In this document: positions 1 to 64,000 of the stretch, piece by piece | Layout of the letters: each line of letters opens with the position of its first letter | Position numbering within the stretch: the stretch's first letter is position 1 | NCBI GenBank assembly: GCA_029940695.1 | Contig: JAPYUP010000001.1 | Span: forward strand, 75,385 to 139,384 | DNA from: Candidatus Thalassarchaeaceae archaeon | Lineage (GTDB): Archaea; Thermoplasmatota; Poseidoniia; Poseidoniales; Thalassarchaeaceae | Length of the DNA: 64,000 nucleotides | Direction of reading: 5' to 3' | Position numbers and translations under genes: made by a program | Notes under the pieces: generated by a model | What the model was told of the DNA's origin: nothing | Databases searched by the model: none | What the model saw: only the letters and a program-made list of their open reading frames with translations

Positions 1-173
1 TATTGCCTCATGGTCCACAGGCGCTTGGAGTACATCTCATTGTGAATCCCTCTTCTATAGGGGGGCTCTCCGGCTTCAAGCATATTCGCGCCAGTATTTG
101 AGTTGGTGACGGGCTCATCATCCACGAAGAAGCCCAGTGGGTTAGACGACAAGAACCATTCTCAACACGGATG

Positions 174-986
174 TTAACGTCTGACGGTGTAGTTATCGAC
201 GATTTTTATCAAAGTCTGCTGTTGTTCCTCATCAATAATGCCCTCTTCGAGCTTCTCGTGTAGGAACTCCTTGGATTCATTAGTTGTCAAGCGCTCGCCG
301 CGTGCCCAAATCGTTGCTAGAAGGTTTGATCGGTGTTCCTCGAGGATTCCCAACTTCGAGAGTACTAGTCTCATCTCGTACTTGTACTCCATGTGCCTAC
401 TCCTGTCCAGCCTCTTGGCCCTAGCAGCTGGCCGATAAGAGGAGACTCGGCTCCGGAACTTTCTCCTAGGTTTGATTTGGGGGGTTGTTATAGCGGTGGC
501 CGTGGAGATATTGGTTTTTACAGGCATTACCACATGAGCCGAGGCCCTCGCTTTGCTGCTTTCAATCAACTCTTTTGCTCTTTCACTTGTGCTCTTAATA
601 GGCTCACTAGGCTCACTAGGGTCACTAGGCTCAATTTCAACGGGCCCAGAATCGGGAACGGGTGCACTGAGTCCTAATGCTTGCCTCTTAGGTTCACCGA
701 GCAACTGTTGTTCTATGATCGCAGTCGATGGTTTCTCAGTAAGGGGATGGTCATCCTGAACAGAAGGTTCTGAAGCTGTGTCATCTTCAGGCTCCGGTTG
801 CGGAAGAGATTTGGAAATTGGGGCTGGCTTAGGTTTCGCCCCAGGAATTTGAGGGGGCAGTGGCATATGCTTGACCTTAATTGGTCGTGCGTCCGACCGC
901 ACAGTTACCTTCTTCGAGGATTTGGGGGTGGTACTCGAACCGAAGACGTTTTTCGGTTCTGCCTTGTGCCTCCTTCTCCTCTGCAC
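174..986 (-). CDS. Hypothetical protein. The N-terminal ~190 aa are Pro/Ser/Glu/Lys-rich low complexity and include an (EPS)n repeat. The C-terminal ~70 aa form a compact helical domain (MEYKYEMRLVLSKLGILEE...). The true start is uncertain and the gene may be much shorter.
   Basis: Complete ORF in the six-frame track. Strong compositional bias and an in-frame 9-bp tandem repeat. I recognise no catalytic motif. It lies downstream of kae1 on the same strand. Confidence 0.3.
   Translation of the reverse strand: MQRRRRHKAEPKNVFGSSTTPKSSKKVTVRSDARPIKVKHMPLPPQIPGAKPKPAPISKSLPQPEPEDDTASEPSVQDDHPLTEKPSTAIIEQQLLGEPKRQALGLSAPVPDSGPVEIEPSDPSEPSEPIKSTSERAKELIESSKARASAHVVMPVKTNISTATAITTPQIKPRRKFRSRVSSYRPAARAKRLDRSRHMEYKYEMRLVLSKLGILEEHRSNLLATIWARGERLTTNESKEFLHEKLEEGIIDEEQQQTLIKIVDNYTVRR
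601..636. repeat. 9-bp tandem repeat, GGCTCACTA and variants, about four copies inside the first CDS, encoding (EPS)n
   Basis: Read directly: ggctcacta ggctcacta gggtcacta ggctcaatt. Confidence 0.7.
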
Positions 987-1045
987 TGTCTAATCAGTCC
1001 TCAGCGCCTCGGTCTATCCGACTCTCATAAGCATTCTCGACATAC

Positions 1046-2095
1046 TCAAGCCCAAGCAACGCTTGTGTAGTCGGTTCTTAGGGAGGGATTGATGGCACTG
1101 TCCTCGATTCGCGTTGATATTCCGCACTGGTGCATTCGCCTTCCCAACTCTGCAATCATAGTCCCATTATCGACGCAGTAGGCCTTGTCTGGCCAGTGCG
1201 CGCTAGCCCCCCTCTCAATGCACATTCTCTGAGCCATCTCCCTCAATCTCCCATTGCAGGCAACACCACCACCAAGTAGCAGTTCGGTTTTCCCCGTGTG
1301 CGCCAAAGCCCTCTCTGCAACTTCCACGCAAGTAGCGAATGCATGCTCTTGCAGTGACCAACATATGACTTGCAGGGGGGAATCTTCACGAACCCTCTGC
1401 ACAGCAGAGGTCAGTATTCCTGAGAAGGCTATGTCCATCCCGTGGACGCCGTAAGGCAACTGAACCTCATCGAGGCTTGGTGGGCCGTCTCGTAAGCAAG
1501 CATCAGCTAGTCTCTCGATCTCCGGGCCCCCCGGGAATGGAATTCCGTGAACCCTTGCAAACTTGTCTAGCATGTTGCCGATTCCGATGTCGAGGGTTTC
1601 CCCTAGTACCCTGTAGCGGCCATTAGCACGGGCAATCACTTGGGTGTTCCCACCACTTACATAGAGCAATACGGGATCAACACAACCAGTCTGATTGCGC
1701 CCCACTTCGATATGCGCAACACAATGATTGACGCCAATTAGCGGCACATCGAGGCTTCTTGATAGAGATCTGGCAACCGAGGCACCAATTCGCAGACACG
1801 GCCCGAGTCCCGGACCCTGGCTAAAGGCTACAGCATTCACTGAACTCCAGTCGAAGCCTTCACTGGAACCGATATTGGTCAGCAAAGTGGAGGCGGCCTC
1901 AGAATGGTGATCGGCTGCTTCCCTAGGATGAATTCCGCCCTTTTCAGGATGGAATACAGCCGAATACGACGGATAGAGAGTCCCATTCAAACCAACGCTA
2001 CCCACAGACAAGGTATGCGCAGTGCTCTCTATCCCCAGTACAAGACCATTCACAGAAAGTCGTGAAGCACGAGTCCTTTCAAGTATCGCAGCCAT
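1046..2095 (-). CDS. kae1: Kae1 (OSGEP/TsaD family), the tRNA N6-adenosine threonylcarbamoyltransferase catalytic subunit of KEOPS
   Basis: 349 aa. Kae1/TsaD hallmarks: GIESTAHTLSVG, HCVAHIE, metal-binding His pair, and a C-terminal GGGVACNGRLR-like segment. Confidence 0.85.
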   Translation of the reverse strand: MAAILERTRASRLSVNGLVLGIESTAHTLSVGSVGLNGTLYPSYSAVFHPEKGGIHPREAADHHSEAASTLLTNIGSSEGFDWSSVNAVAFSQGPGLGPCLRIGASVARSLSRSLDVPLIGVNHCVAHIEVGRNQTGCVDPVLLYVSGGNTQVIARANGRYRVLGETLDIGIGNMLDKFARVHGIPFPGGPEIERLADACLRDGPPSLDEVQLPYGVHGMDIAFSGILTSAVQRVREDSPLQVICWSLQEHAFATCVEVAERALAHTGKTELLLGGGVACNGRLREMAQRMCIERGASAHWPDKAYCVDNGTMIAELGRRMHQCGISTRIEDSAINPSLRTDYTSVAWA

Positions 2096-2103
2096 CCGGG
2101 TGC

Positions 2104-3396
2104 ATGAGAACGCTAATCGTAAATTGCGGTGAAGTCGCTCATCTATCCACTGGTGACATCCGATTTCCTCTGTCTGGCTATCAGATTAAGGATAGAAATC
2201 ACCTCGTCCACTCAGAAGGAATGGCCATCCTCGTCGAAGATGGTATAATTGAGCGCATTGGCCCGACGTCAGATTTGATCGCTGAGCACGCTCCTTGGTT
2301 CCCTTCCACGACAAAATCAGTAGATACCACAGTCATAGACGTACACGGAAAGGCCGTTGTTCCCGGTTTTGTGGACTGTCACACCCACTTGGTTTGGGCC
2401 GGTGACAGGGCCGAAGAGTTGGCACTCAGGCAGGCCGGCAAAACCTACAGGGACATAGCGGCAGCCGGGGGCGGAATCAGCAAAACAGTCATTCATACCC
2501 GGGGCGCTTCCCTCGAGAACCTCGTAGAATCTGGAAATCGGAGGATTGTGGCTGCAATCGCAAACGGTACTACAGCGATTGAGGCCAAGAGCGGTTACGG
2601 ACTCGATGTTGAAGCTGAAGTCAAACTCCTAGAGGCGATTTCCATGATTGATAGGTCGACGGCTTGCAGCATTTCTCCCACTTGGCTTGGTGCGCATGAT
2701 TTCCCCGCCGACACAAGCCGGCGAGACTACATGGACCAACTAATATCGGACCAATTGCCAATTATCTCTGAACTCGGGCTAGCAAAATGGGTCGACGTTT
2801 TTTGTGAGCCTGGCTGGTTTTCACCGGAGGAAACCGCGGAAATCGTCAGGTCTGCCGGGGAACATGGAATCGGATCGAGGCTGCATGTTGACGAGTTCGT
2901 TGACTACGGGGGCCTCGCTCTAGCAGCAGAACTAGGATCTGTTAGTGGGGATCACGTTGCATGCTCCAGTGATGATTCACGACAAAGTGCTGCAGATGCA
3001 GGCACGATGCAGACATTCCTACCAGGAACCCCCTATGTGCTTGGCACCGATATTGCTCTGCCAATAAACAAATGCATCGAAGAGGACTGGGCCTTCTCAA
3101 CGGCTACTGACTTCAATCCAAATTGTCCTATCAACTCACTTCCTTTCATTGGTAGCCTGCTCTCCCATAGGCTAGGCATCGATCCTATCGCCGCTCTGGT
3201 TTCTGTAACTAGGAATCCCGCCACCACACTATTCGACGAATCGGAAATGAGGGGGGTGCTAGCAAAAGGCAGACCGGCCGATCTTAACGTGCTTTGGTCG
3301 TCATCCGCCGATAGTTGGTGCCAGACCCCTGGAAGCTCTCCTGTTAGCATGACCCTGATTGGAGGAGAAGTTGTAAACTCGGACAAGGCGTACTGA
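2104..3396 (+). CDS. hutI: Imidazolonepropionase (HutI). The start is probably the internal Met (MRTLIV...), which avoids overlap with kae1.
   Basis: Amidohydrolase-superfamily motifs VDCHTHLVWAG and HVDE. Length about 430 aa. Located in the hut neighbourhood. Confidence 0.8.
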   Translation: MRTLIVNCGEVAHLSTGDIRFPLSGYQIKDRNHLVHSEGMAILVEDGIIERIGPTSDLIAEHAPWFPSTTKSVDTTVIDVHGKAVVPGFVDCHTHLVWAGDRAEELALRQAGKTYRDIAAAGGGISKTVIHTRGASLENLVESGNRRIVAAIANGTTAIEAKSGYGLDVEAEVKLLEAISMIDRSTACSISPTWLGAHDFPADTSRRDYMDQLISDQLPIISELGLAKWVDVFCEPGWFSPEETAEIVRSAGEHGIGSRLHVDEFVDYGGLALAAELGSVSGDHVACSSDDSRQSAADAGTMQTFLPGTPYVLGTDIALPINKCIEEDWAFSTATDFNPNCPINSLPFIGSLLSHRLGIDPIAALVSVTRNPATTLFDESEMRGVLAKGRPADLNVLWSSSADSWCQTPGSSPVSMTLIGGEVVNSDKAY

Positions 3397-3852
3397 TACT
3401 ACTATACTATTGAAATGCTATTAGAACGAAAATATCGATAAATCACTAGTACAGTCACCCCCACCGTTCTAGAATGGAAATATTTCGAGTCATATGTTGC
3501 CGATAACAGTAGTTATCAGAACAATATTTTGAATTATCCATGTTGAGTTGCTGGCAGTGTCCCGTTTTTGAAAAATATCCAATAATTATGCCTTCGCACC
3601 CCCACTATTAGTGAAATATTGAAACCGGGTATAGTAATCACGAATCGTGACTTCGGAAGTACATGGTTTCTGCATGAAGTGCAAAACCTATGTTTTGATT
3701 AGTAATCCTATGGAAGTACCGATGCGAAACGGTAGAACCAGAATAGCTGGAACTTGCTCGATCCAAGGCTGCACTGGCAGGATTTCAAAGATTGTTTCCT
3801 AACCAACTCTTGGAGAATGATTCTTGAGTGGGTGTGAATACGCAATATGGCC
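3397..3852. other. A 456-bp AT-rich non-coding spacer between hutI and tRNA-Val. It contains two short palindromes: GATAACagtaGTTATC at 3502-3517 and TCACGAaTCGTGA at 3638-3650.
   Basis: No ORF of 60 aa or longer. AT content is clearly above the window average. The palindromes were read directly from the sequence. Confidence 0.5.
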
Positions 3853-3928
3853 GGGCTCGTGGTCTAGGGGTTATGACGTCGCCTTGACATGGCGAAGATC
3901 GCAGGTTCAATTCCTGCCGAGCCCACCA
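3853..3928 (+). tRNA. tRNA-Val, anticodon GAC, with the CCA end encoded
   Basis: Manual fold. Acceptor stem GGGCUCG/CGAGCCC (7 bp). Anticodon stem UCGCC/GGCGA with loop UUGACAU. T-arm GCAGG-UUCAAUU-CCUGC. U8, A14 and G18G19 are present, with discriminator A. Length 76 nt. Confidence 0.75.
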
Positions 3929-3945
3929 ATAGTATTGATACTATG

Positions 3946-4707
3946 TTAATCGCTATTCAATGAATATGAGACTCTCAGTCTCCCTTTGCCCTTGTTCCTC
4001 ACTCCTTTGAAGGTCACCGGGTGAATCTCCCTAGTGTTGACGACATGAGTGCCTGCACATGGGCAGAGGTCAACTCCATCAACTTCGATGACCCTGAGAT
4101 GGGTGACTGAAGGTGGGATTCTATCAATGAATTTCATGTGTCGCATGTCTTTATGATTCGTGATTGTGTCCCTGTCCCACTCGTGAACGTTCACTGGAAT
4201 TGCCGAATCGATGACTGAGTTTACTGCATCGATAAGAACGCCGGGGTCGAAGACGGTCTTATCCTCGAATAGTAAATCCACCCTAGACTGTTCCATACCT
4301 ATCTGGTTTCCAACTGTTTCTGCGCCCCATATGTCTTCGGCTAAAGCTGAGAAGATGTGCTGAGACGTATGCATCAGTGCGTGAGCGTTTCTCCTCTCTG
4401 GGTCAATTGAGCATACGATAGGCTCACCGACATTGAATATAGACGAATCTTCGACGGGGTGATCTATCAATTCTCCCGGTAGTACCTCGAAGAAAGGGGC
4501 GGTTCTGCCATCACTGTGAGAAATATAGCCAGTATCACCTGGTTGGCCCCCTCCACGAGGATAACAGTGGGACTCAGAGAGAAACAAGGATGATTCTGAA
4601 GTGCCCATTACATGTGCTTCGAAGGAAGGTGGATTAGTGCCTGGGTGGCGAAGCATATGCAGCATCTCTTGCACTGTCTCACCCGAATAATCGACCAATC
4701 GCACCAT
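3946..4707 (-). CDS. alaX: AlaX-M-type alanyl-tRNA editing protein (a trans-editing AlaRS-editing-domain homolog). It may instead start at an internal Met, MLHMLRHPG, at about 4662.
   Basis: EGGGQPGDTGYI-like beta-barrel motif (PRGGGQPGDTGYI), then the Zn-binding HxxxH (HTSQH) and CxxxH (CAGTH) motifs of AlaRS editing domains. About 250 aa. Confidence 0.65.
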   Translation of the reverse strand: MVRLVDYSGETVQEMLHMLRHPGTNPPSFEAHVMGTSESSLFLSESHCYPRGGGQPGDTGYISHSDGRTAPFFEVLPGELIDHPVEDSSIFNVGEPIVCSIDPERRNAHALMHTSQHIFSALAEDIWGAETVGNQIGMEQSRVDLLFEDKTVFDPGVLIDAVNSVIDSAIPVNVHEWDRDTITNHKDMRHMKFIDRIPPSVTHLRVIEVDGVDLCPCAGTHVVNTREIHPVTFKGVRNKGKGRLRVSYSLNSD

Positions 4708-6229
4708 TCATTATGGAACTGGAGAGAGCTTCGCACTCGGCAGTTAGGGATCTGTCACTATCCAGAGGAGAGACGTGTTTCCTGACCCATTCGTGGAGTT
4801 TTTCGACCCCATTACCTGGTTCCTCCTCTATCCTGTCGAGTGCCTCGCAGGAGCAAATCAATTCGTTTGCAATCACCTGGGAGAGATAACGCGTCGTTGT
4901 AGTTGCCCTGAATGTTCCAGTAGCCCCCATAGACGCATGATCCTCTTTCCCCATGCTAACGGGCACGTTACTAGAAGTAGCTGGGTTCGCAAGCAAGTGT
5001 AATTCAGATATGAGGGAGGCTGCGACGTATTGGATTAGCATCAAACCGCTCTCTAATCCCTCTTCATTGGCCAGGAATGGTTTCTGTCCACTCCATTTAG
5101 GATCGAGAAGCTGGTTGATTCTGCGTTCAGAAAGCGATGCGAGTTCGTGACAGGCTAGAGCGATGGCATCGCTCGCCAAAGCAAGGTTCTGTCCATGAAA
5201 GTTACCACCACTGATGATTTCGTATCCGTTGTCTTCCACGAAGATGAGGGGGTTATCCGTCGCGCTGTTGATTTCCACCTCCAGCATCCTCCTTACTTCC
5301 CTCGTTAAGTCAATGACTGGTCCATGAACCTGGGGCGAGCACCTGAAGCAGTAGGCATCCTGTACCCGATTACAATCAGCATGAGAGAGCATTATCTTAG
5401 AATCAGCGAGCATCCCAGAAATTCTAGCAGCAGAGATGGACTGCCCGAATTGTGGCCTGGCGGAATGAATTCTTGGGTCAAATGGCGCATGGGAACCCCT
5501 GATTCCTTCTAGGGAGCATGCGACAGCGCAATCGGCTGCTAAGAGGAGGTTTTCGAGATCCGTGAGTGCTATTGCCATGTATGCGCACATTTGGCTAGTT
5601 CCGTTTATCAGCGACAAGCCCTCCTTTGCTTGCAATTTGATGGGCGAAAGTCCAGCACTACTTAGGGCATCACTGCTTTGCATGACATTCCAAGAGTTCT
5701 CATCGCAGATTGTACAGTCACCTTCACCAATCAATGACAGAGCCATGTGCGAAAGCGGGGCGAGATCTCCCGATGCCCCCAGAGAGCCAATGCGCGGGAC
5801 TACGGGGGCGATTCTGGCGTTCACCATTGATAGCAGCAGATCAACTACCTCCGGCCGGGCACCAGAGAAACCCTTCGCAAGGGAATTTGCCCGGATAATC
5901 ATCATCATCAGAACATGTTCCGGGTCCATTCTTTCTCCGACGCCACAAGCGTGGCTCCTGATTAGGTTGACTTGGAGGTCTTCCAGATGTCCGAGTTCAA
6001 TCCTAACTGAAGACAAGGCGCCGAACCCAGTATTGATTCCATAGACCACATCATCAGAGTCTAGGACTTGCTCTATGGCGGATCTTGATTTCGCCATGGC
6101 CTCCCTAGACGATTCAGAGAGTGAGGCTGTGTGTTGACCATAGGCGATGGCTAATACGTCCTCAGGACGGAGGGATTCCCCGTCTATGTGAAACTCGCCC
6201 ATGCGTCGCGACCGAGGTGACGGGGTCAC
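4679..6229 (-). CDS. hutH: Histidine ammonia-lyase (HutH)
   Basis: 516 aa. MIO-forming Ala-Ser-Gly triad within GSLGASGDLAPLSHMAL. Aromatic amino-acid lyase family. Sits between hutU and alaX. Confidence 0.85.
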   Translation of the reverse strand: MTPSPRSRRMGEFHIDGESLRPEDVLAIAYGQHTASLSESSREAMAKSRSAIEQVLDSDDVVYGINTGFGALSSVRIELGHLEDLQVNLIRSHACGVGERMDPEHVLMMMIIRANSLAKGFSGARPEVVDLLLSMVNARIAPVVPRIGSLGASGDLAPLSHMALSLIGEGDCTICDENSWNVMQSSDALSSAGLSPIKLQAKEGLSLINGTSQMCAYMAIALTDLENLLLAADCAVACSLEGIRGSHAPFDPRIHSARPQFGQSISAARISGMLADSKIMLSHADCNRVQDAYCFRCSPQVHGPVIDLTREVRRMLEVEINSATDNPLIFVEDNGYEIISGGNFHGQNLALASDAIALACHELASLSERRINQLLDPKWSGQKPFLANEEGLESGLMLIQYVAASLISELHLLANPATSSNVPVSMGKEDHASMGATGTFRATTTTRYLSQVIANELICSCEALDRIEEEPGNGVEKLHEWVRKHVSPLDSDRSLTAECEALSSSIMNGAIGRLFG

Positions 6230-6235
6230 ATAGAG

Positions 6236-8251
6236 TCATCGAGAGTGCTTGAAGACGCCCTCGAGCAGATTTGGCTCAACCATGTTTGGCATGGTCACCT
6301 CCAACTTGGCGTTGGCCCCCATTGCCCTAGAGATTGCGAACTCAGCACCCTCACTCCTAGCCCATGAACGCCGTGCTAATCCATTGTTTACATCCCATGA
6401 TATCATTGAGTCTATCCTGCTCTGAGAGTCTTGAGAGCCATCTAGCACCAATCCGAATCCCCCATTGATCACTTCGCCCCAACCAACGCCCCCACCATTG
6501 TGCAAGCTCACCCACGTGGCCCCCCTGAATGAGTCTCCAACGAAGTTCTGAACAGACATGTCAGCTGTGAACATAGAACCGTCTTGGATGTTGGATGTCT
6601 CTCTGAATGGGCTGTCAGTCCCCCCAACATCGTGATGATCACGGCCAAGGACTATTGGCGCTGAGATCACTCCTTCGGAGATTGCGTCGTTGAATGCCCT
6701 AGCTATACTGCGCCTGCCATTCTCATCTGCGTATAGAATCCTTGCCTTGCTTCCCACGACCAAACCCTGGCGTTCAGCCTCTGATATCCATCTGATGTTA
6801 TCGAGGTATTGAATCCTGATTTCGTCGGCGCAGTTTCTGGACAGGTTCTCCAGAACCTCTTGGGCGATTCTATCAGTTTCCATAAGATCAGATACAGCAC
6901 CTGAGCAACAAACCCACCTGAAGGGACCGAACCCATAGTCGAAGCACATGGGGCCCATGATGTCCTCAACGTATGAGGGATATCTGAAACGTCCATCCCC
7001 CAGAATAACATCCGCACCCGCTCTGCCTGCCTCTAGAAGAAAGGCGTTGCCGTAGTCCCAAAATCTGGTTCCTTTGGAGTTTAGAACATTAATTGCATTA
7101 ACTTGCCTTCTAAGGGACTCTTGCACTCTTTCCTTGAAGGCCGCTGGGTCATTCTTCAGAAGTTCTAGGCTCTCACCAAGGGATATCCCAGCGGGAATGT
7201 AACCGCCTAGCCATGGGTTATGCAGGCTTGTCTGGTCGCTTGCAAGATCTGGGTACAGACCAACGTCAATGAGGTGCTCCAGAAGATCTACGATGTTTCC
7301 CAAATATCCCAGGGAAACGGCCTCATTGTTGGCTCTGGCTTCAATTGCCCTCTCGACAACTACATCAAGGTCGTCGTACAACTCTGAGAGCCAGCCTTGC
7401 TCAAGCCTCTTATTGGCTGGTTTGGGATCAATTTCCGCAATAAGGCACACTGCTCCAGCTATTACTGCAGCTTTGGCCTGTGCTCCCGACATACCACCTA
7501 AGCCTGAGGTCACGTAAATCACTCCGCCCAGGCCTTCTTCTGAGGTCCTTCCAAGGTACTTCCGCGCGGCATTCAGGAGTGTAATTGTCGTCCCGTGGAC
7601 GATGCCTTGGGGGCCTATGTACATGTAGGAGCCAGCAGTCATCTGACCGTACTGTGAAACCCCAAGGGCATTCATGCGCTCGTAGTTCTCTTGTGAGGAA
7701 TAGTTGGGAACCACCATGCCGTTGGTTACCACTGCCATCGGCGCATCGGCGCTAGATGGGAACAACCCGAGTGGGTGACCTGAATACATTACCAGAGTCT
7801 GATCTTCGTCCATTTTACCAAGGTACTGCATAGTTAGACGGTATTGGGCCCAATTCTGGAATACTGCGCCGTTCGCACCATAAGTGACCAATTCGTGTGG
7901 GAACTGGGCGACTACTGGATCCAGGTTGTTCTGAATCATCAACATTATCGCTGCGGCAAATGGTGATTTCGCAGGGTAATCCGAGATTGGTCTGGCGTGC
8001 ATTTCGTACTCTGGTCTGAACCTGTGCATGTAGATGTGACCATAATTGTCCAACTCGGCCAGAAACTCAACGGCGAGAATTGGATGCCACGTCGAAGGGA
8101 AGTACCGCAGAGCGTTCTCGACGGCAAGCCTCCTCTCTGCATCAGACAGGACCGGGGGCCTGCTTGGTGCATGGGATACCGAGGTATCTAGGAGTCTTGG
8201 GGGAGGAAGTTGTTCGGGTATGCCCTCTCGAACTTCTTCGCTAAACGCCAT
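6236..8251 (-). CDS. hutU: Urocanate hydratase (HutU), long form of 671 aa with an N-terminal extension
   Basis: GLGGMSGAQ NAD-binding motif and a conserved urocanase core. Its start overlaps the stop of the upstream cyclodeaminase gene (ATGA coupling). Confidence 0.85.
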   Translation of the reverse strand: MAFSEEVREGIPEQLPPPRLLDTSVSHAPSRPPVLSDAERRLAVENALRYFPSTWHPILAVEFLAELDNYGHIYMHRFRPEYEMHARPISDYPAKSPFAAAIMLMIQNNLDPVVAQFPHELVTYGANGAVFQNWAQYRLTMQYLGKMDEDQTLVMYSGHPLGLFPSSADAPMAVVTNGMVVPNYSSQENYERMNALGVSQYGQMTAGSYMYIGPQGIVHGTTITLLNAARKYLGRTSEEGLGGVIYVTSGLGGMSGAQAKAAVIAGAVCLIAEIDPKPANKRLEQGWLSELYDDLDVVVERAIEARANNEAVSLGYLGNIVDLLEHLIDVGLYPDLASDQTSLHNPWLGGYIPAGISLGESLELLKNDPAAFKERVQESLRRQVNAINVLNSKGTRFWDYGNAFLLEAGRAGADVILGDGRFRYPSYVEDIMGPMCFDYGFGPFRWVCCSGAVSDLMETDRIAQEVLENLSRNCADEIRIQYLDNIRWISEAERQGLVVGSKARILYADENGRRSIARAFNDAISEGVISAPIVLGRDHHDVGGTDSPFRETSNIQDGSMFTADMSVQNFVGDSFRGATWVSLHNGGGVGWGEVINGGFGLVLDGSQDSQSRIDSMISWDVNNGLARRSWARSEGAEFAISRAMGANAKLEVTMPNMVEPNLLEGVFKHSR

Positions 8252-8871
8252 TACCAGCCCAACCTCTCCGAAACAATGGAACGAATCACCCCGACTAATT
8301 CATTTGACGTCGCTAGTAACTTTTCTATTCGGGCTGCCTCTTTCTCTACATCTTCACCTTCAATAGAATCTAGATTGATTCGTACATTCATAGATGCGAT
8401 GTAGGCTGCAGTATTCGCAAGCTCTGCCGAAGCGGCAAGATCGGTCAAAGCGTTCGAGTTGCCGTGTTCAGCCAATTTTTGTATCGAAACGAGGAGTTCG
8501 CAAGCCTCAATTGCAGTCTCCAACGGGACCGCCGCGGCCCCCCACGTAGCATTGCGAATCTCCCCTTTTCTAGCAGATACCTCTGCTTCGTCACCTTTGG
8601 GAAGTCTGTAGGCACGCATGACTGCGTCAAAGGCCTCTGCATCCTTCTCTGCGAGGACAATTGCCCTATCGGAACCTGATTCAGATGAAATTATCACGGC
8701 GTCAGCGGCGTCGACTCCATCGACTGATATCTTCCTGCCTTTGGACAATCGCGCTACCATAAGAGCGAGAGAATGTGCATGAGCTAACGCAAGAGCAGCT
8801 ACTGAACCCCCCCCAGGGGTTGGAGAAGATGATGAAATTCGACTCAGAATTTCCTTGTATCCCTCATTCAC
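8251..8871 (-). CDS. Formimidoyltetrahydrofolate cyclodeaminase (stand-alone FTCD C-domain homolog)
   Basis: 206 aa. SPTPGGGSVAALALA motif typical of the cyclodeaminase/FTCD_C family. Translationally coupled to hutU. Confidence 0.7.
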   Translation of the reverse strand: MNEGYKEILSRISSSSPTPGGGSVAALALAHAHSLALMVARLSKGRKISVDGVDAADAVIISSESGSDRAIVLAEKDAEAFDAVMRAYRLPKGDEAEVSARKGEIRNATWGAAAVPLETAIEACELLVSIQKLAEHGNSNALTDLAASAELANTAAYIASMNVRINLDSIEGEDVEKEAARIEKLLATSNELVGVIRSIVSERLGW

Positions 8872-8872
8872 A

Positions 8873-9913
8873 CTAATTCCTCATACTTTCTATGGCCCAC
8901 TCAATTATGTTTGATTTGGGATTGAATTCTCCCAATACGTCCAGCATGAGTCCCGAAATGGCTGCGTGGACCAATGACTGCTCATCTGCTATTGAGGGTT
9001 CATCGTGGTAGTTCCTGCCAGCAGCCAGCATCGCCTCAAGTGGGACTAGGCCCACCAACTCCCCAGCAACTGCATTGAGATCAATTTGGCTGGCTTCCTC
9101 CCTGATTGCATCTGTCACTGTATGCAGGCCAGTTACCTTGTAGTCCAACAGGTTCATCGAGACTTGCGCGGTGTCTTCGTTGTACATCCACCCTGCAGCC
9201 TGCAATGACTGGAACCTACCGGGCTGCCTGAGCGGATTTCCGCTAGGACCAAGCACCTTCTCGCCGTTCTCATCCCTCAATAATGACCCACTGGTCCTTA
9301 TTTTGGCCGCTATTGAGTTGGCCTTGGCCTTTTCAGTGGTGTCAAGATTGACGTTGTATGCTATCAGAATCTGTCGTGCCCCAGTTGCTGTAGCTCCCAT
9401 TTTTGGCTTGAACTCGGCCGGGCCGTAGTCAGGAGTCCAATCCATTGAGGATATTTTCGACGCTAGGCCTTCGTACCCGCCCCGCCTTATGTCGGGAAGC
9501 CTAACCCTCTGTTCGTTTCTAGCAGCCTCAGCATAGAGGTAAACAGGCAAGTCTAACCGGTCAGAAACAGCCTCTGCATAACGTTCCGCTAGTTCTACGC
9601 ACTCCGCCATTGTGGTTCTCTGGATTGGAATGAACGGAACGACATCGACAGCACCCATACGTGCGTGCTCGCCATGGTGCTCGCTCATGTCAATGAGATT
9701 GAGTGCGACTTCAGTGGATATAATGGCAGCGTCGAGAACAGATTCCGGATAACCAACCATTGTCATGACAGTTCTATTGAAGTCGTAACCCATATCGACA
9801 TCAAGCAACGTCACCCCTTCCACGCCACGTATAGCCTCGGAGATCTCCTCGATAACCGAACTGTTTCGTCCCTCGCTGAAGTTCGGGACGCACTCGATCA
9901 AAGCGGACGACAT
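8873..9913 (-). CDS. Glutamate formimidoyltransferase (stand-alone FTCD N-domain homolog). Proposed to convert formiminoglutamate to glutamate plus 5-formimino-THF.
   Basis: ECVPNFSEGR N-terminal signature of formiminotransferase. 346 aa. Immediately upstream of the cyclodeaminase gene. Confidence 0.8.
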   Translation of the reverse strand: MSSALIECVPNFSEGRNSSVIEEISEAIRGVEGVTLLDVDMGYDFNRTVMTMVGYPESVLDAAIISTEVALNLIDMSEHHGEHARMGAVDVVPFIPIQRTTMAECVELAERYAEAVSDRLDLPVYLYAEAARNEQRVRLPDIRRGGYEGLASKISSMDWTPDYGPAEFKPKMGATATGARQILIAYNVNLDTTEKAKANSIAAKIRTSGSLLRDENGEKVLGPSGNPLRQPGRFQSLQAAGWMYNEDTAQVSMNLLDYKVTGLHTVTDAIREEASQIDLNAVAGELVGLVPLEAMLAAGRNYHDEPSIADEQSLVHAAISGLMLDVLGEFNPKSNIIEWAIESMRN

Positions 9914-9950
9914 GCTTCCTGCACAGGATGGGGCATGATGAGGATTCTGC

Positions 9951-11195
9951 TTACCCGTAGAGGCCGTCAGGACCCATAGAGGAACCCTGACGGCGCTTCC
10001 TTGCGATTTTATTGATTGCAGCTACTAAGTCAGATTTAGTGACCGAATCCCTTCCGTCGGAAATTGCTGAGATGCCTGCTTCGATAGTGGTGGATTTGAT
10101 TTCAGCGCCGCTGAAACCATCTGCCATTATTGCGAGCTTGCGCAAATCAACGTCCTCAAAAAGCGGCATGGATCTTGAGTGAACTTGGAATATGGTATTG
10201 CGGGCATTGATATCGGGCATGGGGATTTCGATAATCCTGTCGAATCTGCCCGGTCTTAGAAGAGCTACGTCTAGTAGTTCAGGGCGGTTGGTAGCGGCTA
10301 TCACCTTGACGTTGTTCAACGATTCAAAACCATCCATCTCGGAGAGCAATTGCATGAGTGTCCTCTGTACTTCTCGGTCTCCTGAAGTGGCTGTGTCTAG
10401 GCGTCTCGATCCAATGGAGTCGAGCTCGTCGATGAATATGATAGAGGGTGCCTTCTCGCGCGCGAGGTCGAAGAGCTCCCTGACCATCCTGCCTCCTTCC
10501 CCTATGTACTTCTGAGCCAACTCAGCGCCGACCAAACCTAGGAAGGTGGCCTTGGTAGCGTTCGCCACGGCCTTTGCCAGCATGGTTTTTCCAGTGCCTG
10601 GGGGGCCAGTTAGCAAGACTCCTTTGGGGGGGTCGATACCGAACTCCTCGAAGGCCCCCGGATTCTCAAATGGAAGTTCTATTGCCTCGCGTAGCTCTTG
10701 TATCTGTGCGTCCAACCCACCGATTGAGCTGTATTCCACAGATGTGCTGTCGATAACCTCAGTGCCACTGACCAAGGGATCCCATGAATCTGATAAAATA
10801 TCGATTACAGAGAGAGTGTCTTGATTCAGCGCCACCCTAGTTCCCGGTTTGAGGTCTTTGAATTCCAGCCTCTTGTTTACCGAGACTAGGAATACCGTGC
10901 CGTTAGAGCTCCTGACTACGGCTTGGTCGTCAATCAGGTCTTGGACGTAACCGATGACGAGTGGGGGTGACTTGATATTTCGTAGTTCCTCGTCTAGTCT
11001 GTTGGCGCGCCTTTTCAATTGAGCATACTCATTCTCCAAGAACAGTTTCTCTGTGAGAAGCTGCTGGGCCTTCTTCGACAGTTCATCGAAATTCCCCCTT
11101 AAACGAGAAAGAGAAGCATCTTGGTCGGAGACAACCGATTTGAAAGATTCCGATTTTCTGGTTGCGTCCTCTGCCTCGCTTGCCATGAGCAGCAC
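9951..11195 (-). CDS. pan: Proteasome-activating nucleotidase PAN (AAA+ ATPase)
   Basis: N-terminal coiled coil and OB region. Walker A GPPGTGKT. AAA second region of homology. C-terminal HbYX-like ...GLYG end. Confidence 0.85.
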   Translation of the reverse strand: MLLMASEAEDATRKSESFKSVVSDQDASLSRLRGNFDELSKKAQQLLTEKLFLENEYAQLKRRANRLDEELRNIKSPPLVIGYVQDLIDDQAVVRSSNGTVFLVSVNKRLEFKDLKPGTRVALNQDTLSVIDILSDSWDPLVSGTEVIDSTSVEYSSIGGLDAQIQELREAIELPFENPGAFEEFGIDPPKGVLLTGPPGTGKTMLAKAVANATKATFLGLVGAELAQKYIGEGGRMVRELFDLAREKAPSIIFIDELDSIGSRRLDTATSGDREVQRTLMQLLSEMDGFESLNNVKVIAATNRPELLDVALLRPGRFDRIIEIPMPDINARNTIFQVHSRSMPLFEDVDLRKLAIMADGFSGAEIKSTTIEAGISAISDGRDSVTKSDLVAAINKIARKRRQGSSMGPDGLYG

Positions 11196-11256
11196 TCCGA
11201 ACCGGCACTTATGACATCTGCGAAGGAATCATGTTCACCTCCAGTGTGGGGACACC

Positions 11257-11823
11257 ATGGGGACATGCGAACTCTGTGGCTTCGAAGGAGTATCCACACG
11301 GAGAGCCTCAGTTTCACAGACTACCCTAGAATGCTGCAATAAGTGCATAGATTCCATGGGACTGTCTGTGGAGCGTCAGATTCTAACAGTAATGCCATCA
11401 AACTCGCCTTCCAACCAAGTTACTGGTAGGGGGCTGGCAGGCGTGGACATCATGACCAAGGACTCAAAGGAACTAGCCGACGACTTCCATACTAAAATCA
11501 GAGCCGCACGGGAAGCAAGGGGCTGGTCACAGAGTGACCTTGCCCGCAGAATCAACGAAAGGGCAAACGCAGTCCAGAAGGCGGAAAATGGAATTATGCC
11601 GACCGACTCGGTGATTCGCAAAATTGGTAAAATATTGAATCTGAAATTATTCATAGACTCGATGCCCAAGAACACTAGGATGACGACGTCAGATGAATCG
11701 AGAGAGATGACAATCTCGGACGCCAAAGACATTCCGCAGGAGGGAGAACGAAGCAGGAAAGGCAAGAAGAAGGGCAGGAAACTTGGCGTCTCGAGGTCGG
11801 GTGCCCGATCTAGGAGACAGTGA
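11257..11823 (+). CDS. mbf1: Archaeal MBF1-like transcription factor: N-terminal Zn ribbon, C-terminal HTH-XRE, and a basic tail
   Basis: The N-terminus carries CxxC...CxxC (CELCG...CNKC). The HTH is REARGWSQSDLARRINERANAVQKAENG. Confidence 0.6.
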   Translation: MGTCELCGFEGVSTRRASVSQTTLECCNKCIDSMGLSVERQILTVMPSNSPSNQVTGRGLAGVDIMTKDSKELADDFHTKIRAAREARGWSQSDLARRINERANAVQKAENGIMPTDSVIRKIGKILNLKLFIDSMPKNTRMTTSDESREMTISDAKDIPQEGERSRKGKKKGRKLGVSRSGARSRRQ

Positions 11824-11826
11824 TAC

Positions 11827-12372
11827 GTGAGCGAAGTTCCCCTCCATGTGATTCACCTCGATCAAGACGACCCTAGAAAGTGCACTGCTCGGAGACTCGG
11901 GTCGCATGGCCTAGCATTATTACATTACGATGTTCGCAAAGCCCCTAGGAGGGGTTTTTTGTTGGACCCCAATGCAACAGTGATCCTAGGCCCTGAAGAC
12001 AAGGGGATGATAGAATTGGGTGGGGCCTTGGTTGCTTTGGACTGCTCATGGAAGAAGATTGAGGAGTCACTAGTAAGTGTAGAACTGCAGACGATGTTGG
12101 AATCACGAACCCTACCCATACTACTAGCGTCAAATCCCGTGTCTTGGGGCAAGCCAGGCCGCCTTTCCACCGCCGAGGCCCTAGCAGCGTCTCTGTATTT
12201 GATTGGGTACAAGGAGCAAGCCTTTCGTTTGTTGAGTCCATTTCCATTCGGCGACCAGTTTATGGAACTGAACAAAGAGCCTCTGAACGCATACATCGAA
12301 GCGCGAAGTCGCAAAGAACTGACTGAGCTTCAGTGGGAGTTCTTCGATTCGGGTCGTTCAGCGGACTACTGA
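11827..12372 (+). CDS. tsr3: Tsr3 (DUF367), 16S rRNA aminocarboxypropyltransferase
   Basis: The DDPRKCTARRL motif matches the Tsr3 D-x-K-K-C-T-A signature. 181 aa. Located 4 bp after mbf1. Confidence 0.65.
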   Translation: MSEVPLHVIHLDQDDPRKCTARRLGSHGLALLHYDVRKAPRRGFLLDPNATVILGPEDKGMIELGGALVALDCSWKKIEESLVSVELQTMLESRTLPILLASNPVSWGKPGRLSTAEALAASLYLIGYKEQAFRLLSPFPFGDQFMELNKEPLNAYIEARSRKELTELQWEFFDSGRSADY

Positions 12373-14568
12373 ACCAGACCTAATGTCACCATCTAAGGTG
12401 AGCACTCGCACGTTACCCTCACCATCATCGGCTGCAAGCAGCATTCCCTCAGAGAGAACTCCGCGGAGTTTGCGGGGCTCAAGGTTGGCTACGAAAACCA
12501 CGTTGAGTCCTTTGAGATCGGATGGTTCGTACATTTCCTTGAGGCCAGCACAAAGTGTCCTTGACGAGCCAGGTTCGTCTTCTATAGTAATGACGTATAA
12601 CTTATCAGCATCAGGATGATCCTCGACTGAGATGATCTTCCCCGTCCTCATTTGGACCTTCATGAAATCATCGAACTGAATGTAATCCCCCCCAGTCTTC
12701 GGAGGGGTCTCATCATCATTGTCCTTCCTGTCACCGTCCAAAGATGATTCCCTAGCTAGAATATCGTCAAGGTCTAGCCTTGAGAACAATGGGTTGGGTG
12801 CTGCAGAGTTCCAGGAGAGTGGGGAGGCTGAATCTAAGGCAGCTTCCCAAAGAACATCATCGATATCAGAAGGCTCACCAATCATCTCCCAAAGCCTATC
12901 AGAAGAAAAGGGTATGAATGGTCGTAGTGCCACAGCAAGGCATCTACAGAGCCTCCAAGACATAGCCAAACAAGAAAGTGACTTCGACCTTTCCTCCGAA
13001 TTCTCTGCGTCGATGAACTTCCACGGAGCTGCTTCTTGGAGCAACGCATTACCTAGTTGTGAGATTCCCATGATGGTTCTCAGGGCCTCTTTGAAGCGTT
13101 GCCTCTCCATCGATTCGATAGCATTGGACATCATTGACTCGACATTGTCAATCAGACTGCTGTGGTCCGCGATATCATCAAATCCGTCTAAGGGGTTGGA
13201 GCCAGCTGTGGGCAATCTGTGGGTCAGGGTCATCACTCTGTGGACGAAATTGCCATAGGTGCCAATCAACTCGTTGTTGACTCGGTCTACGAACTCCCCC
13301 CAACGGAAGTCAGTGTCATGAGTCTCTGGCATGTTGATGGAAAGATAGTACCGTAGAGAATCGGGGTCATACTGCTCGAGGAACGAAGGGAGCCAGATGG
13401 CATGACGTCGACTTTTGCTTAGTTGCCCCCCTTGGAGCATCAGGAACTCGTTGGCAGACACATTGTCCTCGAGAATCAAGTTACCAGGAGATGGCTCATG
13501 AGTGATGTCAAGCTCATTTTCGGAGGCATTCAGTCCCATCAGTATAGCTGGCCAGATGATAGTATGGAATGGTATGTTGTCCTTGCCCATGAAGTATATG
13601 TGGCGAGGTGGCTGGCCTTCCTCGGGGACCTTCCACCACCTCTCCCAAGCAGATGCTCCGTCTGGATGGCCTTCCTCTGCTGCATAACGTTGAGCCCAAA
13701 TCCTAGCACACGTGTAGTAACCTTGCACTGCCTCGAACCAAACATAGACCCTCTTTGAGTTCCACTCCTCGCCTTCAAGTGGCAGAGTGATGCCCCAATC
13801 GATGTCTCTAGTCACCGCTCGGGGGCGCAATCCCATTTCTAGCCAGTTCTTCGTCATAGCCCTGACGTTTGGCTTCCAAACACTTTGCCTTTCAGAGGCA
13901 TGGGCTTCTAGCGATGCTTGGAATTCATCCAAGAGCAAGAAGTAGTGGTCGGTGTCTCTGACCTCGATTTTGGCATCAGGATTCAACTTTGATATTGGGT
14001 TGATGAGTTCGTGGGCTTCGTAGGTAGCTCCGCAGGAATCACACTGATCCCCTCGAGCGCCTTCATCCCCGCACACCGGACAATCCCCCTCGACATATCG
14101 GTCAGGGAGAAACCTGAGAGTTCCTCCCGATCCGACTGAGCAATATTGCTGCATCGTCTTGCGTTCTAGGAAATTGGCCTCAAGCAGCTTGCTGAAAACC
14201 TCCTTCACGATGTCCTTGTGCATCTGGTCAGAAGTTCTGTTGTAGAGTGCTCCGCCGAATTCGATTCCCCTTGGATCCACGGGATTGACCCATGAGCACC
14301 CTAAATCAGCCAATGCCTTGGAGTTGATTGAGTGGTAGGTATCCACTACCTCCTGTGGGTGAATCCCCAGCTCCTCAGCAGTGATGGTGATTGGAGTTCC
14401 GTGCTCATCCGATCCGCTGCACATCAGGACCTTGCGTCCGCGAGCTCTCTCGTATCGGTACTGAATGTCTGCGGGGAGACAGTTGCCAGCGACATGGCCC
14501 AGGTGGAGTGGGCCGTTTGCATAGGGCCATGCCATGAAAATTGATACGTAACTCATCCCGACGACCAC
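12358..14568 (-). CDS. metG: Methionyl-tRNA synthetase with a C-terminal EMAP/tRNA-binding domain
   Basis: HIGH-type motif PYANGPLHLGH, a KMSKS-type QLSKS motif, Zn knuckles CPVCGD...CDSCG, and a C-terminal tRNA-binding OB domain. Confidence 0.9.
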   Translation of the reverse strand: MVVGMSYVSIFMAWPYANGPLHLGHVAGNCLPADIQYRYERARGRKVLMCSGSDEHGTPITITAEELGIHPQEVVDTYHSINSKALADLGCSWVNPVDPRGIEFGGALYNRTSDQMHKDIVKEVFSKLLEANFLERKTMQQYCSVGSGGTLRFLPDRYVEGDCPVCGDEGARGDQCDSCGATYEAHELINPISKLNPDAKIEVRDTDHYFLLLDEFQASLEAHASERQSVWKPNVRAMTKNWLEMGLRPRAVTRDIDWGITLPLEGEEWNSKRVYVWFEAVQGYYTCARIWAQRYAAEEGHPDGASAWERWWKVPEEGQPPRHIYFMGKDNIPFHTIIWPAILMGLNASENELDITHEPSPGNLILEDNVSANEFLMLQGGQLSKSRRHAIWLPSFLEQYDPDSLRYYLSINMPETHDTDFRWGEFVDRVNNELIGTYGNFVHRVMTLTHRLPTAGSNPLDGFDDIADHSSLIDNVESMMSNAIESMERQRFKEALRTIMGISQLGNALLQEAAPWKFIDAENSEERSKSLSCLAMSWRLCRCLAVALRPFIPFSSDRLWEMIGEPSDIDDVLWEAALDSASPLSWNSAAPNPLFSRLDLDDILARESSLDGDRKDNDDETPPKTGGDYIQFDDFMKVQMRTGKIISVEDHPDADKLYVITIEDEPGSSRTLCAGLKEMYEPSDLKGLNVVFVANLEPRKLRGVLSEGMLLAADDGEGNVRVLTLDGDIRSGSVVR

Positions 14569-14690
14569 AATCTACCCCGTCAAGTTAGATATTTATGTCA
14601 TGTTCGCCCGGGGGTACATGGAGTTAAGCACAGTGAATAGCCGTACGGGTACTTTCACGACACCCCATCGGACTCCGAGAGGCATCAGAA

Positions 14691-15749
14691 TTGATTGATT
14701 ACACGTTGATCGTTGCATACGCCGTACTGGCGCTGAGCGCTTCGTTTCTCTGCAGCATTCTAGAGGCTGTTCTGCTATCGGCGTCGTACGGACATATAGC
14801 TGCTCTCAGAGACACCCATAGTAAGATCAGCCGGACTTGGACTACTTGGAAAGAAGACCCGGAACGTCCTCTCACCGCCATTCTCACACTCAACACCGCT
14901 GCTCACACAATCGGGGCACTCGGAGTTGGTGCAGAGGTCGAGAACCAGTTTGGTGGTGGGCATTCCATATTCCTCGCTTCAGCTATACTCACGTTAGCCA
15001 TTCTGCTGCTCAGCGAGATTCTGCCCAAGACTATCGGAGCACTCTACTGGCGCAGACTAACGATTCCCTCTTACCACATCCTTAGGGTAATGATGGTAAT
15101 TCTATGGGTCATCGTAAAACCAATCGAGTTGATTCGCTCCTTGTTGCCTCGCGTACAAACGGCAACTGTAACGCGTAATGAGCTCTCAGTACTTGCCGAT
15201 ATCGCGGAGGAATCGGATGTAATCGAGGAAGATGAGGAAACAGTCATTCAGAATCTTCTGAAGCTCAGGGAGATGAAGGTTAGTGCCATAATGACTCCCA
15301 GGGTAGTCATGACTACGGTCACTTCTACCGAGACCGTCGGTGAGGTGTTGAAGAGGATCCCCATTATGATTCACGGGAGGATGCCCGTTACTGGCAATAA
15401 CGTTGACGAAGTGAAGGGGTTCGTCCTAAGGAGTGAGATTCTTAGGAGGGCCGCAGGCGATGACTTCACTAAGACTATGATCGAAATCTCTAGGTTTGCA
15501 CGATCCTGTAGTACAGAGGACTCGGTGGACAGGGCACTAGACATTTTACTAGAGAACAAGGAACAGATATTGGTAGCCAAGGACGAGTTTGGAGGCACTG
15601 CGGGACTAATCACTATAGAGGACATTATCGAGACGCTGCTTGGCGTCGAGATAGTGGATGAGTCCGACCAAGATGCAATCGATGAGGGAGTCCTTCATGA
15701 GGACATGAGGGAACTAGCCAAAATTCGCTACGACTATGTGGACGAGTGA
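14691..15749 (+). CDS. CNNM/CorC-family transporter (DUF21 transmembrane domain plus a CBS pair)
   Basis: N-terminal four-TM DUF21-like segment followed by tandem CBS-like regions. 352 aa. Confidence 0.7.
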   Translation: MIDYTLIVAYAVLALSASFLCSILEAVLLSASYGHIAALRDTHSKISRTWTTWKEDPERPLTAILTLNTAAHTIGALGVGAEVENQFGGGHSIFLASAILTLAILLLSEILPKTIGALYWRRLTIPSYHILRVMMVILWVIVKPIELIRSLLPRVQTATVTRNELSVLADIAEESDVIEEDEETVIQNLLKLREMKVSAIMTPRVVMTTVTSTETVGEVLKRIPIMIHGRMPVTGNNVDEVKGFVLRSEILRRAAGDDFTKTMIEISRFARSCSTEDSVDRALDILLENKEQILVAKDEFGGTAGLITIEDIIETLLGVEIVDESDQDAIDEGVLHEDMRELAKIRYDYVDE

Positions 15750-15759
15750 AAAGGACTGT

Positions 15760-16575
15760 CTATTCGGTTCCATCACCAGAGGTGGCGTCACTGACTTCCT
15801 TGTCTTGTAGCCAGCCCCTCTCTGCGGAGTAGTCACCTAACTGCTCCAGCCTTTTCAACCACCCCTTGGCTTCGGCAGTCTTGGTGGTCCTCACCAGCCA
15901 GACCCCGCCAAAGAGCGTGTCCCATAGTCCCATGTTATCCCTCTTGAAGCGGTAGAATAGGTAATCAATCATTGAAGGTAGAAGAAGAGCCAGCCCTATA
16001 CCTAGAAGAACCTGTCCGCTGGTTTCCCCGAGGTCCTGAATAGAAGTGGCGACCATGAGCAAGCCCAACAACACGACTACGAACGTCAGCCCCTTAATCA
16101 ATAGAAAGTAGGGGCTAGGCCGTACACCTTTGGAATTGACATAAGTTGTCCTGCTAATCCAGTTTCCTACAGTTCTGCCGGTCGACCGGGGCATAAAGCC
16201 CAAGTTGAACACCATCAAGAGCAAGCCGAGGATTATGAAATAGGTGAAATCTGCAAAGGCTCCCCAAGCGTTGATTACAAGAATTGGGATACACCACCCA
16301 AAAGAGACTGCGAAGTCCGAACCTCTGCGTATGAGGCGCTGACCGCTGGTTACCTCTTCGAACCCATCTGGTAGCGTCTTGACCTGCCTAGTTTTCCTCA
16401 CTCGTGGAGTGCGGGCCTTCCTTTCTCGTCTTCGAGATCGCGGCTTCTCCTTAGCGGCCTCTTGCACTGGCTCGGGTACAATGACTGTGGTTGGGGGGGG
16501 CGTGGGGGCGACTGGTAGTGGCTCCTGCATGCCCCCTCCAGATTGTATCTTGTCAGCCTTCTCCAGCAAGCCCAT
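15760..16575 (-). CDS. RDD-family integral membrane protein with a Pro/Lys/Arg-rich N-terminal tail
   Basis: RRGSDFAVSFGW and GRTVGNWISRTTYVNSKG match the conserved R..D and GqtlGk...V.dG blocks of RDD proteins. Three or four TM helices. Confidence 0.45.
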   Translation of the reverse strand: MGLLEKADKIQSGGGMQEPLPVAPTPPPTTVIVPEPVQEAAKEKPRSRRRERKARTPRVRKTRQVKTLPDGFEEVTSGQRLIRRGSDFAVSFGWCIPILVINAWGAFADFTYFIILGLLLMVFNLGFMPRSTGRTVGNWISRTTYVNSKGVRPSPYFLLIKGLTFVVVLLGLLMVATSIQDLGETSGQVLLGIGLALLLPSMIDYLFYRFKRDNMGLWDTLFGGVWLVRTTKTAEAKGWLKRLEQLGDYSAERGWLQDKEVSDATSGDGTE

Positions 16576-16578
16576 CTG

Positions 16579-17565
16579 TTAACCCCCATACCTTTCCGCT
16601 ACTCGTTTGTACAGTTCGAAATCGGGGGATTCTACAAAGTTGTGCATGACGGTATCGGGCAGATCGCCAAGGAGGTCGTTAATCATCCCGAAGAAGCGGA
16701 CGCGGGAATCGTCATCCGTATGCTGTGGATCCCTACCCACCTTCTGAAATAGAGCGAATGATTCTGATTCAATGAAGCTATTCGTGAAATCATCAGGCAT
16801 CTCGCCCAAGAGGCTGTTAATGACGACGAAGAATCGATGGAATTCCTCATCAGCAGATCTGAAGCTCTGAATCGCAACGACGAACTCGTCGAAGTCGAGC
16901 GTTCCAGAGTCATCGAGGTCGGCCTTGTCGAAAAAAGATTTGAGGGAATTGAGGTCCAAATTGTACAGTGTCTCGCTGGATATACCCGTGGCGTCGGAGA
17001 CCCTGACGACGAAATCCTCATCATCCATAGCTTCTAGGAATTCTGAGAAAGACATCTCGTTGCCCTCTTCGGGAACGGAAATCAACTCAACTGTCGGCTT
17101 GATGAAGCGCAAGTCGTGTTGCTCCTTCTTCCTCAGGATGATGATTTCTCGGTCCAGTTCAGAGCCGAATCGGTCAGAGAATCTATCCATCAGGCTGCCC
17201 GACTTGCCCGAAGCAATCCGATCTATTTGCCCGTACATACTGTCTCTAGATCCGGTGCCGATACTCGGGTCGGAAGTCTTCCTATTTTCCCAGACTGACT
17301 TGAAGTCCGAGGCCGAGTCCTGCTGATTGGGCATCGGAAGGTCGCCCAAGGAATTGGCTGCGTCAAGGAGATCCGCATCACCACTCAACTCCCGTGGAAA
17401 TCCAAACTGGGGGGGAGGGGAAGGAAGAGGAAAATCGAGCGGCGGGGGTGGCATCACCAATCCCTGAGGTGGTGGCGGCAATGTAGTATTGTCATCATCG
17501 AAGTCTGATTCAATGCTATCCAGAGCATCAACCATGCCATGCTTCCGAAGTCCTCCACTATTCAA
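16579..17565 (-). CDS. EF-hand-containing repeat protein with a Pro-rich N-terminus
   Basis: Canonical 12-residue EF-hand loop DLDDSGTLDFDE, flanked by the helices LKSFFDKA and FVVAIQSF. Internal ~40-aa duplication (FFVVINSLLGEMPDDFTNSFIESESFALFQKV versus FFGMINDLLGDLPDTVMHNFVESPDFELYKRV). Confidence 0.5.
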   Translation of the reverse strand: MNSGGLRKHGMVDALDSIESDFDDDNTTLPPPPQGLVMPPPPLDFPLPSPPPQFGFPRELSGDADLLDAANSLGDLPMPNQQDSASDFKSVWENRKTSDPSIGTGSRDSMYGQIDRIASGKSGSLMDRFSDRFGSELDREIIILRKKEQHDLRFIKPTVELISVPEEGNEMSFSEFLEAMDDEDFVVRVSDATGISSETLYNLDLNSLKSFFDKADLDDSGTLDFDEFVVAIQSFRSADEEFHRFFVVINSLLGEMPDDFTNSFIESESFALFQKVGRDPQHTDDDSRVRFFGMINDLLGDLPDTVMHNFVESPDFELYKRVAERYGG

Positions 17566-17597
17566 TATTCTGTGGTCGCGGGAACGCCGAGCATCGA

Positions 17598-18809
17598 TTA
17601 TGGCCGCGTTACTTCTGCCCAGCCCTTCAGTGAGAGGAATGTGGCCATGGCCTCGCTCACCTCGAAGAGATCCCCCGCGTTGCCCTCAATCCTCTCCCCG
17701 GCTATTTCTGCAGTGGCATCATCGATGAGTATCCTGACCGACATTCGATTTTGCTGACTGAATACCACGGACTCATTCAAGGGCTCGAACCTGTCGCTTG
17801 TGCTGGGATCCAATCTATACAAAGGAAACTCTGTGACTCTGAGGCCGGATTTTCCATGTAGGCTACCAACCCATCGAATAACTCTCTTAGTGTCAACAGT
17901 GACTGCCTCATCTGTCTCACCAGCACTTCCCATGACTACTGAAGCATCACCTTTGACCAACTCCCAGAATATTGGTGTGCACGTCTCGCCGAAAACCAAC
18001 AGGGCCATATCGTCCCGCAGGCGACTGACTCGTTCCGGTGACTCAGCCAGTTCGGCGAGCTCTAATATCCTAGCCTTGCCGGCAGACCTAACTTGGCTTC
18101 GCGGTAGTCTGGCTCTTTTCTTCAATATCCCATGGAGCCTCTCTAGGGTAATTTTCCAATCTGGTCCCTTCTTTGAGATGACTCTGAGTTGTTCCAACAC
18201 GGAGTTCATCCCTAATCTGGCTCGATTTCCCCAACTCACGTCTGGTCCTGCCAGAGCAGATTGGACGTCGATTCCCTCCCCTCGGATGTAATTCACGATC
18301 TCCCTCCTTGCGTTAGAATCAAGGTGAAGTAGATTCGGATCCCTCACGTGAATGTGAAATCCCCGGTGTCCAGAGAATGTGGTTTGGACGTATTCCTCTC
18401 TGAATCCGAACTCTGGGTGCAGAAATTCCGACCAGAGCCTCCAGGCCTGATGCTGTATGGTATCAATCATTGTGGGAAAATCAGTATCCGACACACCCGG
18501 AAGGTGATCCCCATCGAGATCGAAGATGAGATCGGCCCCCAGCCATCCCTTCTCTGACATCTTCCTGTTCGAAGGGCGCTGGTAGTAGGCTGTGCTATGG
18601 AAGCAAGAGTGGGGTGCGCGATTCTTGAGATAGTAAAGTAACTCGGTTTTGCTTTGGAAGGCTCTGTGCCTATCTGGCGGGGCTCCACCCCAAGGAACGA
18701 ACATCCACTCCCTGGATCTCAGCCTAGGTGGAGTCCAGAGCGAAGCGGAATCGAGCGAACCGTAGTACTCAGAGAAACGCAGCGCGAAGCGGCTCCAACC
18801 ACCTGCCAT
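17598..18809 (-). CDS. priS: DNA primase small (catalytic) subunit PriS
   Basis: Catalytic acidic motif LIFDLDGDH and the invariant SGHRGFHIHV (SGxRGxH) motif of archaeo-eukaryotic primases. 403 aa. Confidence 0.75.
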   Translation of the reverse strand: MAGGWSRFALRFSEYYGSLDSASLWTPPRLRSREWMFVPWGGAPPDRHRAFQSKTELLYYLKNRAPHSCFHSTAYYQRPSNRKMSEKGWLGADLIFDLDGDHLPGVSDTDFPTMIDTIQHQAWRLWSEFLHPEFGFREEYVQTTFSGHRGFHIHVRDPNLLHLDSNARREIVNYIRGEGIDVQSALAGPDVSWGNRARLGMNSVLEQLRVISKKGPDWKITLERLHGILKKRARLPRSQVRSAGKARILELAELAESPERVSRLRDDMALLVFGETCTPIFWELVKGDASVVMGSAGETDEAVTVDTKRVIRWVGSLHGKSGLRVTEFPLYRLDPSTSDRFEPLNESVVFSQQNRMSVRILIDDATAEIAGERIEGNAGDLFEVSEAMATFLSLKGWAEVTRP

Positions 18810-18936
18810 GGATTAGCAAGAGTCGGGTGGGACATAAGTTTTCAATCAGCCCAGTTGGAGTCCCGTGACTGGTTTTCCCTCGGTCGCTGGTGCTGCTCCC
18901 GTAGCCTCAACATAGGCCTCCCAGCAAACGTACTCG

Positions 18937-19989
18937 TTGTCCATTACGATTGCCTCAGCGAAAGTTAGGGCCCGTCCAGTGATAGCGCAAACCGGTCCGA
19001 GTTGTCCTGATGCGGTTGACAACTTGCTTGGGTCAGGCATGGCATTGCCTGCTACGCTTGATTTTTCATCCTTGCGAACCAAGTGTCCCCATGCAAACCC
19101 ATTTCAACTCAATGGCCGGCGAGGAACCGTGTCAGTTGAACCACTGCTAGTTAGAATAGGACATTCACCAGACCCTGATGACGCATTCATGTTCTTCGGA
19201 TTAACTTCAGGCGTGATAGAAACCCCAGGACGTGTGTACGAGCATTCCCTTGTCGACATAGACACCCTGAATATAGAGGCCCGAAAGAGCACCTACGAGG
19301 TCTCCGCAGTTAGCATTCGCTCGTTCCCAGATATCTCAGAGGAATACGCCCTGATGAACTGCGGTGCCTCTATGGGCGAGGGATACGGTCCGATGGTCAT
19401 CTCCAATATGCCAATGAGTGAGGAAGAGGCTAGCGAGAAGACAATTGCAATTCCTGGTTTCAGCACCAGTGCCTTCCTCACGCTGAGACTGGCATTAGGA
19501 GAGGTTAGTGTGGTCGAAGTTCCCTTCGACGAAATTCTCCCTGGTGTAATCCTTGGGAAGTACGACGTCGGTGTAATCATCCATGAAGGTCAGCTGACAT
19601 GGAAGGGTGACGGCGTGCATCTTGTTCTGGATCTTGGTATGTGGTGGAATCAAACAACGGGGCTGCCTTTACCACTTGGGGGGAACGTCGTCAGGAAGGA
19701 CCTAGGTGAAATAGTTTGCAGAGAAATCACAAGGGACGTCAGAGCGAGTATCAGACATGCACTGGATAACCCAGAGAAGGCTCTTGAGTTCGCACGTCAA
19801 TGGGGGAGGGGGATCGATGAGAGCACCAACGAAAAGTTCGTATCGATGTATGTGAACGAGCGTACAGTCGATTATGGACCAGAAGGCCGTGAGGCAATCA
19901 GGCTATTCTTGAAGAAAGGACAGGAAATCGGGCTTGTTAGGGGGGACATGGATGTGCGGGACATTCAATTCGTAGGGCATGATGATTAG
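18937..19989 (+). CDS. mqnD: MqnA/MqnD-family (VitK2 biosynthesis, PBP-like fold) protein, probably 1,4-dihydroxy-6-naphthoate synthase MqnD
   Basis: GHSPDPDDAFMFFGL N-terminal block and a periplasmic-binding-protein-like profile. Paralog of the mqnA ORF in the same cluster. The A/D assignment is tentative. Confidence 0.55.
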   Translation: MSITIASAKVRARPVIAQTGPSCPDAVDNLLGSGMALPATLDFSSLRTKCPHANPFQLNGRRGTVSVEPLLVRIGHSPDPDDAFMFFGLTSGVIETPGRVYEHSLVDIDTLNIEARKSTYEVSAVSIRSFPDISEEYALMNCGASMGEGYGPMVISNMPMSEEEASEKTIAIPGFSTSAFLTLRLALGEVSVVEVPFDEILPGVILGKYDVGVIIHEGQLTWKGDGVHLVLDLGMWWNQTTGLPLPLGGNVVRKDLGEIVCREITRDVRASIRHALDNPEKALEFARQWGRGIDESTNEKFVSMYVNERTVDYGPEGREAIRLFLKKGQEIGLVRGDMDVRDIQFVGHDD

Positions 19990-20437
19990 TATGGAAAGCG
20001 AACAACCAGACACTAGTGAGTTCGGCTCAGTCGACCCTGCCCCCCCTAGTGAGTCGGTTAGTATTGGTTCCTTGAGGGAAACCCTATGCAATGAAGAAGA
20101 GCGAATGTTCCTCAGGATGAGGGCTCTTTTTGCTTTGAGGAACATCGGTGAAATTGAGGCCATCAACTCTCTGGCGGCTGCGTTCAATTCCGCCTCTGCC
20201 CTGCTCAAGCACGAAATCGCCTACGTCATGGGTCAGATGCAAGATGGCCATGCAGTGCACCACCTGGTAGAGAGGCTGGAGGACGAGAACGAGGACGTAA
20301 TGGTCAGGCATGAGGCAGCAGAAGCCCTAGGCGCGATAGGGGACACTACGGCCTTGGCAACACTGGAGAGGTTCAGGTGCGATCCTGAGATAGTTGTAGC
20401 AGAATCCTGCGAGGTTGCCATCGACCTCCTCGAGTGA
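19979..20437 (+). CDS. Half-size deoxyhypusine hydroxylase (DOHH)-like HEAT-repeat protein: four HEAT repeats carrying two His-Glu metal motifs
   Basis: LLKHEIAYVMGQMQD and VMVRHEAAEALGAIGD reproduce the two HE motifs of one DOHH dyad. Flanking segments (RALFALRNIG..., DPEIVVAESCEVAIDLLE) align to eukaryotic DOHH halves as I remember them. 152 aa. Confidence 0.6.
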   Translation: MMISMESEQPDTSEFGSVDPAPPSESVSIGSLRETLCNEEERMFLRMRALFALRNIGEIEAINSLAAAFNSASALLKHEIAYVMGQMQDGHAVHHLVERLEDENEDVMVRHEAAEALGAIGDTTALATLERFRCDPEIVVAESCEVAIDLLE

Positions 20438-20465
20438 ATATCAGGCGAACGCTTTGATTACCCGG

Positions 20466-21263
20466 CTAGTCGAAGTTAAACCACGTTGGTTCTTCTTCCA
20501 TGCCACAAACTTCCCTGAGAAAATGTAACAAGCCGGAAATGCTGTTGTTATCTAGAACGTTACTGACCCCTCGCTCGAAGTAAGATTCCATCCTATCCCT
20601 GGTAAAACCGAGACTTTCAGATGCTGCGCCGATGACCGCTGCCCTGACTTTGGAGTCTCTCTCGAAAAGATAGTACTGTTCCACCATGTCATCATGAGCC
20701 TCCCTCACGAGTTCGATAGGTGAGTCTCTTCTAGCAGCGAAAACGCCAAACACCATGGGCAATCCCGTCAGATTTGTCCACTCAGCCCCTAAATCTAGTT
20801 TCACCAAATCTGGATTGCGGCTAGCAGCTGAAAGGGCTCGGTCACCAATGAGCAAAGCCCCGTCGCAATCGCTCAGCATCGTCTCTATATCTGGCCCCAT
20901 CTCAACCATTTTTGGATCCAAATTAATGCCTTGGAGGAGCCATTTGAGCAGAGATTGCGAGGTTGAAGAGTCGGATGGTAGTGCGATGTCCCTCATTGAT
21001 TCGATTGGCCTGCTGCCGAAGAGCAGAACAGAGCCAACGCTCCCCTTACTAACGATGCCAAGATCTGGTATCAGGTGCATCACATCGGCGTGCAAGGCGT
21101 AGTCTGCAGTGGGAATGGGGGCTGTCAGGCAGTCTCTCCTAAGGAGATGTCCAGTTAGCCATGCAGGAGGGGCAGGGAGAATTTTCCAACGGCTGCCTAG
21201 GGATGAAAACACGGGATCACAATTGACGAATGCGACCCGTCCTAGAACACGCCTCCACGACAT
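20466..21263 (-). CDS. mqnA: Chorismate dehydratase MqnA (futalosine pathway). Start placed at the internal Met (MSWRRVLGRVAF...) just after the stop of the upstream radical-SAM gene.
   Basis: RVAFVNCDPVF N-terminal motif, ALLIGDRAL, and LTGLPMVFGVFAARRD, all typical of MqnA. The full ORF in the track (to 21380) would overlap the upstream gene by 110 bp. Confidence 0.6.
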   Translation of the reverse strand: MSWRRVLGRVAFVNCDPVFSSLGSRWKILPAPPAWLTGHLLRRDCLTAPIPTADYALHADVMHLIPDLGIVSKGSVGSVLLFGSRPIESMRDIALPSDSSTSQSLLKWLLQGINLDPKMVEMGPDIETMLSDCDGALLIGDRALSAASRNPDLVKLDLGAEWTNLTGLPMVFGVFAARRDSPIELVREAHDDMVEQYYLFERDSKVRAAVIGAASESLGFTRDRMESYFERGVSNVLDNNSISGLLHFLREVCGMEEEPTWFNFD

Positions 21264-21270
21264 GAATCCA

Positions 21271-22584
21271 CTACACCTGACCAGCAATCGGAAGGGGGAG
21301 GGTGGTTCGACCAAGTCCATCGAAGACCTCGAAGGATGTGTACGTCGAGTTTCTCTTAATGGGGACAAGTCCGGAGGCAATCACCAACCGAGCGAGCTCC
21401 TCCCTACTGTAATCCAACCTAGTCGTGCTACCTGCATCATGCATAATTTCCTCGTGTCCCACTGTTCCATCGATATCGTCAGCACCTGAATTGATTGCAA
21501 TAGAAGCCACGTAATCACCTATGTTCATTCTGTACGCTTTGATGTGTGGAATGTTGTCCAACAGTATCCTAGATGTTGCAATCACCCTTATGATCTCGTT
21601 TGCTGAAGCCAGTTGGGCCTCAGGAAGACGAGTGTTATCGGGAAGATATGGGTACGGTACGAAGCACTGGAAACCACCGGAGCCATCCTGTTGCACCCTA
21701 AGACAATCGAGGTGTATCATACGTTCCTCGACGGTTTCTATAGTCCCGAACAGCATGGTGCAGTTAGTTGGGATCCCTATCGAATGGGCGGTTCCGTGAA
21801 TTCCCAAATACTCCTTCGAAAGTTCCTTTCCACGGCAGATTCGATCTCTGACCGAATCTACTAGGATCTCAGCCCCCCCTCCGGGCAACGAGCCCAACCC
21901 TGCGTCTTTCAGCAGTTCCAAAGTCTTCCTGATGGGCAACCCCGATCTCTTAGAGATGTGCTTAATCTCAACTGAGGTGAGTGCCTTTATGTGAATTTCT
22001 GGGAATCGCGCCTTTATTGATTGAAATAGATTGGTGTAGTGCTCCACTGTCCACTGAGGATGCAGGCCACCGACAGCGTGCACCTCACCGATGTAGTTGC
22101 CATAAGGCTCGATACGGGAAACGAATTCTTCTGACGAGAGTGCATAGGATTCACTATGTCGAGGGCCCTTTCTAAACGCGCAGAACCTACAGGCCAACGT
22201 GCAGATATTCGTGGTGTTCACATGCAGATTGTCATTGAAGAATACATGATTGCCGAACCTCGATCGCTTGATCATGTCGGCTAGAGCACAGAGTCCCGCA
22301 AGCGAATTGTGATTATGTAGTAATACACCCCCTTCTACTGTAATTCTATGACCATCAATAACTTTCCTCAATGTCCCACTGAGTAGTGAGTCACGTTGAA
22401 CAGCGATGGGAGGTACCATCTCGGAGAGCTTCAGTCTCCAGCCCGAATTTGCATATGGCTGAGAATCGGACATCGAATTTCGATGAAACGAGCGGTCAAT
22501 AGGATTTGAACCCACGTTAGACAGAGGCATCGCGATGTAGAGTAGTTGAAAACTATCAATAGCCCGCATCACATCATCAATCAT
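21271..22584 (-). CDS. Radical SAM enzyme of the MqnC/MqnE (CofH-like) family, i.e. cyclic dehypoxanthine futalosine synthase or aminofutalosine synthase. The N-terminal ~70 aa may not be translated.
   Basis: CxxxCxxC cluster CTLACRFC in the NTTNICTLACRFCAFRKG context typical of MqnC/MqnE. Adjacent to mqnA. Confidence 0.65.
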   Translation of the reverse strand: MIDDVMRAIDSFQLLYIAMPLSNVGSNPIDRSFHRNSMSDSQPYANSGWRLKLSEMVPPIAVQRDSLLSGTLRKVIDGHRITVEGGVLLHNHNSLAGLCALADMIKRSRFGNHVFFNDNLHVNTTNICTLACRFCAFRKGPRHSESYALSSEEFVSRIEPYGNYIGEVHAVGGLHPQWTVEHYTNLFQSIKARFPEIHIKALTSVEIKHISKRSGLPIRKTLELLKDAGLGSLPGGGAEILVDSVRDRICRGKELSKEYLGIHGTAHSIGIPTNCTMLFGTIETVEERMIHLDCLRVQQDGSGGFQCFVPYPYLPDNTRLPEAQLASANEIIRVIATSRILLDNIPHIKAYRMNIGDYVASIAINSGADDIDGTVGHEEIMHDAGSTTRLDYSREELARLVIASGLVPIKRNSTYTSFEVFDGLGRTTLPLPIAGQV

Positions 22585-22599
22585 AGAGAGGAATCGCCG

Positions 22600-23415
22600 A
22601 TGCGCCTCAGTCTCGATGAATTATGTGAAATGGCTAGGAGATGTAGGTCAGATATAGTCAGAATGACGAACGCGGCCGGCTCCGGACATCCCGGTGGCTC
22701 TCTGTCTGCCATCGACCTCATGGTCGCTCTGTACGGAACCAATCTAAGATTCAGGGTCGACGACCCTAATTGGGAAGACCGTGATAGGTTCATATTGAGC
22801 AAGGGGCATGCTAGTCCAGCGATGTATGCTGTCCTCCACCAGATGGGCGTACTCGATGAAACCGACATCATGGGCTTCAGAAAGTCTGGGTCGGTCTGCC
22901 AAGGCCATGTTGACATGAGTTGGACGGACGGTGTGGACTTCTCCGGGGGTAGCCTCGGAATGGGCATGTCATTTGGCCTAGGATGTGCCATAGCAGCAAA
23001 GATGGATAATAGCCGACGAAATGTCTGGGTGATGATTGGCGATGGTGAGACGCAGGAGGGCCAAGTATGGGAGGCTGCTATGGCTGCGGCTTACCACAAC
23101 GCCTCGAACCTGAAGGTCATAGTCGATAAAAACAGGATTCAGAACGATGACTTCGTAGAGGTCCAGATGGGGATAGGCGACATTGCCTCAAAGTTCTCTT
23201 CGTTCGGCTGGGAGGTCAAGGAAGTCGATGGGCACGACATGGCCTCAGTGGTGGATGTGATTGACTGGGCTGTAACGTACCGAAAGGGGCCAGTTACAAT
23301 TGTCGCCCACACCACCAAGGGCAAGGGAGTCTCCTTCATGGAAGACAACCCCGCTTTCCATGGTAAGGCCCCAACCGATCAGGAACTGGAGTTGGCCTTG
23401 GGGGAACTGGCATGA
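22600..23415 (+). CDS. tktN: Transketolase N-terminal subunit (TPP-binding)
   Basis: GSGHPGGSLSAIDLMVALYG TPP-binding motif and GDGETQEG. Followed by the C-terminal subunit with a 4-bp overlap. Start taken at MRLSLDEL. Confidence 0.85.
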   Translation: MRLSLDELCEMARRCRSDIVRMTNAAGSGHPGGSLSAIDLMVALYGTNLRFRVDDPNWEDRDRFILSKGHASPAMYAVLHQMGVLDETDIMGFRKSGSVCQGHVDMSWTDGVDFSGGSLGMGMSFGLGCAIAAKMDNSRRNVWVMIGDGETQEGQVWEAAMAAAYHNASNLKVIVDKNRIQNDDFVEVQMGIGDIASKFSSFGWEVKEVDGHDMASVVDVIDWAVTYRKGPVTIVAHTTKGKGVSFMEDNPAFHGKAPTDQELELALGELA

Positions 23416-24371
23416 GTGCGTCCCTATCTGAGGGTGCTTCCAGAGATGGCTATGGCCGTGCGCTGCTAAGGCTCTCTGAGGACCCACGAGTAGTTGTTCT
23501 GGAAGCAGACCTAGGAAAGTCAACGAAGTCATGCCACTTTCGAACAGATCATCCAGAGAGGACGGTTTCTCTTGGTATTGCCGAGCAAAACATGATGCTC
23601 GTGGCCTCGGGGATGGCAGCCTCAGGGAAGATTCCTTTCGCTAGCACTTTTGCGATATTCTGCGAACGCGCCTTCGAGCAGATCAGGAATGGGATTGCCA
23701 GACCGGGACTGGCCGTTCACGTCTGTGGAAGTCATGGAGGAATTCACACCGGTTCAGACGGGAGCAGTGCGCAATCGATTGAGGATTTGGCAATCTACAG
23801 GACCTTGCCTGGGATGACTGTGATTCATCCGTGCGATGACCTATCTGCTGAGGAATTGACGATACAGCTCAAAGATATCGAAGGGCCATCATACATGCGT
23901 ACTGCGAGAAACAAGACGAAGCGTCTGTATGACGGTGATAGCGTGGGGGGCCTGAAGATTGGGAGCGGAAGTGTACTCAGGGAAGGGATGGATGTCGCCA
24001 TACTATCATGTGGAGTAATGGTCGAGCAATCACTCGAGGCGGCTGCTGACCTATCCAAAGAAGGCATCGAATCTACTGTGGTAGACATGCACACCATCAA
24101 ACCCCTTGATGATACACTGCTCGATAGGCTATCCGAAGAATGTGGTTGCTTGGTCACCGCAGAGGACCACTCGGTGATTGGGGGGTTGGGAAGCGCTGTG
24201 TCGGAATGGTTGTCCCTCAATCGGCCCATTCCTCTAGAGATGGTCGGCGTGGCCGACAGATTCGGTGAGAGTGGCGACTCAGACGATCTCATGCGAATAA
24301 TGGGCCTTACCTCGGCTGAAATTTTTGGTGCTGCGAAGCGTTCCATTGACAGGAGAAACACCGTTCCATGA
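23412..24371 (+). CDS. tktC: Transketolase C-terminal subunit (pyrimidine-binding and C-terminal domains)
   Basis: Transketolase_C-like profile. Coupled to the N-terminal subunit gene. 319 aa. Confidence 0.85.
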   Translation: MSASLSEGASRDGYGRALLRLSEDPRVVVLEADLGKSTKSCHFRTDHPERTVSLGIAEQNMMLVASGMAASGKIPFASTFAIFCERAFEQIRNGIARPGLAVHVCGSHGGIHTGSDGSSAQSIEDLAIYRTLPGMTVIHPCDDLSAEELTIQLKDIEGPSYMRTARNKTKRLYDGDSVGGLKIGSGSVLREGMDVAILSCGVMVEQSLEAAADLSKEGIESTVVDMHTIKPLDDTLLDRLSEECGCLVTAEDHSVIGGLGSAVSEWLSLNRPIPLEMVGVADRFGESGDSDDLMRIMGLTSAEIFGAAKRSIDRRNTVP

Positions 24372-24424
24372 ATACCATGATGGCGGTCATTTCATAGGGG
24401 TCGGGATGGCGAGAATCATACTGA

Positions 24425-25009
24425 ATGGATGACTCCGATGCGGTGAAGAGGTTACTCGATGGCACTATCGAGCCCTCGGAAATTGAGGGTAACCCCCATC
24501 TGTTTTCCATGGCCGAGAGGATTTACGGCAGAGAAGCACTGGAAGAGCTTGGTGTGTTCCCCCCAAAGATCGAGACTCCTGTTGTTCCTGAGAACATCGG
24601 AACCATCCCCTTAGGAGTTAGCCTTCCAGACTTTCAACCCGAACTAGACATATTGAAGACAGGAGACGTGGAAAGGAAGAAAGGAAAGAGAAGGTTAGTT
24701 ACCATTGGATTAGGAATTCTAGGTCTCCTCGGTGTCGGCTTCAACCTAGTGAAAGGAGTTGGTTGGGTACTTTGCTCAACAGGAATTGCCAACATGAGGG
24801 AGGTTTGCTCTGAAGGAAATACCAAGATTATTTGGCACAAATCATTCGGTTGGGATAATCTTCACCAAACTGAAACATGGGTTCAACCCATGCAAATTGA
24901 CCTGACAGACGGGGTACTGTTGGTGATATTTTCGCTGTTGACTCTGATTGGCATTTTCGTCAGAAAGAAGTCAGTACATTCGGGCGATGTACTGCCTCCT
25001 CTGGGTTGA
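24425..25009 (+). CDS. Hypothetical membrane protein with two predicted TM helices
   Basis: ORF with hydrophobic segments (LVTIGLGILGLLGVGF, VLLVIFSLLTLIGIFV). No motif recognised. Its 3' end overlaps proS convergently by about 39 bp. Confidence 0.3.
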   Translation: MDDSDAVKRLLDGTIEPSEIEGNPHLFSMAERIYGREALEELGVFPPKIETPVVPENIGTIPLGVSLPDFQPELDILKTGDVERKKGKRRLVTIGLGILGLLGVGFNLVKGVGWVLCSTGIANMREVCSEGNTKIIWHKSFGWDNLHQTETWVQPMQIDLTDGVLLVIFSLLTLIGIFVRKKSVHSGDVLPPLG

Positions 25010-26491
25010 CTTGCCGGTTATAACGCAAACATGTGGTTCTACAAAAGAATGGTCGCAATCGCCAAGAAGAGTCATTCCAGTCAGTTTCTCTAGGACTTCG
25101 GCGTCTGAGTCATTGCCATCGAAGGCAACCTCGTAGACAATACCCTTCTCGAATTGTTCAGCGAACTCCAAGTTTCCTTCCTCGCCAACAAGTGGAGGTA
25201 GTGGTTTGACCAAATCCTCGAAGTTCCTGTTGGCACGTAATCTAAGTTCGTCCGCCATAGAATCCAGAGCATCGGATACGGTGGATGCGATGCCATCTAT
25301 GGGGGGTGCCATCTTTCCCCCAGTCCTCAGTGAGATGATACATTTCCCTTTGGCGATATCTCGGGGACCGAGCTCAAGTCTGATTGGTGCCCCCCTAATT
25401 TCCCAATCATAGTGCTTCACACCGGGCCTTACATCCCGATCGTCAATCTTCACCCTTATTCCAGCTGATGATAGTTCGTCGGCGAGCGCCTCCACGGCCG
25501 GGATGACACTATCGTCGGCATGGGCAGCCACCGGCATCAGGATGACTTGGAAAGGAGCCACCGAAGGGGGCAAGATTAGTCCATTGTCGTCTCCATGCAT
25601 CCCCACTACTGCCCCCAATAACCTCTCAGACATTCCGAAGGTGGTTTGATGGCAGAGCTTCGTCTGCCCGTCCGCGGCCTCGTACGACAGGTCGAAAGTG
25701 TCCGCCCACTGGTCTCGATAGTGATGATAGGTTGCGACCTGTAACGTTCGTCCGTTAGGCATCACTACGTCAGCGGCCTTGGAGAACCAAGCTCCGGGGA
25801 AAGTGTCCCAGACGGGCCTCTTCGATACAATGGAGGGCAGGCAGAGATCATGGAGTATCCGTTGGACCATCTCGGCGTCCTCCTCGATTTGACGGTTCGC
25901 GCCATCCTCGTCCGCATGGACTGTGTGTGCCTCAAAGAAGTGGATTTCTCGGACACGGATGAATGACCGGGTCTGCTTCGTCTCGTAGCGGAAGGTATTG
26001 ACAATTTGGAATGTCTTCAGTGGGAGGTCGGCGTGGCTTCTGACCCATAACGAGAACATGGTGTACATCGGAGTCTCGGAAGTCGGACGCAGGAACATGG
26101 GAACCTCTAGTTCGTTCTCGCCGCCACGAGTAACCCAATAGACCTCCTTCTTGAACCCCGAATTATCATCATCCATTCGGAGTTCTGATGGGTCCACACC
26201 AGCTTCCCGGGCTGCCTTAAGCTTAGAGACGAGGCGGTTCTCCTTCTCGAGAAGGTCCTCTGGTACGAGCAGGGGGAAATTGTACTCCTGATGTCCAGTT
26301 CTCGTCATCTCTGAACGAGCGAGGCCATCAATCAGGTTCATCGTGCTCAAGCCATACGGTTTCCAAACATCCATGCCCTTGATTGGATACCTCTTATCGA
26401 CCAAATCCGCAATCTCGATGATGGCAGGGTACCACACGTTGAAATCCGACTTCGGTGGGATGCCGCGCTTGGCTTTCCTTGGACTTGTCAT
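24971..26491 (-). CDS. proS: Prolyl-tRNA synthetase, archaeal/eukaryotic type. Start placed at the internal Met, MTSPRKAK.
   Basis: SDFNVWYPAIIEIADLVDKRYPIKGMDVWKPYG closely matches the archaeal ProRS N-terminus. Class II motifs (FRYE..., R..E.H.FEAH) are present. Confidence 0.8.
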   Translation of the reverse strand: MTSPRKAKRGIPPKSDFNVWYPAIIEIADLVDKRYPIKGMDVWKPYGLSTMNLIDGLARSEMTRTGHQEYNFPLLVPEDLLEKENRLVSKLKAAREAGVDPSELRMDDDNSGFKKEVYWVTRGGENELEVPMFLRPTSETPMYTMFSLWVRSHADLPLKTFQIVNTFRYETKQTRSFIRVREIHFFEAHTVHADEDGANRQIEEDAEMVQRILHDLCLPSIVSKRPVWDTFPGAWFSKAADVVMPNGRTLQVATYHHYRDQWADTFDLSYEAADGQTKLCHQTTFGMSERLLGAVVGMHGDDNGLILPPSVAPFQVILMPVAAHADDSVIPAVEALADELSSAGIRVKIDDRDVRPGVKHYDWEIRGAPIRLELGPRDIAKGKCIISLRTGGKMAPPIDGIASTVSDALDSMADELRLRANRNFEDLVKPLPPLVGEEGNLEFAEQFEKGIVYEVAFDGNDSDAEVLEKLTGMTLLGDCDHSFVEPHVCVITGKSTQRRQYIARMY

Positions 26492-26540
26492 GGTGCTTCT
26501 CCCAGCCGCCAATCGCTTCAATGATTCGTATACGAGGTGC

Positions 26541-27734
26541 TCAATTGGATGAGATGATAGCCTCGATGGCCTCGCACAGCTCAAGGTCGTCCTTCATTGA
26601 ATGAACCGAACCGTCAGGCTTCACAATCCTGCACCTAGGGGTGTTCTCATCCCTGACTTCTCCCATTAGGTTCGCGACGACTGCATCGACCCGATAGGTA
26701 GCAATCTGCTCCATCGCCCTTTCAACGAGGACGCCCTCAGAGACACCGACCTCGAGTTTGAAGCCTATTCGAATAGATTCTCCCACTAATGGGGAAAGTT
26801 TAGCGATATGCTTCGGTCCGGGACTCAAGGTTAGTTCCCACGACTCTGCGCCGCTGGCCTTCTTTCCCTCTTCAGGACGCGAGTAATAATCCAGTACTGC
26901 GGCGGCATGAATCCAAGCTTCGGGCTTATTTTCTGCCTTGGCAACTTTCAAGGAAACTGAGAGCATCCCATCCGGAGTACCATCCCTGCGTACGTCTGGC
27001 AGTAGGAATGAGGGGGATGCTGAGGTCTTTCCCGCAATGCATATGATGTCGTGCCCCATCCTATGGAGATACTCGGCTATGGTCCAACCGGTTTGTCCAG
27101 AAGAGGCGTTTTGAATCGCTCTCACTGCATCTATGGGCGCCCTGTTAGCCCCTAATGTAATGGCGATTCGCCTTCGGTTGTCGAGTTTCTTATTGAGAAG
27201 ATTGCAGAGTTTGGCAACGATTGAAATCGCGTCAGGTTGCTTCCTACGACCCTCACTTGAATCATCAACGAGAACGGCTGCTCCGTCGGCTTCCAGCGCA
27301 TCAATCAATTCTCCCGTAACAGGGTCATCGAATAGGTCGTCGTGCATCGATGGGACGAACAACAGGGGAGTACCGTTGCCCCTGGCAGCAGAAAGAGCCA
27401 TCATGACCGGGGAGTCGATGATGCCATGAACGTGCTTGGCTATCGTGTTTCGGGTGGCCGGAGCCAGCAGGACCCCATCGAACTCAGCGAGTTGTGCCAT
27501 TTCCGGGTCCCAGTCTGTAAGAACGTCTGTTCCTGAACCCCATGAGAGAGCCAGTGGGGTGATTATCTTCTCAGCGCTGCTTGTCATCATAGTGACGATT
27601 GTAGCCCCATGCCGTCGAAGCTCCCTTGCGAGTTTGACAGACTCAACTGCAGCGATTCCTCCGGAAACAGCAAACAAGACTGTTCTACCTGCCAGGCAGC
27701 GGCTGCTGATCTCAACTCCGGTGTCGCCTCTCAC
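26541..27734 (-). CDS. coaBC: Bifunctional CoaBC: phosphopantothenoylcysteine decarboxylase and phosphopantothenate-cysteine ligase. Probable GTG start at 27734, because the longer ORF would overlap the thiolase gene.
   Basis: Flavoprotein N-domain GRTVLFAVSGGIAAVESVKLARELRRHGATI. DFP/CoaB C-domain with HAAAVLDY and a ...TLGANR-like region. Confidence 0.75.
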   Translation of the reverse strand: MRGDTGVEISSRCLAGRTVLFAVSGGIAAVESVKLARELRRHGATIVTMMTSSAEKIITPLALSWGSGTDVLTDWDPEMAQLAEFDGVLLAPATRNTIAKHVHGIIDSPVMMALSAARGNGTPLLFVPSMHDDLFDDPVTGELIDALEADGAAVLVDDSSEGRRKQPDAISIVAKLCNLLNKKLDNRRRIAITLGANRAPIDAVRAIQNASSGQTGWTIAEYLHRMGHDIICIAGKTSASPSFLLPDVRRDGTPDGMLSVSLKVAKAENKPEAWIHAAAVLDYYSRPEEGKKASGAESWELTLSPGPKHIAKLSPLVGESIRIGFKLEVGVSEGVLVERAMEQIATYRVDAVVANLMGEVRDENTPRCRIVKPDGSVHSMKDDLELCEAIEAIISSN

Positions 27735-27813
27735 ATGCGTGGTACCGCTTGGTGCTTCATGAGTGCGTCGACTGAGAGAGATGAAATGAAAGATCAGGAT
27801 GTTCGTATTGCGG

Positions 27814-29004
27814 TTATACCCTCTCAAGGGCGGTTGCGATGCCCATGCCACCGCCGATGCACATGGTGGCAATAGCTCGCTGACCGTCCGTTCTGGCCAG
27901 TAAGCTGGCAGCTTTGCAGGTGATTCTAGCACCAGAGGCACCGAGTGGGTGTCCAATTGCAATCGCACCGCCATCCAAATTGACAAGTTGCGGGTCCAAT
28001 CCCAACTGCTTGACGCAAACGATGCTCTGAGAGGAAAACGCCTCGTTCAACTCAAAGAGGTCAACGTCTGAAATTTCCCAGCCTGCCCGTTGCAACACTA
28101 GCTCGGTGGCCGAGATTGGTCCGAGGCCCATCAAATCAGGAGGGCACCCGGTTACTGCGCCTGCAACTACTGCTGCGATGGGTGTCAATCCATTGGCAAG
28201 GGCAAACTCTTCACTGCAGACCAGCGAGAATACAGTACCATCGGTCAGAGGCGAAGATGTTGCAGCCGTGACTGATCCACCTTCGATAAACGCAGGGGGT
28301 AGGCGAGACATCGATTCAAGCGAGGTTTCGGGGCGTACGCAGTCATCTTGGTGGACCTCGCCATCGGGCTTGGAAATAGGAGCTAACTCGTCGTCGAAGT
28401 ACCCTGCCTGCAAGGCTTCAGTAGCCTTCTGATGGGATGTCAGGGCGAATCTCTCCTGCTCCTCCCTCGAGATGCCGTGCAGATTGGCTACGTTCTCTGC
28501 AGTTATTCCCATGTTGACGTATGCCGGAGGGTATGAGGACTCCAATGCAGGGTGGGGACTCCAATTGAATCCCCTCCGCATTACCCTGGACATGGACTCG
28601 ATTCCCCCACAAAGGAAGCATTCTCCCCAACCGCTCATTATGTGAGAGGCCGCTGTGAGGATAGATTGCATCGAAGAACCGCACAGCCGATTGAAAGTCG
28701 CACCGGGCACAGAATTGGGCAATCCCCCGAGGTAGGTGATTATTCGGCCGATGTTGTAGCCCTGCTCTCCCTCTGGGTAGGCGCAGCCTACCAAGATGTC
28801 ATCGATAAGGGCTGGTTCGATAGAATTTCGATGGAGCAAGGTACGAGCCACTTGTCCGGCCATCTCATCGGGGCGCACATCAGCGAGGCTGCCTCTGTGG
28901 GCCCTCGTGAATGGGGAGCGGCTCCAATCGACGATTACAGCCCTCACAGAGGTTCGTCGCAAGGGGCGGCCATAACGATTCCCGGTATAATGAGTCGTGA
29001 TCAT
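27814..29004 (-). CDS. Acetyl-CoA C-acyltransferase (thiolase II/FadA-like)
   Basis: NRLCGSSMQ active-site Cys block, GYPEGEQGYNIGR, and C-terminal CIGGGMGIA with catalytic Cys. 396 aa. Confidence 0.8.
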   Translation of the reverse strand: MITTHYTGNRYGRPLRRTSVRAVIVDWSRSPFTRAHRGSLADVRPDEMAGQVARTLLHRNSIEPALIDDILVGCAYPEGEQGYNIGRIITYLGGLPNSVPGATFNRLCGSSMQSILTAASHIMSGWGECFLCGGIESMSRVMRRGFNWSPHPALESSYPPAYVNMGITAENVANLHGISREEQERFALTSHQKATEALQAGYFDDELAPISKPDGEVHQDDCVRPETSLESMSRLPPAFIEGGSVTAATSSPLTDGTVFSLVCSEEFALANGLTPIAAVVAGAVTGCPPDLMGLGPISATELVLQRAGWEISDVDLFELNEAFSSQSIVCVKQLGLDPQLVNLDGGAIAIGHPLGASGARITCKAASLLARTDGQRAIATMCIGGGMGIATALERV

Positions 29005-29018
29005 TCACCGAGAGGTTC

Positions 29019-29735
29019 TTGTGTAAGAGTCGATGGGCCATTCCCATGATAAGGGAATGCTCAATTCACGGATATTTCTCTGATGACGACCTTTGTCCAG
29101 CCTGCAATTCTGATGGCAAGTTCATCATGAGTACGGGCGAGCGTGACAGCATGGCGAGGAAGCTCGCACTCATCCTGAGGCATGCGCCCGAGAAGTTTGA
29201 TCTCGAGATGGACATCAATGGCTGGATTGACGTGAGGGACATCATCAGGCAGTTCAAGAACTCGGACAAAAGGAGACATCATTGGCTACGACCTCACCAC
29301 CTCAGGGCTATCTCTGAGACAGACCCAAAGGGCAGGTACGAGGTTCGTGGTAACATGATCAGGGCAACTTATGGTCATACCGTGGAAATAGAGCTCGACT
29401 TGCCAACTAGTGATATTCCAGACTCGCTGTACTATCCATGCGATCCTGAAGAGGCTGGAAATCTGCTTACTGTTGGAATTAAACCGGGAGGCAGGGCGCA
29501 TGTTCACCTTTCTGCCAATATGCGAGCAGCCGCTGAGGCGGGAAGAGTGCATAGAGACGACCCTACCATCATAGAGGTCGATACTGCCAGAATGGTAGCT
29601 ACTGGGGAGACCATTTGGCATGCAGGAGTGACCGTATACTTGACTGAAAACGTGTCGGGGGAGTACCTTAGTATCGTAGACCCAGCAGATCCCGAGCTCT
29701 CCCTGTTGAGGGAAACATGGATCGAAGAGGAATAG
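29019..29735 (+). CDS. kptA: RNA 2'-phosphotransferase Tpt1/KptA family protein with an N-terminal Zn-ribbon extension
   Basis: LALILRHAPEKFDLEMDINGWIDVRDI, ATYGHT and RAHVHLSAN blocks, as in the Tpt1 R/H catalytic tetrad regions. N-terminal CSIHG...CPAC. Confidence 0.6.
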   Translation: MCKSRWAIPMIRECSIHGYFSDDDLCPACNSDGKFIMSTGERDSMARKLALILRHAPEKFDLEMDINGWIDVRDIIRQFKNSDKRRHHWLRPHHLRAISETDPKGRYEVRGNMIRATYGHTVEIELDLPTSDIPDSLYYPCDPEEAGNLLTVGIKPGGRAHVHLSANMRAAAEAGRVHRDDPTIIEVDTARMVATGETIWHAGVTVYLTENVSGEYLSIVDPADPELSLLRETWIEEE

Positions 29736-30059
29736 TCAGAACTCTCCACATACGGGACAGAATTCGATATCCTGACTCATGACAGCGCCGCATGCTGGGC
29801 ATTTCCCCTCTTCCTTGGGGGTAGGGGCCACCTCATGCTGACTCGCTACCCTAGTCGGGGACTCCCTAGCTACGAATGGGGCTGCGACACTGTCTCCCAA
29901 TCTCTCGATTAGCTCCCCAAAACGTATTGCCTCGGCGATTGCAATCTCAATCTGAAGTCTCCTCCGATCTCTTTCATTTGAGTCTTCAATGTTAGCGGTT
30001 TCTGCGAGTTCGGCTTGCAGCCACCTCTGGAACCTGCTAATGTCAGTGGCATTCGGCAC
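29736..30059 (-). CDS. Small hypothetical protein with a C-terminal Zn ribbon (CPACG...CPVCG)
   Basis: 107-aa ORF. CxxC-x10-CxxC at the C-terminus. Otherwise helical and charged. Confidence 0.3.
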   Translation of the reverse strand: MPNATDISRFQRWLQAELAETANIEDSNERDRRRLQIEIAIAEAIRFGELIERLGDSVAAPFVARESPTRVASQHEVAPTPKEEGKCPACGAVMSQDIEFCPVCGEF

Positions 30060-30148
30060 GGACTCACCAATTGGCTATCATGGTTAAACTGTACGCGTCT
30101 GAGATTGAAAATGTTAGAATACGAGTGTTATGAGGGTGCGTTGAGAAT

Positions 30149-30946
30149 ATGAATAGCAGAATAGTGATTAAGCTTGGGGGGAATCTAATCACCGACAAAT
30201 CTTCCCAGAAGACCATTAGGCGAGAAGAAATCGATATCGTCTCCTCCATCCTCGCTGCCACATACGACGAAGGTTATTCGTTAGTAATAGTCCATGGAGC
30301 AGGTTCCTACGGCCATCTGCTAGCAAGACGCTGGTCAATTGACACTGGGGCTAAACCAGAAATTCTCGAAGAGCAAAGGGGCGCAGTGTCCCAGATTAGA
30401 ACGGACATGCGCGAGTTGAACGCAGAAATCGTATCCAGTCTAGCCCGCAATGGACTTCGTTCAGAGGGGTTTCCCCCCTCCAATTGGGCAGAAGGTACTG
30501 GAAGAGAATTCGTGGGTGACCTAACAATGTTTGAGCGTGAAGCGGATGATGTTATCCCCATTACTTTCGGGGACGTTGTCAATACGGGGGATATGGAAGA
30601 ATTCGGTATTCTCTCTGGGGATGACCTGATGCTAAGGCTATCCTTGGAACTTCCGGATGTGACTCACTCGATCTTCCTACTGGGGGATGCTGGAGGTGTG
30701 ATGGACAGGCCCCCAGACCAGACGGGCGCACGACTACTGCCAAGTTGGAAACCACTGGACGATATAGCCTCCAATCACATACCTGAGATCGATGTAACGG
30801 GTGGAATAAACCTCAAACTAGCACGTGCAAGCGAGATTGCAAACGTGATAGGAGAGGTTTGGCTTTTGGATGGGAGAGAGCCAGACAGGGTGCTTGAGTT
30901 GCTAAGAACAGGTAAAACGGTCGGGACAAAGATTCTCAGTAGTTGA
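30149..30946 (+). CDS. ipk: Isopentenyl phosphate kinase (amino-acid-kinase family)
   Basis: IKLGGNLITDK start and the VHGAGSYGH motif, as in the IPK VHGGGSFGH. 265 aa. Confidence 0.75.
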   Translation: MNSRIVIKLGGNLITDKSSQKTIRREEIDIVSSILAATYDEGYSLVIVHGAGSYGHLLARRWSIDTGAKPEILEEQRGAVSQIRTDMRELNAEIVSSLARNGLRSEGFPPSNWAEGTGREFVGDLTMFEREADDVIPITFGDVVNTGDMEEFGILSGDDLMLRLSLELPDVTHSIFLLGDAGGVMDRPPDQTGARLLPSWKPLDDIASNHIPEIDVTGGINLKLARASEIANVIGEVWLLDGREPDRVLELLRTGKTVGTKILSS

Positions 30947-30989
30947 GGAACTTCATATATGCCCCTCATTCCCCGATTACCTGAGAGAA

Positions 30990-32684
30990 ATGGTACACGA
31001 CCATGCTTTGTCGTTGGAGGACCATGACGACTCCCAGTCAGAAATGATGGAGGAGATGTGTCTTGTAGTTGATGGGCAAGACAATTTGACCGGTACCTTA
31101 TCAAAGTTAGATTGCCATCATCTTAACGGGCATCGACACAGGGCCTTCAGCGTACTCCTATTCGATTCAAAGGGTCGCCTGTTGGTGCAACGCAGATCTT
31201 CTGAAAAAATCACCTTTCCCGGAGTTTGGGGTAACACTTGCTGCAGTCACCCCCTCGATATAGAGGGCGAAAATGGAGATGCTATGAGCGGCGTCGTCAA
31301 CGCTGCTAAGAGGAAGTTGGAACACGAGCTCGGAATTCCCACAAGCTCCACAGATAACTGGGACTTCCATCATATTGGCATATTGGAGTATGCTTGCAGG
31401 TGGAATGAAAATTGGGTTGAGAGGGAGATGGACCATATTCTGATTGTGGAAGGAGACGCCGAGATAACCCCAAACGAGAATGAGATTTCTACCGTCCGTT
31501 GGATGGGCCCGGCCGAAGTTGGAAAGATGATGAACGGTGAGAGTGAATGGGGTGAAGAGACCGTAGCTCCTTGGTTTCGCCTAATCTGGCAGCATTTCAT
31601 AGAACCCAACGGATGTGATGCCAATACCCTCGCAAGCTTGATTTGCGAAGGCATCGTATTCTGCGGGGAAGTCGATTTGGATGGACGGGCAATCAAACCC
31701 GGACAGAAGTTCCTAGATGCGCTATCCGTGCAAAAAGAACGGACCGAGCAAGAGATTATGACTAGCCTCAGCAAGATGGGACAGGAAAGACTTCACGGCG
31801 CAATGACTCATCTTTTCAAGGGGGGTGGGAAGAGGTTGAGAGCGATACTTCCGCGGCTCGTGGGGGAGGCTGTCGGAGATGCCAACGACGGTCACTACAC
31901 CCTCGGGGCGTCTATTGAGATCATTCACAACTTCACCCTAGTCCACGACGACATCATGGACCAAGACCCAATACGAAGGGGCCTAGATTCGGTTCACGTC
32001 GCATATGATGTTGCTACTGCCATTAATGCAGGAGATGCGATGCTCGCAGTTGGGTTCGAGATTCTTGCAGAGTCAAAGGACATTCCCCCCGAAATTCTCA
32101 AGCAACTTATCATTTCTATCGGAGAGATGGTGAGGGGGGTCGCAGAAGGCCAGCAGGAAGACATCGAGTTCGAGGGCAGGGAGCACGTAACTGAGGAGGA
32201 GTACATTGCTATGATAGCAGGCAAGACCAGTGCTATGTTCGAAACCTGCGCTAGGACGGGAGCGATACTCGCCAATGCTAGTCAAGATGCCATCGACAAC
32301 ATGGCTCGATGGGGGCTGAATCTTGGGCTCTGCTTCCAACTGATGGATGACCTCATTGAAATCACCGGCGACACCGTCACACTGGGCAAGCCAGCAGGGT
32401 CTGACATCATACAGGGAAAGAAGACGCTGATCGCTATACATGCTATTGGCTGCGGGCAAGATTTACCATATTTCAACAAGGTGTATGGCACAGGAAATTG
32501 TGACAATGATGACTTGGCCAGAGCCGTAGATGAATTGCGAGAATCGGGTTCGATTAACTATGCCAAGCAAAAGGCGATGGAGCACCATGCACTGGCCCAT
32601 AGTTGCCTAGACGAGTTGGAAGAATCTGAGGCAGTTAGTGTGCTGAGGGACCTTACTGACTTCCAACTGATTAGAATAAACTGA
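30990..32684 (+). CDS. Bifunctional fusion: type 1 isopentenyl-diphosphate isomerase (Nudix-type IDI) at the N-terminus and geranylgeranyl diphosphate synthase (trans-prenyltransferase) at the C-terminus
   Basis: The N-terminal ~200 aa align with E. coli Idi (HRAFSVLLFDSKGRLLVQRRSSEKITFPGVWGNTCCSHP, ...EYACRWNENWVERE...). The C-terminal ~330 aa carry FARM LVHDDIMD and SARM FQLMDDLIE. Single uninterrupted ORF of 564 aa. Confidence 0.8.
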   Translation: MVHDHALSLEDHDDSQSEMMEEMCLVVDGQDNLTGTLSKLDCHHLNGHRHRAFSVLLFDSKGRLLVQRRSSEKITFPGVWGNTCCSHPLDIEGENGDAMSGVVNAAKRKLEHELGIPTSSTDNWDFHHIGILEYACRWNENWVEREMDHILIVEGDAEITPNENEISTVRWMGPAEVGKMMNGESEWGEETVAPWFRLIWQHFIEPNGCDANTLASLICEGIVFCGEVDLDGRAIKPGQKFLDALSVQKERTEQEIMTSLSKMGQERLHGAMTHLFKGGGKRLRAILPRLVGEAVGDANDGHYTLGASIEIIHNFTLVHDDIMDQDPIRRGLDSVHVAYDVATAINAGDAMLAVGFEILAESKDIPPEILKQLIISIGEMVRGVAEGQQEDIEFEGREHVTEEEYIAMIAGKTSAMFETCARTGAILANASQDAIDNMARWGLNLGLCFQLMDDLIEITGDTVTLGKPAGSDIIQGKKTLIAIHAIGCGQDLPYFNKVYGTGNCDNDDLARAVDELRESGSINYAKQKAMEHHALAHSCLDELEESEAVSVLRDLTDFQLIRIN

Positions 32685-34892
32685 TTAATCAGTGTACTGG
32701 GACTCTCCGGGAATCTCTGCCTTCAGCCCCTTCCGTTGCCTTATCTCACCGCTGACCTTGTGGAATAGGTCGGAAGGAACTTGGACGTAGCCAGCGTTCT
32801 CGGTATTCCATACGGCCCTTCCTTGGGTTGCTGCCCTGATGTCGTTGGAGAATCCGAACGACTCGGCCACAGGCATCTTGCCGATGACGCTAGCGACTCC
32901 GCCTTCTACAGGCATGTCTTCAATGATTCCTCTCCTGGTTGTAACTTCTCTTGTGATGCCCCCAATCCATTCGTTGGGCGCATCTATCCTAATTTTCTGG
33001 ATAGGCTCGAACATCACGGAGCCGGCCCTGATTAACGCACCCTTGATGGCGTTCCTGACAGCCGGAATTGTCTGTGCGGGACCCCGGTGGATGGCATCCT
33101 CGTGCAACTTAGCGTCAACTAGCCTGGCCATCACACCAGTCAAGGGCTCTTCCGCAATGGGGCCCTTCTTACAGACATCGTTGAACGCCTCGATAATCAG
33201 TTCCCGAGTCTCATGGAGGTTCTGAATACCCTTGGTATCGTTGACTAGAATGGTGGTTCCGTTTATGGCATATATCTTCCTCATCAGATTCTTTTCCATG
33301 CCAAACTCTGCAAACTTGTTACCGGTTTCCTTCGCATCCTTGGCACGAACAGGGCCATCCCCGAAGTGACCCTCCCTGAGGGCTTGGACGACCTCCTCTG
33401 TTAGGGTCTCAACCTCAATGTAGAATCGATTGTGCCTGTTTGGGGACTTCCCCTCGAAGGGGCGGCCCTTGTTGTCGCCAGAGATAGACTCTCGATAAAC
33501 CACAATGGGCTCGCTGACATTGACTTTGATGCCTTGCTCCTCCTCTAGCCTGTATATGGTAATCTCCAGATGCAGCTCACCCATTCCAGCCAGCAGAGCC
33601 TCGCCTGTTTCTTGGTTCGTTGAGACTTCCAAGGATGCATCTGCCTTCGCAAGCCCCCTTAGCGCGTCAATGAACTTCGGCAGATCCTTCATTGCCTTGG
33701 GCTCAATTGCAACCGTAACGACGGGTTCTGAGTAGTGGCGTATGGCTTCGAACGGTGTGGCATCCTGATCGCGTGCGATAGTAATGCCGGCAGCAGCGCT
33801 CCTGACCCCAGTAAGTGCAGCTATGTTGCCTGCCGACACTCCTGGGACTTGAATTCGGTCGCTCCCCACCATCATGCTGACTTGCTGCACTCGTTCGGCC
33901 TTTGCTGAACCAATCGCCCAAACGGTCTCGCCCTGCTTGACGGTACCCGAATACACCCTACCCACTGCGACTTCGCCTGCATGTTGATCCATCCAAATCT
34001 TGGTAATCATTAACGAAAGCGGTCCATCTGGGTCGCATTCTAACATGGACTTGCCGACCTCAGATTCCAATTCCCCTTGCCAAATGTTAGGGATCCGGTA
34101 CTCTTGTGCGATTAGGGGGGAAGGTAGTTTCTCAACTGTCATGTCGAGGAGAACCTCGTGCACAGGCGCTCTCTTAGCAAGTTCACGCTGTTGATCATTA
34201 TGACAATGTTCGAAGATTTCCTTGAATGAAATTCCTGACTTGGACATATATGGCACGGTTATGCCCCAGTTGTGGTAAGCAGAGCCGAACGCTACAGTGC
34301 CGTCTTGGACGCTGACCTGCCAATCTTTCTCGTGCCCATCGGGAGCGAAGCGTTCGATTAGGCTGTTGACCTTGGTTATCTGTACCATGAACCTCTCCTG
34401 CATATCCTCTGGAGTTACCTGTAGCTCGTTGATGAGTCGATCGACCTTGTTGATGAAGAGAACGGGCTTGACTTTCTCCTTCAGAGCCTGTCGAACAACC
34501 GTCTCGGTCTGGGGCATCGCTCCCTCTACGGCACAAGTCAGTATGATACACCCGTCTACGGCTCGCATTGCGCGTGTGACATCGCCTCCAAAGTCGACGT
34601 GCCCGGGGGTGTCGATGAGGTTGATTAGATAGTCATGATTGTTCACTTTGTGGACCATGGAGGCACTTGCTGCATTGATTGTGATGCCTCTGGCGCTCTC
34701 TTGGTCATCAAAATCTAGGACCCTCGACTTTCCGGCCAACTCCTCCGACATCATGCCCGCGCCGGCAATCAGGTTGTCTGAGAGAGTGGTCTTGCCGTGG
34801 TCGATGTGGGCAGCGATTGCGAGGTTCCTGATGCGTTCACGAGTTTGCATCACCTCAGTGGCACGCTTGATGTTCTCTTCCTTGCGTCCCAT
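32685..34892 (-). CDS. fusA: Translation elongation factor 2 (aEF-2)
   Basis: G-domain AHIDHGKTTLSD. 735 aa. The diphthamide-target His is in context ...HEDAIHRGPAQTIPA. Confidence 0.9.
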   Translation of the reverse strand: MGRKEENIKRATEVMQTRERIRNLAIAAHIDHGKTTLSDNLIAGAGMMSEELAGKSRVLDFDDQESARGITINAASASMVHKVNNHDYLINLIDTPGHVDFGGDVTRAMRAVDGCIILTCAVEGAMPQTETVVRQALKEKVKPVLFINKVDRLINELQVTPEDMQERFMVQITKVNSLIERFAPDGHEKDWQVSVQDGTVAFGSAYHNWGITVPYMSKSGISFKEIFEHCHNDQQRELAKRAPVHEVLLDMTVEKLPSPLIAQEYRIPNIWQGELESEVGKSMLECDPDGPLSLMITKIWMDQHAGEVAVGRVYSGTVKQGETVWAIGSAKAERVQQVSMMVGSDRIQVPGVSAGNIAALTGVRSAAAGITIARDQDATPFEAIRHYSEPVVTVAIEPKAMKDLPKFIDALRGLAKADASLEVSTNQETGEALLAGMGELHLEITIYRLEEEQGIKVNVSEPIVVYRESISGDNKGRPFEGKSPNRHNRFYIEVETLTEEVVQALREGHFGDGPVRAKDAKETGNKFAEFGMEKNLMRKIYAINGTTILVNDTKGIQNLHETRELIIEAFNDVCKKGPIAEEPLTGVMARLVDAKLHEDAIHRGPAQTIPAVRNAIKGALIRAGSVMFEPIQKIRIDAPNEWIGGITREVTTRRGIIEDMPVEGGVASVIGKMPVAESFGFSNDIRAATQGRAVWNTENAGYVQVPSDLFHKVSGEIRQRKGLKAEIPGESQYTD

Positions 34893-34933
34893 AGCAGACC
34901 CCTGAATGATTTGCCGACCTGAAAGCGGTTCAT

Positions 34934-34978
34934 AAAGCCGATTGACCCATAGATGGACATGATGTCAAACCGATTGAC
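34934..34978. promoter_or_regulatory. Direct repeat AA(A/G)CCGATTGAC occurring twice, 33 nt apart, in the S7/EF-2 intergenic region
   Basis: Read directly at 34934-34946 and 34967-34978. Lies upstream of the EF-2 start on the minus strand. Confidence 0.25.
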
Positions 34979-34998
34979 TGAGTGGTGCCAAGACTAAG

Positions 34999-35637
34999 TC
35001 ATCTCGCCGAGGCCGCAATCCTCTCGACTTCGTGCCTCTTACCGACGGCGTAAGAGTTGACGTCACCCTCGGCGGCCTTAGTGAGTTCTGAGATTACTCC
35101 CTGTGTCAACGATCTCTTGCTCTTCCTTGTCGCCGAGGTGGAACCGATCGCGAGGTTGCGCAGAGCGACATCTAGACGACGGCTCGGAGAGGAGTCGACA
35201 GCCTTGGGCACGTTGACCGCACCAACCCTAATCCGAGTAGTCTCCTCGCATGGGGCGGCTTCGGTAATGGCGTCTATGAACTTCTGCAGCGGGTTCTTCC
35301 CACTCCTCTCGTGAATCATGTCGAAAGCATCCTCGAGGGACTGGGCACAGTGCTGTTTCTTGCCGCTGAACTTCCCAGACCGCATCAGGTTGTTGATGAA
35401 CCTCTCAATAATCGAGAGGTCTTTTTTGCCGAACCATGCGTTGGCATGCCTACCCCCTGAGTGTGGTGTCCCTATCGTCCTGAGGTTGACGTAGGGGGAA
35501 ATTCCTGGGTCGTTGCATACTACCTCCGCAGCATCCCACTTGCCGAAGACCATCGTGCCTATGCCCGCAATCGGAGCCTGCTCTTCGATTTGCTCTTCGA
35601 TTTGCTCTTCACTTTGCTCTTCGACCTCGGTTTCCAT
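34999..35637 (-). CDS. rps7: Ribosomal protein uS7 with an acidic N-terminal repeat extension (EVEEQSEEQIEEQIEEQ)
   Basis: Conserved uS7 core (FGKWD..., ...NAW...KK...). The N-terminal ~22 aa are encoded by a 12-bp tandem repeat. Confidence 0.85.
   Translation of the reverse strand: METEVEEQSEEQIEEQIEEQAPIAGIGTMVFGKWDAAEVVCNDPGISPYVNLRTIGTPHSGGRHANAWFGKKDLSIIERFINNLMRSGKFSGKKQHCAQSLEDAFDMIHERSGKNPLQKFIDAITEAAPCEETTRIRVGAVNVPKAVDSSPSRRLDVALRNLAIGSTSATRKSKRSLTQGVISELTKAAEGDVNSYAVGKRHEVERIAASAR
35581..35628. repeat. 12-bp tandem repeat, CTCTTCGATTTG and variants, four copies inside the 5' end of rps7
   Basis: Two exact and two variant copies read directly. Encodes the EEQIEEQ repeat of the S7 N-terminus. 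Confidence 0.7.
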
Positions 35638-35646
35638 AGAACCACC

Positions 35647-36087
35647 TCAGCGCACCGGCTTCTCCTTTCGACCACGGACCATCTCGTCCAAAGAAACGCC
35701 ATTTACCTTGATTACCTTGTACCTCACACCAGGAAGGTCTCCATATGAACGGCCCTTGCTGCCTCCGATGCCCTCGACCATTACCTCGTCATGTTCGTCG
35801 ATGAACGAGATCGCCCCGTCACCGGGAGCGAATGCGGTCAGTCTGTTGCCAGTTCGGATTAGACTGATCTTGACCGCCTTCCTGATAGCGGAATTCGGCT
35901 GCTTGGCCTCAAAGCCGACCTTCTCAATGACTATGCCCTTGCCTTGAGGACTTCCTTGCAGAGGATCGTGCTTCAGTAATCCACCATGTCGTAGCTTGGC
36001 CTGGCGATTCCTGAATTTCCTCTCCTTCCATCGGTACTTCTTGCGATCAGTCTTCATCTTCGAACCCGAGAAAAGACCTCGCCCCAA
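35647..36087 (-). CDS. rps12: Ribosomal protein uS12
   Basis: [13 protein letters not shown]..., PNSAIRK..., and a conserved C-terminal GVRYKVIKV block. 146 aa. Confidence 0.9.
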
Positions 36088-36219
36088 TCATACACCCCTA
36101 GATGACGGGCCGGCGACCTGCCATCGGTTTATGAGACTGACGGGGGCGCAATCGTTGAGTTACGTCTCGATGCGGTTACGTGAGCCAACATTGAAGCAGA
36201 TTGGCGGGCGGGCGACACT

Positions 36220-37491
36220 ATGGGCTTCCGTCAAATGCTACAGGGCGTCCAAGTTGTGGATGAACTCGTCAGCGTGCGTCACGAAATGCTCGAGCTCTCA
36301 ATGGCATCCGAGCACCGCCCCTTGCTTCTAACTAATGTAAAAGAGTCACCAGGACATCGTGCAGCGCTCAACATCATTGACAGGGACAGGCTCTGCGAAT
36401 CCTTCGGAGTGAAACCTGGGGAGTTGATTGATATCCTCGCCTGGGCGATGAATAACCCCTCTGAACCAGTTCTGGTTGGCGCTCCGGGGGCACCTGTTCT
36501 AGAGAACACCATGGAAAAGGTTGACCTTTCGACTCTACCCATCCCATGGCACTATCCGGAAGACGGTGGGAGATACCAGTCAGCATCGGTGATTATCGCC
36601 CAGTACGGTGGTACAAGGAACGCATCGTTCCACAGACAACTTCTCAGGGATGCGACACATACAGTTTCTAGATTCGTGCCCCGTCACCTCCGTACCATGG
36701 CTGACAACGCAATTGAGTCTGGCGACGAGATTCCGATTGCCGTTGTGAACGGCCCTGATCCAGTGGTACTTCTTGCCGGTGCCATGTCATTCGACGAACC
36801 ACTCGACGAGCTAAGGGTCGCGGCTGCCCTTCATGAGAGATTATACGACGAGCCACTTAGAATTGTGGAGCTCTCAAACGGTGTGGCTGTTCCCGCAGAC
36901 TCAGAGTATGCCATGGAGGCCCGGATAACCCTGCAGACCGATCGGGAGGGACCCTATGTCGACATCACAGGAACGGTGGATGGCGTAAGACTAGAGCCAG
37001 TCATTGAATACGATGCAATCCATCACCGGGACTCTCCGGTCTTCCACGCCCTTATTCCCGCGGGATTGGAGCACAAGACCCTCATGGGATTGCCTAGGGC
37101 ACCTACTATCAAAGCGGCCGTGTCAGAGGTTGTGACCTGTACTGATGTCTACCTTACTGAAGGGGGCTGCGGATGGCTCTCTTCCGTAGTACAAATAGTG
37201 CCAACGCAAAAGAGTGACGGGGTCAAGGCCATCCATGCTGCCCTCGATGGGCATAGGTCGATGAAGCAGGTGATTGTCGTCGATGATGACATCGATGTCA
37301 CCGATCCTGCTCGTGTCGAATGGGCCTTGATGACTCGGTGGCAACCCGACGTTGACACAGTGATACTCTCCAGTCAGAAGGGCTCTAGTCTCGACCCCAG
37401 CCGTGACAAAGACGGGACGACGAGTAAAATTGGCATGGATGCGACATTAGATTCCTCTATCGATCGCTCGGCCTTCGAGTCGGTGCTGTGA
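36220..37491 (+). CDS. UbiD-family (prenyl-FMN-dependent) decarboxylase. It could be the futalosine-pathway decarboxylase (MqnL-like) or the archaeal anhydromevalonate-phosphate decarboxylase. The sequence alone does not resolve which.
   Basis: 423 aa. UbiD-like N-terminal and central blocks (…PLLLTNVKESPG…, …GRYQSASVIIAQYGGTRNASFHRQLL…). Confidence 0.6.
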   Translation: MGFRQMLQGVQVVDELVSVRHEMLELSMASEHRPLLLTNVKESPGHRAALNIIDRDRLCESFGVKPGELIDILAWAMNNPSEPVLVGAPGAPVLENTMEKVDLSTLPIPWHYPEDGGRYQSASVIIAQYGGTRNASFHRQLLRDATHTVSRFVPRHLRTMADNAIESGDEIPIAVVNGPDPVVLLAGAMSFDEPLDELRVAAALHERLYDEPLRIVELSNGVAVPADSEYAMEARITLQTDREGPYVDITGTVDGVRLEPVIEYDAIHHRDSPVFHALIPAGLEHKTLMGLPRAPTIKAAVSEVVTCTDVYLTEGGCGWLSSVVQIVPTQKSDGVKAIHAALDGHRSMKQVIVVDDDIDVTDPARVEWALMTRWQPDVDTVILSSQKGSSLDPSRDKDGTTSKIGMDATLDSSIDRSAFESVL

Positions 37492-37500
37492 GGGTTTCTT

Positions 37501-38487
37501 ATGTCCGAACGACCACTCGGAATCACAGAGTCCCTACAGCACCCAAGGCGTAGCTTGGGCAACCGATATAGAAGCCAAGCTGAGAAATTCCTGAGAGTCT
37601 CTGAGAGCGACCCTACGGGCCTTTCGTGGGCCGAGCAAAGCGCAAGGCAAAGCGTACTTCATGATTTCACGAACCCAAACAATTGGAGAATCCTTGTCAG
37701 AATAAAAATCAGTCTTGGGGACGCCGAAGGAGTCAGGGCTGTGCTCGAGGACCTGATTACAGTATTAGGGAGGGATTCGAATCACCTGTCCCAACTGGAT
37801 GGAATAGACATCCTCGGTTCTGCTGTCTCCCTTCTAGAGGGTGCCCTGAAGGCCGACCCTCTCGACCCGGATGAGTGGTGGGATGCCGTGGGCGATGACG
37901 ACGCGGCGATTATCGAATTCTCCTCACGCCTGAAGGGACTGGATGTCAGAGACGCTCGTGCTAACATTCTGTTCTCGAGGAGGCTTGAGAGGCTTAGGGG
38001 GGACGGCAAAGAAGATTTGTTCCTCGATTTATCGAGGTACCTCCTAGCTCAACGGCCCAACAATCACGAGGCGTGGGGGGAGTTAGGTAGAATGTACGAA
38101 AGGAGGGAAGAATATGACCAAGCTTGGCTATGTTACGATCAGGCACAGACTCATTTCCCTCGTTCAGACGCCCGGGACCGCTTCAAAGAGAGGATGAGGG
38201 AAAGACTAGCAGGTATCGAGGGGGGGCCATGGAAATCCCCGGGCATATCAGACAGAGTCGAATTCCTCGACAAGATGAGAGGGCTTTCCATCCCGGCACC
38301 CCACAATATCGAGGAAGAAGATGATAATGAGGTAGAGGGAGATGGGGCTGTCACGGAGATTGAAATGCTGCGCAGCAGCGGAAGGCTGCCAGAGGCCTTC
38401 TTCCTTGCACGGAGGATGGCAGCGGAGGGGCATGGAGACGCGGCCGGTCTTGTAGAGGGGATATTGGAGGAAATGGAAGATGAGTGA
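37501..38487 (+). CDS. Hypothetical TPR-like helical protein
   Basis: TPR-like segment HEAWGELGRMYERREEYDQAWLCYDQAQTHFP and an acidic C-terminus. Overlaps the downstream Nudix gene by 8 bp. Confidence 0.35.
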   Translation: MSERPLGITESLQHPRRSLGNRYRSQAEKFLRVSESDPTGLSWAEQSARQSVLHDFTNPNNWRILVRIKISLGDAEGVRAVLEDLITVLGRDSNHLSQLDGIDILGSAVSLLEGALKADPLDPDEWWDAVGDDDAAIIEFSSRLKGLDVRDARANILFSRRLERLRGDGKEDLFLDLSRYLLAQRPNNHEAWGELGRMYERREEYDQAWLCYDQAQTHFPRSDARDRFKERMRERLAGIEGGPWKSPGISDRVEFLDKMRGLSIPAPHNIEEEDDNEVEGDGAVTEIEMLRSSGRLPEAFFLARRMAAEGHGDAAGLVEGILEEMEDE

Positions 38488-38881
38488 TGGGTTCGTGGTC
38501 ATTTGGGCAATTCCGATGATAAACTCTGATGACAATGAGTGCTGGGTGATGGTACGACACAAAGATCGGGGTTGGGAGTTACCCGGAGGCGCCATTCACG
38601 AAGGAGAGGAGGCCGATGTGGCCGCTCTCCGGGAATTGTTCGAGGAAACAGGGCTGCTGGGAATAGCAAAGGCTGTGGAATCGGAAATCATAGAGGGCGG
38701 ATACGTCGTTCTTGTCGCGGTGCCGGAATCTCCTCGCCCGGATGCATGGTCATCGAGCGACGACTCGATTGAGGAGGTGGGCTGGTGCAAGGAAGTTCCA
38801 GAGAAATTGGCATGGGATTCAGGGGAAATAGAAAGAATCCTGAATCACGACTGGAGTGCCTCGATTAGCCTAGAATCCTGA
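38480..38881 (+). CDS. Nudix hydrolase
   Basis: Nudix box GGAIHEGEEADVAALRELFEETGL (GX5EX7REUXEEXGU). 133 aa. Confidence 0.7.
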   Translation: MSDGFVVIWAIPMINSDDNECWVMVRHKDRGWELPGGAIHEGEEADVAALRELFEETGLLGIAKAVESEIIEGGYVVLVAVPESPRPDAWSSSDDSIEEVGWCKEVPEKLAWDSGEIERILNHDWSASISLES

Positions 38882-39678
38882 ATCTCTCCCTTCCTTGACT
38901 CTAGAGTGATCCTCCACGAAGGCTCTCCAATGAGGTCACTGGCATCGAGCACCAGTCCTAAATCGTCCCTTGTCTCTCCAGATAGGTCTTCGATAATCAC
39001 CGGGAGGATTTCATCCACCACCTCTCTGATGTCATCTGGGTGGGAAGAAATGCTCGTTTTACCAGGGGTCTCTCTCGGTCTGGCATTCACGATTCTATCA
39101 CTCATCTTAGGGGACAAGGAATCGATGTCATCCAGTGCCATATCTAGCCACTCCATGCCACTGACTAAGGCTTCCCCGGTCATCTTTGACTCTGTGAGTC
39201 GCTTCATAGCAATCCAGAGATGCCTCATTGCTGGCTCGAAGTCATCCATGTCACATAGGATCCTCCCAGACTCCAGACGCGATAGTCCAATGACGTCGTT
39301 GGGGTGGCCATTAGAAGACGAGATATCGGATAGTGTCACAAGAGCCATCATCGATTCCCCCCTGTTTCTTTGCCACGCACCGAGGTTCAGTAATGCCAAT
39401 CCATGCAACGGAGAGCCGAATGACGCGGCCGCCAAGCGATCCACGCACCAACGCAATTCGGTTCCAATGTGCTCGCTCTCGATTGCGCCCAAAAGGGCCC
39501 TTTCCATCCTCAACCAAGCCTCCATCTCGTGATCCCGCTCCTCGATGCTCCTAGCCCGATCCAGAAGACCCTCACTGAAATCGATGGCTTGTTCGGTACG
39601 ACCACCGGAAAGCAATCTCTTGAGGAGAAGGGCGTCCACGGCTAGTTGGGTTGGCCCATTAACTGTTGAAGAAGGCAT
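38845..39678 (-). CDS. Hypothetical protein (helical, acidic)
   Basis: ORF only. No motif recognised. Convergent with the Nudix gene. Confidence 0.3.
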   Translation of the reverse strand: MPSSTVNGPTQLAVDALLLKRLLSGGRTEQAIDFSEGLLDRARSIEERDHEMEAWLRMERALLGAIESEHIGTELRWCVDRLAAASFGSPLHGLALLNLGAWQRNRGESMMALVTLSDISSSNGHPNDVIGLSRLESGRILCDMDDFEPAMRHLWIAMKRLTESKMTGEALVSGMEWLDMALDDIDSLSPKMSDRIVNARPRETPGKTSISSHPDDIREVVDEILPVIIEDLSGETRDDLGLVLDASDLIGEPSWRITLESRKGEIQDSRLIEALQS

Positions 39679-39687
39679 GAGGGCACC

Positions 39688-40053
39688 TCACTCCCTCTCG
39701 AAGGCTTTCGCTAGTCTCTCGTACTGATCCCTGACTCCCTCTTCCTTCTCCATGAGCCTCTTTAGGTGATCCTCGAGGGCAATGATTGCTTCGCTCATAT
39801 CATTAACTAGGGAATCCCTATCGTCAACCTCCAAGAGGAGGTTGCCGAAGGATCGAAATATCGGCCTCTCGGGATCCTGTTTCTCAAGTGCCTCGACAGT
39901 GATTCCGTACTCAGAAACTTGGGATGAGATGGTCTGGATTTGGTTCCTGACTACCTGAAGCTCCCTAGCAACTCCCTGGATCTCCTCGGCAGTCACTTGC
40001 TCGCTAATCAGATCCCCTCCCTCGAGTTGCTCTGAGCGATTGCTCAGAGGCAA
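39688..40053 (-). CDS. pfdB: Prefoldin beta subunit. The start is probably the internal GTG near 39996, because the longer ORF overlaps the upstream gene by 50 bp.
   Basis: About 105-aa coiled-coil pattern with central hairpin region VEALEKQDPERPIFRSFGNLLLEV, typical of prefoldin beta. Its position in the exosome superoperon matches known archaeal synteny. Confidence 0.6.
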   Translation of the reverse strand: MPLSNRSEQLEGGDLISEQVTAEEIQGVARELQVVRNQIQTISSQVSEYGITVEALEKQDPERPIFRSFGNLLLEVDDRDSLVNDMSEAIIALEDHLKRLMEKEEGVRDQYERLAKAFERE

Positions 40054-40246
40054 TTAACCCTCGCATTATCGTGTTCCACCTAGCCCTGAGGTCGTTGAAG
40101 CTGTAGGATTCAAGAAAGATGCTGAGGTGCCCGTTTTCGTTAGTGTGTTCAGCCTCGGTGACTATGGCTGCAGAAAGAGCCTCTGCTTGAGAGTGCCCTA
40201 CGGAGAGACGTAGGAGTATGGGCTCATTCCTCTTCGGAACTGGCAT
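40004..40246 (-). CDS. Pcc1-like small protein, a possible KEOPS subunit
   Basis: An 80-aa protein. The blocks AEALSAAIVTEAEH...LSIFLES and NDLRARWNTIMRGLIAS resemble the archaeal Pcc1 pattern (…ESEDLRSLRASINSYLRWI). Pcc1 often sits in this superoperon. Confidence 0.4.
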   Translation of the reverse strand: MPVPKRNEPILLRLSVGHSQAEALSAAIVTEAEHTNENGHLSIFLESYSFNDLRARWNTIMRGLIASEQSLRATRGRGSD

Positions 40247-40592
40247 CTGAATCTCTCTCTGCTAGCTTTCGTTCGTATTCAAGCGCTGCCTGCTGAGCGA
40301 TTACAGTCATATCAGTAGCAGTCGCCCCTTCCATCGAACGGCGAACAATGCGTTTATTGGCGTCCGAGGCCCTCGTGTATGGCTCCCAGAAGCCGCCCGA
40401 GAAGGTGTGTTGGCACTTTCTGCATTCCCAGATTCCAGCCACCTTCCTGCGGACCTTGGGGTATTGACAATTGGGGCAGGTGTATTTCCTCGACTTCTTA
40501 GCAAGGGCGGAGCCGGCCCTACGTCTGACACTGACTCCGTACCTAGGGCCATAGCGTGCTGTAGCTCCAGCCTTTTGGGTTCTCTTAGCCAA
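40224..40592 (-). CDS. rpl37ae: Ribosomal protein L37ae (eL43) with an approximately 30-aa acidic C-terminal extension
   Basis: TARYGPRYG, Zn ribbon CPNC...CRKC, and GGFWEP. The 122-aa length versus the usual ~90 is due to the tail ...LEYERKLAERDSDASSEEE. Confidence 0.85.
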   Translation of the reverse strand: MAKRTQKAGATARYGPRYGVSVRRRAGSALAKKSRKYTCPNCQYPKVRRKVAGIWECRKCQHTFSGGFWEPYTRASDANKRIVRRSMEGATATDMTVIAQQAALEYERKLAERDSDASSEEE

Positions 40593-40604
40593 TGATACAC
40601 CACC

Positions 40605-41384
40605 CTAAAGCGAATCTACAATCTTCCTGAGCTCCTTCGATCTTTCCTGAGCGTGCCCCATGATTTCGGTGAATTCTTTCGTTGTGAAAATCCCCTTTAG
40701 ACCCTTCTGAAGAGAATGGACATGGTCATCGTCCCCAAGGGTGATGTGAATTCTCTCATCACCCCCGAGCTCCTCCCTTCCGCACGCGTCGTACACAAAT
40801 CGGGTGCCGACCTTGTGGTAAGAACACATTATTGGAGTCTTGGACAAGTTCAACGGGTAGTCCTCCCCCACCTCGAAGCGCTCTGCTGGGACAACCGCGC
40901 TGCGTAAGGCGGCAATGCCAGCAAGCGCGAAGGCATCGAACAGATTGCCATCGTCGGAGATCGCGAACAGATCTAGAATTACCTGCCAAACCTTCTCGCC
41001 TGGGATGATACAGAGGGCATCTACATCGATGCATCCCGACTCCCTTATGCCTCTGTCTACGACTCGGCCCAGCTCAATCGACTCTGGGCTGGGGGGGCCT
41101 GATTCCCAATGTCGTCCAGCAACGGGCCTAATCTCAGCAGAGCACATCAGACCTCCCTGGTTGGGCCTGTCTGAGTATGGCTTCATAATCTGGAACTTGA
41201 CTCCTGCGAAAACAATGGTGTCACCCATCCTAACCCTAGCTGAGCCCTCAGCTCTGGGTAAAACGGAAATTTCGGCCTCGAGGTTACGGCCCTCCCAGCG
41301 CTGCCTGCCATCTATGCGGGCATCGTTCTCAGCTAATTCAGCGAGGTGGGCACGGAGCAGTTTCGGAACTAGAGGTAACGCCAT
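40605..41384 (-). CDS. rrp42: Exosome complex component Rrp42 (RNase PH-like, non-catalytic)
   Basis: RNase PH domain 1 and 2 profile. Translationally coupled to rrp41 upstream. 259 aa. Confidence 0.8.
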   Translation of the reverse strand: MALPLVPKLLRAHLAELAENDARIDGRQRWEGRNLEAEISVLPRAEGSARVRMGDTIVFAGVKFQIMKPYSDRPNQGGLMCSAEIRPVAGRHWESGPPSPESIELGRVVDRGIRESGCIDVDALCIIPGEKVWQVILDLFAISDDGNLFDAFALAGIAALRSAVVPAERFEVGEDYPLNLSKTPIMCSYHKVGTRFVYDACGREELGGDERIHITLGDDDHVHSLQKGLKGIFTTKEFTEIMGHAQERSKELRKIVDSL

Positions 41385-42100
41385 CAGTTCTCACCTCCCT
41401 TCAGAGAGTCGACCATCAGACGGTGAATCGATTGGGCAGCATCAATGTTGTACTGCCAAGCTTGATTGAACTCTTCCTGAGAAAGGTCGCCGTCCATCTG
41501 GAGGAAGACCAGCTCGCCTGAGTTTGGCAATATGCCCATTGGAAGATCAGCCTCGCCATAGTTGTCCTCTTCTTTGTTGAGGTCGCACACAACGATATCG
41601 TTGATCTTTCCACTTGCAACGCTGACTACCATGTCGGTCATCGGGATACCAGCATCAGCTAACGCGACTGAGGCGGCCGTGAGACCGACACAACGGGTTC
41701 CGGCTTCGGCAGTAACGATCTCGATGCTGATTCTAATCTTGGATCGTGGGTACAGTTCGAGAAGGACTACGCTCTCAAGCGCATCTTTGGTGACTTTGCT
41801 GACCTCCCTGCTGCGTCGGTTGAAACCAGGGCGCATTCGATCCGTTGTTGAGAATGGGGCCATGTTGTATGCAACATCCAGAACCGCTCGGTCCTGTCGC
41901 TGAATCTTCCTTGGATGGCACTCCATCGGGCCGTAGACTGCAACGATGGCCTCGTTGGTTCCCCACGTCATCCTGCAGGACCCGTCTGCGACGGGAACAA
42001 CACCTGTCTGGATGGTAATCTCACGAAGATCGCCGGGTCCCCGGCCATCAACTCTCAACCCGTTCTCGTCAATCATCTGGACATCTCCGTAGCCACCCAT
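41384..42100 (-). CDS. rrp41: Exosome complex exonuclease Rrp41 (RNase PH-like, catalytic)
   Basis: DGRGPGDLREITIQTGVVPVADGSCRMTWGTNEAIVAVYGP and TAASVALADAGIPM. 238 aa. Confidence 0.85.
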   Translation of the reverse strand: MGGYGDVQMIDENGLRVDGRGPGDLREITIQTGVVPVADGSCRMTWGTNEAIVAVYGPMECHPRKIQRQDRAVLDVAYNMAPFSTTDRMRPGFNRRSREVSKVTKDALESVVLLELYPRSKIRISIEIVTAEAGTRCVGLTAASVALADAGIPMTDMVVSVASGKINDIVVCDLNKEEDNYGEADLPMGILPNSGELVFLQMDGDLSQEEFNQAWQYNIDAAQSIHRLMVDSLKGGEN

Positions 42101-42810
42101 CAGTGACCACCCCCGACTGGGATAATACGTGATTCATCAGTCAATGAGTTGAGTCGCCTACGAACCTTCAATATACCATCCAAATCGCCATCAATCCACA
42201 TCCTGCCGTTATCGGCGACGATAATCCTACAATCGGTATCCTCCTTTAGCTGACGTAGTGAGTTGCCGCCCTTGCCAATCAGCCTGCCAAGCAGATGTGG
42301 GTCTATTTCCTCGATGACGCCCGAGCGTATCTTGCGTAGCCCCATACCCTTCATAGTGACTACGCTGGAGTGGGTTTCTTCGACTTCCTGAACCCTGCAA
42401 AGAATCGCCTCACCGATGTCCATCACGGAGCGTGTGCCACCAAACTCGACCTTGCCGGGACCAAGACTCATGGGAAGAATCGCGTTGAAGGGCGCACCAA
42501 GTTCAACGAACCATATGTTGTTCGTGCATCCCTCGATGTAACCGATTGCTAAGTCGCTCGGTCTGGGGATGTACCTCGTATGCAGCGGCTCAACTGTTAC
42601 CGTACTGCCCTTATTCATCATTCTACCTTGCTTTGTAGCCCGAAGCCTGCCTTCCATGACGAGTACGCCATGGCCAGCTTCTTGGCCTTTCAATTCTCCT
42701 AGGTCCTCCCCAGGAACGACGAGTGATTCGGCTCGTCGAGTATCTCGCGGTCCACCCGCGTCATTCTTCTTGCTCATGCTATCGAGCCGCGCGACCGGCC
42801 GGCCGTTCAT
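42100..42810 (-). CDS. rrp4: Exosome complex RNA-binding cap protein Rrp4 (S1 plus KH)
   Basis: N-terminal domain, S1 and KH blocks (...GRLIGKGGNSLRQLKEDTDCRIIV...). Coupled to rrp41. Confidence 0.8.
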   Translation of the reverse strand: MNGRPVARLDSMSKKNDAGGPRDTRRAESLVVPGEDLGELKGQEAGHGVLVMEGRLRATKQGRMMNKGSTVTVEPLHTRYIPRPSDLAIGYIEGCTNNIWFVELGAPFNAILPMSLGPGKVEFGGTRSVMDIGEAILCRVQEVEETHSSVVTMKGMGLRKIRSGVIEEIDPHLLGRLIGKGGNSLRQLKEDTDCRIIVADNGRMWIDGDLDGILKVRRRLNSLTDESRIIPVGGGH

Positions 42811-42841
42811 AACCGTTGATGCCGCTATGACAGTATTGGAA

Positions 42842-43531
42842 TCAGTCCAATTCCCTGACCTCGACGTCGGATGAGCGATTAGCGACCTTGTCGATGAGAT
42901 CGTTCTTCATCCCCCCTGGGACGGTAACTATGCAGGCCCATGTTCCGTTGCTCAGCCACTCCTCCCTCTGAATAGAGTCCCTGAGCATTTGATGGACGCC
43001 TCCGTAGTCCTTTCCTTGAACTTTGAAAGCGAGACGCACAGTGATGAATTGGAGAGGAATAAACGGCCTCAGAGCCGCGACAGCATCCTCAACCTGACTT
43101 TCTGTGGATTTGAACGGATCTACTGAGAAGCGAACCTCGTCCAGCGCGGACTCGATTCTAGTGTGAGGGTGTGGCAGTCTGGTTTTCGGGTCTGTGGCAG
43201 TGCTAGCGATTTGGTTGACAATTTGTCGCTTCTTATCCTCTACCATTCGACGCCTTTGCAATGTAGTCAGTTGAATTGTGCCATCTCCCAATATCTTAGC
43301 GACGCACGGGCCGAGGTCAGTGGTGCCAAAAACTCGTTCCAGAGCATCGCTCGTAGGTCTGTCCCCACCTTTGGCATCGGACCAAACCTCATCGATTGCA
43401 AGTAGGTCGTTGAGGGACACCGAATCAGGATCCTCCTTCCAATTGTCGACGAGCTCGGGGTCGACTAGAATCTCGTAGCGAGCTCCCCCCTTCTCGAATC
43501 GGGCGAGCACCGCATCGTCGAGGCTGACCAT
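42842..43531 (-). CDS. sdo1: SBDS/Sdo1 ribosome maturation protein
   Basis: FYSD-like N-terminal domain (ARFEKGGARYEILVDPELV...) and about 230 aa. Lies between psmA and rrp4, as in the archaeal superoperon. Confidence 0.75.
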   Translation of the reverse strand: MVSLDDAVLARFEKGGARYEILVDPELVDNWKEDPDSVSLNDLLAIDEVWSDAKGGDRPTSDALERVFGTTDLGPCVAKILGDGTIQLTTLQRRRMVEDKKRQIVNQIASTATDPKTRLPHPHTRIESALDEVRFSVDPFKSTESQVEDAVAALRPFIPLQFITVRLAFKVQGKDYGGVHQMLRDSIQREEWLSNGTWACIVTVPGGMKNDLIDKVANRSSDVEVRELD

Positions 43532-43569
43532 GGTTGCCCAGTGGGGAGTGTGGCTTAGAGGGTGGGGTC

Positions 43570-44316
43570 TCAGGACAGTTTACCTAAGTGCTTGAGAGTA
43601 GTCTCCATGTCCATCTTGCTGTAGCCGTCCTTGTCAACTGAGGCGATTTCGACAGTTTCTGGGTTAAGGTCATCCTCAAGGGACTCTCGCAGTGCCTCTA
43701 GTCCGAGTTTGATAGCGGCGTTCTTCGTCATTCCAGCCTTCCACTTGCCCTCGAAGTGATCGATCACTGATGAGCGGCCACGGCCAATCGCGCCTGCATG
43801 GTACGACTGGTATGCACCAGAGGGATCGGTCTCGTAAAGATGGACTCCCTCTTCGTCCATTCCTGCGATTAGCAAGGCGGTTCCGAACGGCCTGGCCCCA
43901 CCGTACTGAGTGAAGGACTGCTTGTAGTCGCACATCTTCTTGACAAGTGTGGAGACCGGAATGGCATCACCGTAGGTCATACGATTAATCTGGCATTGTG
44001 CCCGTGCTCTGTCGACGAGTTGGCGAGCGTCGGCAACGAGGCCCGAGGTGGTGATGCCGATGTGGTTATCAATCTGGTACATCTTCTCTATGGAGTCCGT
44101 GATGACGAGCTTGCTCTGAATCCTCTTGTCGACGATAAGGACCACGCCGTCCTTGTAGATTAGTCCAACAGTAGTGGTGCCCCTCTTTACAGACTCTCTC
44201 GCATACTCAACCTGATAGAGCCTGCCATCTGGGGAGAATGTCGACACTCCATGATCGTAACCTCGTCCGCTGGGTTGCATCTGAATCGGCCTCATGCCTG
44301 AATGGACTCTTATCAA
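43570..44316 (-). CDS. psmA: Proteasome alpha subunit
   Basis: YDHGVSTFSPDGRLYQVEYA signature and GTTTVGL. 248 aa. Confidence 0.9.
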   Translation of the reverse strand: MIRVHSGMRPIQMQPSGRGYDHGVSTFSPDGRLYQVEYARESVKRGTTTVGLIYKDGVVLIVDKRIQSKLVITDSIEKMYQIDNHIGITTSGLVADARQLVDRARAQCQINRMTYGDAIPVSTLVKKMCDYKQSFTQYGGARPFGTALLIAGMDEEGVHLYETDPSGAYQSYHAGAIGRGRSSVIDHFEGKWKAGMTKNAAIKLGLEALRESLEDDLNPETVEIASVDKDGYSKMDMETTLKHLGKLS

Positions 44317-44378
44317 TCTTGGTCGAGAGGAAACTCAGTCAGGGTGCCATTCATGGTGGTGCAGCTACTAGGCGGGCC

Positions 44379-45134
44379 ATGAAGGTAGCAGTGCTGGCAT
44401 CGGGGGGGAAGGATTCCTCCTACGCAGCCTGGTGGGCTACATTGCAGGGATGGGAAATTGTGGCTCTTGTGACTGTGGGGGTCCAAGGCAGCGACTCGAT
44501 GATGTTCCAGACGCAGAACACTGCAATAGCAGGGCTCCAAGCGGCCTCAATGGGGGTTCCGTGGCTGCCGATTACCACTAATGGAGAGGAGAAACAGGAG
44601 ATGCTGGACCTAGAGCAGGGGCTGTCTGGTTCCAGCTCGGTCGAAGATTCATTCCAGATCATGTGGCCAAAGTCATTCACACGTCCCGATTGCTTGGAGT
44701 TGCACGACGGTTTGGTTGATATTGACGGTTTAGTGGTTGGCGCACTCCGTTCCGACTACCAAAAAACCAACATCGAGATGATGTGCGAGAGACTGGGGAT
44801 TTCATCATTCTGCCCCCTTTGGCATCATAGTCCACAGAGTCACATGAGATCACTCTTGGACCATGGCTTCGTCGTCAGATTCATCTCTATTTCGTGCGAG
44901 GGCCTGGATGAGAGTTGGCTCGGCGTAGCCCTGACTGATCAAACCCTGAGGGATCTGGAAGACCTAGCTAGAGAGTTTCGCTTCAACCTCGACGGAGAGG
45001 GTGGTGAGTTCGAGACGATTGTTTCCTATGGACCGCACCTCAAGCGGGAAATATCCTGTGACGGTGTTTCGTGTTGGGAAGGTAGCAGGGGCATTTGGGT
45101 CATACGTTCTTGCAGTCTAAGCGAGCATCGTTAG
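44379..45134 (+). CDS. dph6: Diphthine-ammonia ligase Dph6-like PP-loop ATPase (DUF71/MJ0570 family). Start taken at MKVAVLASGGKDS.
   Basis: PP-loop SGGKDS and the GEGGEFETIV motif characteristic of DUF71/Dph6 proteins. Confidence 0.6.
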   Translation: MKVAVLASGGKDSSYAAWWATLQGWEIVALVTVGVQGSDSMMFQTQNTAIAGLQAASMGVPWLPITTNGEEKQEMLDLEQGLSGSSSVEDSFQIMWPKSFTRPDCLELHDGLVDIDGLVVGALRSDYQKTNIEMMCERLGISSFCPLWHHSPQSHMRSLLDHGFVVRFISISCEGLDESWLGVALTDQTLRDLEDLAREFRFNLDGEGGEFETIVSYGPHLKREISCDGVSCWEGSRGIWVIRSCSLSEHR

Positions 45135-45175
45135 ACTCAAACAGGGGTCTATGGTCGGCTCAGTCTGAGGATTCC

Positions 45176-46528
45176 ATGCCAGTGTCTCCAATTGACTACA
45201 GATATGGGCGGGATGAAGCCAAGGAAATCTGGTCACGAGATGGTCGCCACGCTAGGCTTCTTGAGGTCGAGAGAGCATTGGCGTGGGCTCACTGCCAGAT
45301 GGGCAGAGTTTCCGCTGACGACTACGACACTATCGCGGACATCGCTGATCCCGGGATAGTGACTGCGGACAGGGTAGATGAGCTTGAAGCCGAGACTCGT
45401 CACGATATCATGGCCTTGACCAAGGCCATGGCCGAATCTGCTGGTGATGCAGGATGGTGCATACACCTAGGCGCGACCAGCAACGACATCATAGACTCAG
45501 CAGTGGCGCTTCAAATCAAAGACAGCATAGACCTACAGCGAGATGTGATATCAGGGCTTATTCTCACTATGTGTGACATATCCGAGAGGGAGCGGGACAC
45601 GGTCATGCTAGGTAGGACGCATGGCCAAGCAGCAGTCCCAATTACCTTCGGTCTCAAAGTGGCAGTTTGGGTGGACGAGTTCAGGAGGCACCTCGATCGC
45701 CTCGACGAGATGGTATCACGCTGCATTACCGGCAAGTTCCTCGGTGCCGTTGGAACCGGAGCAGCGCAGGGTGAGAAGGCTCTCGAACTACAGGACCTAA
45801 TCATGGGCGAGCTTGGTCTAAAGGCTCCAGTGGCAACCACTCAGGTAGTAGGCAGAGACCGTTACATCGAATGGGTAGGGTGGATGGCTAACGTCGCAAC
45901 GAGCGTAGAGAAGGTGCTTCAGGAAGTCAGGAACCTCCAGAGAACAGAGATTTCGGAGGTGTCAGAGGCCTTCGATTCAAAGAAGCAGGTTGGTTCTTCC
46001 ACTATGGCACACAAAAGGAATCCCATTACCGCTGAGAATGCCTGTGGTCTTGCACGAATAGTTCGTTCTATGATTGTGCCTTCGTACGAGAACGCACTGT
46101 TGTGGCACGAACGAGATTTGGCCAACTCCTCCAGCGAGAGGTTTACCCTCTCCCACTCCATGATTCTGCTGGATGACATCATTCTCAAGTGCGACCGCGT
46201 CCTCTCGAACATGGTGGTCGATTCCGAGAGAATGAGAGAAAACATAGAGGCCCAGAAAGGCCTAATCATGGCAGAGAAGGTGATGCTGGAGTTAGTGGAC
46301 CGTGGAATGCCCAGAGACCAAGCCCATGAGGAGTTGCGGAGAGCCTCTATGGAGGCAGTCGAAAGTGGAATCAATCTGGAAGAGACATGCAAAACTTCCG
46401 ACTTGATTATGGAACTAGTAGGAGTTGAGGAGCTTGCTGGTTTCTTCGACCCCGGCTCCCATCTAGGATTTTCAAGCGAAATAGTGGAAAATGCGGTATC
46501 TATGGCGAGGGACCGCTGCTCAGAATGA
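45176..46528 (+). CDS. purB: Adenylosuccinate lyase. Start taken at MPVSPIDYRYG.
   Basis: Fumarate-lyase signature GSSTMAHKRNP with the HKRNP PurB-type variant. N-terminal ...SPIDYRYG.... About 450 aa. Confidence 0.8.
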   Translation: MPVSPIDYRYGRDEAKEIWSRDGRHARLLEVERALAWAHCQMGRVSADDYDTIADIADPGIVTADRVDELEAETRHDIMALTKAMAESAGDAGWCIHLGATSNDIIDSAVALQIKDSIDLQRDVISGLILTMCDISERERDTVMLGRTHGQAAVPITFGLKVAVWVDEFRRHLDRLDEMVSRCITGKFLGAVGTGAAQGEKALELQDLIMGELGLKAPVATTQVVGRDRYIEWVGWMANVATSVEKVLQEVRNLQRTEISEVSEAFDSKKQVGSSTMAHKRNPITAENACGLARIVRSMIVPSYENALLWHERDLANSSSERFTLSHSMILLDDIILKCDRVLSNMVVDSERMRENIEAQKGLIMAEKVMLELVDRGMPRDQAHEELRRASMEAVESGINLEETCKTSDLIMELVGVEELAGFFDPGSHLGFSSEIVENAVSMARDRCSE

Positions 46529-46858
46529 TCTCCTGAATACCCCGAAGAACCTGTCACGCTGCGTCCACGACCCGAAGATAAAGACTAGGGCTGCAACTAT
46601 CGACCAAATTTCAAGGCTTAGAGTGGGCACCAGCAGTAGGGCTATTGCAGTTACCGTCGCGAATACGAATAGTAGCATTATCATCGCATGAGGACCGTAT
46701 TGGTTCACGTCTTTCAGGGCGACTCGAAGGAATCCCCCCTCGAGAACGCCTTGGATCATGGGGGCATCCGTCTCCTCGAAATCGGGAAGTGGGCGACGAG
46801 GGATTCGCTCGCTCGCGCTGGCGGATCCGCCTGAGCTTGATTTGGAAGGCTTGGGCAC
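46520..46858 (-). CDS. Small hypothetical membrane protein with two TM helices
   Basis: ORF with hydrophobic segments (MIMLLFVFATVTAIALLLV, IVAALVFIFG). No motif recognised. Confidence 0.3.
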   Translation of the reverse strand: MPKPSKSSSGGSASASERIPRRPLPDFEETDAPMIQGVLEGGFLRVALKDVNQYGPHAMIMLLFVFATVTAIALLLVPTLSLEIWSIVAALVFIFGSWTQRDRFFGVFRRSF

Positions 46859-46914
46859 GATGCTCCTAGGAGGTTTCGATGATTATCCTTCTTGCACTAA
46901 TCGCTAGAAAACGC

Positions 46915-47148
46915 TCATTCACCATCATGCCTGTATCTGGCCTGCTGTAGTAGGTCCCCCATCTCTTCCAGTGCCTCATCATCTGGTTCCATTAGGCTCT
47001 CGGGGTCCTTGGCGGCACCGCTGTAATGGCCGTCGATGCCCTCCTCACTCACTCTTCGACGCTGTCTGAGTCCAAGGAAGAGCCAGATAAGCGCACCAGC
47101 CGTTAAGAGGAGGATGAGATTGACGGAGAGCTCCGTGATTGCCGTCAT
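46915..47148 (-). CDS. Small hypothetical membrane protein with one TM helix and an acidic tail
   Basis: 77-aa ORF. Hydrophobic segment LILLLTAGALIWLFLGL. Confidence 0.25.
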   Translation of the reverse strand: MTAITELSVNLILLLTAGALIWLFLGLRQRRRVSEEGIDGHYSGAAKDPESLMEPDDEALEEMGDLLQQARYRHDGE

Positions 47149-47181
47149 GGGGGGGATTCGGGAGATTCGGTATTATTTATT

Positions 47182-48450
47182 CTAGTGGATGGAGCCAAGG
47201 GAAATGGGGCGGGCCAGATGACGGCGGTTCGAGGCTGTCGGCTCCACCCAAGCACCAGAGACTGGAGAATGCTGGAGATCTGGGCGACGGCTCGTCCACG
47301 CCTTCTTCTCAGTACTACCGCAGGTTCTGCATCTGAGACCTTGGTTCCTTCCTGCGCTCCTCATAGTATTGGAACAGCAAATCGGCCTACTAACTATCCT
47401 TGGAGTGGGGCTGTCTAAGCATAGTTTCTCCAGGTGAATCGAACCATCGGGGGAGGTTAGTCCCATCCAACTCACGACGTCACCCGGCGACAATCTTCTC
47501 AGCAGCCTGTTGACCGGCCCGCCCTCGGAGAATGCTACCAAAGTGACAGACCTGGAGCCAGAGAATGCGACCAAGTGTGAATGCCCGCCCTTGGTCTCCT
47601 TTGGCCCGGACACAATCGTACCGGTCATCGTAGATGCGATGTGGTCGTCCGAAAGTTGGTTTGTCCTGTGTGCTGCATGTTCGGCGCATCTCTCGACGTC
47701 TCCTCTGCTCTGTAGCCATTCGTGAGCCTGGGAGACTGCTTGTGAGGTGGCACCTCTGATGCCATAGAGCACGGGGCATGGCGTCCTTGGGGCAATCATC
47801 CCTCTGCCCTTGGTGGGGTCCCTGTTGACGAAGGTCTCAGGGTGGAACTCCTCGAGCGCGGAGATGGCTCGATGAGCTACCTCTCTCCTGGTTCCGACCA
47901 AGGATGGTTCTCTCCATGCAATTAATTCCCATGAGGATGAGGGTTTTGGAATCCAGGAAATCGCAGCGCTCGCTCCCACCACCCCCCAGGACGGCATGGA
48001 TGAAAGTACAATGCAGCCATGATCGGTCACTTCTCTAAGTCGAGAATGGGCATCGACGTGCCCCCGTACCGCAGACCAATACCACTCATTAGGAGTGGAC
48101 GTGGGCGAGATAACCATGCATGGGGAGGAAGTATATTTCGTCGGAGGGAACTTCTTTGCGTCGGAAAGCAGAACCTCGAACCATTCACGGCAGATGGAAA
48201 ACAGCGCCTCGCAGTCGTCACTCATTATGTCGATTACCGCGCCCAGTGCCCCGTTGCCCCTGGTCCTCCTCTCAGCGAACGGCCAGAGTCGCACCAGCCT
48301 CCTCTCCACCACCTCAACGTCAAGATTACTTCGAATGGTACGAATGAGATTATCCATCCGCTCAGTGGTGCAACCAACTTCGGGATGATCTGTGTCGTCT
48401 AACCCAATCCTGATCAAACGGGTTGAGGGATCCTTACTCATTCCCATCAC
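47182..48450 (-). CDS. tiaS: tRNA(Ile2) 2-agmatinylcytidine synthetase TiaS
   Basis: N-terminal IRIGLDDTDHPEVGCTT matches the TiaS kinase-like domain (IGIDDTDS..GMCTT). C-terminal Zn ribbon CCSNT...CRTCG. 422 aa. Confidence 0.65.
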   Translation of the reverse strand: MMGMSKDPSTRLIRIGLDDTDHPEVGCTTERMDNLIRTIRSNLDVEVVERRLVRLWPFAERRTRGNGALGAVIDIMSDDCEALFSICREWFEVLLSDAKKFPPTKYTSSPCMVISPTSTPNEWYWSAVRGHVDAHSRLREVTDHGCIVLSSMPSWGVVGASAAISWIPKPSSSWELIAWREPSLVGTRREVAHRAISALEEFHPETFVNRDPTKGRGMIAPRTPCPVLYGIRGATSQAVSQAHEWLQSRGDVERCAEHAAHRTNQLSDDHIASTMTGTIVSGPKETKGGHSHLVAFSGSRSVTLVAFSEGGPVNRLLRRLSPGDVVSWMGLTSPDGSIHLEKLCLDSPTPRIVSRPICCSNTMRSAGRNQGLRCRTCGSTEKKAWTSRRPDLQHSPVSGAWVEPTASNRRHLARPISLGSIH

Positions 48451-49090
48451 CTAGGATGCTATCGACTACACTGGCCAGACCCAATGAAGAATCGCACCTT
48501 ATCCCCCTGACCCCGTGAGATTCAGCGGCCCCCATATCTGCATGGCGGTCCCCCACTAACACGGAAGTAGATTCGTCTGGCCGATCCAACCACTCACGAC
48601 CATAAAGGAATCGGGATTTAGACCCAGGATTCGAATTAGCAAAATCAAGCAACTGGCGACCTGCCTCAAGCATTCCTGGGTTTGGTTTGCGGGCCCATGA
48701 ACCATCCCAAGGAGCGTAGGGGCTGTAGAGGATCAGATCAAGGGCGGCGTCATCGTCCCCACTCTGTAGGATACTACGGAGTCGCCGGTGAATGCTGGCT
48801 AGATTTTCGTGTCCCCAGAGCCCGCGGCCGATTGGTGACTGGTTAGTCACCACGCAAATTCGGAATCCGGCGCGCCGCAATCTGCCTAGAGCGGTATCAG
48901 CGCCGGGAAGAAGTACTACTTCTTCGGGGGCGTTGACGTATTCCTCCGATCCAACGTTCAGCACCCCGTCCCTGTCCAAATAGGCGATTCTCCCTACCCA
49001 TTCCCGAGACGAAGGGAGTGGTGCAAGTTCGAGCGGTGCGTCGAGGGGTGAACCGTCTCTGTAGGGAGGAAGCATCTCCTCACAGCCCAT
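48434..49090 (-). CDS. gmhB: HAD-IIIA phosphatase of the GmhB (D,D-heptose 1,7-bisphosphate phosphatase)/HisB-N type
   Basis: IAYLDRDGVLN motif, then a ...VTNQ... block and a C-terminal D motif (VLVGDRHADM). 218 aa. Confidence 0.6.
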   Translation of the reverse strand: MGCEEMLPPYRDGSPLDAPLELAPLPSSREWVGRIAYLDRDGVLNVGSEEYVNAPEEVVLLPGADTALGRLRRAGFRICVVTNQSPIGRGLWGHENLASIHRRLRSILQSGDDDAALDLILYSPYAPWDGSWARKPNPGMLEAGRQLLDFANSNPGSKSRFLYGREWLDRPDESTSVLVGDRHADMGAAESHGVRGIRCDSSLGLASVVDSILGDGNE

Positions 49091-49649
49091 GATTCGACTT
49101 GATTGCCTCTTTGACGATATGGTTAATGATTAACTGGAGGTCTTCTATTCGTTCCATCGATTGAGTGGGCACTACGATAGCGACGTCAACCATGCCGGCA
49201 AGCTTGCCACCGCCCATTCCACCGTAATCACCAGTTACAGCAGCCGTCCTACAGCCATTCTCCATGGCGAATCGGATCCCATTCAGAACGTTAGGTGAGT
49301 TCCCCGAGCCACTGAACCCGACGACTAGGTCACCATCCCGCAAGAAGGTCGAGAGTTGGCCCACGAACACGTTATCATAATCGGTATCGTTGGCCCATGC
49401 AGTCAGAGAAGGGATGTTGTCCACGTGAGAAATCGTCCTTAGCGACAGTTCCTTCGACCAGTCGCCGGCGCTATGTGACGGTGTGCCCGCGCTTCCACCA
49501 TTGCCGATGAAGTGGACAGTCCCCTCTAAGTCCCGGGTGGCCTCAACGAGACTCCAGAACTTCTCGAGTGAGTCTAGGGGCATCCTACCTAGTGTGTTGA
49601 CGAGTTCATTGACATAGGACTCGGCGAAAGAGCGGAAGTCAAAGCTCAT
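49080..49649 (-). CDS. gmhA: SIS-domain sedoheptulose-7-phosphate isomerase (GmhA-like)
   Basis: GNGGSAGTPSHSAGD motif, as in the GmhA GNGGSAADAQH. 189 aa. Overlaps gmhB by 11 bp. Confidence 0.65.
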   Translation of the reverse strand: MSFDFRSFAESYVNELVNTLGRMPLDSLEKFWSLVEATRDLEGTVHFIGNGGSAGTPSHSAGDWSKELSLRTISHVDNIPSLTAWANDTDYDNVFVGQLSTFLRDGDLVVGFSGSGNSPNVLNGIRFAMENGCRTAAVTGDYGGMGGGKLAGMVDVAIVVPTQSMERIEDLQLIINHIVKEAIKSNHGL

Positions 49650-49709
49650 GGGTACCTGTTTGGGCGGGAGGGGGCATCCTATTTACGGATTGATGACAGG
49701 AACGTTCCG

Positions 49710-50693
49710 ATGGAGGACCCAATAGGGGCGGTAGTCAGCTCGCTCGCCTCTTCACTAGGCATTGCTGAGGTGACGATACAACTCATTATCGGCACCGTTG
49801 GGCTGGTGCTGCTCGGAATAGGCTTCCACCGGAGCGCGGAATCATATGCAGATCGCGCCGCCATCGCCGGATGGCCCTTGATTGGCCTGTTCTTCTACCT
49901 CTACTCTGATCACTATGTGGAGATCGCGGACCCGGTTCTGATTCTCATGACGGCTGGGGCGCTACCTGCTGGTATTGGAGTGTCACTATGGGAAGCGAAG
50001 GGCGAGACCGTTCACTCAGGAACCTTGCATTGGCTAAGGGGGTGTGTGGTGTGGTCAATGCTGCCATACTATGTCATTTACAACATTCCCCAACTCAATA
50101 TGGGCTTCGTGTACGTTACTGCACTGAGTGCAGGGTGGATGTTGGAGTTCTCTGGAATAGGGGGCTATGAGGTAGGGGGCATGATGATAGAAAGGTTTGG
50201 CGAGGCTCCCATTCCCGTCTCGGATTGGGCAGGTAACAGATGGATCCTCAGCGAACCCCTTGGGGAGATTGGTTTCTTCGTCTCGATGAACAATAGTGAG
50301 GGTGTGACCGTAGTCGCCTTCATCTTAGCGTGCTCTGCCTTGCAGTCCATGGCCGTATTCATTGGGGCGATTGTGGCTCTAAGCTCTGTTCACTGGAAGA
50401 GAAGGGTGCGAGCGCTACTCATCGCACTGCCCACTATCCACGTCCTAAACGTTTTCAGGAACGCGGGGATAGTTTGGCTTACAGACACTTACCCGAGTTG
50501 GTCCTTCTTCGGGATTGGGATGTTTGACTTTACCCACAGCTATGCCGCCAAGTTCGCTAGCCTATTCGCAATGTTTCTGATGGCAATCGCTCTGTTTGAC
50601 CTGCTGCCAGAGCTCCACAGACACATAATGAAAGTGTTGAACCCATTGATGGTTGCTTTGGGATCCAAACCAGCTTCATCAGACCATCCGTGA
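49710..50693 (+). CDS. Archaeosortase/exosortase-family polytopic membrane protein
   Basis: Multiple TM helices. LACSALQS matches the exosortase ACSG(L/I)RS Cys motif. HVLNVFRNAG supplies the conserved Asn/Arg. 327 aa. Confidence 0.5.
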   Translation: MEDPIGAVVSSLASSLGIAEVTIQLIIGTVGLVLLGIGFHRSAESYADRAAIAGWPLIGLFFYLYSDHYVEIADPVLILMTAGALPAGIGVSLWEAKGETVHSGTLHWLRGCVVWSMLPYYVIYNIPQLNMGFVYVTALSAGWMLEFSGIGGYEVGGMMIERFGEAPIPVSDWAGNRWILSEPLGEIGFFVSMNNSEGVTVVAFILACSALQSMAVFIGAIVALSSVHWKRRVRALLIALPTIHVLNVFRNAGIVWLTDTYPSWSFFGIGMFDFTHSYAAKFASLFAMFLMAIALFDLLPELHRHIMKVLNPLMVALGSKPASSDHP

Positions 50694-53600
50694 TCTGATT
50701 CTCTCGTATAGCTTGCCAGTCAGCGGCATGTCATGCTCCCAAGCGAATTCCTTCATCACCCGCACGGCCTCCTTCTCGAGGTCGGAATCACCCACGAAAT
50801 CTGTGATTTCTATCGTGTCTTTCCTCGTGTTTGCCTTGAAAGCAGCGATTGGCTCCTCCTTGTGAAACACGAGGTAGGCTGAGCCGTAGCCGAACCGCTC
50901 CCTGAGCACACTCCCAAAGTAGTGAATCAGCGGGTCTGAAGGTGGAATGACAAGGTCCCTCGATCTAGAGATGGTGTCTAGGCCCTCGAGCATGTCCTGG
51001 CGCCCCCAGCAGATGTCCTGCAGGTCATCGACTAGGAACCCCTTGATCAGTGTACCATCCTCCTCGAACTCGTGCATCACGTCACTGATTTCCTCTGGGG
51101 AGAACGAAGAACCTGCCAAACGCTCTAATTGCTTCAGCGTGATGACAGGGTAGTTTTGGACTAGTTCCCTGAGATAGTCTCTCTTGATTCCCCACAAGTC
51201 AGCGTTCGATATCGGTTCGACGGTCTTGAAACCGCCCCTGTAGTCTTGAATCAGGTGACCGCTCCTGACTAGGGGCGATACGAGTTTGCGGAAGTTGGAT
51301 CTACTCATGGCATTGCGTTCCATGTAGACATCGGGGTCATTGTGCTCTCTGAAGAACTGTAGAATCTCCTCATCCTCGGCCTCGATAGGTACGTTCCTGA
51401 TGGTTAGCAGATTCTGGAAGTGTCGATATCGAGCCCAAACCAGGTGTCCTCTGAGGTTGGAGCCCTGGTGCAACTGGTGCGCAGCGACCATCGAACTCAG
51501 GTTGACTCTGAACATCTCACAACGGCCCCTTAGGGAGAAGTCGTCACGAAGCTCGCTGGTGTTCTCCAATGCTATTGTCTCGTTTTCCCACCTGCTATCC
51601 TGATGTAGCGAATGGTGAAGGAATAGCATTCTATTGACTTGCTTCCTTGTTCTAGGCGCAACCACACCGCCCCTGATATACCTCTCACCATCACCCATCG
51701 AGACGAAACCGAGATTGGAGAGGATTAACTGGATGTTTTCGTCGCAGTCGTGAACGGGAACGCCGTTGAAGGCATGCAGAACTGAGACATCGACCAAGCG
51801 ATCACGATAGTTCTCGAGCAGCTCCTCGAAAGCGGTCTTGAAATCGTCTAGGTAGGAGTGGGGGATGTTGATGTCCTTGATCTCCAGGTAGTCGTTGACT
51901 ACGAACATCAAGATTCTACCAATTGGATCCACCCCCTTGAAGACCGGGTAGTACCATCCTTGTTTGAGCAGGAGGCGAATCTCCTGGATGAATCTGCTAC
52001 TGAACGGATCGGACTGGGACAGGATTCTCATCTTCCTGTCTTCAGGAAGGGGGGACAGTAGGCGTTCGGCGTCCTCAGGCGATGCGTAGTAGTCCGTTGG
52101 GTCAGGTTGGAGTGTTACAACTCTAGCTATCGTCCCCTCCCTCTCCAGTTCCCTCAGAGCATCGGCCAACTCCTCGACGGGACGGGCCACGAAGAAGCGC
52201 AGGGTATGAATCCGCACCGGTCCGATACGTGCAATGAGATGTGACAAGGCCTCATGGAATGGCAATGGTTCGATTCGGCCGTGCAAGCGTCTGAAAATGG
52301 CCATTGAGCGTTTCCTGTTCGGTATGTCGATGTACTGCTTGACGACTGCCAGTTGACGCTCCAGATTGGAAAGGGCTGACTTAAGGCTCCTCTGGACGTG
52401 GGCGTTTTCCTTCCCCCTAGGATAGTCTGCGAACAACTCCGAGCGTGAAGTTCCCTCCTCGGTTATCTTGTCGAGGAGTTCTTCCTCAAGTGGACCTAGC
52501 CACGGATCGCTCCTTAGCCCGAGAAGCATTGGAAGTTGATTGCCGAGTGTGTAGCCAACGCGGTTGTGTAGAAGCCTGCCGTTGAAGATGTCCGAGTCGT
52601 GCTTGATGTCCTTCCAGTCACGGAATCGGAAGTTTGTCACTCTGTGCAGCAACTCCTCCCTTCGTTGGACGAGGGCAAGATTCCGAATTGCGTCTACGGG
52701 TTCGTCGAAGGTCGCGAATGATTTGTGGAGAATGAGGGTCTGGAGAGTCCGATAGTCGATGACATTGACTTGGCCGCCAGTAATTCGGTACTCATCGACC
52801 CTGAGAATGAACTCGCCCTCGTCAGTCTGAGTGAAGAAGCCGATTGAGGCTAGGTTGCGCATCTCAAGCTCTTGCAACACGGCATCTACTTGAGCTGAGG
52901 GGAAGGGGAGCCTCAAACTGAGGGCCTCGGCGGTTTGCGGGCCCTCAGAGCCAAGCATGTCGAGCAGCTTGAGGCGTAGGCAATCCATTGGGTCAGAGAG
53001 GGATTTCTTCCTCCAGCTGGAGGGATTCCCACCAACAAAAGACATCCCCATCTCGTAGCTCAGGCCCCCGGTGTAGAGCGCTCTCAAGTCATCCATCTCC
53101 GTGGCTCCAGCAATCGCTAAGCATCCCAGCGTCCCATGGACCTCGGCCATTCTCATCGAGAACCACTTGTCATCGATCTTCTCGTGGCCTGTGCCGCGAA
53201 CCTTGGTAATCAGTTCGCGTTCGGCGAGCTCATGAACCCAACCACGAAGCGTATCGTGATCTATTGCCTTTAGCTTCTCGCTGTACAGTGGGTGCGTTAG
53301 CTTGCTCTCCAGACCGCCGCCCATGTCCATGAGTCTGAGGAGTTCGTTGGCATTGGTCGGTACTACAACCTTGGACTGGTAGTAATCCCACAATCGGGCC
53401 TCGTCCAGATCGGTAGCAAGGGAACGCGCGCCGAGAAGGCGACGTAGGATTTCAGGATCTACGTCCTTGATTAAGTAAGCACGTGTCCTGAGAGAGAGCA
53501 AGTCCTCGAATGAGGACATGAAGAGAGTCATTCCCAGTGGAGAGGGTATCTTGACCCTGCGGTGAACGATTCGGACGTCCTCGCTGTCCATCCTGTTGAT

Positions 53601-55976
53601 GAAATCCTTGAGTTGCCCCATGTCCAGATCAATGGTGAGTATCTCGCTCATCGCCTCCCTGACAATCACGGAGTTCTCCATCTGCCTATGCCGATGCAGA
53701 ATCTGCTCGGCCTTCTGCTGGAATTGCTTGGGGCTCACCTCCTCAGCACCTATTCTCCGAGGGTTCAGCATGCTTCTGGATGCGACCTCCCTGAATCGCT
53801 TCGCGAAGAGTTGGGATTCGAGGAGGTACTGCTGCAGTGACTCCCCGCTACTTCTGCCACTGAATACATTGGGGATGGCAGAGATCTCCACCTCGTGGCT
53901 AAGCTTGGCCATGAATCCGTTCTCATCGAAAGAGAGCTCGTGAACGGCGATGTTGTCCCTAGCCGCGAAGCCAGCGAACAGGTATCCAAGCGCGAGATTG
54001 AACGCACGGCCCCTACATGTCGTCACTACGTAGGTTGGTAGTGGTGCGGCGATCTGCTCGACCAGTATCCTGTCCTTTGAGGGTACTTGGAACGTCGTCG
54101 CAGAGTGCTCATCGAGGAACTGTGTTAGTGCGTTGGCAACAGGTCTGTTCAGACCTAGAACGTCGACCAAGAAGGGCGTAATGCTCTTCCCTATTCGAAA
54201 TTGAACGGCGACGAGCGCAAGAAGTTCGAGGACCTCCTTGCTGAGCTCATTGGTGCGACTCATCGCCTCCCCGGTCCAAGATGGGATTGTGGGCCGGTAA
54301 CCCGTGGCGGATGTGACGTTGACTCTGGTTCCAATTACGCTTGAGACACGGTAGGTTGATCCACCCAGCAGGAAGACATCCCCGTTCCTTAGACTCGAAA
54401 CGAAAGAGGATGATAGCTGTCCGACTAGGGTGCCGTCTGATGTGAAGACGAGAAAGTTGTTGTCTGGGGCTATGGTTCCAATGTTGGTATAGTAGATCAT
54501 CTGGGCAAATCCCCTCTTGCCGAAACGGTTCTCCTCCCAGTCTACCCACATCCTCCTCTCGTCATCCAGAAGATCCAGCACCTCGATGTAGTCGTCATAA
54601 GGCAACGACTTGTACGGCCAAGATGCGGAGACTAACTCGTACGCCTCGTCGATGTCCCATTCTCGGATGATCGTCAGGCCGATCAAAAACTGGGCTAATA
54701 CATCCAAGCAGTTCTCTGGGAACTTCAGCAGGTCCATATTCCCTGCTAGGATGCCATTCTGAAGCGCTACTAGCTCGAGGAGGTCATGTGGGGATGTGGG
54801 CAAGAACCGCGCTCTTGGCAGACCATCGACTTGATGTCCGGCTCGGCCAATCCTTTGCACGGCCGTGGCAATCGACCCGGGAGAACCCACCTGAATGACT
54901 AGGTCCACCGAGCCGATGTCAATTCCCAGCTCCAGACTGGATGAGGACACGACGCATCTGAGTAGGCCGTCCTTCAGTTTTTGTTCGACATCCACCCTGA
55001 TTGTCTTGTCCATAGAACCGTGATGTCCCTCTACTCCAAGGAGCCCAGCAACCTTCAGACGCTGGACAAAGGTCTCTGTCATGTTCCTCGTGTTCACGAA
55101 CACGAGTGTCGTAGTATGAGCCTCGACGAGTTCCTTGATGCGCTCGATATTGTGGTCGAGGATCTCCTTGACGGGAATTGATGTGAAGCGAGGAGTTGGA
55201 AGCAGAATATCTAGATCCAGTTCTCTAGATCCAGAGATCTTCGCAATCGAAATTCGTTGAGGCTCCAGATTGCTCTCCCGAGGATCGCTTGCCACGAGAA
55301 ACTCAGCCACCTTATCCAGTGGCTCCATTGTAGCGCTGATGCCGATTCTCTGGACCTCTGATTCAACCACTGAGTCCATCAGTGCTAAGCTGAGTGAGAG
55401 GTGCGTACCCCTCTTTGTTGGGACGAGGGAGTGCATCTCATCTACGATGAGCCATCTCAGGTCATTCAGAAGCGGTCTGAACCTCTTGGATGCCAGCAAC
55501 AGTCCAAGTGATTCGGGAGTAGTAATAAGGATGTGAGGGGGTTTCCTCAGCATCCTCTGCCGCTCCTTCTGAGGGGTGTCCCCTGTCCTGAGCCCGACCT
55601 TGATGTCCTGTGCCCTACTAGGTAAGAATCGCTCCTTGATTTCGTTAAGAGGTCCGATTAAATTCTTCTGTATGTCATTGGCGAGAGCCTTGATTGGAGA
55701 GATGTAGATGCATTGGATTGTGTCGGGAAGGGAGCCGTCCAGTGACCTCCTGACTAGATTGTCAATGATGGAGAGGAAGGCAGTCAGAGTCTTACCAGAG
55801 CCGGTGGGAGAGCATAGCAGTAGGTGTTCGCCGTCCAGAATCTTTGGTATTGCGCTCTTCTGAGGGTCAGTGAAGTCATCGAACTTGTCCAAGAACCAGT
55901 TTCTAACAGGTGGGGAGAGTCGACTGAGGATTTCGTCCCCATCCGATAACTCAGTTACATACGTAATTTCTGGCAT
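50679..55976 (-). CDS. lhr: Lhr-family large ATP-dependent helicase of full bacterial-type length, with a C-terminal extension (1765 aa)
   Basis: N-terminal P..VR.WF..F...T..Q, Walker A SPTGSGKTLTAFL, ISPIKALANDIQKNL, LRTGDTPQKER, ILITTPESL, DEMH, RCVVSSSSLELGIDIGSVDLVIQVGSP, and QRIGRAGHQ. All are Lhr-core hallmarks, followed by about 900 aa of C-terminal domain. Confidence 0.85.
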   Translation of the reverse strand: MPEITYVTELSDGDEILSRLSPPVRNWFLDKFDDFTDPQKSAIPKILDGEHLLLCSPTGSGKTLTAFLSIIDNLVRRSLDGSLPDTIQCIYISPIKALANDIQKNLIGPLNEIKERFLPSRAQDIKVGLRTGDTPQKERQRMLRKPPHILITTPESLGLLLASKRFRPLLNDLRWLIVDEMHSLVPTKRGTHLSLSLALMDSVVESEVQRIGISATMEPLDKVAEFLVASDPRESNLEPQRISIAKISGSRELDLDILLPTPRFTSIPVKEILDHNIERIKELVEAHTTTLVFVNTRNMTETFVQRLKVAGLLGVEGHHGSMDKTIRVDVEQKLKDGLLRCVVSSSSLELGIDIGSVDLVIQVGSPGSIATAVQRIGRAGHQVDGLPRARFLPTSPHDLLELVALQNGILAGNMDLLKFPENCLDVLAQFLIGLTIIREWDIDEAYELVSASWPYKSLPYDDYIEVLDLLDDERRMWVDWEENRFGKRGFAQMIYYTNIGTIAPDNNFLVFTSDGTLVGQLSSSFVSSLRNGDVFLLGGSTYRVSSVIGTRVNVTSATGYRPTIPSWTGEAMSRTNELSKEVLELLALVAVQFRIGKSITPFLVDVLGLNRPVANALTQFLDEHSATTFQVPSKDRILVEQIAAPLPTYVVTTCRGRAFNLALGYLFAGFAARDNIAVHELSFDENGFMAKLSHEVEISAIPNVFSGRSSGESLQQYLLESQLFAKRFREVASRSMLNPRRIGAEEVSPKQFQQKAEQILHRHRQMENSVIVREAMSEILTIDLDMGQLKDFINRMDSEDVRIVHRRVKIPSPLGMTLFMSSFEDLLSLRTRAYLIKDVDPEILRRLLGARSLATDLDEARLWDYYQSKVVVPTNANELLRLMDMGGGLESKLTHPLYSEKLKAIDHDTLRGWVHELAERELITKVRGTGHEKIDDKWFSMRMAEVHGTLGCLAIAGATEMDDLRALYTGGLSYEMGMSFVGGNPSSWRKKSLSDPMDCLRLKLLDMLGSEGPQTAEALSLRLPFPSAQVDAVLQELEMRNLASIGFFTQTDEGEFILRVDEYRITGGQVNVIDYRTLQTLILHKSFATFDEPVDAIRNLALVQRREELLHRVTNFRFRDWKDIKHDSDIFNGRLLHNRVGYTLGNQLPMLLGLRSDPWLGPLEEELLDKITEEGTSRSELFADYPRGKENAHVQRSLKSALSNLERQLAVVKQYIDIPNRKRSMAIFRRLHGRIEPLPFHEALSHLIARIGPVRIHTLRFFVARPVEELADALRELEREGTIARVVTLQPDPTDYYASPEDAERLLSPLPEDRKMRILSQSDPFSSRFIQEIRLLLKQGWYYPVFKGVDPIGRILMFVVNDYLEIKDINIPHSYLDDFKTAFEELLENYRDRLVDVSVLHAFNGVPVHDCDENIQLILSNLGFVSMGDGERYIRGGVVAPRTRKQVNRMLFLHHSLHQDSRWENETIALENTSELRDDFSLRGRCEMFRVNLSSMVAAHQLHQGSNLRGHLVWARYRHFQNLLTIRNVPIEAEDEEILQFFREHNDPDVYMERNAMSRSNFRKLVSPLVRSGHLIQDYRGGFKTVEPISNADLWGIKRDYLRELVQNYPVITLKQLERLAGSSFSPEEISDVMHEFEEDGTLIKGFLVDDLQDICWGRQDMLEGLDTISRSRDLVIPPSDPLIHYFGSVLRERFGYGSAYLVFHKEEPIAAFKANTRKDTIEITDFVGDSDLEKEAVRVMKEFAWEHDMPLTGKLYERIRSRMV

Positions 55977-56152
55977 TTTTCACGCGCACCTTCGCGAAGC
56001 AGGGAATTGGGGCCGTACATGAATGCTTCTCTGGTGCGGCTCGTATAACACCTGTAACAGCGTCGCGCAAATCGGGCTCGTATCGCAATGGGACGTATTT
56101 CTTAGGAACCCTAGGATGGCTTGAAAACCATGATGCGAGGTCGATAGCCACC

Positions 56153-57871
56153 ATGAGTAACGAACGCCGACTGGGACGTTTGACCTCGCTGCTAAGACGC
56201 AGGGGAATCATCCTACCCTCCTACGAGATATACGGCGGAGTCTCTGGTTTAATCGACTACGGACCCGTGGGTGCGAGGATCAAGCGAAGGGTCATCGATG
56301 TATGGATCGATCATTGGACGAGCGTGGGCAATGTGGTGGAGGTTGACTCGCCGACCATCACACCAGAGCCTGTGCTAGTGGCAAGTGGCCACGTGGACGA
56401 GTTCAACGACCACATGTCCGAGTGCGGCGCTTGCGGGGCCGTGTTCCGCAGTGATCACTTGCTCGAAGGGCTGAATCCAAACCCAAACTCTCTCGAGGCT
56501 TCGGATTTGGATGATAAAATCGCTGACAGCGCGATAACCTGTCCTAGCTGTGGTGGATTCGAGTGGAAGGGCGCTAGCCCGATGAATCTCATGTTCCCAA
56601 CTAGAATCGGCGCGAAGCGCGGAGGTAGGATGGCATACATGCGTCCTGAGACGGCTCAAGGCATGTTCATGCTATATCCTGCGCTTTTCAGACACTTCAG
56701 GCAGAGGTTGCCTTTCGGCGCTATCCAAACCGGGAAGGCGTACAGGAACGAGATCAGCCCCCGGCAGGGAATGATTCGCCTGCGTGAGTTCAACATGGCT
56801 GAGCTCGAGTACTTCATTGATCCAGATGAGCTCCCCAACCCGGACCTTGGTAGGTGGGACTCCAGCGTTTCGCTGCTACCTGACCCCGAGGGTCCGCACG
56901 CTGGAGAGCACTCAATGACCTTCGGCGAGGCCCTTGGTTCGGGGATTGTTAAGCACCCCACCGTGGCGTGGTTCTTGGCCCTGACTTGGGACTTCCTAGT
57001 CGATGTGGGGGTGGATCCAGAGCGCATTAGATTTCGTCAGCACGCTAGCACCGAGATGGCTCACTACGCCTCCGATTGTTGGGACTGCGAACTCAATGGC
57101 GAGCATGGATGGGTGGAGGCAGTGGGAATCGCCAACAGAACCTGCCATGACTTGTTATCTCACCAGGAGCACTCGGGATCCAAGTTGCTCAGGGGCTGGC
57201 GCCAATTCGACTCGCCGCGCACTGAAACAATGGAGGTGCTAACCCCAAATGGGGCGGTAATTGGTCCGACCTTCAAGGGCGATGCAAGCGCTGTAGCGGA
57301 CGCCCTCTCGGAATTGACCGACGTTCCTGACTCTCTTCCCTTCATACTTACCCTAGCTGACGGAACGAATGTCGAAGTCACCGAGGAGATGGTCACAAGG
57401 AGGGTCGAGAAGGTGACTGTGCATGGAGAGTACTTCACCCCACACGTAATCGAGCCAGCCTTCGGCATTGACCGAATCATCTGGCACATCCTAGACCATA
57501 GCTACAGCGAGACTGAGAAGGAAGGGAAAGGATACACGATACTCTCTTTGAAGCAGGACGTGGCCCCGTTTGACGTCGTCATCCTCCCCCTGTTCGACAA
57601 GGATGGCATGGGGGAGTTGGCTAGGCAGATTTCTTCGAGAGTCTCCTCCATGCCAGGAATACACGGCGATTTGGATGTAAGCAGATCGATAGGAAGGAGG
57701 TACGCGAGGGCTGACGAGATCGGTGTGCCTTGGGCGATTACCGTAGATCACGCCTCCTTGGAGGACGGTACCGTTACCGTCAGACGCAGAGATGACCAAA
57801 CGCAAGTACGTGCAGAAGTCGAATCGTTGCTCAGTCACCTGTCCTCGGGAACAATTGGCGAGTTGTTCTAG
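56153..57871 (+). CDS. glyS: Glycyl-tRNA synthetase, archaeal/eukaryotic alpha2 type
   Basis: SGLIDYGPVGARIKRRVIDVWIDHW N-terminus, class II motifs, and a C-terminal anticodon-binding domain. 572 aa. Confidence 0.9.
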   Translation: MSNERRLGRLTSLLRRRGIILPSYEIYGGVSGLIDYGPVGARIKRRVIDVWIDHWTSVGNVVEVDSPTITPEPVLVASGHVDEFNDHMSECGACGAVFRSDHLLEGLNPNPNSLEASDLDDKIADSAITCPSCGGFEWKGASPMNLMFPTRIGAKRGGRMAYMRPETAQGMFMLYPALFRHFRQRLPFGAIQTGKAYRNEISPRQGMIRLREFNMAELEYFIDPDELPNPDLGRWDSSVSLLPDPEGPHAGEHSMTFGEALGSGIVKHPTVAWFLALTWDFLVDVGVDPERIRFRQHASTEMAHYASDCWDCELNGEHGWVEAVGIANRTCHDLLSHQEHSGSKLLRGWRQFDSPRTETMEVLTPNGAVIGPTFKGDASAVADALSELTDVPDSLPFILTLADGTNVEVTEEMVTRRVEKVTVHGEYFTPHVIEPAFGIDRIIWHILDHSYSETEKEGKGYTILSLKQDVAPFDVVILPLFDKDGMGELARQISSRVSSMPGIHGDLDVSRSIGRRYARADEIGVPWAITVDHASLEDGTVTVRRRDDQTQVRAEVESLLSHLSSGTIGELF

Positions 57872-57885
57872 GGGCCAATCTTCAA

Positions 57886-59424
57886 GTGACGCCAATCAGA
57901 ACTGACCCTGTGGTCGGGGTGGGCGTGAAGCATGACTGGGCAGAGCGCTATCGCCCCAACGCCCTCTCAGATTTAGAGGGAAACGAAGATCGTATCAGGA
58001 GGGTGCGTCAGTGGCTCGATCGTTGGGTCTCAGACTCCGTGCCCAAAAAAAAAGGGTTGCTCCTTTCGGGGCCTCCCGGAGTCGGAAAAACCACTCTGGC
58101 TCTGGCAGTTGCGGAAGACAGGGGGTGGACGATCATCGAACTCAATGCCTCGGAACAGAGGAACGCCGCTGCAATCAGGGGATCTGCGACTAGGGGCTCC
58201 CAGCACATCTCCCTCGACCAATTCTCATCCGAAGGTCCCCCTTCGGGTAGGACTCTGATCCTCCTCGACGAGGTGGATCACCTCAGCGGGAGTTTCGCAA
58301 GAGTCTCTGAGAAAAGGATTGAGAGGGCCCTTGAGCCAACTGAGGAAGACTCGATCGTTCTGAGAGGAGACTCCGGTGGCAAGGCCGAGTTGCTTAACCT
58401 CCTGAGTTCGTCCCAACAGCCCGTAATTATGACTTGCAACGACCCGATGAGACTGTGGGGCAGCGGGAGCGGCTGGAGGAGAAACAGAGACAGATTCCTG
58501 AGGCTGGCTGAGAATGTCAATTTCCAGAGAGTGGGAAAGGCTGTCCTCAGGCGTGTTGCTCACAAGGTCCTCGACGCCGAGGGGATGAGCATTGACTCCG
58601 AGAGTCTCGATGCTCTAATCGAAGGCAACCCAGGTGACATCAGGGCGCTGGTCAAGGATCTTCAGTCACTATCATCAACCGAGCGCGGTCACATCACCTT
58701 GCCCGCTGTCAGGGACCTGGCAGAGGTAGCGGTGAGGGATGCGCATGTGGACGTTTTCAAGGCTTTGAGGCAGGTCTACGGCAATCGCTCCGGCTCACAA
58801 GCCAGGAGAATCCTGATGAACTCCGACAAAAATCCTGACGAGATGATTGCCTGGTTCGCATGGAACAACCAATCGGTGATGGATCAGCGAGATCTTGCGG
58901 CCATCAGCCCTGCAATGTGCAGATCCGACTCATCTCTAGCGACTAAATACACTAATCGTGCCTTCAGATCCTGGTACTGGGGTGCTGCTCTACCTGCTCA
59001 GGCAGCGGTGGCGTACTCCCCAAGCACTGGAGGCTCGGACGCTTACATCGGGTATCCTAACTTCCTCAGGAGGGGCAGCGAGTCATGGAGAACAGGACGG
59101 CTCGTTGAACGCCTCTCCGAACTGCTCGAATCGAGCAGATCTTCGGTCCGGGAGGACCTGTGGCCCAACCTCCTAGCTGTCCACGACAAGCAACTGGGGG
59201 GCGACCCAGGTGACTTCTCTGTGGCAATTAGGCTCGGACTAAGCGCTGAAGATCACCTATCTCTTCACGGGATACCCAAGTCCCACAAGAATTCCAAGAC
59301 CATAATCGGCGCCTTCGAGGAAATGAAGAGGGGTCAAGAAGACAAAGGGTCAGAAGAAACAGATGAGGGCGAAATCGGTAATGCTCTCAGTGGGACTCAA
59401 TTCACCCTAGACGGGTTCGATTAG
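57886..59424 (+). CDS. rfcL: Replication factor C large subunit
   Basis: AAA+ Walker A LLLSGPPGVGKTTLALAVA, Walker B LILLDEVD, and a sensor 2 region. C-terminal acidic/PIP-like tail ending ...TQFTLDGFD. 512 aa. Confidence 0.75.
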   Translation: MTPIRTDPVVGVGVKHDWAERYRPNALSDLEGNEDRIRRVRQWLDRWVSDSVPKKKGLLLSGPPGVGKTTLALAVAEDRGWTIIELNASEQRNAAAIRGSATRGSQHISLDQFSSEGPPSGRTLILLDEVDHLSGSFARVSEKRIERALEPTEEDSIVLRGDSGGKAELLNLLSSSQQPVIMTCNDPMRLWGSGSGWRRNRDRFLRLAENVNFQRVGKAVLRRVAHKVLDAEGMSIDSESLDALIEGNPGDIRALVKDLQSLSSTERGHITLPAVRDLAEVAVRDAHVDVFKALRQVYGNRSGSQARRILMNSDKNPDEMIAWFAWNNQSVMDQRDLAAISPAMCRSDSSLATKYTNRAFRSWYWGAALPAQAAVAYSPSTGGSDAYIGYPNFLRRGSESWRTGRLVERLSELLESSRSSVREDLWPNLLAVHDKQLGGDPGDFSVAIRLGLSAEDHLSLHGIPKSHKNSKTIIGAFEEMKRGQEDKGSEETDEGEIGNALSGTQFTLDGFD

Positions 59425-60980
59425 TCAGGACCCCATGTTCGTGGGTGAAGAAGCACCAACACAGTCAGCAGTTCGAGACGCCCGAGCCACATCAAGAAAG
59501 TTGAGATGAGAAGAGATGGGTGACTGAGGCTTGCCCACGTAGAGGTTGGCCCGTAAGCACCCAGGGCCGGTCCCGTATTGCCCAATAGGGAAATGACCAC
59601 GGAAAGGATGGTTTCCATGTCGAGTTCCGTCTCTATCATGGAGAACAATAGCAAGGAGACCGTCGCCAGCACCAACCACGAACTGATCATCCCAATAATC
59701 ATCCACACCTTGCTCTCCTCGATGACCTGCCCGTTGAAGCGAATCACGACGACCTTGCGCGGTTTGATTATCCTGAGAACCTCCCTCTTAGCCAGCTCGA
59801 ACGCTATCCTGATTCGAAGAACCTTGAGGCCACCCCCAGTAGAGCCGGCAGAGGCGCCGACTATCATCAGGAGCAGTAGGACGAACTTGCTGAAAACAGG
59901 CCAAGTGGTGAAGTCAGCGCTGGAGTAGCCCGTGCTCGAGATAGATATGGCTTGGAATAGCGCGTGCCTGATGGCTTCGGTGCCCCCGTTAGTGCCCGAT
60001 CTGTAAAGGTTGAATGCCATAGCGAGCCATGCAAGGAGCAGGACCAGTAGGTAAGTGCGGAGCTCCTCGTCCTTCCATACCTCCATAGATCGACCGGCCA
60101 TAGCGAAGTACAGGAGGCTGAAGTTTATGCATGTAAGCAGCATAAATACCATCAGTATCACCTCTATCCTAGCGGAACCAAAGTCCATGATTCCCCCATC
60201 AGAGGTGGCGAATCCCCCCGAGGGGAGTGTGGTCAGTGAATAGTTGACCGCATCGAAGATACCCATGCCGCCAACGAAATTGAGGAGGGTTATCTCCATC
60301 AGGGTCAAAGCGATGTAGATTGTCCAGAGCCGCCTAGCGGTGCTTTCCAGACTTATCCCCAACTGAGAGACGGAGGGGCCGGTCAACTCCGCTCTTGCTA
60401 GAGCCATCCCCCCACCCAATGCCCTGGAGAGTATGAGCAAACCGAGCATGATGACGCCCATGCCACCAAGCCACTGAGAAAGGGATCTCCACAGTATGAG
60501 ACTGCTTCTCTGGCTGCCGATGCAGTCTTGCTCGACGCCATCGAGACATATCGGGCTGGTAGTGTGATCAATTACGGTCGCACCAGTGGTAGTGAAACCC
60601 GACATGGATTCGAACCAGGAGTGGAGCAAACCCGCCAATACATCGGAGTGAGATGCAGTGCCGTCCATGTACTCGAATGGCCCATAGAACATCCCACCAA
60701 GCCAGAATGGCAGAGCGCCAACCGCAACCACTGGGATCCACCCAAGGGCCACTGAGGCGAACGCCTCCCGATCCCTGACTCTAGTTGAGGCATCTGCATC
60801 CTTCGAGAGGGAGACGAGTGATTGACCAAGAAGAGCGGCTAGGACTAGGGGGGCGAGGAACGTTCTCAGACCCGCCTCTAATCCCTCTTGGTGGCAACTG
60901 TATACAGCGACCACCGCCAAGGGGATGGCGACTAGGCGGATTGTCCACCCCAGAACCAGTCCTACAACATCCCAGCGCAT
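59421..60980 (-). CDS. trkH: TrkH/KtrB-family potassium uptake membrane subunit
   Basis: Polytopic. Repeated selectivity-filter-like GFTTTGATV and STGYSS/GGGL blocks. 519 aa. Located 2 bp after trkA. Confidence 0.8.
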   Translation of the reverse strand: MRWDVVGLVLGWTIRLVAIPLAVVAVYSCHQEGLEAGLRTFLAPLVLAALLGQSLVSLSKDADASTRVRDREAFASVALGWIPVVAVGALPFWLGGMFYGPFEYMDGTASHSDVLAGLLHSWFESMSGFTTTGATVIDHTTSPICLDGVEQDCIGSQRSSLILWRSLSQWLGGMGVIMLGLLILSRALGGGMALARAELTGPSVSQLGISLESTARRLWTIYIALTLMEITLLNFVGGMGIFDAVNYSLTTLPSGGFATSDGGIMDFGSARIEVILMVFMLLTCINFSLLYFAMAGRSMEVWKDEELRTYLLVLLLAWLAMAFNLYRSGTNGGTEAIRHALFQAISISSTGYSSADFTTWPVFSKFVLLLLMIVGASAGSTGGGLKVLRIRIAFELAKREVLRIIKPRKVVVIRFNGQVIEESKVWMIIGMISSWLVLATVSLLLFSMIETELDMETILSVVISLLGNTGPALGAYGPTSTWASLSHPSLLISTFLMWLGRLELLTVLVLLHPRTWGPD

Positions 60981-60982
60981 AT

Positions 60983-62407
60983 CTAGCTCCCTAGAGACTT
61001 CTCGACCTTCCTCAAGTCGTCGATTTCAAGGAACAGGTAGACCCTGTCCCCTTCCTCAAGAAGCTGGTCGTGCTCAGGGGCTCTCGCGTGGGTATTTCCT
61101 TCCTCATCGATTCGCTCTACCATAGCCAAATTAACTCCCAACTTTCTCTCTACTTCACTGAACAATGAACCGATGAGCCCGTTTCCAGACGCGATTTCAG
61201 CAGAAATCGAGACTAATGACGGCATTGATGGAATGCGTTGGTAAATTCCGGGAACGTGCATGTGGATGGATTTCAGTAACGAGGTCACGGCCACGCGCCT
61301 CTTGCTTACGGGTCGAAGTCCGATGCGATGAATAGCTTCGACGAGAGCCCTGTCATCCAAAAGCAAGCCAGTGCGCAGCACGCCCTTGTCCATGGCGCGC
61401 ATCGAGATTGAGATGTTGAGGTTGTCATCCCCGAGGGTTGCTATGGCGATGTCGTGATTCTCGATAGCCAACTCCCTGAGCAGCTCCTCGTCCTCGGGGT
61501 CGCCATGAATTACGTCTAGCCTCTTGTTGACGCCGATTCGCGAGCCGACAATCTCGTTAGCTGAATCTAAGTCTGGCTCGATGATTACCACGTTAGAACC
61601 CATCTCCAAGTAGTGCCGTGCCAGTCTGCTGCCGAATCTAGTTGCGCCAAAGATGGCGACGGAGGGCGTCTTAGGCATCTCGGCGTCTGGTGTTCCCAAT
61701 GCCAACGCTATGTGACTGAACGATTCGGTGGTGCCGGTGACGAAGAGCAGGCTATCGCCCTGTTGGATGATTTCGTTTCCAGAGGAGAGGGTCTCCCGGC
61801 CATCTTTTCCCCTGATTGCGAATATTGGGGGGACCATGGAATGCTTTCCCTCAACTGTCAAGCTCTCACCGGTAGTCGTTCCAATCAGTGGTGAGGTCTC
61901 AGTAACTTCGGAAACGACAATCCATGCGTTTTCCCCCAGAGGCAATATGTCATCCAAAGACGGGGCTATCAGTCCGGATACCAACTGGTCGACTATCGCC
62001 TCGGAGGGACACACGATGAAATTCGATCGCGACCACTTTTCGAGTGGTCCCGCGCCCCTAGAGGGATCCATTATTTTGGAATCCCTAACATTAGCTATCG
62101 TAATTAGTCCTGAGGCCGTTCGATCGCCGACCTGCTCACTGAAGACTCGCTTGGCGAAGGCGCAGCCGAGAAGATTGACGTGATCGTCATTGGTAGCAAG
62201 GACGATGATTTCGGCATCGCTGATGCCGGCTCTGATTAATGACTCTCTAGAAAGGGCGCTTCCAGTGACCAACAAGCAGTCGAGAGACTGGGACTCACTG
62301 ATGGCATTGGGGTTGGGATCGATGAGTGCGACACCCCTGCGCTCGCTCCTTAGTGCGGCGGCGACCCCACGGCCGACCTCGCCGGCACCTGCGATAATGA
62401 CTCGCAT
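60983..62407 (-). CDS. trkA: TrkA potassium uptake NAD-binding subunit (tandem RCK_N/RCK_C)
   Basis: Two Rossmann starts (MRVIIAGAGEVGRGVA and SVAIFGATRFGSRLA) and two RCK_C-like regions. 474 aa. Confidence 0.85.
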   Translation of the reverse strand: MRVIIAGAGEVGRGVAAALRSERRGVALIDPNPNAISESQSLDCLLVTGSALSRESLIRAGISDAEIIVLATNDDHVNLLGCAFAKRVFSEQVGDRTASGLITIANVRDSKIMDPSRGAGPLEKWSRSNFIVCPSEAIVDQLVSGLIAPSLDDILPLGENAWIVVSEVTETSPLIGTTTGESLTVEGKHSMVPPIFAIRGKDGRETLSSGNEIIQQGDSLLFVTGTTESFSHIALALGTPDAEMPKTPSVAIFGATRFGSRLARHYLEMGSNVVIIEPDLDSANEIVGSRIGVNKRLDVIHGDPEDEELLRELAIENHDIAIATLGDDNLNISISMRAMDKGVLRTGLLLDDRALVEAIHRIGLRPVSKRRVAVTSLLKSIHMHVPGIYQRIPSMPSLVSISAEIASGNGLIGSLFSEVERKLGVNLAMVERIDEEGNTHARAPEHDQLLEEGDRVYLFLEIDDLRKVEKSLGS

Positions 62408-62430
62408 CCAGTGCCAGTGAATTCATGGAT

Positions 62431-62442
62431 TGGATATAATAC
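62431..62442 (-). promoter_or_regulatory. Candidate archaeal TATA box (minus-strand ATTATATCC) about 30 nt upstream of the trkA start codon, possibly a leaderless promoter
   Basis: AT-rich TATA-like octamer in an otherwise GC-rich context. It sits at the expected distance from the ATG for a leaderless transcript. Confidence 0.3.
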
Positions 62443-62484
62443 TGCGCCAAATGAGGTAATACGAAAATTAGGGAGTGATATCAG

Positions 62485-63336
62485 TTACTCTTCGCTGTCT
62501 ATGATTTCCCCTCGGATTCTCAGCTCGGCCTTCTCCCTGTGGCGGTCTGCCTGCCGGATGGTGCGTCTGTAGGCCTGCCTAGCTGCGGGAGTCAAACCGG
62601 AAGGGAGCCATGTCTCCTGAGCCCTAAACCAGAACAGGATCACAAAGGGCGTTGCTACTAGGGCGAAGGCGGGACTGAACAGGGAGAGTACGAGGCACAG
62701 GGCTAGGATGGCCCTAGCGAGCGTGGAAAACAGGAGTGGTTTCGTTCGAGAGCCCCCCAGAAGCTGGTTGCCCTGCCACGTCGCCGGTAGAGCGTGTCCC
62801 ATACTCGCCAATAGGGCAATCAGCGCCGCCATTGCGACCGAGAATGGATTGAAGCCTGCGATGGGCGAGAGCGGGGCGAGGTCTGGATCGAATAGGCGAA
62901 CGATCAGGTAAGCCGCCTGCATCGAGCCGAGGCCTAGGCCGAGTGCCCAACCAAAGGGCGGGGACGCCCTGATGGAGGTAACGCGAGGTCTACCCACCAA
63001 GAACAAGGCTAACGAAGACTCCACTGCGGCAATCAAGAAGGAGAGTGCAAACAGGTTACCCAACGGAACGGAGACCGCACTAGTCGAAGAGTCCTCGATG
63101 ATAGTGATGAGGATCAACTGGTCCACTGCGAGAGCGAGGAACACCCCGACAACGATGCCGTAAAGCAAGTACTTCACCGCCCCAGAGAGGTCGTAGAACC
63201 CGGTCATACGAGCTATAACGCCCCTCCATCCGACGTAGACCCCAAGAAGACTGATGACGAACGCCACCTGCATTTGGAACATCGGAATTGAGGCAGCTGC
63301 CATGAACGGCCATGGCCCACCACCTTTGAGCCCCAC
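62485..63336 (-). CDS. Hypothetical polytopic membrane protein
   Basis: 283 aa with about 7 hydrophobic segments. No protease or transporter motif confidently recognised. Confidence 0.3.
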   Translation of the reverse strand: MGLKGGGPWPFMAAASIPMFQMQVAFVISLLGVYVGWRGVIARMTGFYDLSGAVKYLLYGIVVGVFLALAVDQLILITIIEDSSTSAVSVPLGNLFALSFLIAAVESSLALFLVGRPRVTSIRASPPFGWALGLGLGSMQAAYLIVRLFDPDLAPLSPIAGFNPFSVAMAALIALLASMGHALPATWQGNQLLGGSRTKPLLFSTLARAILALCLVLSLFSPAFALVATPFVILFWFRAQETWLPSGLTPAARQAYRRTIRQADRHREKAELRIRGEIIDSEE

Positions 63337-63378
63337 GCCTCAGACAACGTTCAAACCACACAATCCAGACCGAAGGTC

Positions 63379-64000
63379 ATGGCACTCGAGGGCTTCAAGC
63401 GCAGGGTTCTCAGCTCCATCGGCCTGCTCAAAGGAAAGAGGAAGGTCGATGAGGAGACTGTCAAGGATCTCAGCAAGTCGTTACGCAGGGCTCTGCTGGA
63501 GGCTGACTTCAACGTCAGGCAGGCCAAGGAGCTGACCGAGCGCATCGAGAGGAGGATGCTGGAGGAGGAGCCCAGACCAGGCGTGCGCCTCGAGACCCAC
63601 GCCATGAACCTAATCTACTCGGAGCTAGTCAGGATACTAGGATCTCCGAAGAGCATTCGGCCTCACAACCAAACCGTGCTGATGGTCGGCCTCTACGGCC
63701 AGGGAAAGACGACCACGACCGCCAAACTGGCAGAGTGGTGGAGGAAGAATCACAGCGTCAAGGTGGCTGTGATAGAGGCGGACGTCCACCGTCCCGGTGC
63801 TTTTCAACAACTCAGCCAGTTGCTTGAAGGTACTGCAGTGGAGGTCTACGGAGAGCCAGAGGGCAACGATGCTCCGACGATAGTAAGGAACGGGCTGAGG
63901 AAGATCGGGACGGCTGACGTGGTGATTATCGACACGGCTGGCAGGGACAGCTTGGACGGGGATCTGAAGGACGAGTTGCTAGAGATAGCGGAGGTTGCGA
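63379..64000 (+). CDS. srp54: Signal recognition particle protein SRP54, 5' partial (runs off the window end)
   Basis: N domain (MALEGFKRRVLSSIGLLKGK...) and the G-domain start GLYGQGKTTTTAKLA plus DTAGR. No stop codon before position 64000. Confidence 0.8.
   Translation, partial: MALEGFKRRVLSSIGLLKGKRKVDEETVKDLSKSLRRALLEADFNVRQAKELTERIERRMLEEEPRPGVRLETHAMNLIYSELVRILGSPKSIRPHNQTVLMVGLYGQGKTTTTAKLAEWWRKNHSVKVAVIEADVHRPGAFQQLSQLLEGTAVEVYGEPEGNDAPTIVRNGLRKIGTADVVIIDTAGRDSLDGDLKDELLEIAEVA

What the first reader, a model, noticed from the sequence alone, without database searches (positions are those of the whole stretch)
3946..11195. Archaeal hut cluster using a split formiminotransferase/cyclodeaminase route, co-transcribed with alaX and PAN
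hutH, hutU and hutI are accompanied by separate genes for the formimidoyltransferase and cyclodeaminase halves of FTCD, not by hutG or hutF. This implies a THF-dependent breakdown of formiminoglutamate. The genes are tightly packed on one strand, with 1-6 bp gaps or ATGA overlaps. The run is flanked by the proteasomal ATPase PAN at its 5' end and an AlaX-M trans-editing protein at its 3' end. HutU is the long ~670-aa form. Hut operons are uncommon in archaea.
Basis: partly seen in the sequence, partly recalled or inferred. Interest (0 to 1): 0.5.

Follow-up and report, generated by a model that had tools for sequence, protein, structure and literature searches.

The report
Folate-dependent histidine breakdown genes, marine archaeon
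This is an ordinary, correctly recognisable gene set for breaking histidine down to glutamate with a folate cofactor, in a Marine Group II archaeon; published tables already list most of these genes as core genes of that group.

Summary
The window comes from a Marine Group II (Poseidoniales, Thalassarchaeaceae) metagenome-assembled genome. The minus strand carries PAN, glutamate formimidoyltransferase (FT), an FTCD_C cyclodeaminase-type protein (CD), long-form HutU, HutH and an AlaX-type editing protein.

All four Hut enzymes score above curated family cut-offs and keep the hallmark residues I checked. hutI is real. But it lies outside the stated interval, on the opposite strand, beyond tRNA-Val and an uncalled 51-aa DUF5679 ORF.

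The junctions are tight but not as described:
- PAN/FT: 37 nt
- FT/CD: 1 nt
- CD/HutU: TAATG overlap
- HutU/HutH: 6 or 33 nt
- HutH/AlaX: -29 to +22 nt

The whole 20-kb neighbourhood is collinear in about 25 related genomes. Adjacency to PAN and AlaX is therefore shared synteny, not evidence of a functional link.

In a related genome's published metatranscriptome table, FT has coverage in four samples where PAN has none. The PAN-FT spacer also holds a conserved motif. Both argue against obligate co-transcription with PAN.

Tully 2019 already lists hutH, hutU, FTCD, folD, folC and folP as MGII core functions. The folate-dependent pathway reading is supported, the extended-operon reading is not, and novelty is low.

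The parts
9951..11195 (-). Proteasome-activating nucleotidase (PAN). The likely start is ATG 11186 (411 aa); the C-terminus ends in an HbYX-type LYG. It is a neighbour of the Hut pathway, not a part of it.
   Evidence: NF003069 517 bits against a cut-off of 500; AAA, OB and lid domains. Gene callers give 411 aa. The C-terminal ...LYG stop was read.
9914..9950 (-). PAN-FT spacer of 37 nt. It carries the conserved motif AATCCTCATCA at 9936-9946, which is -33 to -23 from the FT ATG. Candidate promoter or regulatory site for the hut genes.
   Evidence: Spacer length is 35-46 nt, mostly 36-38, in about 25 loci. The motif is conserved across loci with 57-100% FT identity. It is not enriched window-wide and no conserved fold was found.
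8873..9913 (-). Glutamate formimidoyltransferase (FT), 346 aa: N-formimino-L-glutamate + THF -> L-glutamate + 5-formimino-THF.
   Evidence: PF07837 plus PF02971; TIGR02024 340.5 bits against a cut-off of 221. 298 bits to the pig FTCD FT domain 1QD1, with the GEH (His82) motif conserved and a 16-residue insertion.
8251..8871 (-). FTCD_C-family protein (CD), 206 aa with a GTG start. Inferred formimino-THF cyclodeaminase: 5-formimino-THF -> 5,10-methenyl-THF + NH3.
   Evidence: PF04961 154.6 bits. PDB hits are nearly equal: FchA cyclohydrolase 7VG4 79.5 bits, TM1560 cyclodeaminase 1O5H 75.5 bits, rat FTCD 72 bits. NCBIfam FchA scores 108 bits against a cut-off of 275. The function is assigned from context.
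6236..8251 (-). Urocanate hydratase HutU, long form, 671 aa. Its ATG overlaps the CD stop codon (TAATG).
   Evidence: Three urocanase domains; TIGR01228 417 bits against a cut-off of 375. 855 bits to T. cruzi 6UEK from residue 8. 66% identical to an Acidobacteriota cluster representative. Junction read.
4679..6229 (-). Histidine ammonia-lyase HutH. The ORF runs from GTG 6229; the likely start is ATG 6202 (507 aa).
   Evidence: TIGR01225 586.5 bits against a cut-off of 539. The GSLGASGDLAPL MIO motif is present and the homologue alignment begins at residue 14. Gene callers give 507 aa.
3946..4707 (-). AlaX-type (M-size) tRNA(Ala) trans-editing protein. The start is uncertain (ATG 4707, 4665 or 4656). 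It is a neighbour of the Hut pathway, not a part of it.
   Evidence: tRNA_SAD domain. NF040865 scores 163 bits, below its cut-off of 300. HTSQH and CAGTH zinc motifs are present; the alignment shown is to 3KEW, and P. horikoshii AlaX-M 2E1B is a weaker hit at 45.5 bits.
3853..3928 (+). tRNA-Val(GAC), 18 nt beyond the AlaX stop codon, on the opposite strand.
   Evidence: ARAGORN and Rfam RF00005 at 67.9 bits. Found at the same place in 16 of 18 related loci; in the other two the tRNA is cut by masked N runs.
3647..3802 (+). Conserved 51-aa zinc-ribbon ORF (DUF5679). Gene callers did not call it. It lies between hutI and tRNA-Val.
   Evidence: ORF list. tblastn gives 53-76% identity in the 16 related (non-identical) loci that hold this stretch, with the CxxC...CxxxxC pattern kept. 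PF18930 28.3 bits against a cut-off of 27. No gene is called there in L001.
2062..3396 (+). Imidazolonepropionase HutI. The ORF runs from GTG 2062; the likely start is ATG 2104 (430 aa). It converges on the minus-strand run. Its start lies 8 nt from the divergent Kae1 start.
   Evidence: TIGR01224 326.9 bits against a cut-off of 298. 206 bits to B. subtilis HutI 2BB0, with the DCHTH metal motif. Gene callers give 430 aa.

Best explanation
The locus encodes the complete, known folate-dependent histidine-utilisation pathway of a Marine Group II archaeon.

The steps are:
1. HutH deaminates histidine to urocanate.
2. Long-form HutU hydrates urocanate to imidazolone propionate.
3. HutI opens the ring to N-formimino-L-glutamate.
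4. The stand-alone formimidoyltransferase (FT) passes the formimino group to tetrahydrofolate and releases glutamate.
5. The stand-alone FTCD_C protein (CD) cyclises 5-formimino-THF to 5,10-methenyl-THF plus ammonia. FolD elsewhere in the genome can then use the methenyl-THF.

FT, CD, HutU and probably HutH form one translationally coupled unit. It probably has its own start signal in or near the conserved 37-nt spacer after PAN. hutI is expressed separately from the opposite strand.

PAN, AlaX, tRNA-Val and the DUF5679 ORF are unrelated housekeeping neighbours. They sit here because this is a compact genome with strongly conserved gene order.

Shown here: gene identities, hallmark residues, junctions and synteny. 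Shown in published tables: transcription of these genes in a related genome. Inferred: the enzyme activities, the cyclodeaminase assignment, THF as the carrier, and the transcription units.
For: - All four Hut enzymes exceed NCBIfam equivalog cut-offs.
- The hallmark residues checked are kept: FT His82 equivalent, HutH Ala-Ser-Gly MIO motif, HutI HxH, and full-length long-form HutU homology to 6UEK.
- FT/CD are 1 nt apart and CD/HutU overlap by 1 nt.
- These tight junctions (-10 to +4 nt in most loci) and the gene order recur in about 25 MGII species, down to 57% FT identity.
- GC content is the same as in the flanks, so this is an old resident and not a recent island.
- Tully 2019 Supplementary Data 10 lists hutH, hutU, FTCD, folD, folC and folP as MGII core functions, defined as present in at least 70% of both MGIIa and MGIIb genomes.
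- Damashek 2021 Table S3 shows the same arrangement in MGIIb genome SIMO Bin 19-2: psmR->FT, and hutU->hutH->AARSD1<-hutI. folD is present, and all these genes have non-zero transcript coverage. FT exceeds PAN in five samples, and PAN is zero in four of them.
- The PAN-FT spacer is conserved in length and carries a conserved motif.
Against: - No enzyme assay exists for any MGII Hut protein.
- CD cannot be told apart by sequence from a methenyl-THF cyclohydrolase: 79.5 bits to FchA against 75.5 and 72 bits to cyclodeaminases.
- The spacer motif is not TATA-like in the canonical sense and is not enriched elsewhere in the window.
- Many orthologous spacers carry a Shine-Dalgarno-like purine run at -12 to -5. 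This would only be used on a leadered or read-through mRNA, so read-through from PAN is not excluded.
- The transcript coverage values are very low and come from another genus.
- Absence of hutG/hutF was checked only in this 64-kb window and by string search in partly truncated published tables.
Confidence: 0.8

Rival explanations
1. One reading: PAN, FT, CD, HutU, HutH and AlaX form one six-gene operon. Histidine catabolism would then be co-expressed with the proteasome ATPase and tRNA(Ala) editing.
For: All six genes are on one strand with short junctions. The order is conserved in about 25 species. Shine-Dalgarno-like purine runs precede the FT start in many orthologous spacers, consistent with internal initiation on a longer mRNA. 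HutH/AlaX leave no intergenic room (-29 to +22 nt).
Against: Conservation is not specific. The flanking CNNM, MetRS, Tsr3, aMBF1, HutI, Kae1 and orf270 genes, on both strands, are equally collinear. The PAN-FT spacer is conserved in length and carries a conserved motif. In SIMO Bin 19-2, FT has transcript coverage in four samples where PAN is zero. No biochemical link between these functions is known.
Confidence: 0.15
2. FT (with CD) serves mainly folate housekeeping and not histidine catabolism. It would remove 5-formyl-THF by formyl transfer to glutamate, replacing 5-formyl-THF cycloligase.
For: [quoted passage not shown] It also reports that several prokaryotic COG3643 genes complement an E. 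coli ygfA mutant.
Against: The same source treats this as moonlighting by Hut-pathway FTs, not as an alternative to the Hut role. Here FT-CD is coupled to HutU/HutH by a 1-nt gap and a 1-nt overlap in every related genome. TIGR02024 is passed with a wide margin.
Confidence: 0.1
3. The FTCD_C protein is a methenyl-THF cyclohydrolase (FchA-like, EC 3.5.4.9) and not a formimino-THF cyclodeaminase.
For: Its best solved relative is Methylobacterium-type FchA 7VG4 (79.5 bits), marginally ahead of the cyclodeaminases (75.5 and 72 bits). The only NCBIfam hit is FchA.
Against: The FchA hit is far below its cut-off (108 against 275 bits). The score differences among the PDB hits are trivial. A cyclohydrolase would leave 5-formimino-THF without an enzyme to process it, and FolD already supplies cyclohydrolase activity in MGII. 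The gene is always wedged between FT and HutU.
Confidence: 0.1
4. The one-carbon acceptor is an archaeal pterin such as tetrahydromethanopterin, not tetrahydrofolate.
For: Many archaea use methanopterin-type carriers (general knowledge; not tested here).
Against: folC, folP and folD are listed as MGII core functions. FT scores 298 bits against the mammalian THF-dependent FT domain.
Confidence: 0.03

Closest known systems
Bacterial formiminotransferase-type Hut pathway (COG3643 route; one of three known routes from N-formiminoglutamate to glutamate, as summarised in PMC3223725)
   Same: HutH, HutU and HutI plus a stand-alone glutamate formimidoyltransferase and a stand-alone FTCD_C protein. THF is the acceptor. 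Related Bacteroidales loci L036-L038 show hutI-FT(-CD) adjacency, with 43-44% FT identity.
   Different: The host is an archaeon. hutI is on the opposite strand, behind three unrelated genes. No hut regulator or transporter lies in the cluster. HutU is the long form. The cluster is embedded in an informational-gene block.
Mammalian bifunctional FTCD (PDB 1QD1, 1TT9, 2PFD)
   Same: FT domain at 298 bits with the catalytic His82 motif conserved. CD domain at 72 bits. The same two consecutive reactions.
   Different: Two separate genes here, against one fused polypeptide in mammals. The archaeal FT has a 16-residue insertion (about residues 211-226) that pig and rat FT lack.
Long-form urocanate hydratase, e.g. 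Trypanosoma cruzi 6UEK (681 aa)
   Same: Collinear from residue 8 to 669 at 855 bits, including the roughly 85-residue N-terminal extension. The nearest 50%-identity cluster representative is a 680-aa Acidobacteriota protein at 66% identity.
   Different: None of note in architecture. Short bacterial forms (about 550 aa; 1X87, 1UWK) lack the extension and score 376 bits or less.
The same genes as already tabulated for Marine Group II (Tully 2019 Supplementary Data 10, 'MGII Core'; Damashek 2021 Table S3, genome SIMO Bin 19-2)
   Same: hutH, hutU and FTCD are scored as core in MGIIa and MGIIb. SIMO Bin 19-2 shows the same order: psmR->FT, and hutU->hutH->AARSD1<-hutI.
   Different: Those papers list the genes only in supplementary tables. 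The main texts I searched contain no mention of histidine, urocanate or formimino.
HutG (formiminoglutamase) and HutF/N-formylglutamate amidohydrolase routes of histidine degradation
   Same: The first three steps (HutH, HutU, HutI) are identical.
   Different: The last step is hydrolytic and folate-independent. No such gene was found among the 55 larger ORFs of the window that were scanned.

Membership tests
Glutamate formimidoyltransferase (TIGR02024, EC 2.1.2.5) | FTCD_N plus FTCD subdomains, and a score above the curated equivalog cut-off | tested here: met
   PF07837 234.5 bits and PF02971 131.7 bits. TIGR02024 scores 340.5 bits against a cut-off of 221.25.
Glutamate formimidoyltransferase (TIGR02024, EC 2.1.2.5) | Catalytic histidine (His82 of mammalian FTCD) in the HHGEH motif | tested here: met
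   The query reads SEHHGEHARMGAVDV, aligned without gaps to pig SRHHGEHPRMGALDV.
Glutamate formimidoyltransferase (TIGR02024, EC 2.1.2.5) | Transfers the formimino group from N-formimino-L-glutamate to THF | not testable with these tools
   Needs an enzyme assay.
Formimino-THF cyclodeaminase (FTCD_C, EC 4.3.1.4) | PF04961 domain | tested here: met
   154.6 bits against a cut-off of 24.5, covering residues 6-179.
Formimino-THF cyclodeaminase (FTCD_C, EC 4.3.1.4) | Can be distinguished from the homologous methenyl-THF cyclohydrolase FchA | tested here: inconclusive
   FchA 7VG4 79.5 bits, TM1560 75.5 bits, rat FTCD 72 bits. NF045657 scores 108 bits against a cut-off of 275. Only gene context favours cyclodeaminase.
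Histidine ammonia-lyase (TIGR01225) | Score above the equivalog cut-off, and the Ala-Ser-Gly triad that forms the MIO prosthetic group | tested here: met
   586.5 bits against a cut-off of 539.15. GSLGASGDLAPL is present.
Urocanate hydratase (TIGR01228), long-form subfamily | Three urocanase domains above cut-off, plus the N-terminal extension shared with 6UEK | tested here: met
   417.1 bits against a cut-off of 375. 6UEK aligns over residues 8-669 at 855 bits. The thiourocanate hydratase models score far below their cut-offs.
Imidazolonepropionase (TIGR01224) | Score above the equivalog cut-off, and the HxH metal-binding motif | tested here: met
   326.9 bits against a cut-off of 298.15. VDCHTHL aligns to VDPHTHL of 2BB0.
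AlaX-M trans-editing protein (NF040865) | Score above the curated equivalog cut-off | tested here: not met
   163 bits against a cut-off of 300. It is an AlaX-family protein of M size, but not a certified AlaXM equivalog.
AlaX-M trans-editing protein (NF040865) | Editing-domain zinc motifs HxxxH and CxxxH, and the tRNA_SAD domain | tested here: met
   HTSQH and CAGTH are present. PF07973 scores 33.4 bits against a cut-off of 24.
Proteasome-activating nucleotidase (NF003069 / TIGR01242) | Score above cut-off, OB plus AAA domains, and a C-terminal HbYX motif | tested here: met
   517.2 bits against a cut-off of 500. Prot_ATP_ID_OB_C and AAA domains are present. The protein ends in ...LYG; orthologues end in LYR, LYN, LYD and HYG.
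Single operon PAN-FT-CD-HutU-HutH-AlaX | One transcript covers all six genes | not testable with these tools
   Only indirect data are available. These are a conserved 37-nt spacer with a motif, and published coverage with FT above PAN in a related genome.
Folate-dependent (FT-type) Hut route as the only route in this organism | HutG, HutF and N-formylglutamate amidohydrolase are absent from the genome | tested here: inconclusive
   None were seen among the 55 larger ORFs of the 64-kb window that were scanned. No 'hutG', K01479, K05603 or K01458 strings occur in the stored parts of two published MGII tables. The rest of the genome was not searchable.

The most novel reading that the evidence does not exclude
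The conserved AAyCCTCATCA element, at a fixed distance from the FT start in a length-conserved 37-nt spacer, is a lineage-specific regulatory site. It could be a promoter or operator that switches the hut genes independently of PAN, for example in response to histidine or nitrogen. The MGII hut module (long-form HutU 66% identical to an Acidobacteriota protein; FT closest to Bacteroidales outside MGII) would then be an ancient inter-domain acquisition, wired into a housekeeping gene block.
Probability: 0.2. Interest if true: 0.35.

Novelty: already known. Interest (0 to 1): 0.15.

Why it matters
Marine Group II archaea are among the most abundant heterotrophs of the surface ocean and are thought to live on proteins and peptides. 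A complete histidine-to-glutamate route yields two ammonia molecules, one glutamate and one folate-bound C1 unit. That fits this lifestyle and adds detail to their nitrogen and one-carbon budget.

The pathway itself is textbook, though. Standard pipelines annotate the genes correctly, and a published pangenome table already lists hutH, hutU and FTCD as MGII core functions. The value of this check is mainly corrective. hutI lies elsewhere, the link to PAN and AlaX is synteny and not function, and the split FT/CD arrangement is what published accounts of the bacterial formiminotransferase-type Hut route describe.

Tried and rejected
- **Bacterial-type promoter and terminator scan of 1900-11900.** It found fewer sites than the shuffled controls and does not apply to archaea.
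- **Rfam scan of the whole window.** Only tRNA-Val was found.
- **Is the spacer motif a genome-wide promoter element?** No: 47 matches against 44 expected.
- **Does the spacer form a conserved hairpin that hides the FT ribosome-binding site?** Single-sequence folds have z-scores around 0 and no common structure. Rejected.
- **Is the reverse complement of the motif (TGATGAGG) the C box of a C/D-box sRNA?** The motif changes to CCTATTTC or CCTAATCT in other genera, and Rfam found nothing. Rejected.
- **Is a similar element upstream of hutI (CTTTCAAG at -27 to -20) a shared hut operator?** That stretch is the coding N-terminus of the divergent Kae1 gene (…ILE…), so coding constraint explains its conservation. 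Rejected as evidence.
- **Visual collection of TATA-like boxes upstream of first genes in the window.** It suggests elements such as CATAAATATC, CTTCATATATG and CCTATTTAC at -45 to -22. This was not formalised, so it counts as a hint only.
- **Literature searches for MGII with histidine, urocanate or histidine ammonia-lyase.** No main-text discussion was found. The information exists only in supplementary tables.
- **Jeanguenin 2010 (PMC3009883) is not held.** I used its summary in PMC3223725 instead.
- **The one genome-contig scan went to FT.** A genome-wide search for hutG/hutF in this assembly was therefore not possible.
- **No structure prediction was run.** Sequence matches to solved structures were already decisive.

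Full report
**Source and context**

The FT protein of the window occurs with exactly this sequence on 18 public contigs. One of them is NCBI assembly GCA_029936035.1, contig JAPOGK010000186.1. Its relatives at 57-92% identity are nearly all uncultured marine archaea. They are labelled Candidatus Thalassarchaeaceae, Thalassarchaeum, Poseidoniales or Marine Group II. The window is therefore from a Marine Group II (MGIIb) metagenome-assembled genome.

The rest of the window is housekeeping:
- MetRS, Tsr3, aMBF1, Kae1, primase, EF-2 and ribosomal protein S7;
- exosome subunits, proteasome alpha subunit and two further aminoacyl-tRNA synthetases;
- futalosine-type menaquinone genes, TrkAH and an Lhr-type helicase.

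GC content is flat at about 0.50-0.52 across the hut genes and their flanks.

**What is at 3946-11195**

On the minus strand, in order of transcription:
- PAN (9951-11195);
- glutamate formimidoyltransferase, FT (8873-9913);
- an FTCD_C-family protein, CD (8251-8871);
- urocanate hydratase, HutU (6236-8251, 671 aa);
- histidine ammonia-lyase, HutH (4679-6229);
- an AlaX-type editing protein (3946-4707).

FT, HutU and HutH exceed the curated NCBIfam equivalog cut-offs (340.5/221, 417/375 and 586.5/539 bits). PAN exceeds its subfamily cut-off (517/500 bits).

The AlaX protein scores 163 bits against the AlaXM model, below its cut-off of 300. It does have the tRNA_SAD domain and the HxxxH and CxxxH zinc motifs.

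The hallmark residues I checked are in place:
- FT has the SEHHGEH motif, with the equivalent of catalytic His82 of mammalian FTCD.
- HutH has the GASGD sequence that forms the MIO group.
- PAN ends in an HbYX-type LYG.

*hutI.* It is not in the interval and not on that strand. It is the plus-strand ORF 2062-3396 (likely start ATG 2104; TIGR01224 327 bits against a cut-off of 298; HxH motif present).

Three elements lie between its 3' end and the 3' end of the AlaX gene:
- a 250-nt gap;
- a conserved 51-aa DUF5679 zinc-ribbon ORF (3647-3802, plus strand) that the gene callers missed;
- tRNA-Val(GAC) at 3853-3928.

The five pathway genes therefore form two convergent groups, separated by three unrelated genes.

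*Junctions.* They are also different from the description:

| Junction | Spacing |
|---|---|
| PAN/FT | 37 nt |
| FT/CD | 1 nt |
| CD/HutU | 1-nt overlap, TAATG |
| HutU/HutH | 6 nt (GTG 6229), or 33 nt (ATG 6202, which gene callers and homologue alignment favour) |
| HutH/AlaX | -29 nt (ATG 4707), or +13/+22 nt (ATG 4665/4656) |

**Long HutU**

This is confirmed, and it is not unusual. The protein aligns from residue 8 to 669 with the 681-aa Trypanosoma cruzi enzyme 6UEK (855 bits). The roughly 550-aa bacterial enzymes align only from about residue 85-100, at 376 bits or less.

In a search of 1.8 billion cluster representatives, the best hit is a 680-aa protein at 66% identity. Its cluster members are labelled Acidobacteriota. 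Long eukaryotic forms also appear. The long form is thus a widespread, structurally solved subfamily.

**Comparative genomics**

A scan of one genome per GTDB species found 33 FT loci. Of these, 29 come from Marine Group II archaea and four from Bacteroidales, the latter at 43-44% identity.

In every MGII locus long enough to show it, the gene order is the same:

CNNM(-), MetRS, Tsr3(-), aMBF1(-), PAN, FT, CD, HutU, HutH, AlaX, HutI(-), Kae1, orf270

This holds down to 57% FT identity. The junctions are conserved too:
- PAN/FT: 35-46 nt, mostly 36-38;
- FT/CD: -8 to +1 nt;
- CD/HutU: -10 to +4 nt, or 34 nt in one subgroup;
- HutU/HutH: 4-36 nt.

Two conclusions follow. First, FT-CD-HutU(-HutH) is a stable, translationally coupled module. 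This is strong contextual evidence that FT and CD act in histidine degradation. Second, adjacency to PAN and AlaX is no more conserved than adjacency to any other gene of this 20-kb block, on either strand. It therefore says nothing about a functional or transcriptional link.

**Transcription units**

The PAN-FT spacer is the one junction in the run with room for a signal, and it looks constrained. Its length is nearly invariant. A motif, AAyCCTCATCA, lies 4-6 nt after the PAN stop codon, which is -33 to -23 from the FT ATG. It is recognisable across genera whose proteins are only about 60% identical.

The motif is not a general element of this genome: 47 matches against 44 expected. It is not part of a conserved RNA fold.

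Its position is where a TATA/BRE element would sit for a leaderless FT transcript. TATA-like boxes of loosely similar shape occur at -45 to -22 upstream of several first genes in the window. However, the motif is not AT-rich. Many orthologous spacers also carry a Shine-Dalgarno-like purine run at -12 to -5, which fits a leadered or read-through mRNA better. Sequence alone does not settle it.

Published data help a little. In Damashek 2021 Table S3 (PMC9723583), the MGIIb genome SIMO Bin 19-2 has psmR followed by glutamate formimidoyltransferase at a contig end. On another contig it has hutU, hutH and AARSD1 on one strand, with hutI on the other.

Coverage per million reads in the first five samples (FN66, FN71, FN82, FN86, FN91) is:
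- FT: 0.055, 0.143, 0.013, 0.066, 0.011;
- PAN: 0, 0.034, 0, 0, 0.

The hut genes are transcribed in situ at levels similar to many housekeeping genes of that genome. FT signal is present where PAN signal is absent. The numbers are small and from another genus, but they point away from obligate co-transcription.

**Folate dependence**

I scanned 55 of the larger ORFs of the window. None is an arginase-family HutG, a HutF-type deiminase or an N-formylglutamate amidohydrolase. The rest of the genome could not be searched.

Tully 2019 (PMC6336850) Supplementary Data 10, sheet 'MGII Core', lists these as core functions:

| Function | Fractions in the two clades | Genomes |
|---|---|---|
| hutH | 0.71 / 0.84 | 112 / 77 |
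| hutU | 0.75 / 0.85 | 118 / 78 |
| FTCD | 0.75 / 0.77 | 118 / 71 |
| folD | 0.79 / 0.91 | 125 / 84 |
| folC | 0.87 / 0.96 | 137 / 88 |
| folP | 0.90 / 0.86 | 142 / 79 |

Core is defined there as present in at least 70% of both MGIIa and MGIIb genomes. Neither 'hutG' nor 'hutI' occurs as a string in the held supplements. SIMO Bin 19-2 also has folD, and the stored part of its table has no K01479, K05603 or K01458.

MGII therefore makes and uses folates, and it has an enzyme (FolD) to take 5,10-methenyl-THF onward.

The one soft spot is the CD protein. By sequence it is equidistant from a characterised methenyl-THF cyclohydrolase (7VG4, 79.5 bits) and from cyclodeaminases (1O5H 75.5 bits; rat FTCD 72 bits). 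It falls far below the FchA cut-off. Its assignment as a cyclodeaminase rests on context.

**Moonlighting**

PMC3223725 summarises two results. Prokaryotes with the FT-type Hut route generally lack 5-formyl-THF cycloligase, and several prokaryotic FTs complement an E. coli ygfA mutant. The MGII FT may have this second role as well. That would add to the Hut function, not replace it.

**Comparison with what is known, and novelty**

This is the known FT-type ('folate-dependent') branch of histidine degradation, with FT and CD as separate genes. The fused FTCD is the mammalian form seen in the solved structures.

Every gene is named correctly by standard pipelines: NCBI names appear and Prokka/KEGG names. 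Two published supplementary tables already record the genes for MGII, and one scores them as core to the order.

I found no main-text discussion of MGII histidine catabolism in the held literature. The exact gene arrangement and the spacer motif appear not to have been described. These are small additions.

**Verdict**

- Observation: partly confirmed.
- Pathway interpretation: supported.
- Extended-operon interpretation: not supported.
- Kind of system: already known.
- Interest: low.

The most novel reading still open is that the conserved spacer element is a lineage-specific regulatory site for a hut module of bacterial origin. I give that about 0.2 probability and modest interest.

Noticed in passing
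window 3647-3802 (+): A 51-aa CxxC...CxxxxC zinc-ribbon ORF (Pfam DUF5679, 28.3 bits against a cut-off of 27) lies between hutI and tRNA-Val. It is conserved at 53-76% identity in the 16 related (non-identical) MGII loci that hold this stretch. It is absent from the gene calls of the NCBI, ENA and JGI records.
   Followed up: yes
window 9936-9946 (-), within the spacer 9914-9950: The motif AATCCTCATCA lies 4-6 nt after the PAN stop codon. It is conserved in sequence and position (-33 to -23 from the FT ATG) in about 25 MGII species, within a spacer of nearly constant length. It is not enriched elsewhere in the window and has no conserved fold. Its function is unknown; it may be a promoter or operator.
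   Followed up: partly
window 2095-2104: The divergent Kae1 (minus strand, ATG 2095) and HutI (plus strand, ATG 2104) start codons are only 8 nt apart. Each promoter must therefore lie inside the other gene's coding region. The conserved CTTTCAAG upstream of hutI is also Kae1 codons.
   Followed up: partly
window 3397-3945: The roughly 550-nt stretch between hutI and AlaX has 41% GC, against about 51% locally. Its length is conserved (555-611 nt) across related loci. Apart from the DUF5679 ORF and tRNA-Val, it includes a 250-nt AT-rich gap after hutI with nothing assigned to it.
   Followed up: partly
L015 and L023, between AlaX and HutI: The apparent 900-nt spacers with 21-27% GC are artefacts. 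Runs of 302 and 357 N (database masking) interrupt the tRNA-Val gene.
   Followed up: yes
L033 11558-13042: One related genome (isolate ARS80) has about 1.5 kb of extra sequence between CD and HutU. This breaks the otherwise universal coupling of the two genes. Its content was not examined.
   Followed up: no
FT protein residues about 211-226 (window about 9236-9283, minus strand): FT carries a 16-residue insertion (…LLRDENGEKVLGPSGN…) relative to pig and rat FTCD. The insertion is conserved enough in MGII to serve as a search pattern (RDENGEKV).
   Followed up: no
proteins P0122 (938 aa) and P0126 (1026 aa, chrysophyte): Some long-form urocanase homologues carry 300-440 extra N-terminal residues, which suggests fusion proteins. 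The extra regions were not examined.
   Followed up: no
window 18937-22584: Two VitK2_biosynth (MqnA/MqnD-like) genes and a CofH/MqnC-type radical-SAM gene, with a HEAT-repeat protein between them. This is a futalosine-type menaquinone cluster.
   Followed up: no
window 50679-55976 (-): A 1765-aa Lhr-type helicase (DEAD, DEAD_assoc and WH_Lhr domains) with an AlkZ-like DNA glycosylase domain at residues 1157-1325.
   Followed up: no
window 30990-32684 (+): A 564-aa protein that combines an N-terminal NUDIX domain with a polyprenyl synthetase domain.
   Followed up: no

What the first reader, a model, noticed from the sequence alone, without database searches (positions are those of the whole stretch)
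14691..17565. EF-hand repeat protein next to an RDD membrane protein and a CNNM transporter
The 328-aa protein has a textbook EF-hand Ca-binding loop (DLDDSGTLDFDE), an internal ~40-aa duplication and a Pro-rich N-terminus. Canonical EF-hand proteins are rare in archaea. Its neighbours are a CNNM/CorC divalent-cation transporter and an RDD-family membrane protein whose Pro/Lys-rich tail resembles the EF-hand protein's N-terminus. Together these might form a divalent-cation sensing or transport module.
Basis: partly seen in the sequence, partly recalled or inferred. Interest (0 to 1): 0.5.

Follow-up and report, generated by a model that had tools for sequence, protein, structure and literature searches.

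The report
EF-hand adaptor paired with RDD protein
A marine archaeon's protein with a calcium-binding motif belongs to a widespread, unstudied two-gene unit (an adaptor protein followed by a partner that always begins with the peptide MGLLEKA), and the magnesium-transporter gene beside it looks like a mere neighbour.

Summary
A Marine Group IIb archaeal gene (true start probably ATG 17535, 318 aa) encodes a Pro-rich, very acidic protein with one canonical EF-hand loop and a real 38-aa internal duplication. It lies between an RDD-like membrane protein gene and the primase gene PriS, and a CNNM gene converges on the RDD gene.

The three-gene cation-module reading is not supported. The EF-hand pair is a roughly 70-aa insertion found in only one subclade (41 of 84 related loci). 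The 43 sister orthologs have a short acidic linker there, and more distant relatives have a coiled coil. CNNM adjacency is equally frequent with and without the EF-hand, and sits in a block of housekeeping genes.

The conserved unit is a gene pair. A protein ending in a six-helix double-repeat domain is followed on the same strand by a protein starting MGLL(E/D)KA. That held in 73 of 73 MGII loci and 50 of 53 distant metagenome loci, where the partner is a FlaI-like ATPase, an RDD protein or a DUF2226 protein.

Best explanation (inferred): the double-repeat domain docks the partner's N-terminal peptide, and the EF-hand makes this branch calcium-responsive. Function is unknown.

The parts
16579..17535 (-). 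Gene X: a 318-aa acidic adaptor protein (net charge about -38). The start is taken as ATG 17535; the first-stage ORF began at TTG 17565.
   Evidence: The identical 318-aa sequence is recorded in public collections as 'hypothetical protein'.
17311..17535 (-). Pro-rich, acidic, disordered N-terminus (aa 1-75) with LPPPPxG-type motifs.
   Evidence: P20, P21, P23 and G25 are invariant; pLDDT below 50; 16 Pro, net charge -13.
17077..17310 (-). Family core motif (aa 76-153): SDFKSVWExRK ... YGxIDRIxSGxxGSLMDRFSDRFGSELDREIIxLRKKEQ ... IKPTVELIS.
   Evidence: the best-conserved stretch across all MGII orthologs; it is hit independently (profile positions about 20-85) in distant relatives; family B keeps IDRxxxGxxLSLxERFxxxFG.
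16852..17073 (-). Inserted EF-hand pair (aa 155-228). The first loop is degenerate (VPEEGNEMSFSE) and the second is canonical.
   Evidence: present in L001-L041 and absent in L042-L084; matches troponin C and CDPK lobes; helices with pLDDT 74-81; 31-41% identity, end to end, to dinoflagellate repeat units.
16885..16920 (-). Canonical 12-residue EF loop DLDDSGTLDFDE (aa 206-217 of the 318-aa protein).
   Evidence: D206, D208, S210, G211, D214, F215 and E217 are invariant; the loop is conserved in 41 of 41 loci that carry the module.
16738..16851 (-). Double-repeat (DR) domain, repeat 1 (aa 229-266): FFxVINxLLGEMPDDFxxxFIESxSFxLFxxV.
   Evidence: z = 17 for the duplication; helices 1-3 of a six-helix model with pLDDT 92.
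16600..16713 (-). DR domain, repeat 2 (aa 275-312): FFxMINDLLGDLPDxVMxxFxxSxDFELYKxV.
   Evidence: this domain ends many otherwise unrelated archaeal proteins; precomputed weak Pfam PF27359 (TP_0179) hits in homologs.
15760..16575 (-). Partner gene: a 271-aa RDD-like membrane protein with about four hydrophobic segments (aa about 88-207). It starts 3 nt after the stop codon of X.
   Evidence: RDD 25.4 bits against a 24.1 cut-off; 5 of 15 orthologs match RDD, the best at 1e-15; hydropathy; downstream on the same strand in 73 of 73 loci.
16555..16575 (-). N-terminal peptide MGLLEKA of the partner. It is the proposed docking motif for the DR domain.
   Evidence: M1, G2, L3, L4 and K6 are invariant across partners that are otherwise only 21-62% identical; all 54 ORFs with this N-terminus in the 62 metagenome loci sit next to a DR-domain gene; all synonymous codons are used, so selection acts on the peptide.
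16336..16554 (-). Pro/Lys/Arg-rich cytoplasmic tail of the partner (aa 8-80, net charge +7).
15811..15867 (-). Conserved C-terminal motif KGWLKRLEQLGDYSAERGW of the partner.
   Evidence: RLExLGDY/W is conserved out to distant loci L086, L089 and L095.
17556..17574 (-). Conserved 19-nt element CACAGAATATTGAATAGTG, upstream of X. It is a candidate promoter or regulator site for an X-RDD transcript.
   Evidence: exactly one copy in 61 MGIIb loci, always at this position; unique in the window, with 0.08 matches expected by chance; no Rfam match, and folding z = 0.08.
14691..15749 (+). CNNM (DUF21) + CBS-pair gene, convergent on the partner gene with the two stop codons 10 nt apart. Judged a syntenic neighbour, not a component.
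17598..18809 (-). DNA primase small subunit PriS, the upstream co-directional neighbour. A functional link is not established.
   Evidence: upstream on the same strand in 78 of 78 loci. Also seen in L085, L086 and L089.

Best explanation
Genes 16579-17535 (X) and 15760-16575 (RDD-like) form the Marine Group II version of a widespread, uncharacterised archaeal two-gene cassette.

Shown:
- The first gene of the cassette ends in a six-helix domain built from two 40-aa repeats (the DR domain).
- The second gene, immediately downstream on the same strand, always begins with the peptide M-G-L-L-(E/D)-K-A.
- The rest of the second protein varies by lineage: RDD membrane protein, FlaI/PilB-like ATPase, DUF2226 protein or coiled-coil protein.
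- In one MGIIb subclade, which includes this window, a pair of EF-hands (first loop degenerate, second canonical) was inserted between the core motif and the DR domain.
- The CNNM gene is a conserved neighbour inside a housekeeping syntenic block.

Inferred:
- The DR domain of X binds the MGLLEKA peptide of its partner. [quoted passage not shown]
- The conserved core motif and the proline-rich N-terminus of X are then free to recruit another, unknown factor.
- Ca2+ binding at the single intact loop changes the geometry or stiffness of the linker, making the adaptor's output calcium-dependent.
- CNNM is not part of the unit.
For: Pairing in MGII:
- The RDD-like gene follows X on the same strand in 73 of 73 loci, with gaps of -65 to +56 nt.
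- Every partner starts MGLLEKA.

Pairing outside MGII:
- In 62 metagenome loci found with a distant family-B profile, 50 of 53 evaluable DR-domain genes are followed within 150 nt by an MGL[LR]-starting protein.
- All 54 such N-termini among 452 ORFs of at least 100 aa lie beside a DR-domain gene.
- Partners include 23 T2SSE/PilB3-like ATPases, RDD proteins (58.7 bits in L087) and DUF2226 proteins.
- An Altiarchaeales DnaA-like/DR fusion is followed by a protein starting MGLLDKAKK.
- The motif recurs internally (GLLxKAxxKK) in the N-terminal extensions of some ATPases.

Peptide-level selection: all Gly, Leu, Glu and Lys codons are used across 125 sites.

DR domain: confident model with pLDDT 92 and pTM 0.82, six helices arranged as two three-helix units.

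EF-hand:
- It is an insertion (alignment).
- On a tree of the shared regions, the EF-containing and EF-lacking groups are each monophyletic sisters, and the outgroups lack the EF-hand.
- Loop ligands are invariant in 41 of 41 loci.
- Helix-loop-helix geometry appears in the model, with troponin C and CDPK matches.

CNNM independence.

Own upstream element.
Against: - No binding, structural or expression data exist. The DR-peptide contact is inferred only from gene neighbourhood and conservation.
- No complex model could be run.
- Exceptions to the pairing exist. The SH3-like+DR family in L090 and the TM+DR protein P0183 are not followed by an MGLL protein.
- The window protein's own EF-hand_1 score is below Pfam's cut-off (23.4 against 25.4).
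- The first EF loop is degenerate, so affinity could be low or the module could be purely structural.
- CNNM stays near the pair even in distant relatives: co-directional in L086 and nearby in L089. A loose functional tie cannot be excluded.
Confidence: 0.5

Rival explanations
1. X senses Ca2+ or Mg2+ and, together with the RDD protein (as a cation/proton antiporter) and the CNNM/CorB-type Mg2+ transporter, forms a three-gene divalent-cation sensing and transport module.
For: - The EF loop is canonical and conserved.
- One RDD-family protein was reported to be a Na+(Li+,K+)/H+ antiporter (PMC5996927).
- CNNM is adjacent in 46 of 67 evaluable loci. It is still close in distant relatives L086 (co-directional) and L089.
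Against: - CNNM adjacency is the same in EF-containing loci (21 of 32) and EF-lacking loci (25 of 35).
- CNNM is convergent. It is lost, moved or separated by inserted genes in about 21 loci.
- The whole MqnA-HEAT-PriS-X-RDD-CNNM-MetRS block is syntenic and functionally mixed.
- Half of the orthologs have no EF-hand at all.
- The same adaptor family pairs with ATPases and DUF2226 proteins elsewhere.
- The antiporter role did not carry over to B. subtilis SppI (PMC7568657).
Confidence: 0.1
2. The X-RDD pair serves DNA replication. It would tether primase or the replisome to the membrane, with the DR domain acting as a replication-linked adaptor.
For: - PriS lies immediately upstream and is co-directional in 78 of 78 MGII loci. 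This also holds in distant relatives L085, L086 and L089.
- A small conserved ORF precedes PriS in 78 loci.
- In Altiarchaeales, a DnaA-type AAA+ ATPase carries the DR domain in place of its DNA-binding end.
Against: - A gene-specific conserved element with promoter-like placement separates PriS from X.
- In family B the upstream gene encodes a VWA protein, not PriS.
- Most non-MGII partners are pilus-type ATPases.
- Synteny across Poseidoniales is high in general.
Confidence: 0.1
3. The EF-hand pair does not act as a calcium switch. It is a compact helical spacer that replaced the ancestral coiled-coil linker, and X works the same way with or without it.
For: - Sister orthologs function with only a short acidic linker, and outgroups with a coiled coil.
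- The first loop is degenerate (sequence).
- The window protein's Pfam score is below the cut-off.
Against: All liganding positions of the second loop (D1, D3, S5, G6, E12) are invariant across 41 loci whose proteins are otherwise down to about 46% identical. That conservation is hard to explain without metal binding.
Confidence: 0.15
4. MGLLEKA is not a ligand of the DR domain. It is an N-terminal amphipathic membrane-binding or sorting signal, and the two genes are linked for another reason, for example because X is a chaperone or assembly factor.
For: - The motif is short, amphipathic and followed by basic residues.
- N-terminal amphipathic helices serve as membrane anchors in other division and pilus proteins (my own knowledge, not tested here).
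- No structural evidence for a binding groove was obtained.
Against: - The RDD partner is already an integral membrane protein and needs no extra anchor.
- The motif occurs only next to DR-domain genes in the loci examined.
- The motif is repeated in tandem in some ATPase extensions, which fits multivalent binding.
Confidence: 0.2

Closest known systems
EF-hand calcium sensors (calmodulin, troponin C N-lobe, CDPK regulatory domain; Pfam PF00036/PF13499)
   Same: - A 12-residue loop with canonical ligands.
- Flanking helices.
- Pairing with a second helix-loop-helix.
- Sequence matches to CDPK and troponin C lobes.
   Different: - Only one intact loop.
- The pair is a single roughly 70-aa insertion inside an otherwise unrelated adaptor protein.
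- An extra short helix (VSDATGISSETL) lies between the two hands.
- The protein is archaeal and restricted to one MGIIb subclade.
Dinoflagellate multi-EF-hand repeat proteins (Ansanella, Biecheleria, Symbiodinium; e.g. CAE7651744.1)
   Same: - The whole 68-71-aa unit aligns end to end at 31-41% identity, about 44 bits per unit. The alignment includes the unusual inter-hand segment.
- This is better than any solved EF-hand protein (26.9 bits).
   Different: - Those proteins carry 6-9 tandem units, with both loops canonical.
- They have none of the core motif, DR domain or RDD partner.
- Single-unit prokaryotic relatives of similar closeness could have been ranked out of the hit list, so the direction and reality of any transfer are untested.
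RDD family membrane proteins (PF06271; H. andaensis RDD antiporter, B. subtilis SppI)
   Same: - A multi-pass membrane core.
- A Pfam match just above the cut-off.
- An Arg/Lys ... Asp pattern before TM1 and a GLWD motif after the last TM segment.
- Like SppI, it appears to work with a gene-adjacent partner protein (PMC7568657).
   Different: - A very divergent branch; only 5 of 15 orthologs match Pfam.
- It has the invariant MGLLEKA N-terminus, a basic tail and a conserved RLExLGDY C-terminal motif, which are not family features.
- No evidence of transport activity.
Pfam PF27359 'TP_0179' (named after a Treponema pallidum hypothetical protein)
   Same: Precomputed weak or faint hits of this family fall on homologs of X and on family-B and SH3-like proteins that carry the DR domain.
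   Different: - The model is absent from the local Pfam copy, so it could not be scored here.
- No functional literature was found for TP0179.
- Nothing was found on its coupling to an MGLL-starting neighbour.
CNNM/CorB-type Mg2+ transporters (DUF21 + CBS pair)
   Same: The neighbour at 14691-15749 has both domains (85.2 and 43.1 bits).
   Different: - It lacks a CorC_HlyC C-terminal domain hit.
- Gene-neighbourhood statistics give no specific tie to the EF-hand protein.

Membership tests
EF-hand (PF00036 / PF13499) | 12-residue loop with oxygen ligands at positions 1, 3, 5 and 12, Gly at 6 and a hydrophobic residue at 8 | tested here: met
   The loop DLDDSGTLDFDE fits. D206, D208, S210, G211 and E217 are invariant in 12 aligned orthologs and in 41 of 41 loci.
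EF-hand (PF00036 / PF13499) | Score above Pfam's gathering threshold | tested here: inconclusive
   The window protein scores 23.4 bits against 25.4 (below). Orthologs P0006, P0007, P0030 and P0057 score 28-31 bits (above). The EH-domain model scores 25.7 against 22.
EF-hand (PF00036 / PF13499) | Helix-loop-helix geometry, paired with a second hand | tested here: met
   The AF2 model shows helices 195-205 and 215-225 flanking the loop, preceded by helices 163-183, with pLDDT 74-81. Local Foldseek hits to troponin C N-lobes are weak (E about 0.7-1). The first loop, VPEEGNEMSFSE, is degenerate.
EF-hand (PF00036 / PF13499) | Binds Ca2+ | not testable with these tools
   Needs recombinant protein.
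RDD family (PF06271) | Pfam score above the gathering threshold | tested here: met
   25.4 bits against 24.1, covering profile positions 41-135 only. 5 of 15 orthologous partners match at E <= 0.01. The L087 partner scores 58.7 bits.
RDD family (PF06271) | Multi-pass membrane protein | tested here: met
   Four hydrophobic segments between aa 88 and 207.
RDD family (PF06271) | Conserved Arg, Asp, Asp | tested here: inconclusive
   The alignment shows R/K...D before TM1 (D in 12 of 15, N in 3) and GLW(D/E) after the last TM segment. Correspondence to the Pfam columns was judged by eye against the L087 RDD protein, not computed.
CNNM/CorC transporters | CNNM (DUF21) transmembrane domain plus CBS pair | tested here: met
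   PF01595 at 85.2 bits; PF00571 at 43.1 bits in two stretches.
   CNNM is adjacent in 21 of 32 EF-containing loci and 25 of 35 EF-lacking loci. It is convergent, and it is absent or rearranged in others.
DR-domain / MGLL-peptide cassette (proposed here) | A gene ending in the double-repeat domain is followed on the same strand by a gene whose product starts MGL[LR][DE..]K/..A | tested here: met
   In the window, these are the only DR domain and the only MGLL N-terminus in 64 kb, and they are adjacent. The rule held in 73 of 73 MGII loci, 50 of 53 metagenome loci and Altiarchaeales locus L153.
Pfam PF27359 (TP_0179) | Match to the family model | tested here: inconclusive
   Only precomputed weak or faint hits on homologs exist. 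The model is not in the local Pfam library.

The most novel reading that the evidence does not exclude
The DR-domain/MGLLEKA-peptide gene pair is an undescribed, widespread archaeal domain-peptide tethering system found in Thermoplasmatota (including MGII) and Altiarchaeota. It couples varied N-terminal modules (Pro-rich adaptors, coiled coils, TM helices, a DnaA-like ATPase) to varied effectors (FlaI/PilB-like ATPases, RDD membrane proteins, DUF2226 proteins). In one Marine Group IIb lineage it became calcium-responsive by capturing an EF-hand pair of the type otherwise seen in dinoflagellates, that is, by eukaryote-to-archaeon domain transfer in the plankton.
Probability: 0.3. Interest if true: 0.75.

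Novelty: new variant of a known kind. Interest (0 to 1): 0.55.

Why it matters
Marine Group II archaea are abundant and uncultured, and almost nothing is known of their cell biology or signalling. If the reading is right, three things follow.

- The locus gives a concrete, testable domain-peptide pair (DR domain and MGLLEKA). That pair would organise membrane proteins and pilus-type ATPases in several archaeal phyla.
- It offers a natural experiment, because sister clades carry the same adaptor with and without an EF-hand. This could show whether calcium signalling operates in planktonic archaea.
- The apparent kinship of the EF module with dinoflagellate repeats would be a rare case of a eukaryotic signalling domain grafted into an archaeal protein.

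The result also warns against reading function from adjacency inside the highly syntenic Poseidoniales genomes.

Tried and rejected
- NCBIfam gave no family for X or the RDD-like protein.
- Foldseek of the full-length model against the PDB gave no match with E <= 0.001, only weak EF-hand hits.
- The afdb50 fold library was unavailable.
- The search for homologous proteins with a diverse DR-domain alignment returned nothing, probably a word-index limitation, so that search was wasted.
- Literature searches for TP0179, PF27359, DUF2226 and the MGLLEKA/MGLLDKA strings found nothing functional.
- Homology between the two Pro-rich tails was rejected as compositional.
- An RNA element in the PriS-X spacer was rejected: no Rfam match and folding z = 0.08.
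- The idea that the 19-nt element is the generic promoter consensus of this genome was rejected, because it is unique in the 64-kb window.
It was re-run without them.
- Electrostatic pairing of acidic X with the basic RDD tail was considered as a general rule and dropped. Family-B adaptors are themselves Lys-rich.


Full report
**Where we are.**
- The window is from a Marine Group IIb archaeon (Thalassarchaeaceae, Poseidoniales).
- Close homologs of the target protein carry those names.
- All 80 species-level genome loci retrieved are Poseidoniales/MGII MAGs.
- The local gene order is MetRS (-), CNNM+CBS (+, 14691-15749), RDD-like (-, 15760-16575), the EF-hand protein X (-, 16579-17565 as listed), PriS (-, 17598-18809), then menaquinone (MqnA-like) and HEAT genes.

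**Observation check.**
- The EF loop DLDDSGTLDFDE is canonical at every position. It is the only such loop in the window.
- Pfam EF-hand_1 gives 23.4 bits, against a cut-off of 25.4. Orthologs reach 28-31 bits.
- The best PDB sequence matches are CDPK and troponin C EF lobes.
- The 38-aa internal duplication scores 93 against 20.7 +/- 4.2 for shuffles (z = 17).
- The N-terminus is Pro-rich.
- The supposed resemblance to the RDD protein's tail is compositional only (z = 2.5).
- The real start is very probably ATG 17535 (318 aa). All close homologs and the public gene calls start there. The 10 extra codons translate a conserved non-coding element.

**The EF-hand is a clade-specific insertion.**
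- I extracted the orthologs from 84 MGII loci. The loop is present, with D1, D3, S5, G6 and E12 invariant, in L001-L041.
- L042-L084 orthologs (241-291 aa) have no loop.
- The alignment shows that these lack the whole roughly 70-aa EF pair and have a short acidic linker instead. The flanking core motif and C-terminal repeats align without difficulty.
- More distant relatives from a profile search of 1.84 billion representatives carry a coiled-coil segment at that position and never an EF-hand.
- A neighbour-joining tree of the shared regions makes the EF-containing and EF-lacking groups reciprocally monophyletic sisters, with EF-less outgroups. One gain in the EF-containing lineage is the most parsimonious history.
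- The first loop of the pair (VPEEGNEMSFSE) is degenerate, so there is one plausible Ca2+ site.
- Outside the family, the best matches to the EF region are dinoflagellate proteins with 6-9 tandem copies of the same unit: Ansanella, Biecheleria and Symbiodinium.
- Each unit aligns end to end at 31-41% identity and about 44 bits. That is clearly better than any solved EF-hand (26.9 bits).
- This hints at a eukaryotic origin. However, the hit list is ranked by whole-protein score, so equally close single-unit prokaryotic proteins could have been missed.

**CNNM is a neighbour, not a partner.**

| Locus group | Adjacent and convergent | Separated or rearranged | Absent |
|---|---|---|---|
| EF-containing (32 evaluable) | 21 | 9 | 2 |
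| EF-lacking (35 evaluable) | 25 | 6 | 4 |

- The whole block MqnA-HEAT-PriS-X-RDD-CNNM-MetRS is syntenic across the order and mixes unrelated housekeeping functions.
- CNNM does remain close in distant relatives L086 and L089. A loose tie cannot be excluded, but nothing specific supports one.

**The real conserved unit.**
- The RDD-like gene follows X on the same strand in 73 of 73 evaluable loci, with gaps of -65 to +56 nt.
- Every partner begins MGLLEKA. M1, G2, L3, L4 and K6 are invariant across partners that are otherwise only 21-62% identical, including distant loci L085-L095.
- The C-terminal double repeat of X (the DR domain) is hit on its own at the C-terminus of many unrelated proteins:
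  - TM-anchored small proteins;
  - SH3-like proteins;
  - a second family (family B) that shares the core motif;
  - an Altiarchaeales DnaA-type ATPase.
- Family B (P0240) sits in a different context, after a VWA gene. It is again followed, with overlapping stop and start codons, by a clear RDD protein (58.7 bits) that starts MGLLDKAKEKK.
- A metagenome scan with family B returned 62 loci.
- In 50 of 53 evaluable cases the gene after the DR-domain gene starts MGL[LR].... All 54 such N-termini among 452 ORFs of at least 100 aa lie next to a DR-domain gene. The three apparent exceptions look like start-codon artefacts in at least two cases.
- The partners there are mostly T2SSE/PilB3-like ATPases, annotated FlaI in Thermoplasmata and Thermoplasmatota MAGs. 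Others are DUF2226 proteins (Altiarchaeota) or long coiled-coil proteins.
- The Altiarchaeales DnaA-DR fusion is followed by a DUF2226 protein starting MGLLDKAKKMKQ.
- Some ATPase N-terminal extensions repeat GLLxKAxxKK several times.
- Codon usage at the motif is fully degenerate, so the peptide is the selected object.
- Exceptions exist: L090 and P0183.

**Structure.**
- The full-length model is poor in the N-terminal half (disordered) and moderate in the EF pair and C-terminus.
- Modelled alone with a 47-sequence alignment, the DR domain is confident (pLDDT 92, pTM 0.82). It is made of two three-helix units.
- The RDD-like protein has about four hydrophobic segments. It carries R/K...D and GLW(D/E) motifs compatible with the RDD signature. 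It is nevertheless a divergent member, since only 5 of 15 orthologs match Pfam.
- The literature gives RDD no settled function. One report describes an antiporter (PMC5996927). Another describes a regulatory partner of the SppA protease (PMC7568657). A third remarks on an intramembrane binding site facing the cytoplasm (PMC12419801).

**Mechanism proposed.**
- Shown: X and the RDD-like protein are a conserved, tightly linked gene pair. The DR domain and the MGLLEKA N-terminus co-occur as neighbours across phyla. The EF pair is a derived insertion with intact ligands.
- Inferred: the DR domain binds the partner's N-terminal peptide and tethers X to the membrane. The core motif and Pro-rich arm recruit something else. 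Ca2+ at the single loop modulates the linker.
- The cellular process served is unknown.
- Rivals are listed separately with their evidence: the three-gene cation module, a replication link via PriS and DnaA, the EF pair as an inert spacer, and MGLL as a membrane helix.

**Novelty.**
- EF-hand and calcium-binding families specific to MGII subgroups were already noted in bulk analyses (PMC9258230).
- The DR domain appears to exist in Pfam as PF27359.
- I found nothing on the DR/MGLL pairing or on this architecture.
- I rate it a new variant of a known kind (an EF-hand-bearing adaptor), with a more novel reading that the evidence does not exclude.

Noticed in passing
window 17556-17574 (- strand): A 19-nt element, CACAGAATATTGAATAGTG, lies between the PriS stop codon and the X start codon. 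It occurs exactly once, at the same place, in 61 MGIIb loci (near-identical in most others), although the flanking proteins have diverged to about 40% identity. It is unique in the 64-kb window, has no Rfam match and has no significant fold. It is probably a gene-specific promoter or regulator site, about 20-45 nt upstream of the start codon (21 nt in this window).
   Followed up: partly
window 16852-17073 (EF module); proteins P0125-P0130, P0288-P0290: The closest relatives of the EF-hand pair outside the family are dinoflagellate proteins (Ansanella, Biecheleria, Symbiodinium). These carry 6-9 tandem copies of the same 70-aa unit, at 31-41% identity per unit. This may reflect eukaryote-to-archaeon domain transfer. 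No phylogeny was built.
   Followed up: partly
L153 4001-6732 (Altiarchaeales, MCBF01000001.1): A 'DnaA' protein has a bacterial-type DnaA ATPase domain, but the DR domain takes the place of the DNA-binding end. It is followed, with overlapping stop and start codons, by a DUF2226 protein that starts MGLLDKAKKMKQ.
   Followed up: partly
L110 1824-3977; L101 4940-6796; L140 4134-6032: FlaI/PilB3-like ATPases in Thermoplasmata-type contigs carry long Lys/Glu-rich N-terminal extensions. In these, the start motif recurs internally two to four times (for example KGLLKKAQEKKQ and RGLLAKVKDKK), which suggests multivalent binding.
   Followed up: no
window 18846-19082 (- strand): A small 78-aa ORF directly upstream of PriS on the same strand is conserved in 78 of the 84 MGII loci (45-94% identity). 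It has no family assignment. The co-directional string is therefore small ORF - PriS - X - RDD.
   Followed up: partly
window 15747-15762: The CNNM and RDD-like genes converge, with only 10 nt between their stop codons. That leaves essentially no room for separate terminators.
   Followed up: no
L087 2496-5911 (and L088): In family B the cassette is preceded by a VWA-domain gene, giving the string VWA - adaptor - RDD. Here the adaptor is Lys-rich rather than acidic.
   Followed up: no
L085 706-2994; L086 984-3341: In the more distant relatives, a large WD40 beta-propeller gene lies between the two MqnA-like genes of the otherwise conserved block.
   Followed up: no

What the first reader, a model, noticed from the sequence alone, without database searches (positions are those of the whole stretch)
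19979..20437. Half-size DOHH-like diiron HEAT-repeat protein embedded in the futalosine gene cluster
This 152-aa ORF carries two near-perfect copies of the deoxyhypusine hydroxylase HE-motif HEAT repeats (LLKHEIAYVMGQMQD and VMVRHEAAEALGAIGD). Its flanks align with one dyad of eukaryotic DOHH. DOHH is normally a ~300-aa protein built from two such dyads, with a 4-His/2-Glu diiron site, and it is generally regarded as eukaryotic. No DOHH homolog is known for archaea that make hypusine. A single-dyad protein would have to homodimerise to rebuild the diiron centre. Here it sits between mqnD-like and mqnA, so the substrate may not be eIF5A. It could instead hydroxylate a naphthoquinone intermediate.
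Basis: partly seen in the sequence, partly recalled or inferred. Interest (0 to 1): 0.8.

Follow-up and report, generated by a model that had tools for sequence, protein, structure and literature searches.

The report
Half-size archaeal deoxyhypusine hydroxylase homologue
A marine planktonic archaeon (Marine Group II) encodes a conserved protein that is one half of the two-iron enzyme eukaryotes use to finish the hypusine modification of translation factor 5A, an enzyme the literature says archaea lack.

Summary
ORF 19979-20437 (152 aa) matches human deoxyhypusine hydroxylase (DOHH, PDB 4D4Z) at E=2e-68. It aligns separately to each half of that enzyme at 48% and 51% identity. Natural PBS-lyase HEAT proteins score only 21-39 bits. 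Both His-Glu motifs and the substrate-binding Glu and Gly are present.

The family is always single-dyad (about 157-177 aa). It occurs in at least 79 species-level Poseidoniales genomes, and every one named to family is Thalassarchaeaceae (MGIIb). The metal ligands are invariant, and dN/dS is about 0.05.

Profiles of eukaryotic N-halves and C-halves score it equally (155 vs 158 bits), so it is an undifferentiated dyad and not a recently truncated C-half. A head-to-tail tandem model superimposes on 4D4Z at 1.2 Å.

The most likely function is a homodimeric diiron hydroxylase acting on deoxyhypusinated aIF5A. The mqnD/mqnA neighbourhood is conserved but is part of family-wide synteny, so a naphthoquinone substrate is not favoured.

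The window's own allele carries a TGG>TGA stop that removes the conserved C-tail and a G58E change. A sister allele carries a frameshift. This species may therefore be losing the gene.

No paper found in the searched library reports an archaeal DOHH. JGI auto-annotation already uses the name.

The parts
19979..20437 (+). Single-dyad (four HEAT hairpins) DOHH homologue, 152 aa, including the TGA stop
   Evidence: ORF. 4d4z at E=2.3e-68. Pfam HEAT_PBS and HEAT_2. Orthologues in 88 loci.
20006..20044 (+). N-terminal tail motif PDTSEFGSVDPAP (residues 10-22), equivalent to the inter-dyad linker YLSVDPAPP of human DOHH
   Evidence: Aligned to 4d4z chain residues about 149-157. P10, S13, F15 and S17-P22 are invariant in 80 orthologues. 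It is ordered (pLDDT 92-98) only when it acts as the linker in the tandem model.
20201..20245 (+). His-Glu motif 1, LLKHEIAYVMGQMQD. H78 is equivalent to human H56/H207 (iron ligand). E79 is equivalent to E57/E208 and G85 to G63/G214 (substrate binding).
   Evidence: Residue roles from PMC9117371.
20297..20344 (+). His-Glu motif 2, VMVRHEAAEALGAIGD. H111-E112 are equivalent to human H89-E90 and H240-E241 (iron ligands).
   Evidence: Residue roles from PMC9117371.
20435..20437 (+). Premature TGA replacing the conserved Trp codon (TGG) of the C-terminal tail
   Evidence: DNA alignment with alleles 99% identical that carry TGG. 165-aa allele P0435 and 162-aa relatives. This was the only tail-less sequence among 120 relatives.
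20438..20479 (+). Vestigial tail codons ISGERFDYPASRS plus TAA, no longer translated in this allele. They overlap the 3' end of mqnA.
20248..20249 (+). Site (CC in GGCC, codon 90) where a sister allele has a 1-nt deletion that splits the gene into 94-aa and 74-aa ORFs
   Evidence: Seen in L091, L092, L093 and L094, from four independent samples.
18937..19989 (+). MqnD-like gene (1,4-dihydroxy-6-naphthoate synthase family). Its stop overlaps the start of the DOHH-half gene. The true start is probably downstream of the TTG listed.
   Evidence: Pfam VitK2_biosynth at 1.5e-66. 3a3u and 1zbm. It abuts the DOHH-half gene in 86 of 88 loci. Relatives are 285-336 aa.
20466..21380 (-). MqnA-like gene (chorismate dehydratase), convergent with the DOHH-half gene
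   Evidence: Pfam VitK2_biosynth. 7ahr and 2nxo at 1e-20.
21271..22584 (-). MqnE/MqnC-type radical SAM enzyme of the futalosine route
   Evidence: TIGR03700 at 380 bits (cut-off 434) and TIGR03699 at 323 bits (cut-off 428).

Best explanation
The gene encodes a single-dyad orthologue of deoxyhypusine hydroxylase.

Proposed mechanism:
- Two identical subunits pair about a two-fold axis and rebuild the eight-HEAT, V-shaped architecture that eukaryotic DOHH forms from one chain.
- Each subunit supplies His78 and His111-Glu112. Together these give the 4-His/2-Glu site for two irons.
- The diiron centre binds O2 as a peroxo-diiron(III) species.
- Glu79, Glu112 and Gly85 of each subunit hold the deoxyhypusine side chain of archaeal IF5A, made beforehand by deoxyhypusine synthase. 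C2 of that side chain is hydroxylated to give hypusine.
- The invariant N-terminal tail (SVDPAP) probably crosses onto the partner subunit, as the inter-dyad linker does in the human enzyme.

Shown here: homology, motif and ligand conservation, single-dyad length in every orthologue, purifying selection, and compatibility with the DOHH fold.

Inferred, not shown: dimerisation, iron binding, aIF5A as the substrate, and O2 dependence.

In the species of this window the gene looks dispensable. This allele has lost the C-terminal tail and carries G58E, and a sister allele is frameshifted. That is consistent with yeast, where only deoxyhypusine synthase is essential and deoxyhypusine-modified eIF5A is functional (PMC5178350).
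For: Specific homology:
- 4d4z scores E=2.3e-68, with each half matched at 107-124 bits.
- Identity to the human N-half is 48% and to the C-half 51%. The two human halves are only 40% identical to each other.
- In a library of 1.84 billion representatives, the nearest non-MGII relatives are proteins of about 300 aa with two matched stretches. The named ones are eukaryotic DOHH.

Active site:
- H78, E79, G85, Q86, H111 and E112 are invariant in 80 distinct orthologues and in eukaryotic halves.
- Their roles in iron and deoxyhypusine binding are documented for the human enzyme (PMC9117371).

A real, selected gene:
- Median dN/dS is 0.051 over 66 pairs.
- 65 of 152 positions are invariant.

Single dyad, one copy per locus:
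- All 88 loci carry one ORF of 157-177 aa measured stop to stop (one is 234 aa), and none has two dyads.
- The 80 best genome hits come from 79 genomes.

Fold:
- The tandem query+query model has pLDDT 94.6 and pTM 0.89.
- It superimposes on 4d4z_A at TM 0.88/0.93 and rmsd 1.2 Å over 275 columns. The next hits have TM of 0.42 or less.

Ecology (own knowledge): MGII are aerobic surface-ocean heterotrophs, which is compatible with an O2-dependent enzyme.
Against: - No biochemical data exist for this protein.
- The dimer is inferred. The tandem model was built with an alignment of full-length eukaryotic DOHH, so it is essentially a homology model and not independent evidence.
- aIF5A and deoxyhypusine synthase genes were not found in the 64-kb window. 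Their presence in the genome rests on the literature statement that all archaea have DHS (PMC5178350).
- The gene is always translationally coupled to mqnD, which could hint at another role.
- A more divergent second paralogue forming a heterodimer cannot be excluded, because only the best 80 of 408 genome hits were visible.
- In this species the gene carries damaging alleles, so the window's copy may be non-functional.
Confidence: 0.65

Rival explanations
1. It is a diiron HEAT-repeat oxygenase recruited to another substrate and linked to the futalosine/menaquinone genes. For example, it might hydroxylate a naphthoquinone or a precursor, or modify a protein of that pathway.
For: - Its start abuts or overlaps the stop of mqnD in 86 of 88 loci.
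- mqnA and a MqnE/C radical SAM gene lie just downstream.
- The coupling to mqnD survives in the divergent P0199 lineage, even though a WD40 gene has been inserted downstream there.
Against: - Identity to eukaryotic DOHH is 48-51%. The deoxyhypusine-binding residues (E79, E112, G85) are invariant (PMC9117371).
- All the loci belong to one archaeal order. The whole region of about 15 kb, including primase, transketolase and tRNA synthetases, is collinear, so adjacency is not independent evidence.
- To my knowledge the described futalosine pathway needs no hydroxylase, and its clusters in other organisms carry no such gene. I did not test this here.
Confidence: 0.12
2. It is a remnant of a eukaryotic DOHH gene acquired by horizontal transfer and cut down to one dyad. 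It would now be a non-catalytic HEAT scaffold or, in this window, a decaying pseudogene.
For: - The visible distribution is narrow (Poseidoniales only), while all other close relatives are eukaryotic.
- The N-terminal tail and C-terminal tail correspond to the linker and C-terminus of the eukaryotic C-half.
- The window's species carries a nonsense allele, a frameshift allele and G58E.
Against: - Across the family the gene is under strong purifying selection, with dN/dS 0.05 and all metal ligands invariant. It is therefore neither a pseudogene nor a ligand-free scaffold in general.
- It is not C-half-like in its core. Held-out C-halves score 30 bits higher on the C-profile than on the N-profile, whereas the archaeal proteins differ by only 2.7±2.1 bits.
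- At 14 sites where the N and C consensus differ, it has the N state at 10 and the C state at 4.
- No viral copies that could act as a vector were found.
Confidence: 0.13
3. It is a generic PBS-lyase-type HEAT repeat protein (CpcE/NblB/YibA-like) that only resembles DOHH through shared repeat consensus.
For: Pfam assigns only HEAT_PBS and HEAT_2. The NCBI name is 'HEAT repeat domain-containing protein'. Synthetic consensus alphaRep proteins score well.
Against: - DOHH halves score 107-124 bits each. CpcE scores 21 bits and MTH187 24 bits.
- NblB and CpcE equivalog models score 39 and 26 bits against cut-offs of 300 and 330.
- The His-Glu pairs, which generic repeats lack, are invariant.
- Only 4d4z matches the two-dyad model (TM 0.88); CpcE reaches TM 0.29.
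Confidence: 0.02

Closest known systems
Eukaryotic deoxyhypusine hydroxylase (human DOHH, PDB 4D4Z; yeast Lia1)
   Same: - HEAT-hairpin fold.
- His-Glu motifs in the same repeats, with equivalents of H56/H89/E90 (iron) and E57/G63 (deoxyhypusine).
- 48-51% identity to each human half.
- The linker motif SVDPAPP and the C-terminal W/Y...Y tail are shared.
- A tandem model superimposes at 1.2 Å.
   Different: - One dyad (about 160 aa) instead of two (about 300 aa), so two chains are needed for one diiron site.
- The host is an archaeon.
- The sequence is neither N-type nor C-type.
- The gene sits in a menaquinone gene neighbourhood.
- Activity is untested.
PBS-lyase HEAT-like repeat proteins (CpcE/CpcF, NblB, E. 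coli YibA, MTH187)
   Same: Same Pfam repeat families, HEAT_PBS and HEAT_2. Prokaryotic hosts.
   Different: No conserved His-Glu metal motifs. Only 21-39 bits of similarity. TM of 0.35 or less to the two-dyad model.
Other enzymes whose internally duplicated form has a homodimeric half-size relative (general evolutionary pattern; comparison from my own knowledge)
   Same: A pseudo-symmetric two-domain enzyme alongside a symmetric homodimer of single domains.
   Different: For DOHH, no paper found in the searched library describes a half-size form.

Membership tests
Deoxyhypusine hydroxylase (DOHH) | HEAT-repeat alpha-helical hairpin fold | tested here: met
   Pfam HEAT_PBS and HEAT_2. The model has eight helices per copy at pLDDT above 94. 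The top structural match is 4d4z.
Deoxyhypusine hydroxylase (DOHH) | Eight HEAT repeats in one chain, arranged as two symmetrical four-repeat domains (PMC3306375, PMC9117371) | tested here: not met
   Only one four-repeat dyad is present. The protein is 152 aa here, and the ORF is 157-177 aa stop to stop in 87 of 88 related loci. None has two dyads.
Deoxyhypusine hydroxylase (DOHH) | Strictly conserved His-Glu motifs at the positions of H56-E57 and H89-E90 (and H207-E208, H240-E241) | tested here: met
   H78-E79 and H111-E112 align to both pairs. They are invariant in 80 orthologues. There are two per chain, so four only in a dimer.
Deoxyhypusine hydroxylase (DOHH) | Residues that bind the deoxyhypusine side chain (E57/E208, E90/E241 and the Gly seven residues after the first His; PMC9117371) | tested here: met
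   E79, E112 and G85 are present and invariant.
Deoxyhypusine hydroxylase (DOHH) | Closer in sequence to DOHH than to any other HEAT family | tested here: met
   Eukaryotic N-half and C-half profiles give 155 and 158 bits, as high as for genuine halves.
Deoxyhypusine hydroxylase (DOHH) | Two irons per active enzyme; O2-dependent hydroxylation of eIF5A/aIF5A-deoxyhypusine | not testable with these tools
   Needs purified protein and an assay.
Deoxyhypusine hydroxylase (DOHH) | The substrate pathway (IF5A and deoxyhypusine synthase) is present in the same organism | not tested
   Neither gene is in the 64-kb window. The literature says DHS is in all archaeal genomes (PMC5178350).
Futalosine (Mqn) menaquinone pathway | Homology to a described Mqn enzyme, or a required reaction step | tested here: not met
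   There is no similarity to any Mqn family. To my knowledge the described pathway has no hydroxylase step.
Futalosine (Mqn) menaquinone pathway | Conserved linkage to mqn genes across unrelated lineages | tested here: inconclusive
   Linkage holds in 86 of 88 loci, but all are Poseidoniales and the whole region is syntenic.
PBS-lyase HEAT proteins (CpcE, NblB) | Score above the NCBIfam equivalog cut-off | tested here: not met
   NblB scores 39 against 300, CpcE 26 against 330 and CpeY 16 against 600.

The most novel reading that the evidence does not exclude
The MGIIb protein is a surviving representative of the pre-duplication form of DOHH. On this reading the enzyme arose in archaea as a homodimeric single dyad, and the eukaryotic enzyme is its tandem duplication and fusion. 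MGIIb archaea would then make true hypusine with a canonical diiron DOHH, which would be the first archaeal lineage with an identified hydroxylase.

Three results are consistent with this:
- N-half and C-half profiles score the protein equally.
- It has no third state at any of 14 sites that discriminate N from C.
- It lies closer to both halves than they lie to each other (Kimura distances 0.99 and 0.90 against 1.20).

Three points count against it or leave it open:
- The neighbour-joining placement is unstable.
- The visible distribution is one archaeal order only.
- An ancient transfer from a stem eukaryote, followed by re-symmetrisation, is not excluded.
Probability: 0.3. Interest if true: 0.85.

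Novelty: new variant of a known kind. Interest (0 to 1): 0.7.

Why it matters
Reviews and primary papers state that archaea have deoxyhypusine synthase but no DOHH orthologue, even though some archaea contain hypusine (PMC3306375, PMC5178350, PMC8153317).

This family is a clear DOHH homologue in an abundant group of ocean archaea, so that statement needs qualifying. It does not explain hypusine in Crenarchaeota.

The family offers three things:
- A minimal, symmetric version of a diiron enzyme whose peroxo intermediate is unusually stable.
- A direct test of whether one dyad is the catalytic building block.
- A concrete candidate for the ancestral state of a eukaryotic signature enzyme.

It also makes a prediction that can be checked in existing marine metaproteomes: MGIIb aIF5A should carry hypusine, not only deoxyhypusine.

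Tried and rejected
1. A single-sequence AlphaFold model of the 152-aa protein was useless (pLDDT 50).
It was redone with the doubled query plus 78 eukaryotic DOHH sequences.
3. The Biopython bootstrap run timed out and was replaced by my own neighbour-joining code. Placement of the archaeal clade stayed unresolved. It fell exactly between the N and C clades in 25 of 200 replicates, next to a large N group in 74, and next to five or fewer C sequences in 47.
4. The genome-contig scan found 408 relatives, but only the best 80 are shown, and all are Poseidoniales. I therefore could not establish presence or absence in MGIIa, MGIII, Asgard or bacteria. A second homologue search from the most divergent member (P0199) again returned only half-size MGII-type proteins and eukaryotic DOHH.
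5. The afdb50 fold library was unavailable.
6. Viral collections hold no relative.
7. I looked for aIF5A and DHS in the window using a GKHG motif and Pfam scans of 20 ORFs. None was found.
8. The 106-124-aa cluster members that begin at Met43 or Met47 first looked like N-terminal truncations. For the 110-aa form (P0423) this is only a gene-caller start choice, because the DNA is identical to the window. The other lengths were not checked at DNA level.
9. Literature searches for DOHH together with archaea, MGII, Asgard, Thermoplasmatota or K06072 found no report of an archaeal DOHH. The original DOHH cloning paper (PMC1324997) is not held.
Full report
**1. The observation**

ORF 19979-20437 (+) is present and encodes 152 aa. 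It contains LLKHEIAYVMGQMQD at residues 75-89 and VMVRHEAAEALGAIGD at residues 107-122.

Pfam sees only generic repeat families: HEAT_PBS at 5.8e-15 and HEAT_2 at 1.7e-12. A sequence search of all PDB chains puts human deoxyhypusine hydroxylase (4d4z) first, at E=2.3e-68. The match is double:
- Query 29-152 aligns to the N-terminal dyad at 106.8 bits.
- Query 8-152 aligns to the linker plus the C-terminal dyad at 124.3 bits.

Natural HEAT_PBS proteins are far behind. MTH187 scores 24 bits and CpcE 21 bits. The NCBIfam models NblB and CpcE score 39 and 26 bits against cut-offs of 300 and 330.

Over the same 124 columns the protein is 48% identical to the human N-half and 51% to the C-half. The two human halves are 40% identical to each other. 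For scale, a paper reports that Leishmania and human DOHH are 40.6% identical (PMC3306375).

**2. Organism and neighbours**

The window carries archaeal housekeeping genes: primase small subunit, ribosomal protein L37ae, prefoldin, Kae1, PAN-type ATPase, TiaS, diphthamide synthase and a split transketolase.

Every named close homologue is from Candidatus Thalassarchaeaceae, Thalassarchaeum, Poseidoniales or 'Marine Group II'.

The gene upstream, whose stop overlaps the start of this ORF, matches MqnD (3a3u, 1zbm). The convergent gene downstream matches MqnA chorismate dehydratase (7ahr). Next comes a MqnE/MqnC-type radical SAM gene.

**3. The family**

- A search of 5.8 billion clustered proteins gave 1807 hits. 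The best 120 are all 151-173 aa and 71-99% identical.
- In a library of 1.84 billion representatives read exhaustively, the best 150 contain only two half-size clusters: P0129 at 72% identity and P0199 at 62%. Both are Thalassarchaeaceae.
- The other 148 are proteins of about 300 aa with two matched stretches, or giant multi-HEAT proteins. The named 300-aa proteins are eukaryotic DOHH from Geosiphon, Cucumis and insects. One unnamed example lies on a compact eukaryotic contig next to cyclin and eIF5 genes.
- A scan of one genome for each of 185,579 prokaryotic species found 408 relatives. The 80 shown are all Poseidoniales MAGs or SAGs, from 79 genomes.
- In all 88 loci that carry the motif there is exactly one ORF, 157-177 aa stop to stop (one is 234 aa). 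None has two dyads.
- Among 80 distinct orthologues, 65 of 152 positions are invariant. These include H78, E79, G85, Q86, H111 and E112, and the N-terminal tail P10, S13, F15 and S17-V-D-P-A-P22.
- Median dN/dS over the core is 0.051.

The second refutation criterion, loss of the His-Glu pairs in orthologues, is therefore not met either. JGI's pipeline already labels these proteins 'deoxyhypusine monooxygenase', while NCBI calls them 'HEAT repeat domain-containing protein'.

**4. Active-site equivalence**

For human DOHH the literature gives these roles (PMC9117371):
[quoted passage not shown] - E57, E90, E208 and E241, plus a glycine in each half, bind the deoxyhypusine side chain.

The PDB chain numbering is offset by five from native numbering, as I read it. 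With that offset, H78-E79 aligns with H56-E57 and H207-E208. H111-E112 aligns with H89-E90 and H240-E241. G85 aligns with the glycine seven residues after the first His (G214 in the C-half).

One chain thus supplies half of the ligand set. A dimer would supply four His and two Glu for iron, plus two more Glu and two Gly for the substrate.

**5. Can two copies form the enzyme?**

The N-terminal 28 residues of the protein correspond to the inter-dyad linker of human DOHH: FGSVDPAPP here against YLSVDPAPP in human. A head-to-tail concatenation of two copies therefore reproduces the topology of the eukaryotic enzyme.

- AlphaFold2 on this tandem, with an alignment of 78 eukaryotic DOHH sequences, gave pLDDT 94.6 and pTM 0.89.
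- The first tail is disordered (pLDDT about 60). The second tail, acting as the linker, is ordered (pLDDT 92-98).
- Foldseek places 4d4z_A first, at TM 0.88/0.93 and rmsd 1.2 Å over 275 columns. All other proteins have TM of 0.42 or less.

This shows compatibility, so the third refutation criterion is not met. It is homology-driven, however. Dimerisation remains an inference.

**6. Truncated eukaryotic C-half, or undifferentiated dyad?**

The N-terminal tail and the C-terminal tail (LLEW-x5-[LF]-x-Y) resemble the linker and C-terminus of the eukaryotic C-half. N-halves also end in LEW-like sequence before the linker.

The core tells a different story.
- I built profiles from half of the eukaryotic N-halves and C-halves and scored held-out sequences:

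| Held-out set | N-profile (bits) | C-profile (bits) | C minus N |
|---|---|---|---|
| N-halves | 139.5 | 115.6 | -23.9 ± 7.4 |
| C-halves | 131.3 | 161.2 | +29.9 ± 6.9 |
| 80 archaeal proteins | 155.2 | 157.9 | +2.7 ± 2.1 |

- At 14 sites where the N and C consensus residues differ, the archaeal consensus has the N state at 10 and the C state at 4. It never has a third state. At 43 sites where N and C agree, it agrees at 42.
- Mean Kimura distances are 0.99 (archaeal to N), 0.90 (archaeal to C) and 1.20 (N to C).
- In the neighbour-joining tree the archaeal clade is monophyletic in 198 of 200 replicates. It attaches on the branch between all N-halves and all C-halves. Bootstrap placement around that node is unstable.

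The protein is therefore not a recent truncation of a crown-eukaryote C-half. It looks like the undifferentiated dyad. Whether it is a relic of the pre-duplication gene, or an old transfer that re-symmetrised under homodimer constraints, is open. The visible distribution, one archaeal order, argues for caution. No viral intermediates were found.

**7. The menaquinone neighbourhood**

The gene abuts mqnD in 86 of 88 loci. This includes the divergent P0199 lineage, where a 786-aa WD40 gene has been inserted between it and mqnA. That suggests co-transcription.

All these genomes belong to one order, though. The entire block is collinear: MetRS, CNNM, two unknown genes, primase, a small ORF, mqnD, the DOHH-half gene, mqnA, the radical SAM gene, transketolase and ProRS. 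The linkage therefore carries little functional information.

The substrate-binding residues are conserved, and to my knowledge the futalosine route has no hydroxylation step. I rate a quinone-related substrate as possible but unlikely, at about 0.12.

**8. The window's own allele**

The window ends the protein at TGA (20435-20437). Alleles 99% identical at the DNA level, and all 162-aa relatives, have TGG (Trp) there, followed by ISGERFDYPASRS. This was the only tail-less form among 120 relatives. The window allele also has Glu at position 58, where 80 other species have Gly.

A sister allele was found in four independent samples (JGI, ENA and two Logan runs). It keeps TGG and Gly58 but has a 1-nt deletion at codon 90 (window 20248/9). 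That splits the gene into 94-aa and 74-aa ORFs between the two His-Glu motifs.

Other close variants carry G85S, G118C or E79D. An intact-length allele, P0435 at 165 aa, also exists.

In this species the gene therefore seems to be under relaxed selection or in the process of being lost. This fits an accessory role for the hydroxylation step. In yeast only DHS is essential, and deoxyhypusine-modified eIF5A is functional (PMC5178350).

**9. What is known**

Papers from 2012, 2016 and 2021 state that no DOHH orthologue has been found in archaea (PMC3306375, PMC5178350, PMC8153317). Nine full-text searches found no paper reporting an archaeal DOHH, or linking DOHH to Marine Group II, Poseidoniales, Thermoplasmatota or Asgard archaea. 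The library does not cover most subscription journals, so this is absence in the searched set only. Automated annotation (JGI) has already transferred the name.

**10. Verdict**

The core interpretation, a half-size DOHH-like diiron HEAT protein that must pair to work, is supported as far as sequence analysis can go. The alternative-substrate speculation is not favoured.

I classify it as a new variant of a known kind: a single-dyad archaeal DOHH. Confidence in the DOHH-homodimer mechanism is about 0.65, and interest is about 0.7.

Noticed in passing
window 20435-20479 and 20248-20249; loci L091-L098: Three alleles of the gene coexist at 99% or higher DNA identity. One is intact (P0435, 165 aa). 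One has a TGG>TGA nonsense that removes the tail; this is the window, and also L095 (DNA checked; L096-L098 encode the same 110-aa call). One has a -1 frameshift at codon 90 that splits the gene, found in L091-L094 from four independent samples. Point variants at otherwise invariant residues were also seen: G58E in the window, G85S, G118C and E79D.
   Followed up: yes
L007 8542-10902 and L009 3135-5495: In the divergent P0199 lineage of MGIIb, a 786-aa multi-WD40 beta-propeller gene is inserted between the DOHH-half gene and mqnA. Its Pfam hits are eukaryote-type WD40 families.
   Followed up: no
window 21271-22584 (-): The radical SAM gene next to mqnA scores below the equivalog cut-offs of both MqnE (380 against 434 bits) and MqnC (323 against 428 bits). 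Which futalosine step it performs is therefore unclear, and no second such gene was seen nearby. The listed ORF start overlaps mqnA by about 110 nt and is probably too far upstream.
   Followed up: partly
window 18846-19082 (-): A small ORF (78 aa as listed; 64 aa in relatives) lies between the primase gene and mqnD. It is called at the same position in all related contigs inspected and has no Pfam hit.
   Followed up: no
window 15760-17565 (-): Two conserved genes of unknown function sit between the CNNM transporter gene and the primase gene. One is a 271-aa membrane protein with a faint RDD hit. The other is a 328-aa, very acidic, proline-rich protein with weak EF-hand/EH hits in relatives.
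   Followed up: no
window 36220-37491 (+): A UbiD-family decarboxylase lies 16 kb from the mqn genes. It might be the late-step decarboxylase of the futalosine route. The flanking genes are ribosomal S12/S7 and a TPR protein.
   Followed up: no
window 50679-55976 (-): A very long ORF (1765 aa) that I did not examine.
   Followed up: no
window 18937-19989 (+): The mqnD-like ORF as listed (TTG start, 350 aa) is 14-65 aa longer than the calls in relatives (285-336 aa), and the Pfam match begins at residue 73. The real start is probably internal.
   Followed up: partly
window 44238-45134 (+) and 47182-48450 (-): Two other translation-apparatus modification genes lie in the same window: a diphthamide synthase family gene (EF2 modification) and TiaS (tRNA-Ile2 agmatidine synthetase). 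There is no evident link to the DOHH-half gene.
   Followed up: no
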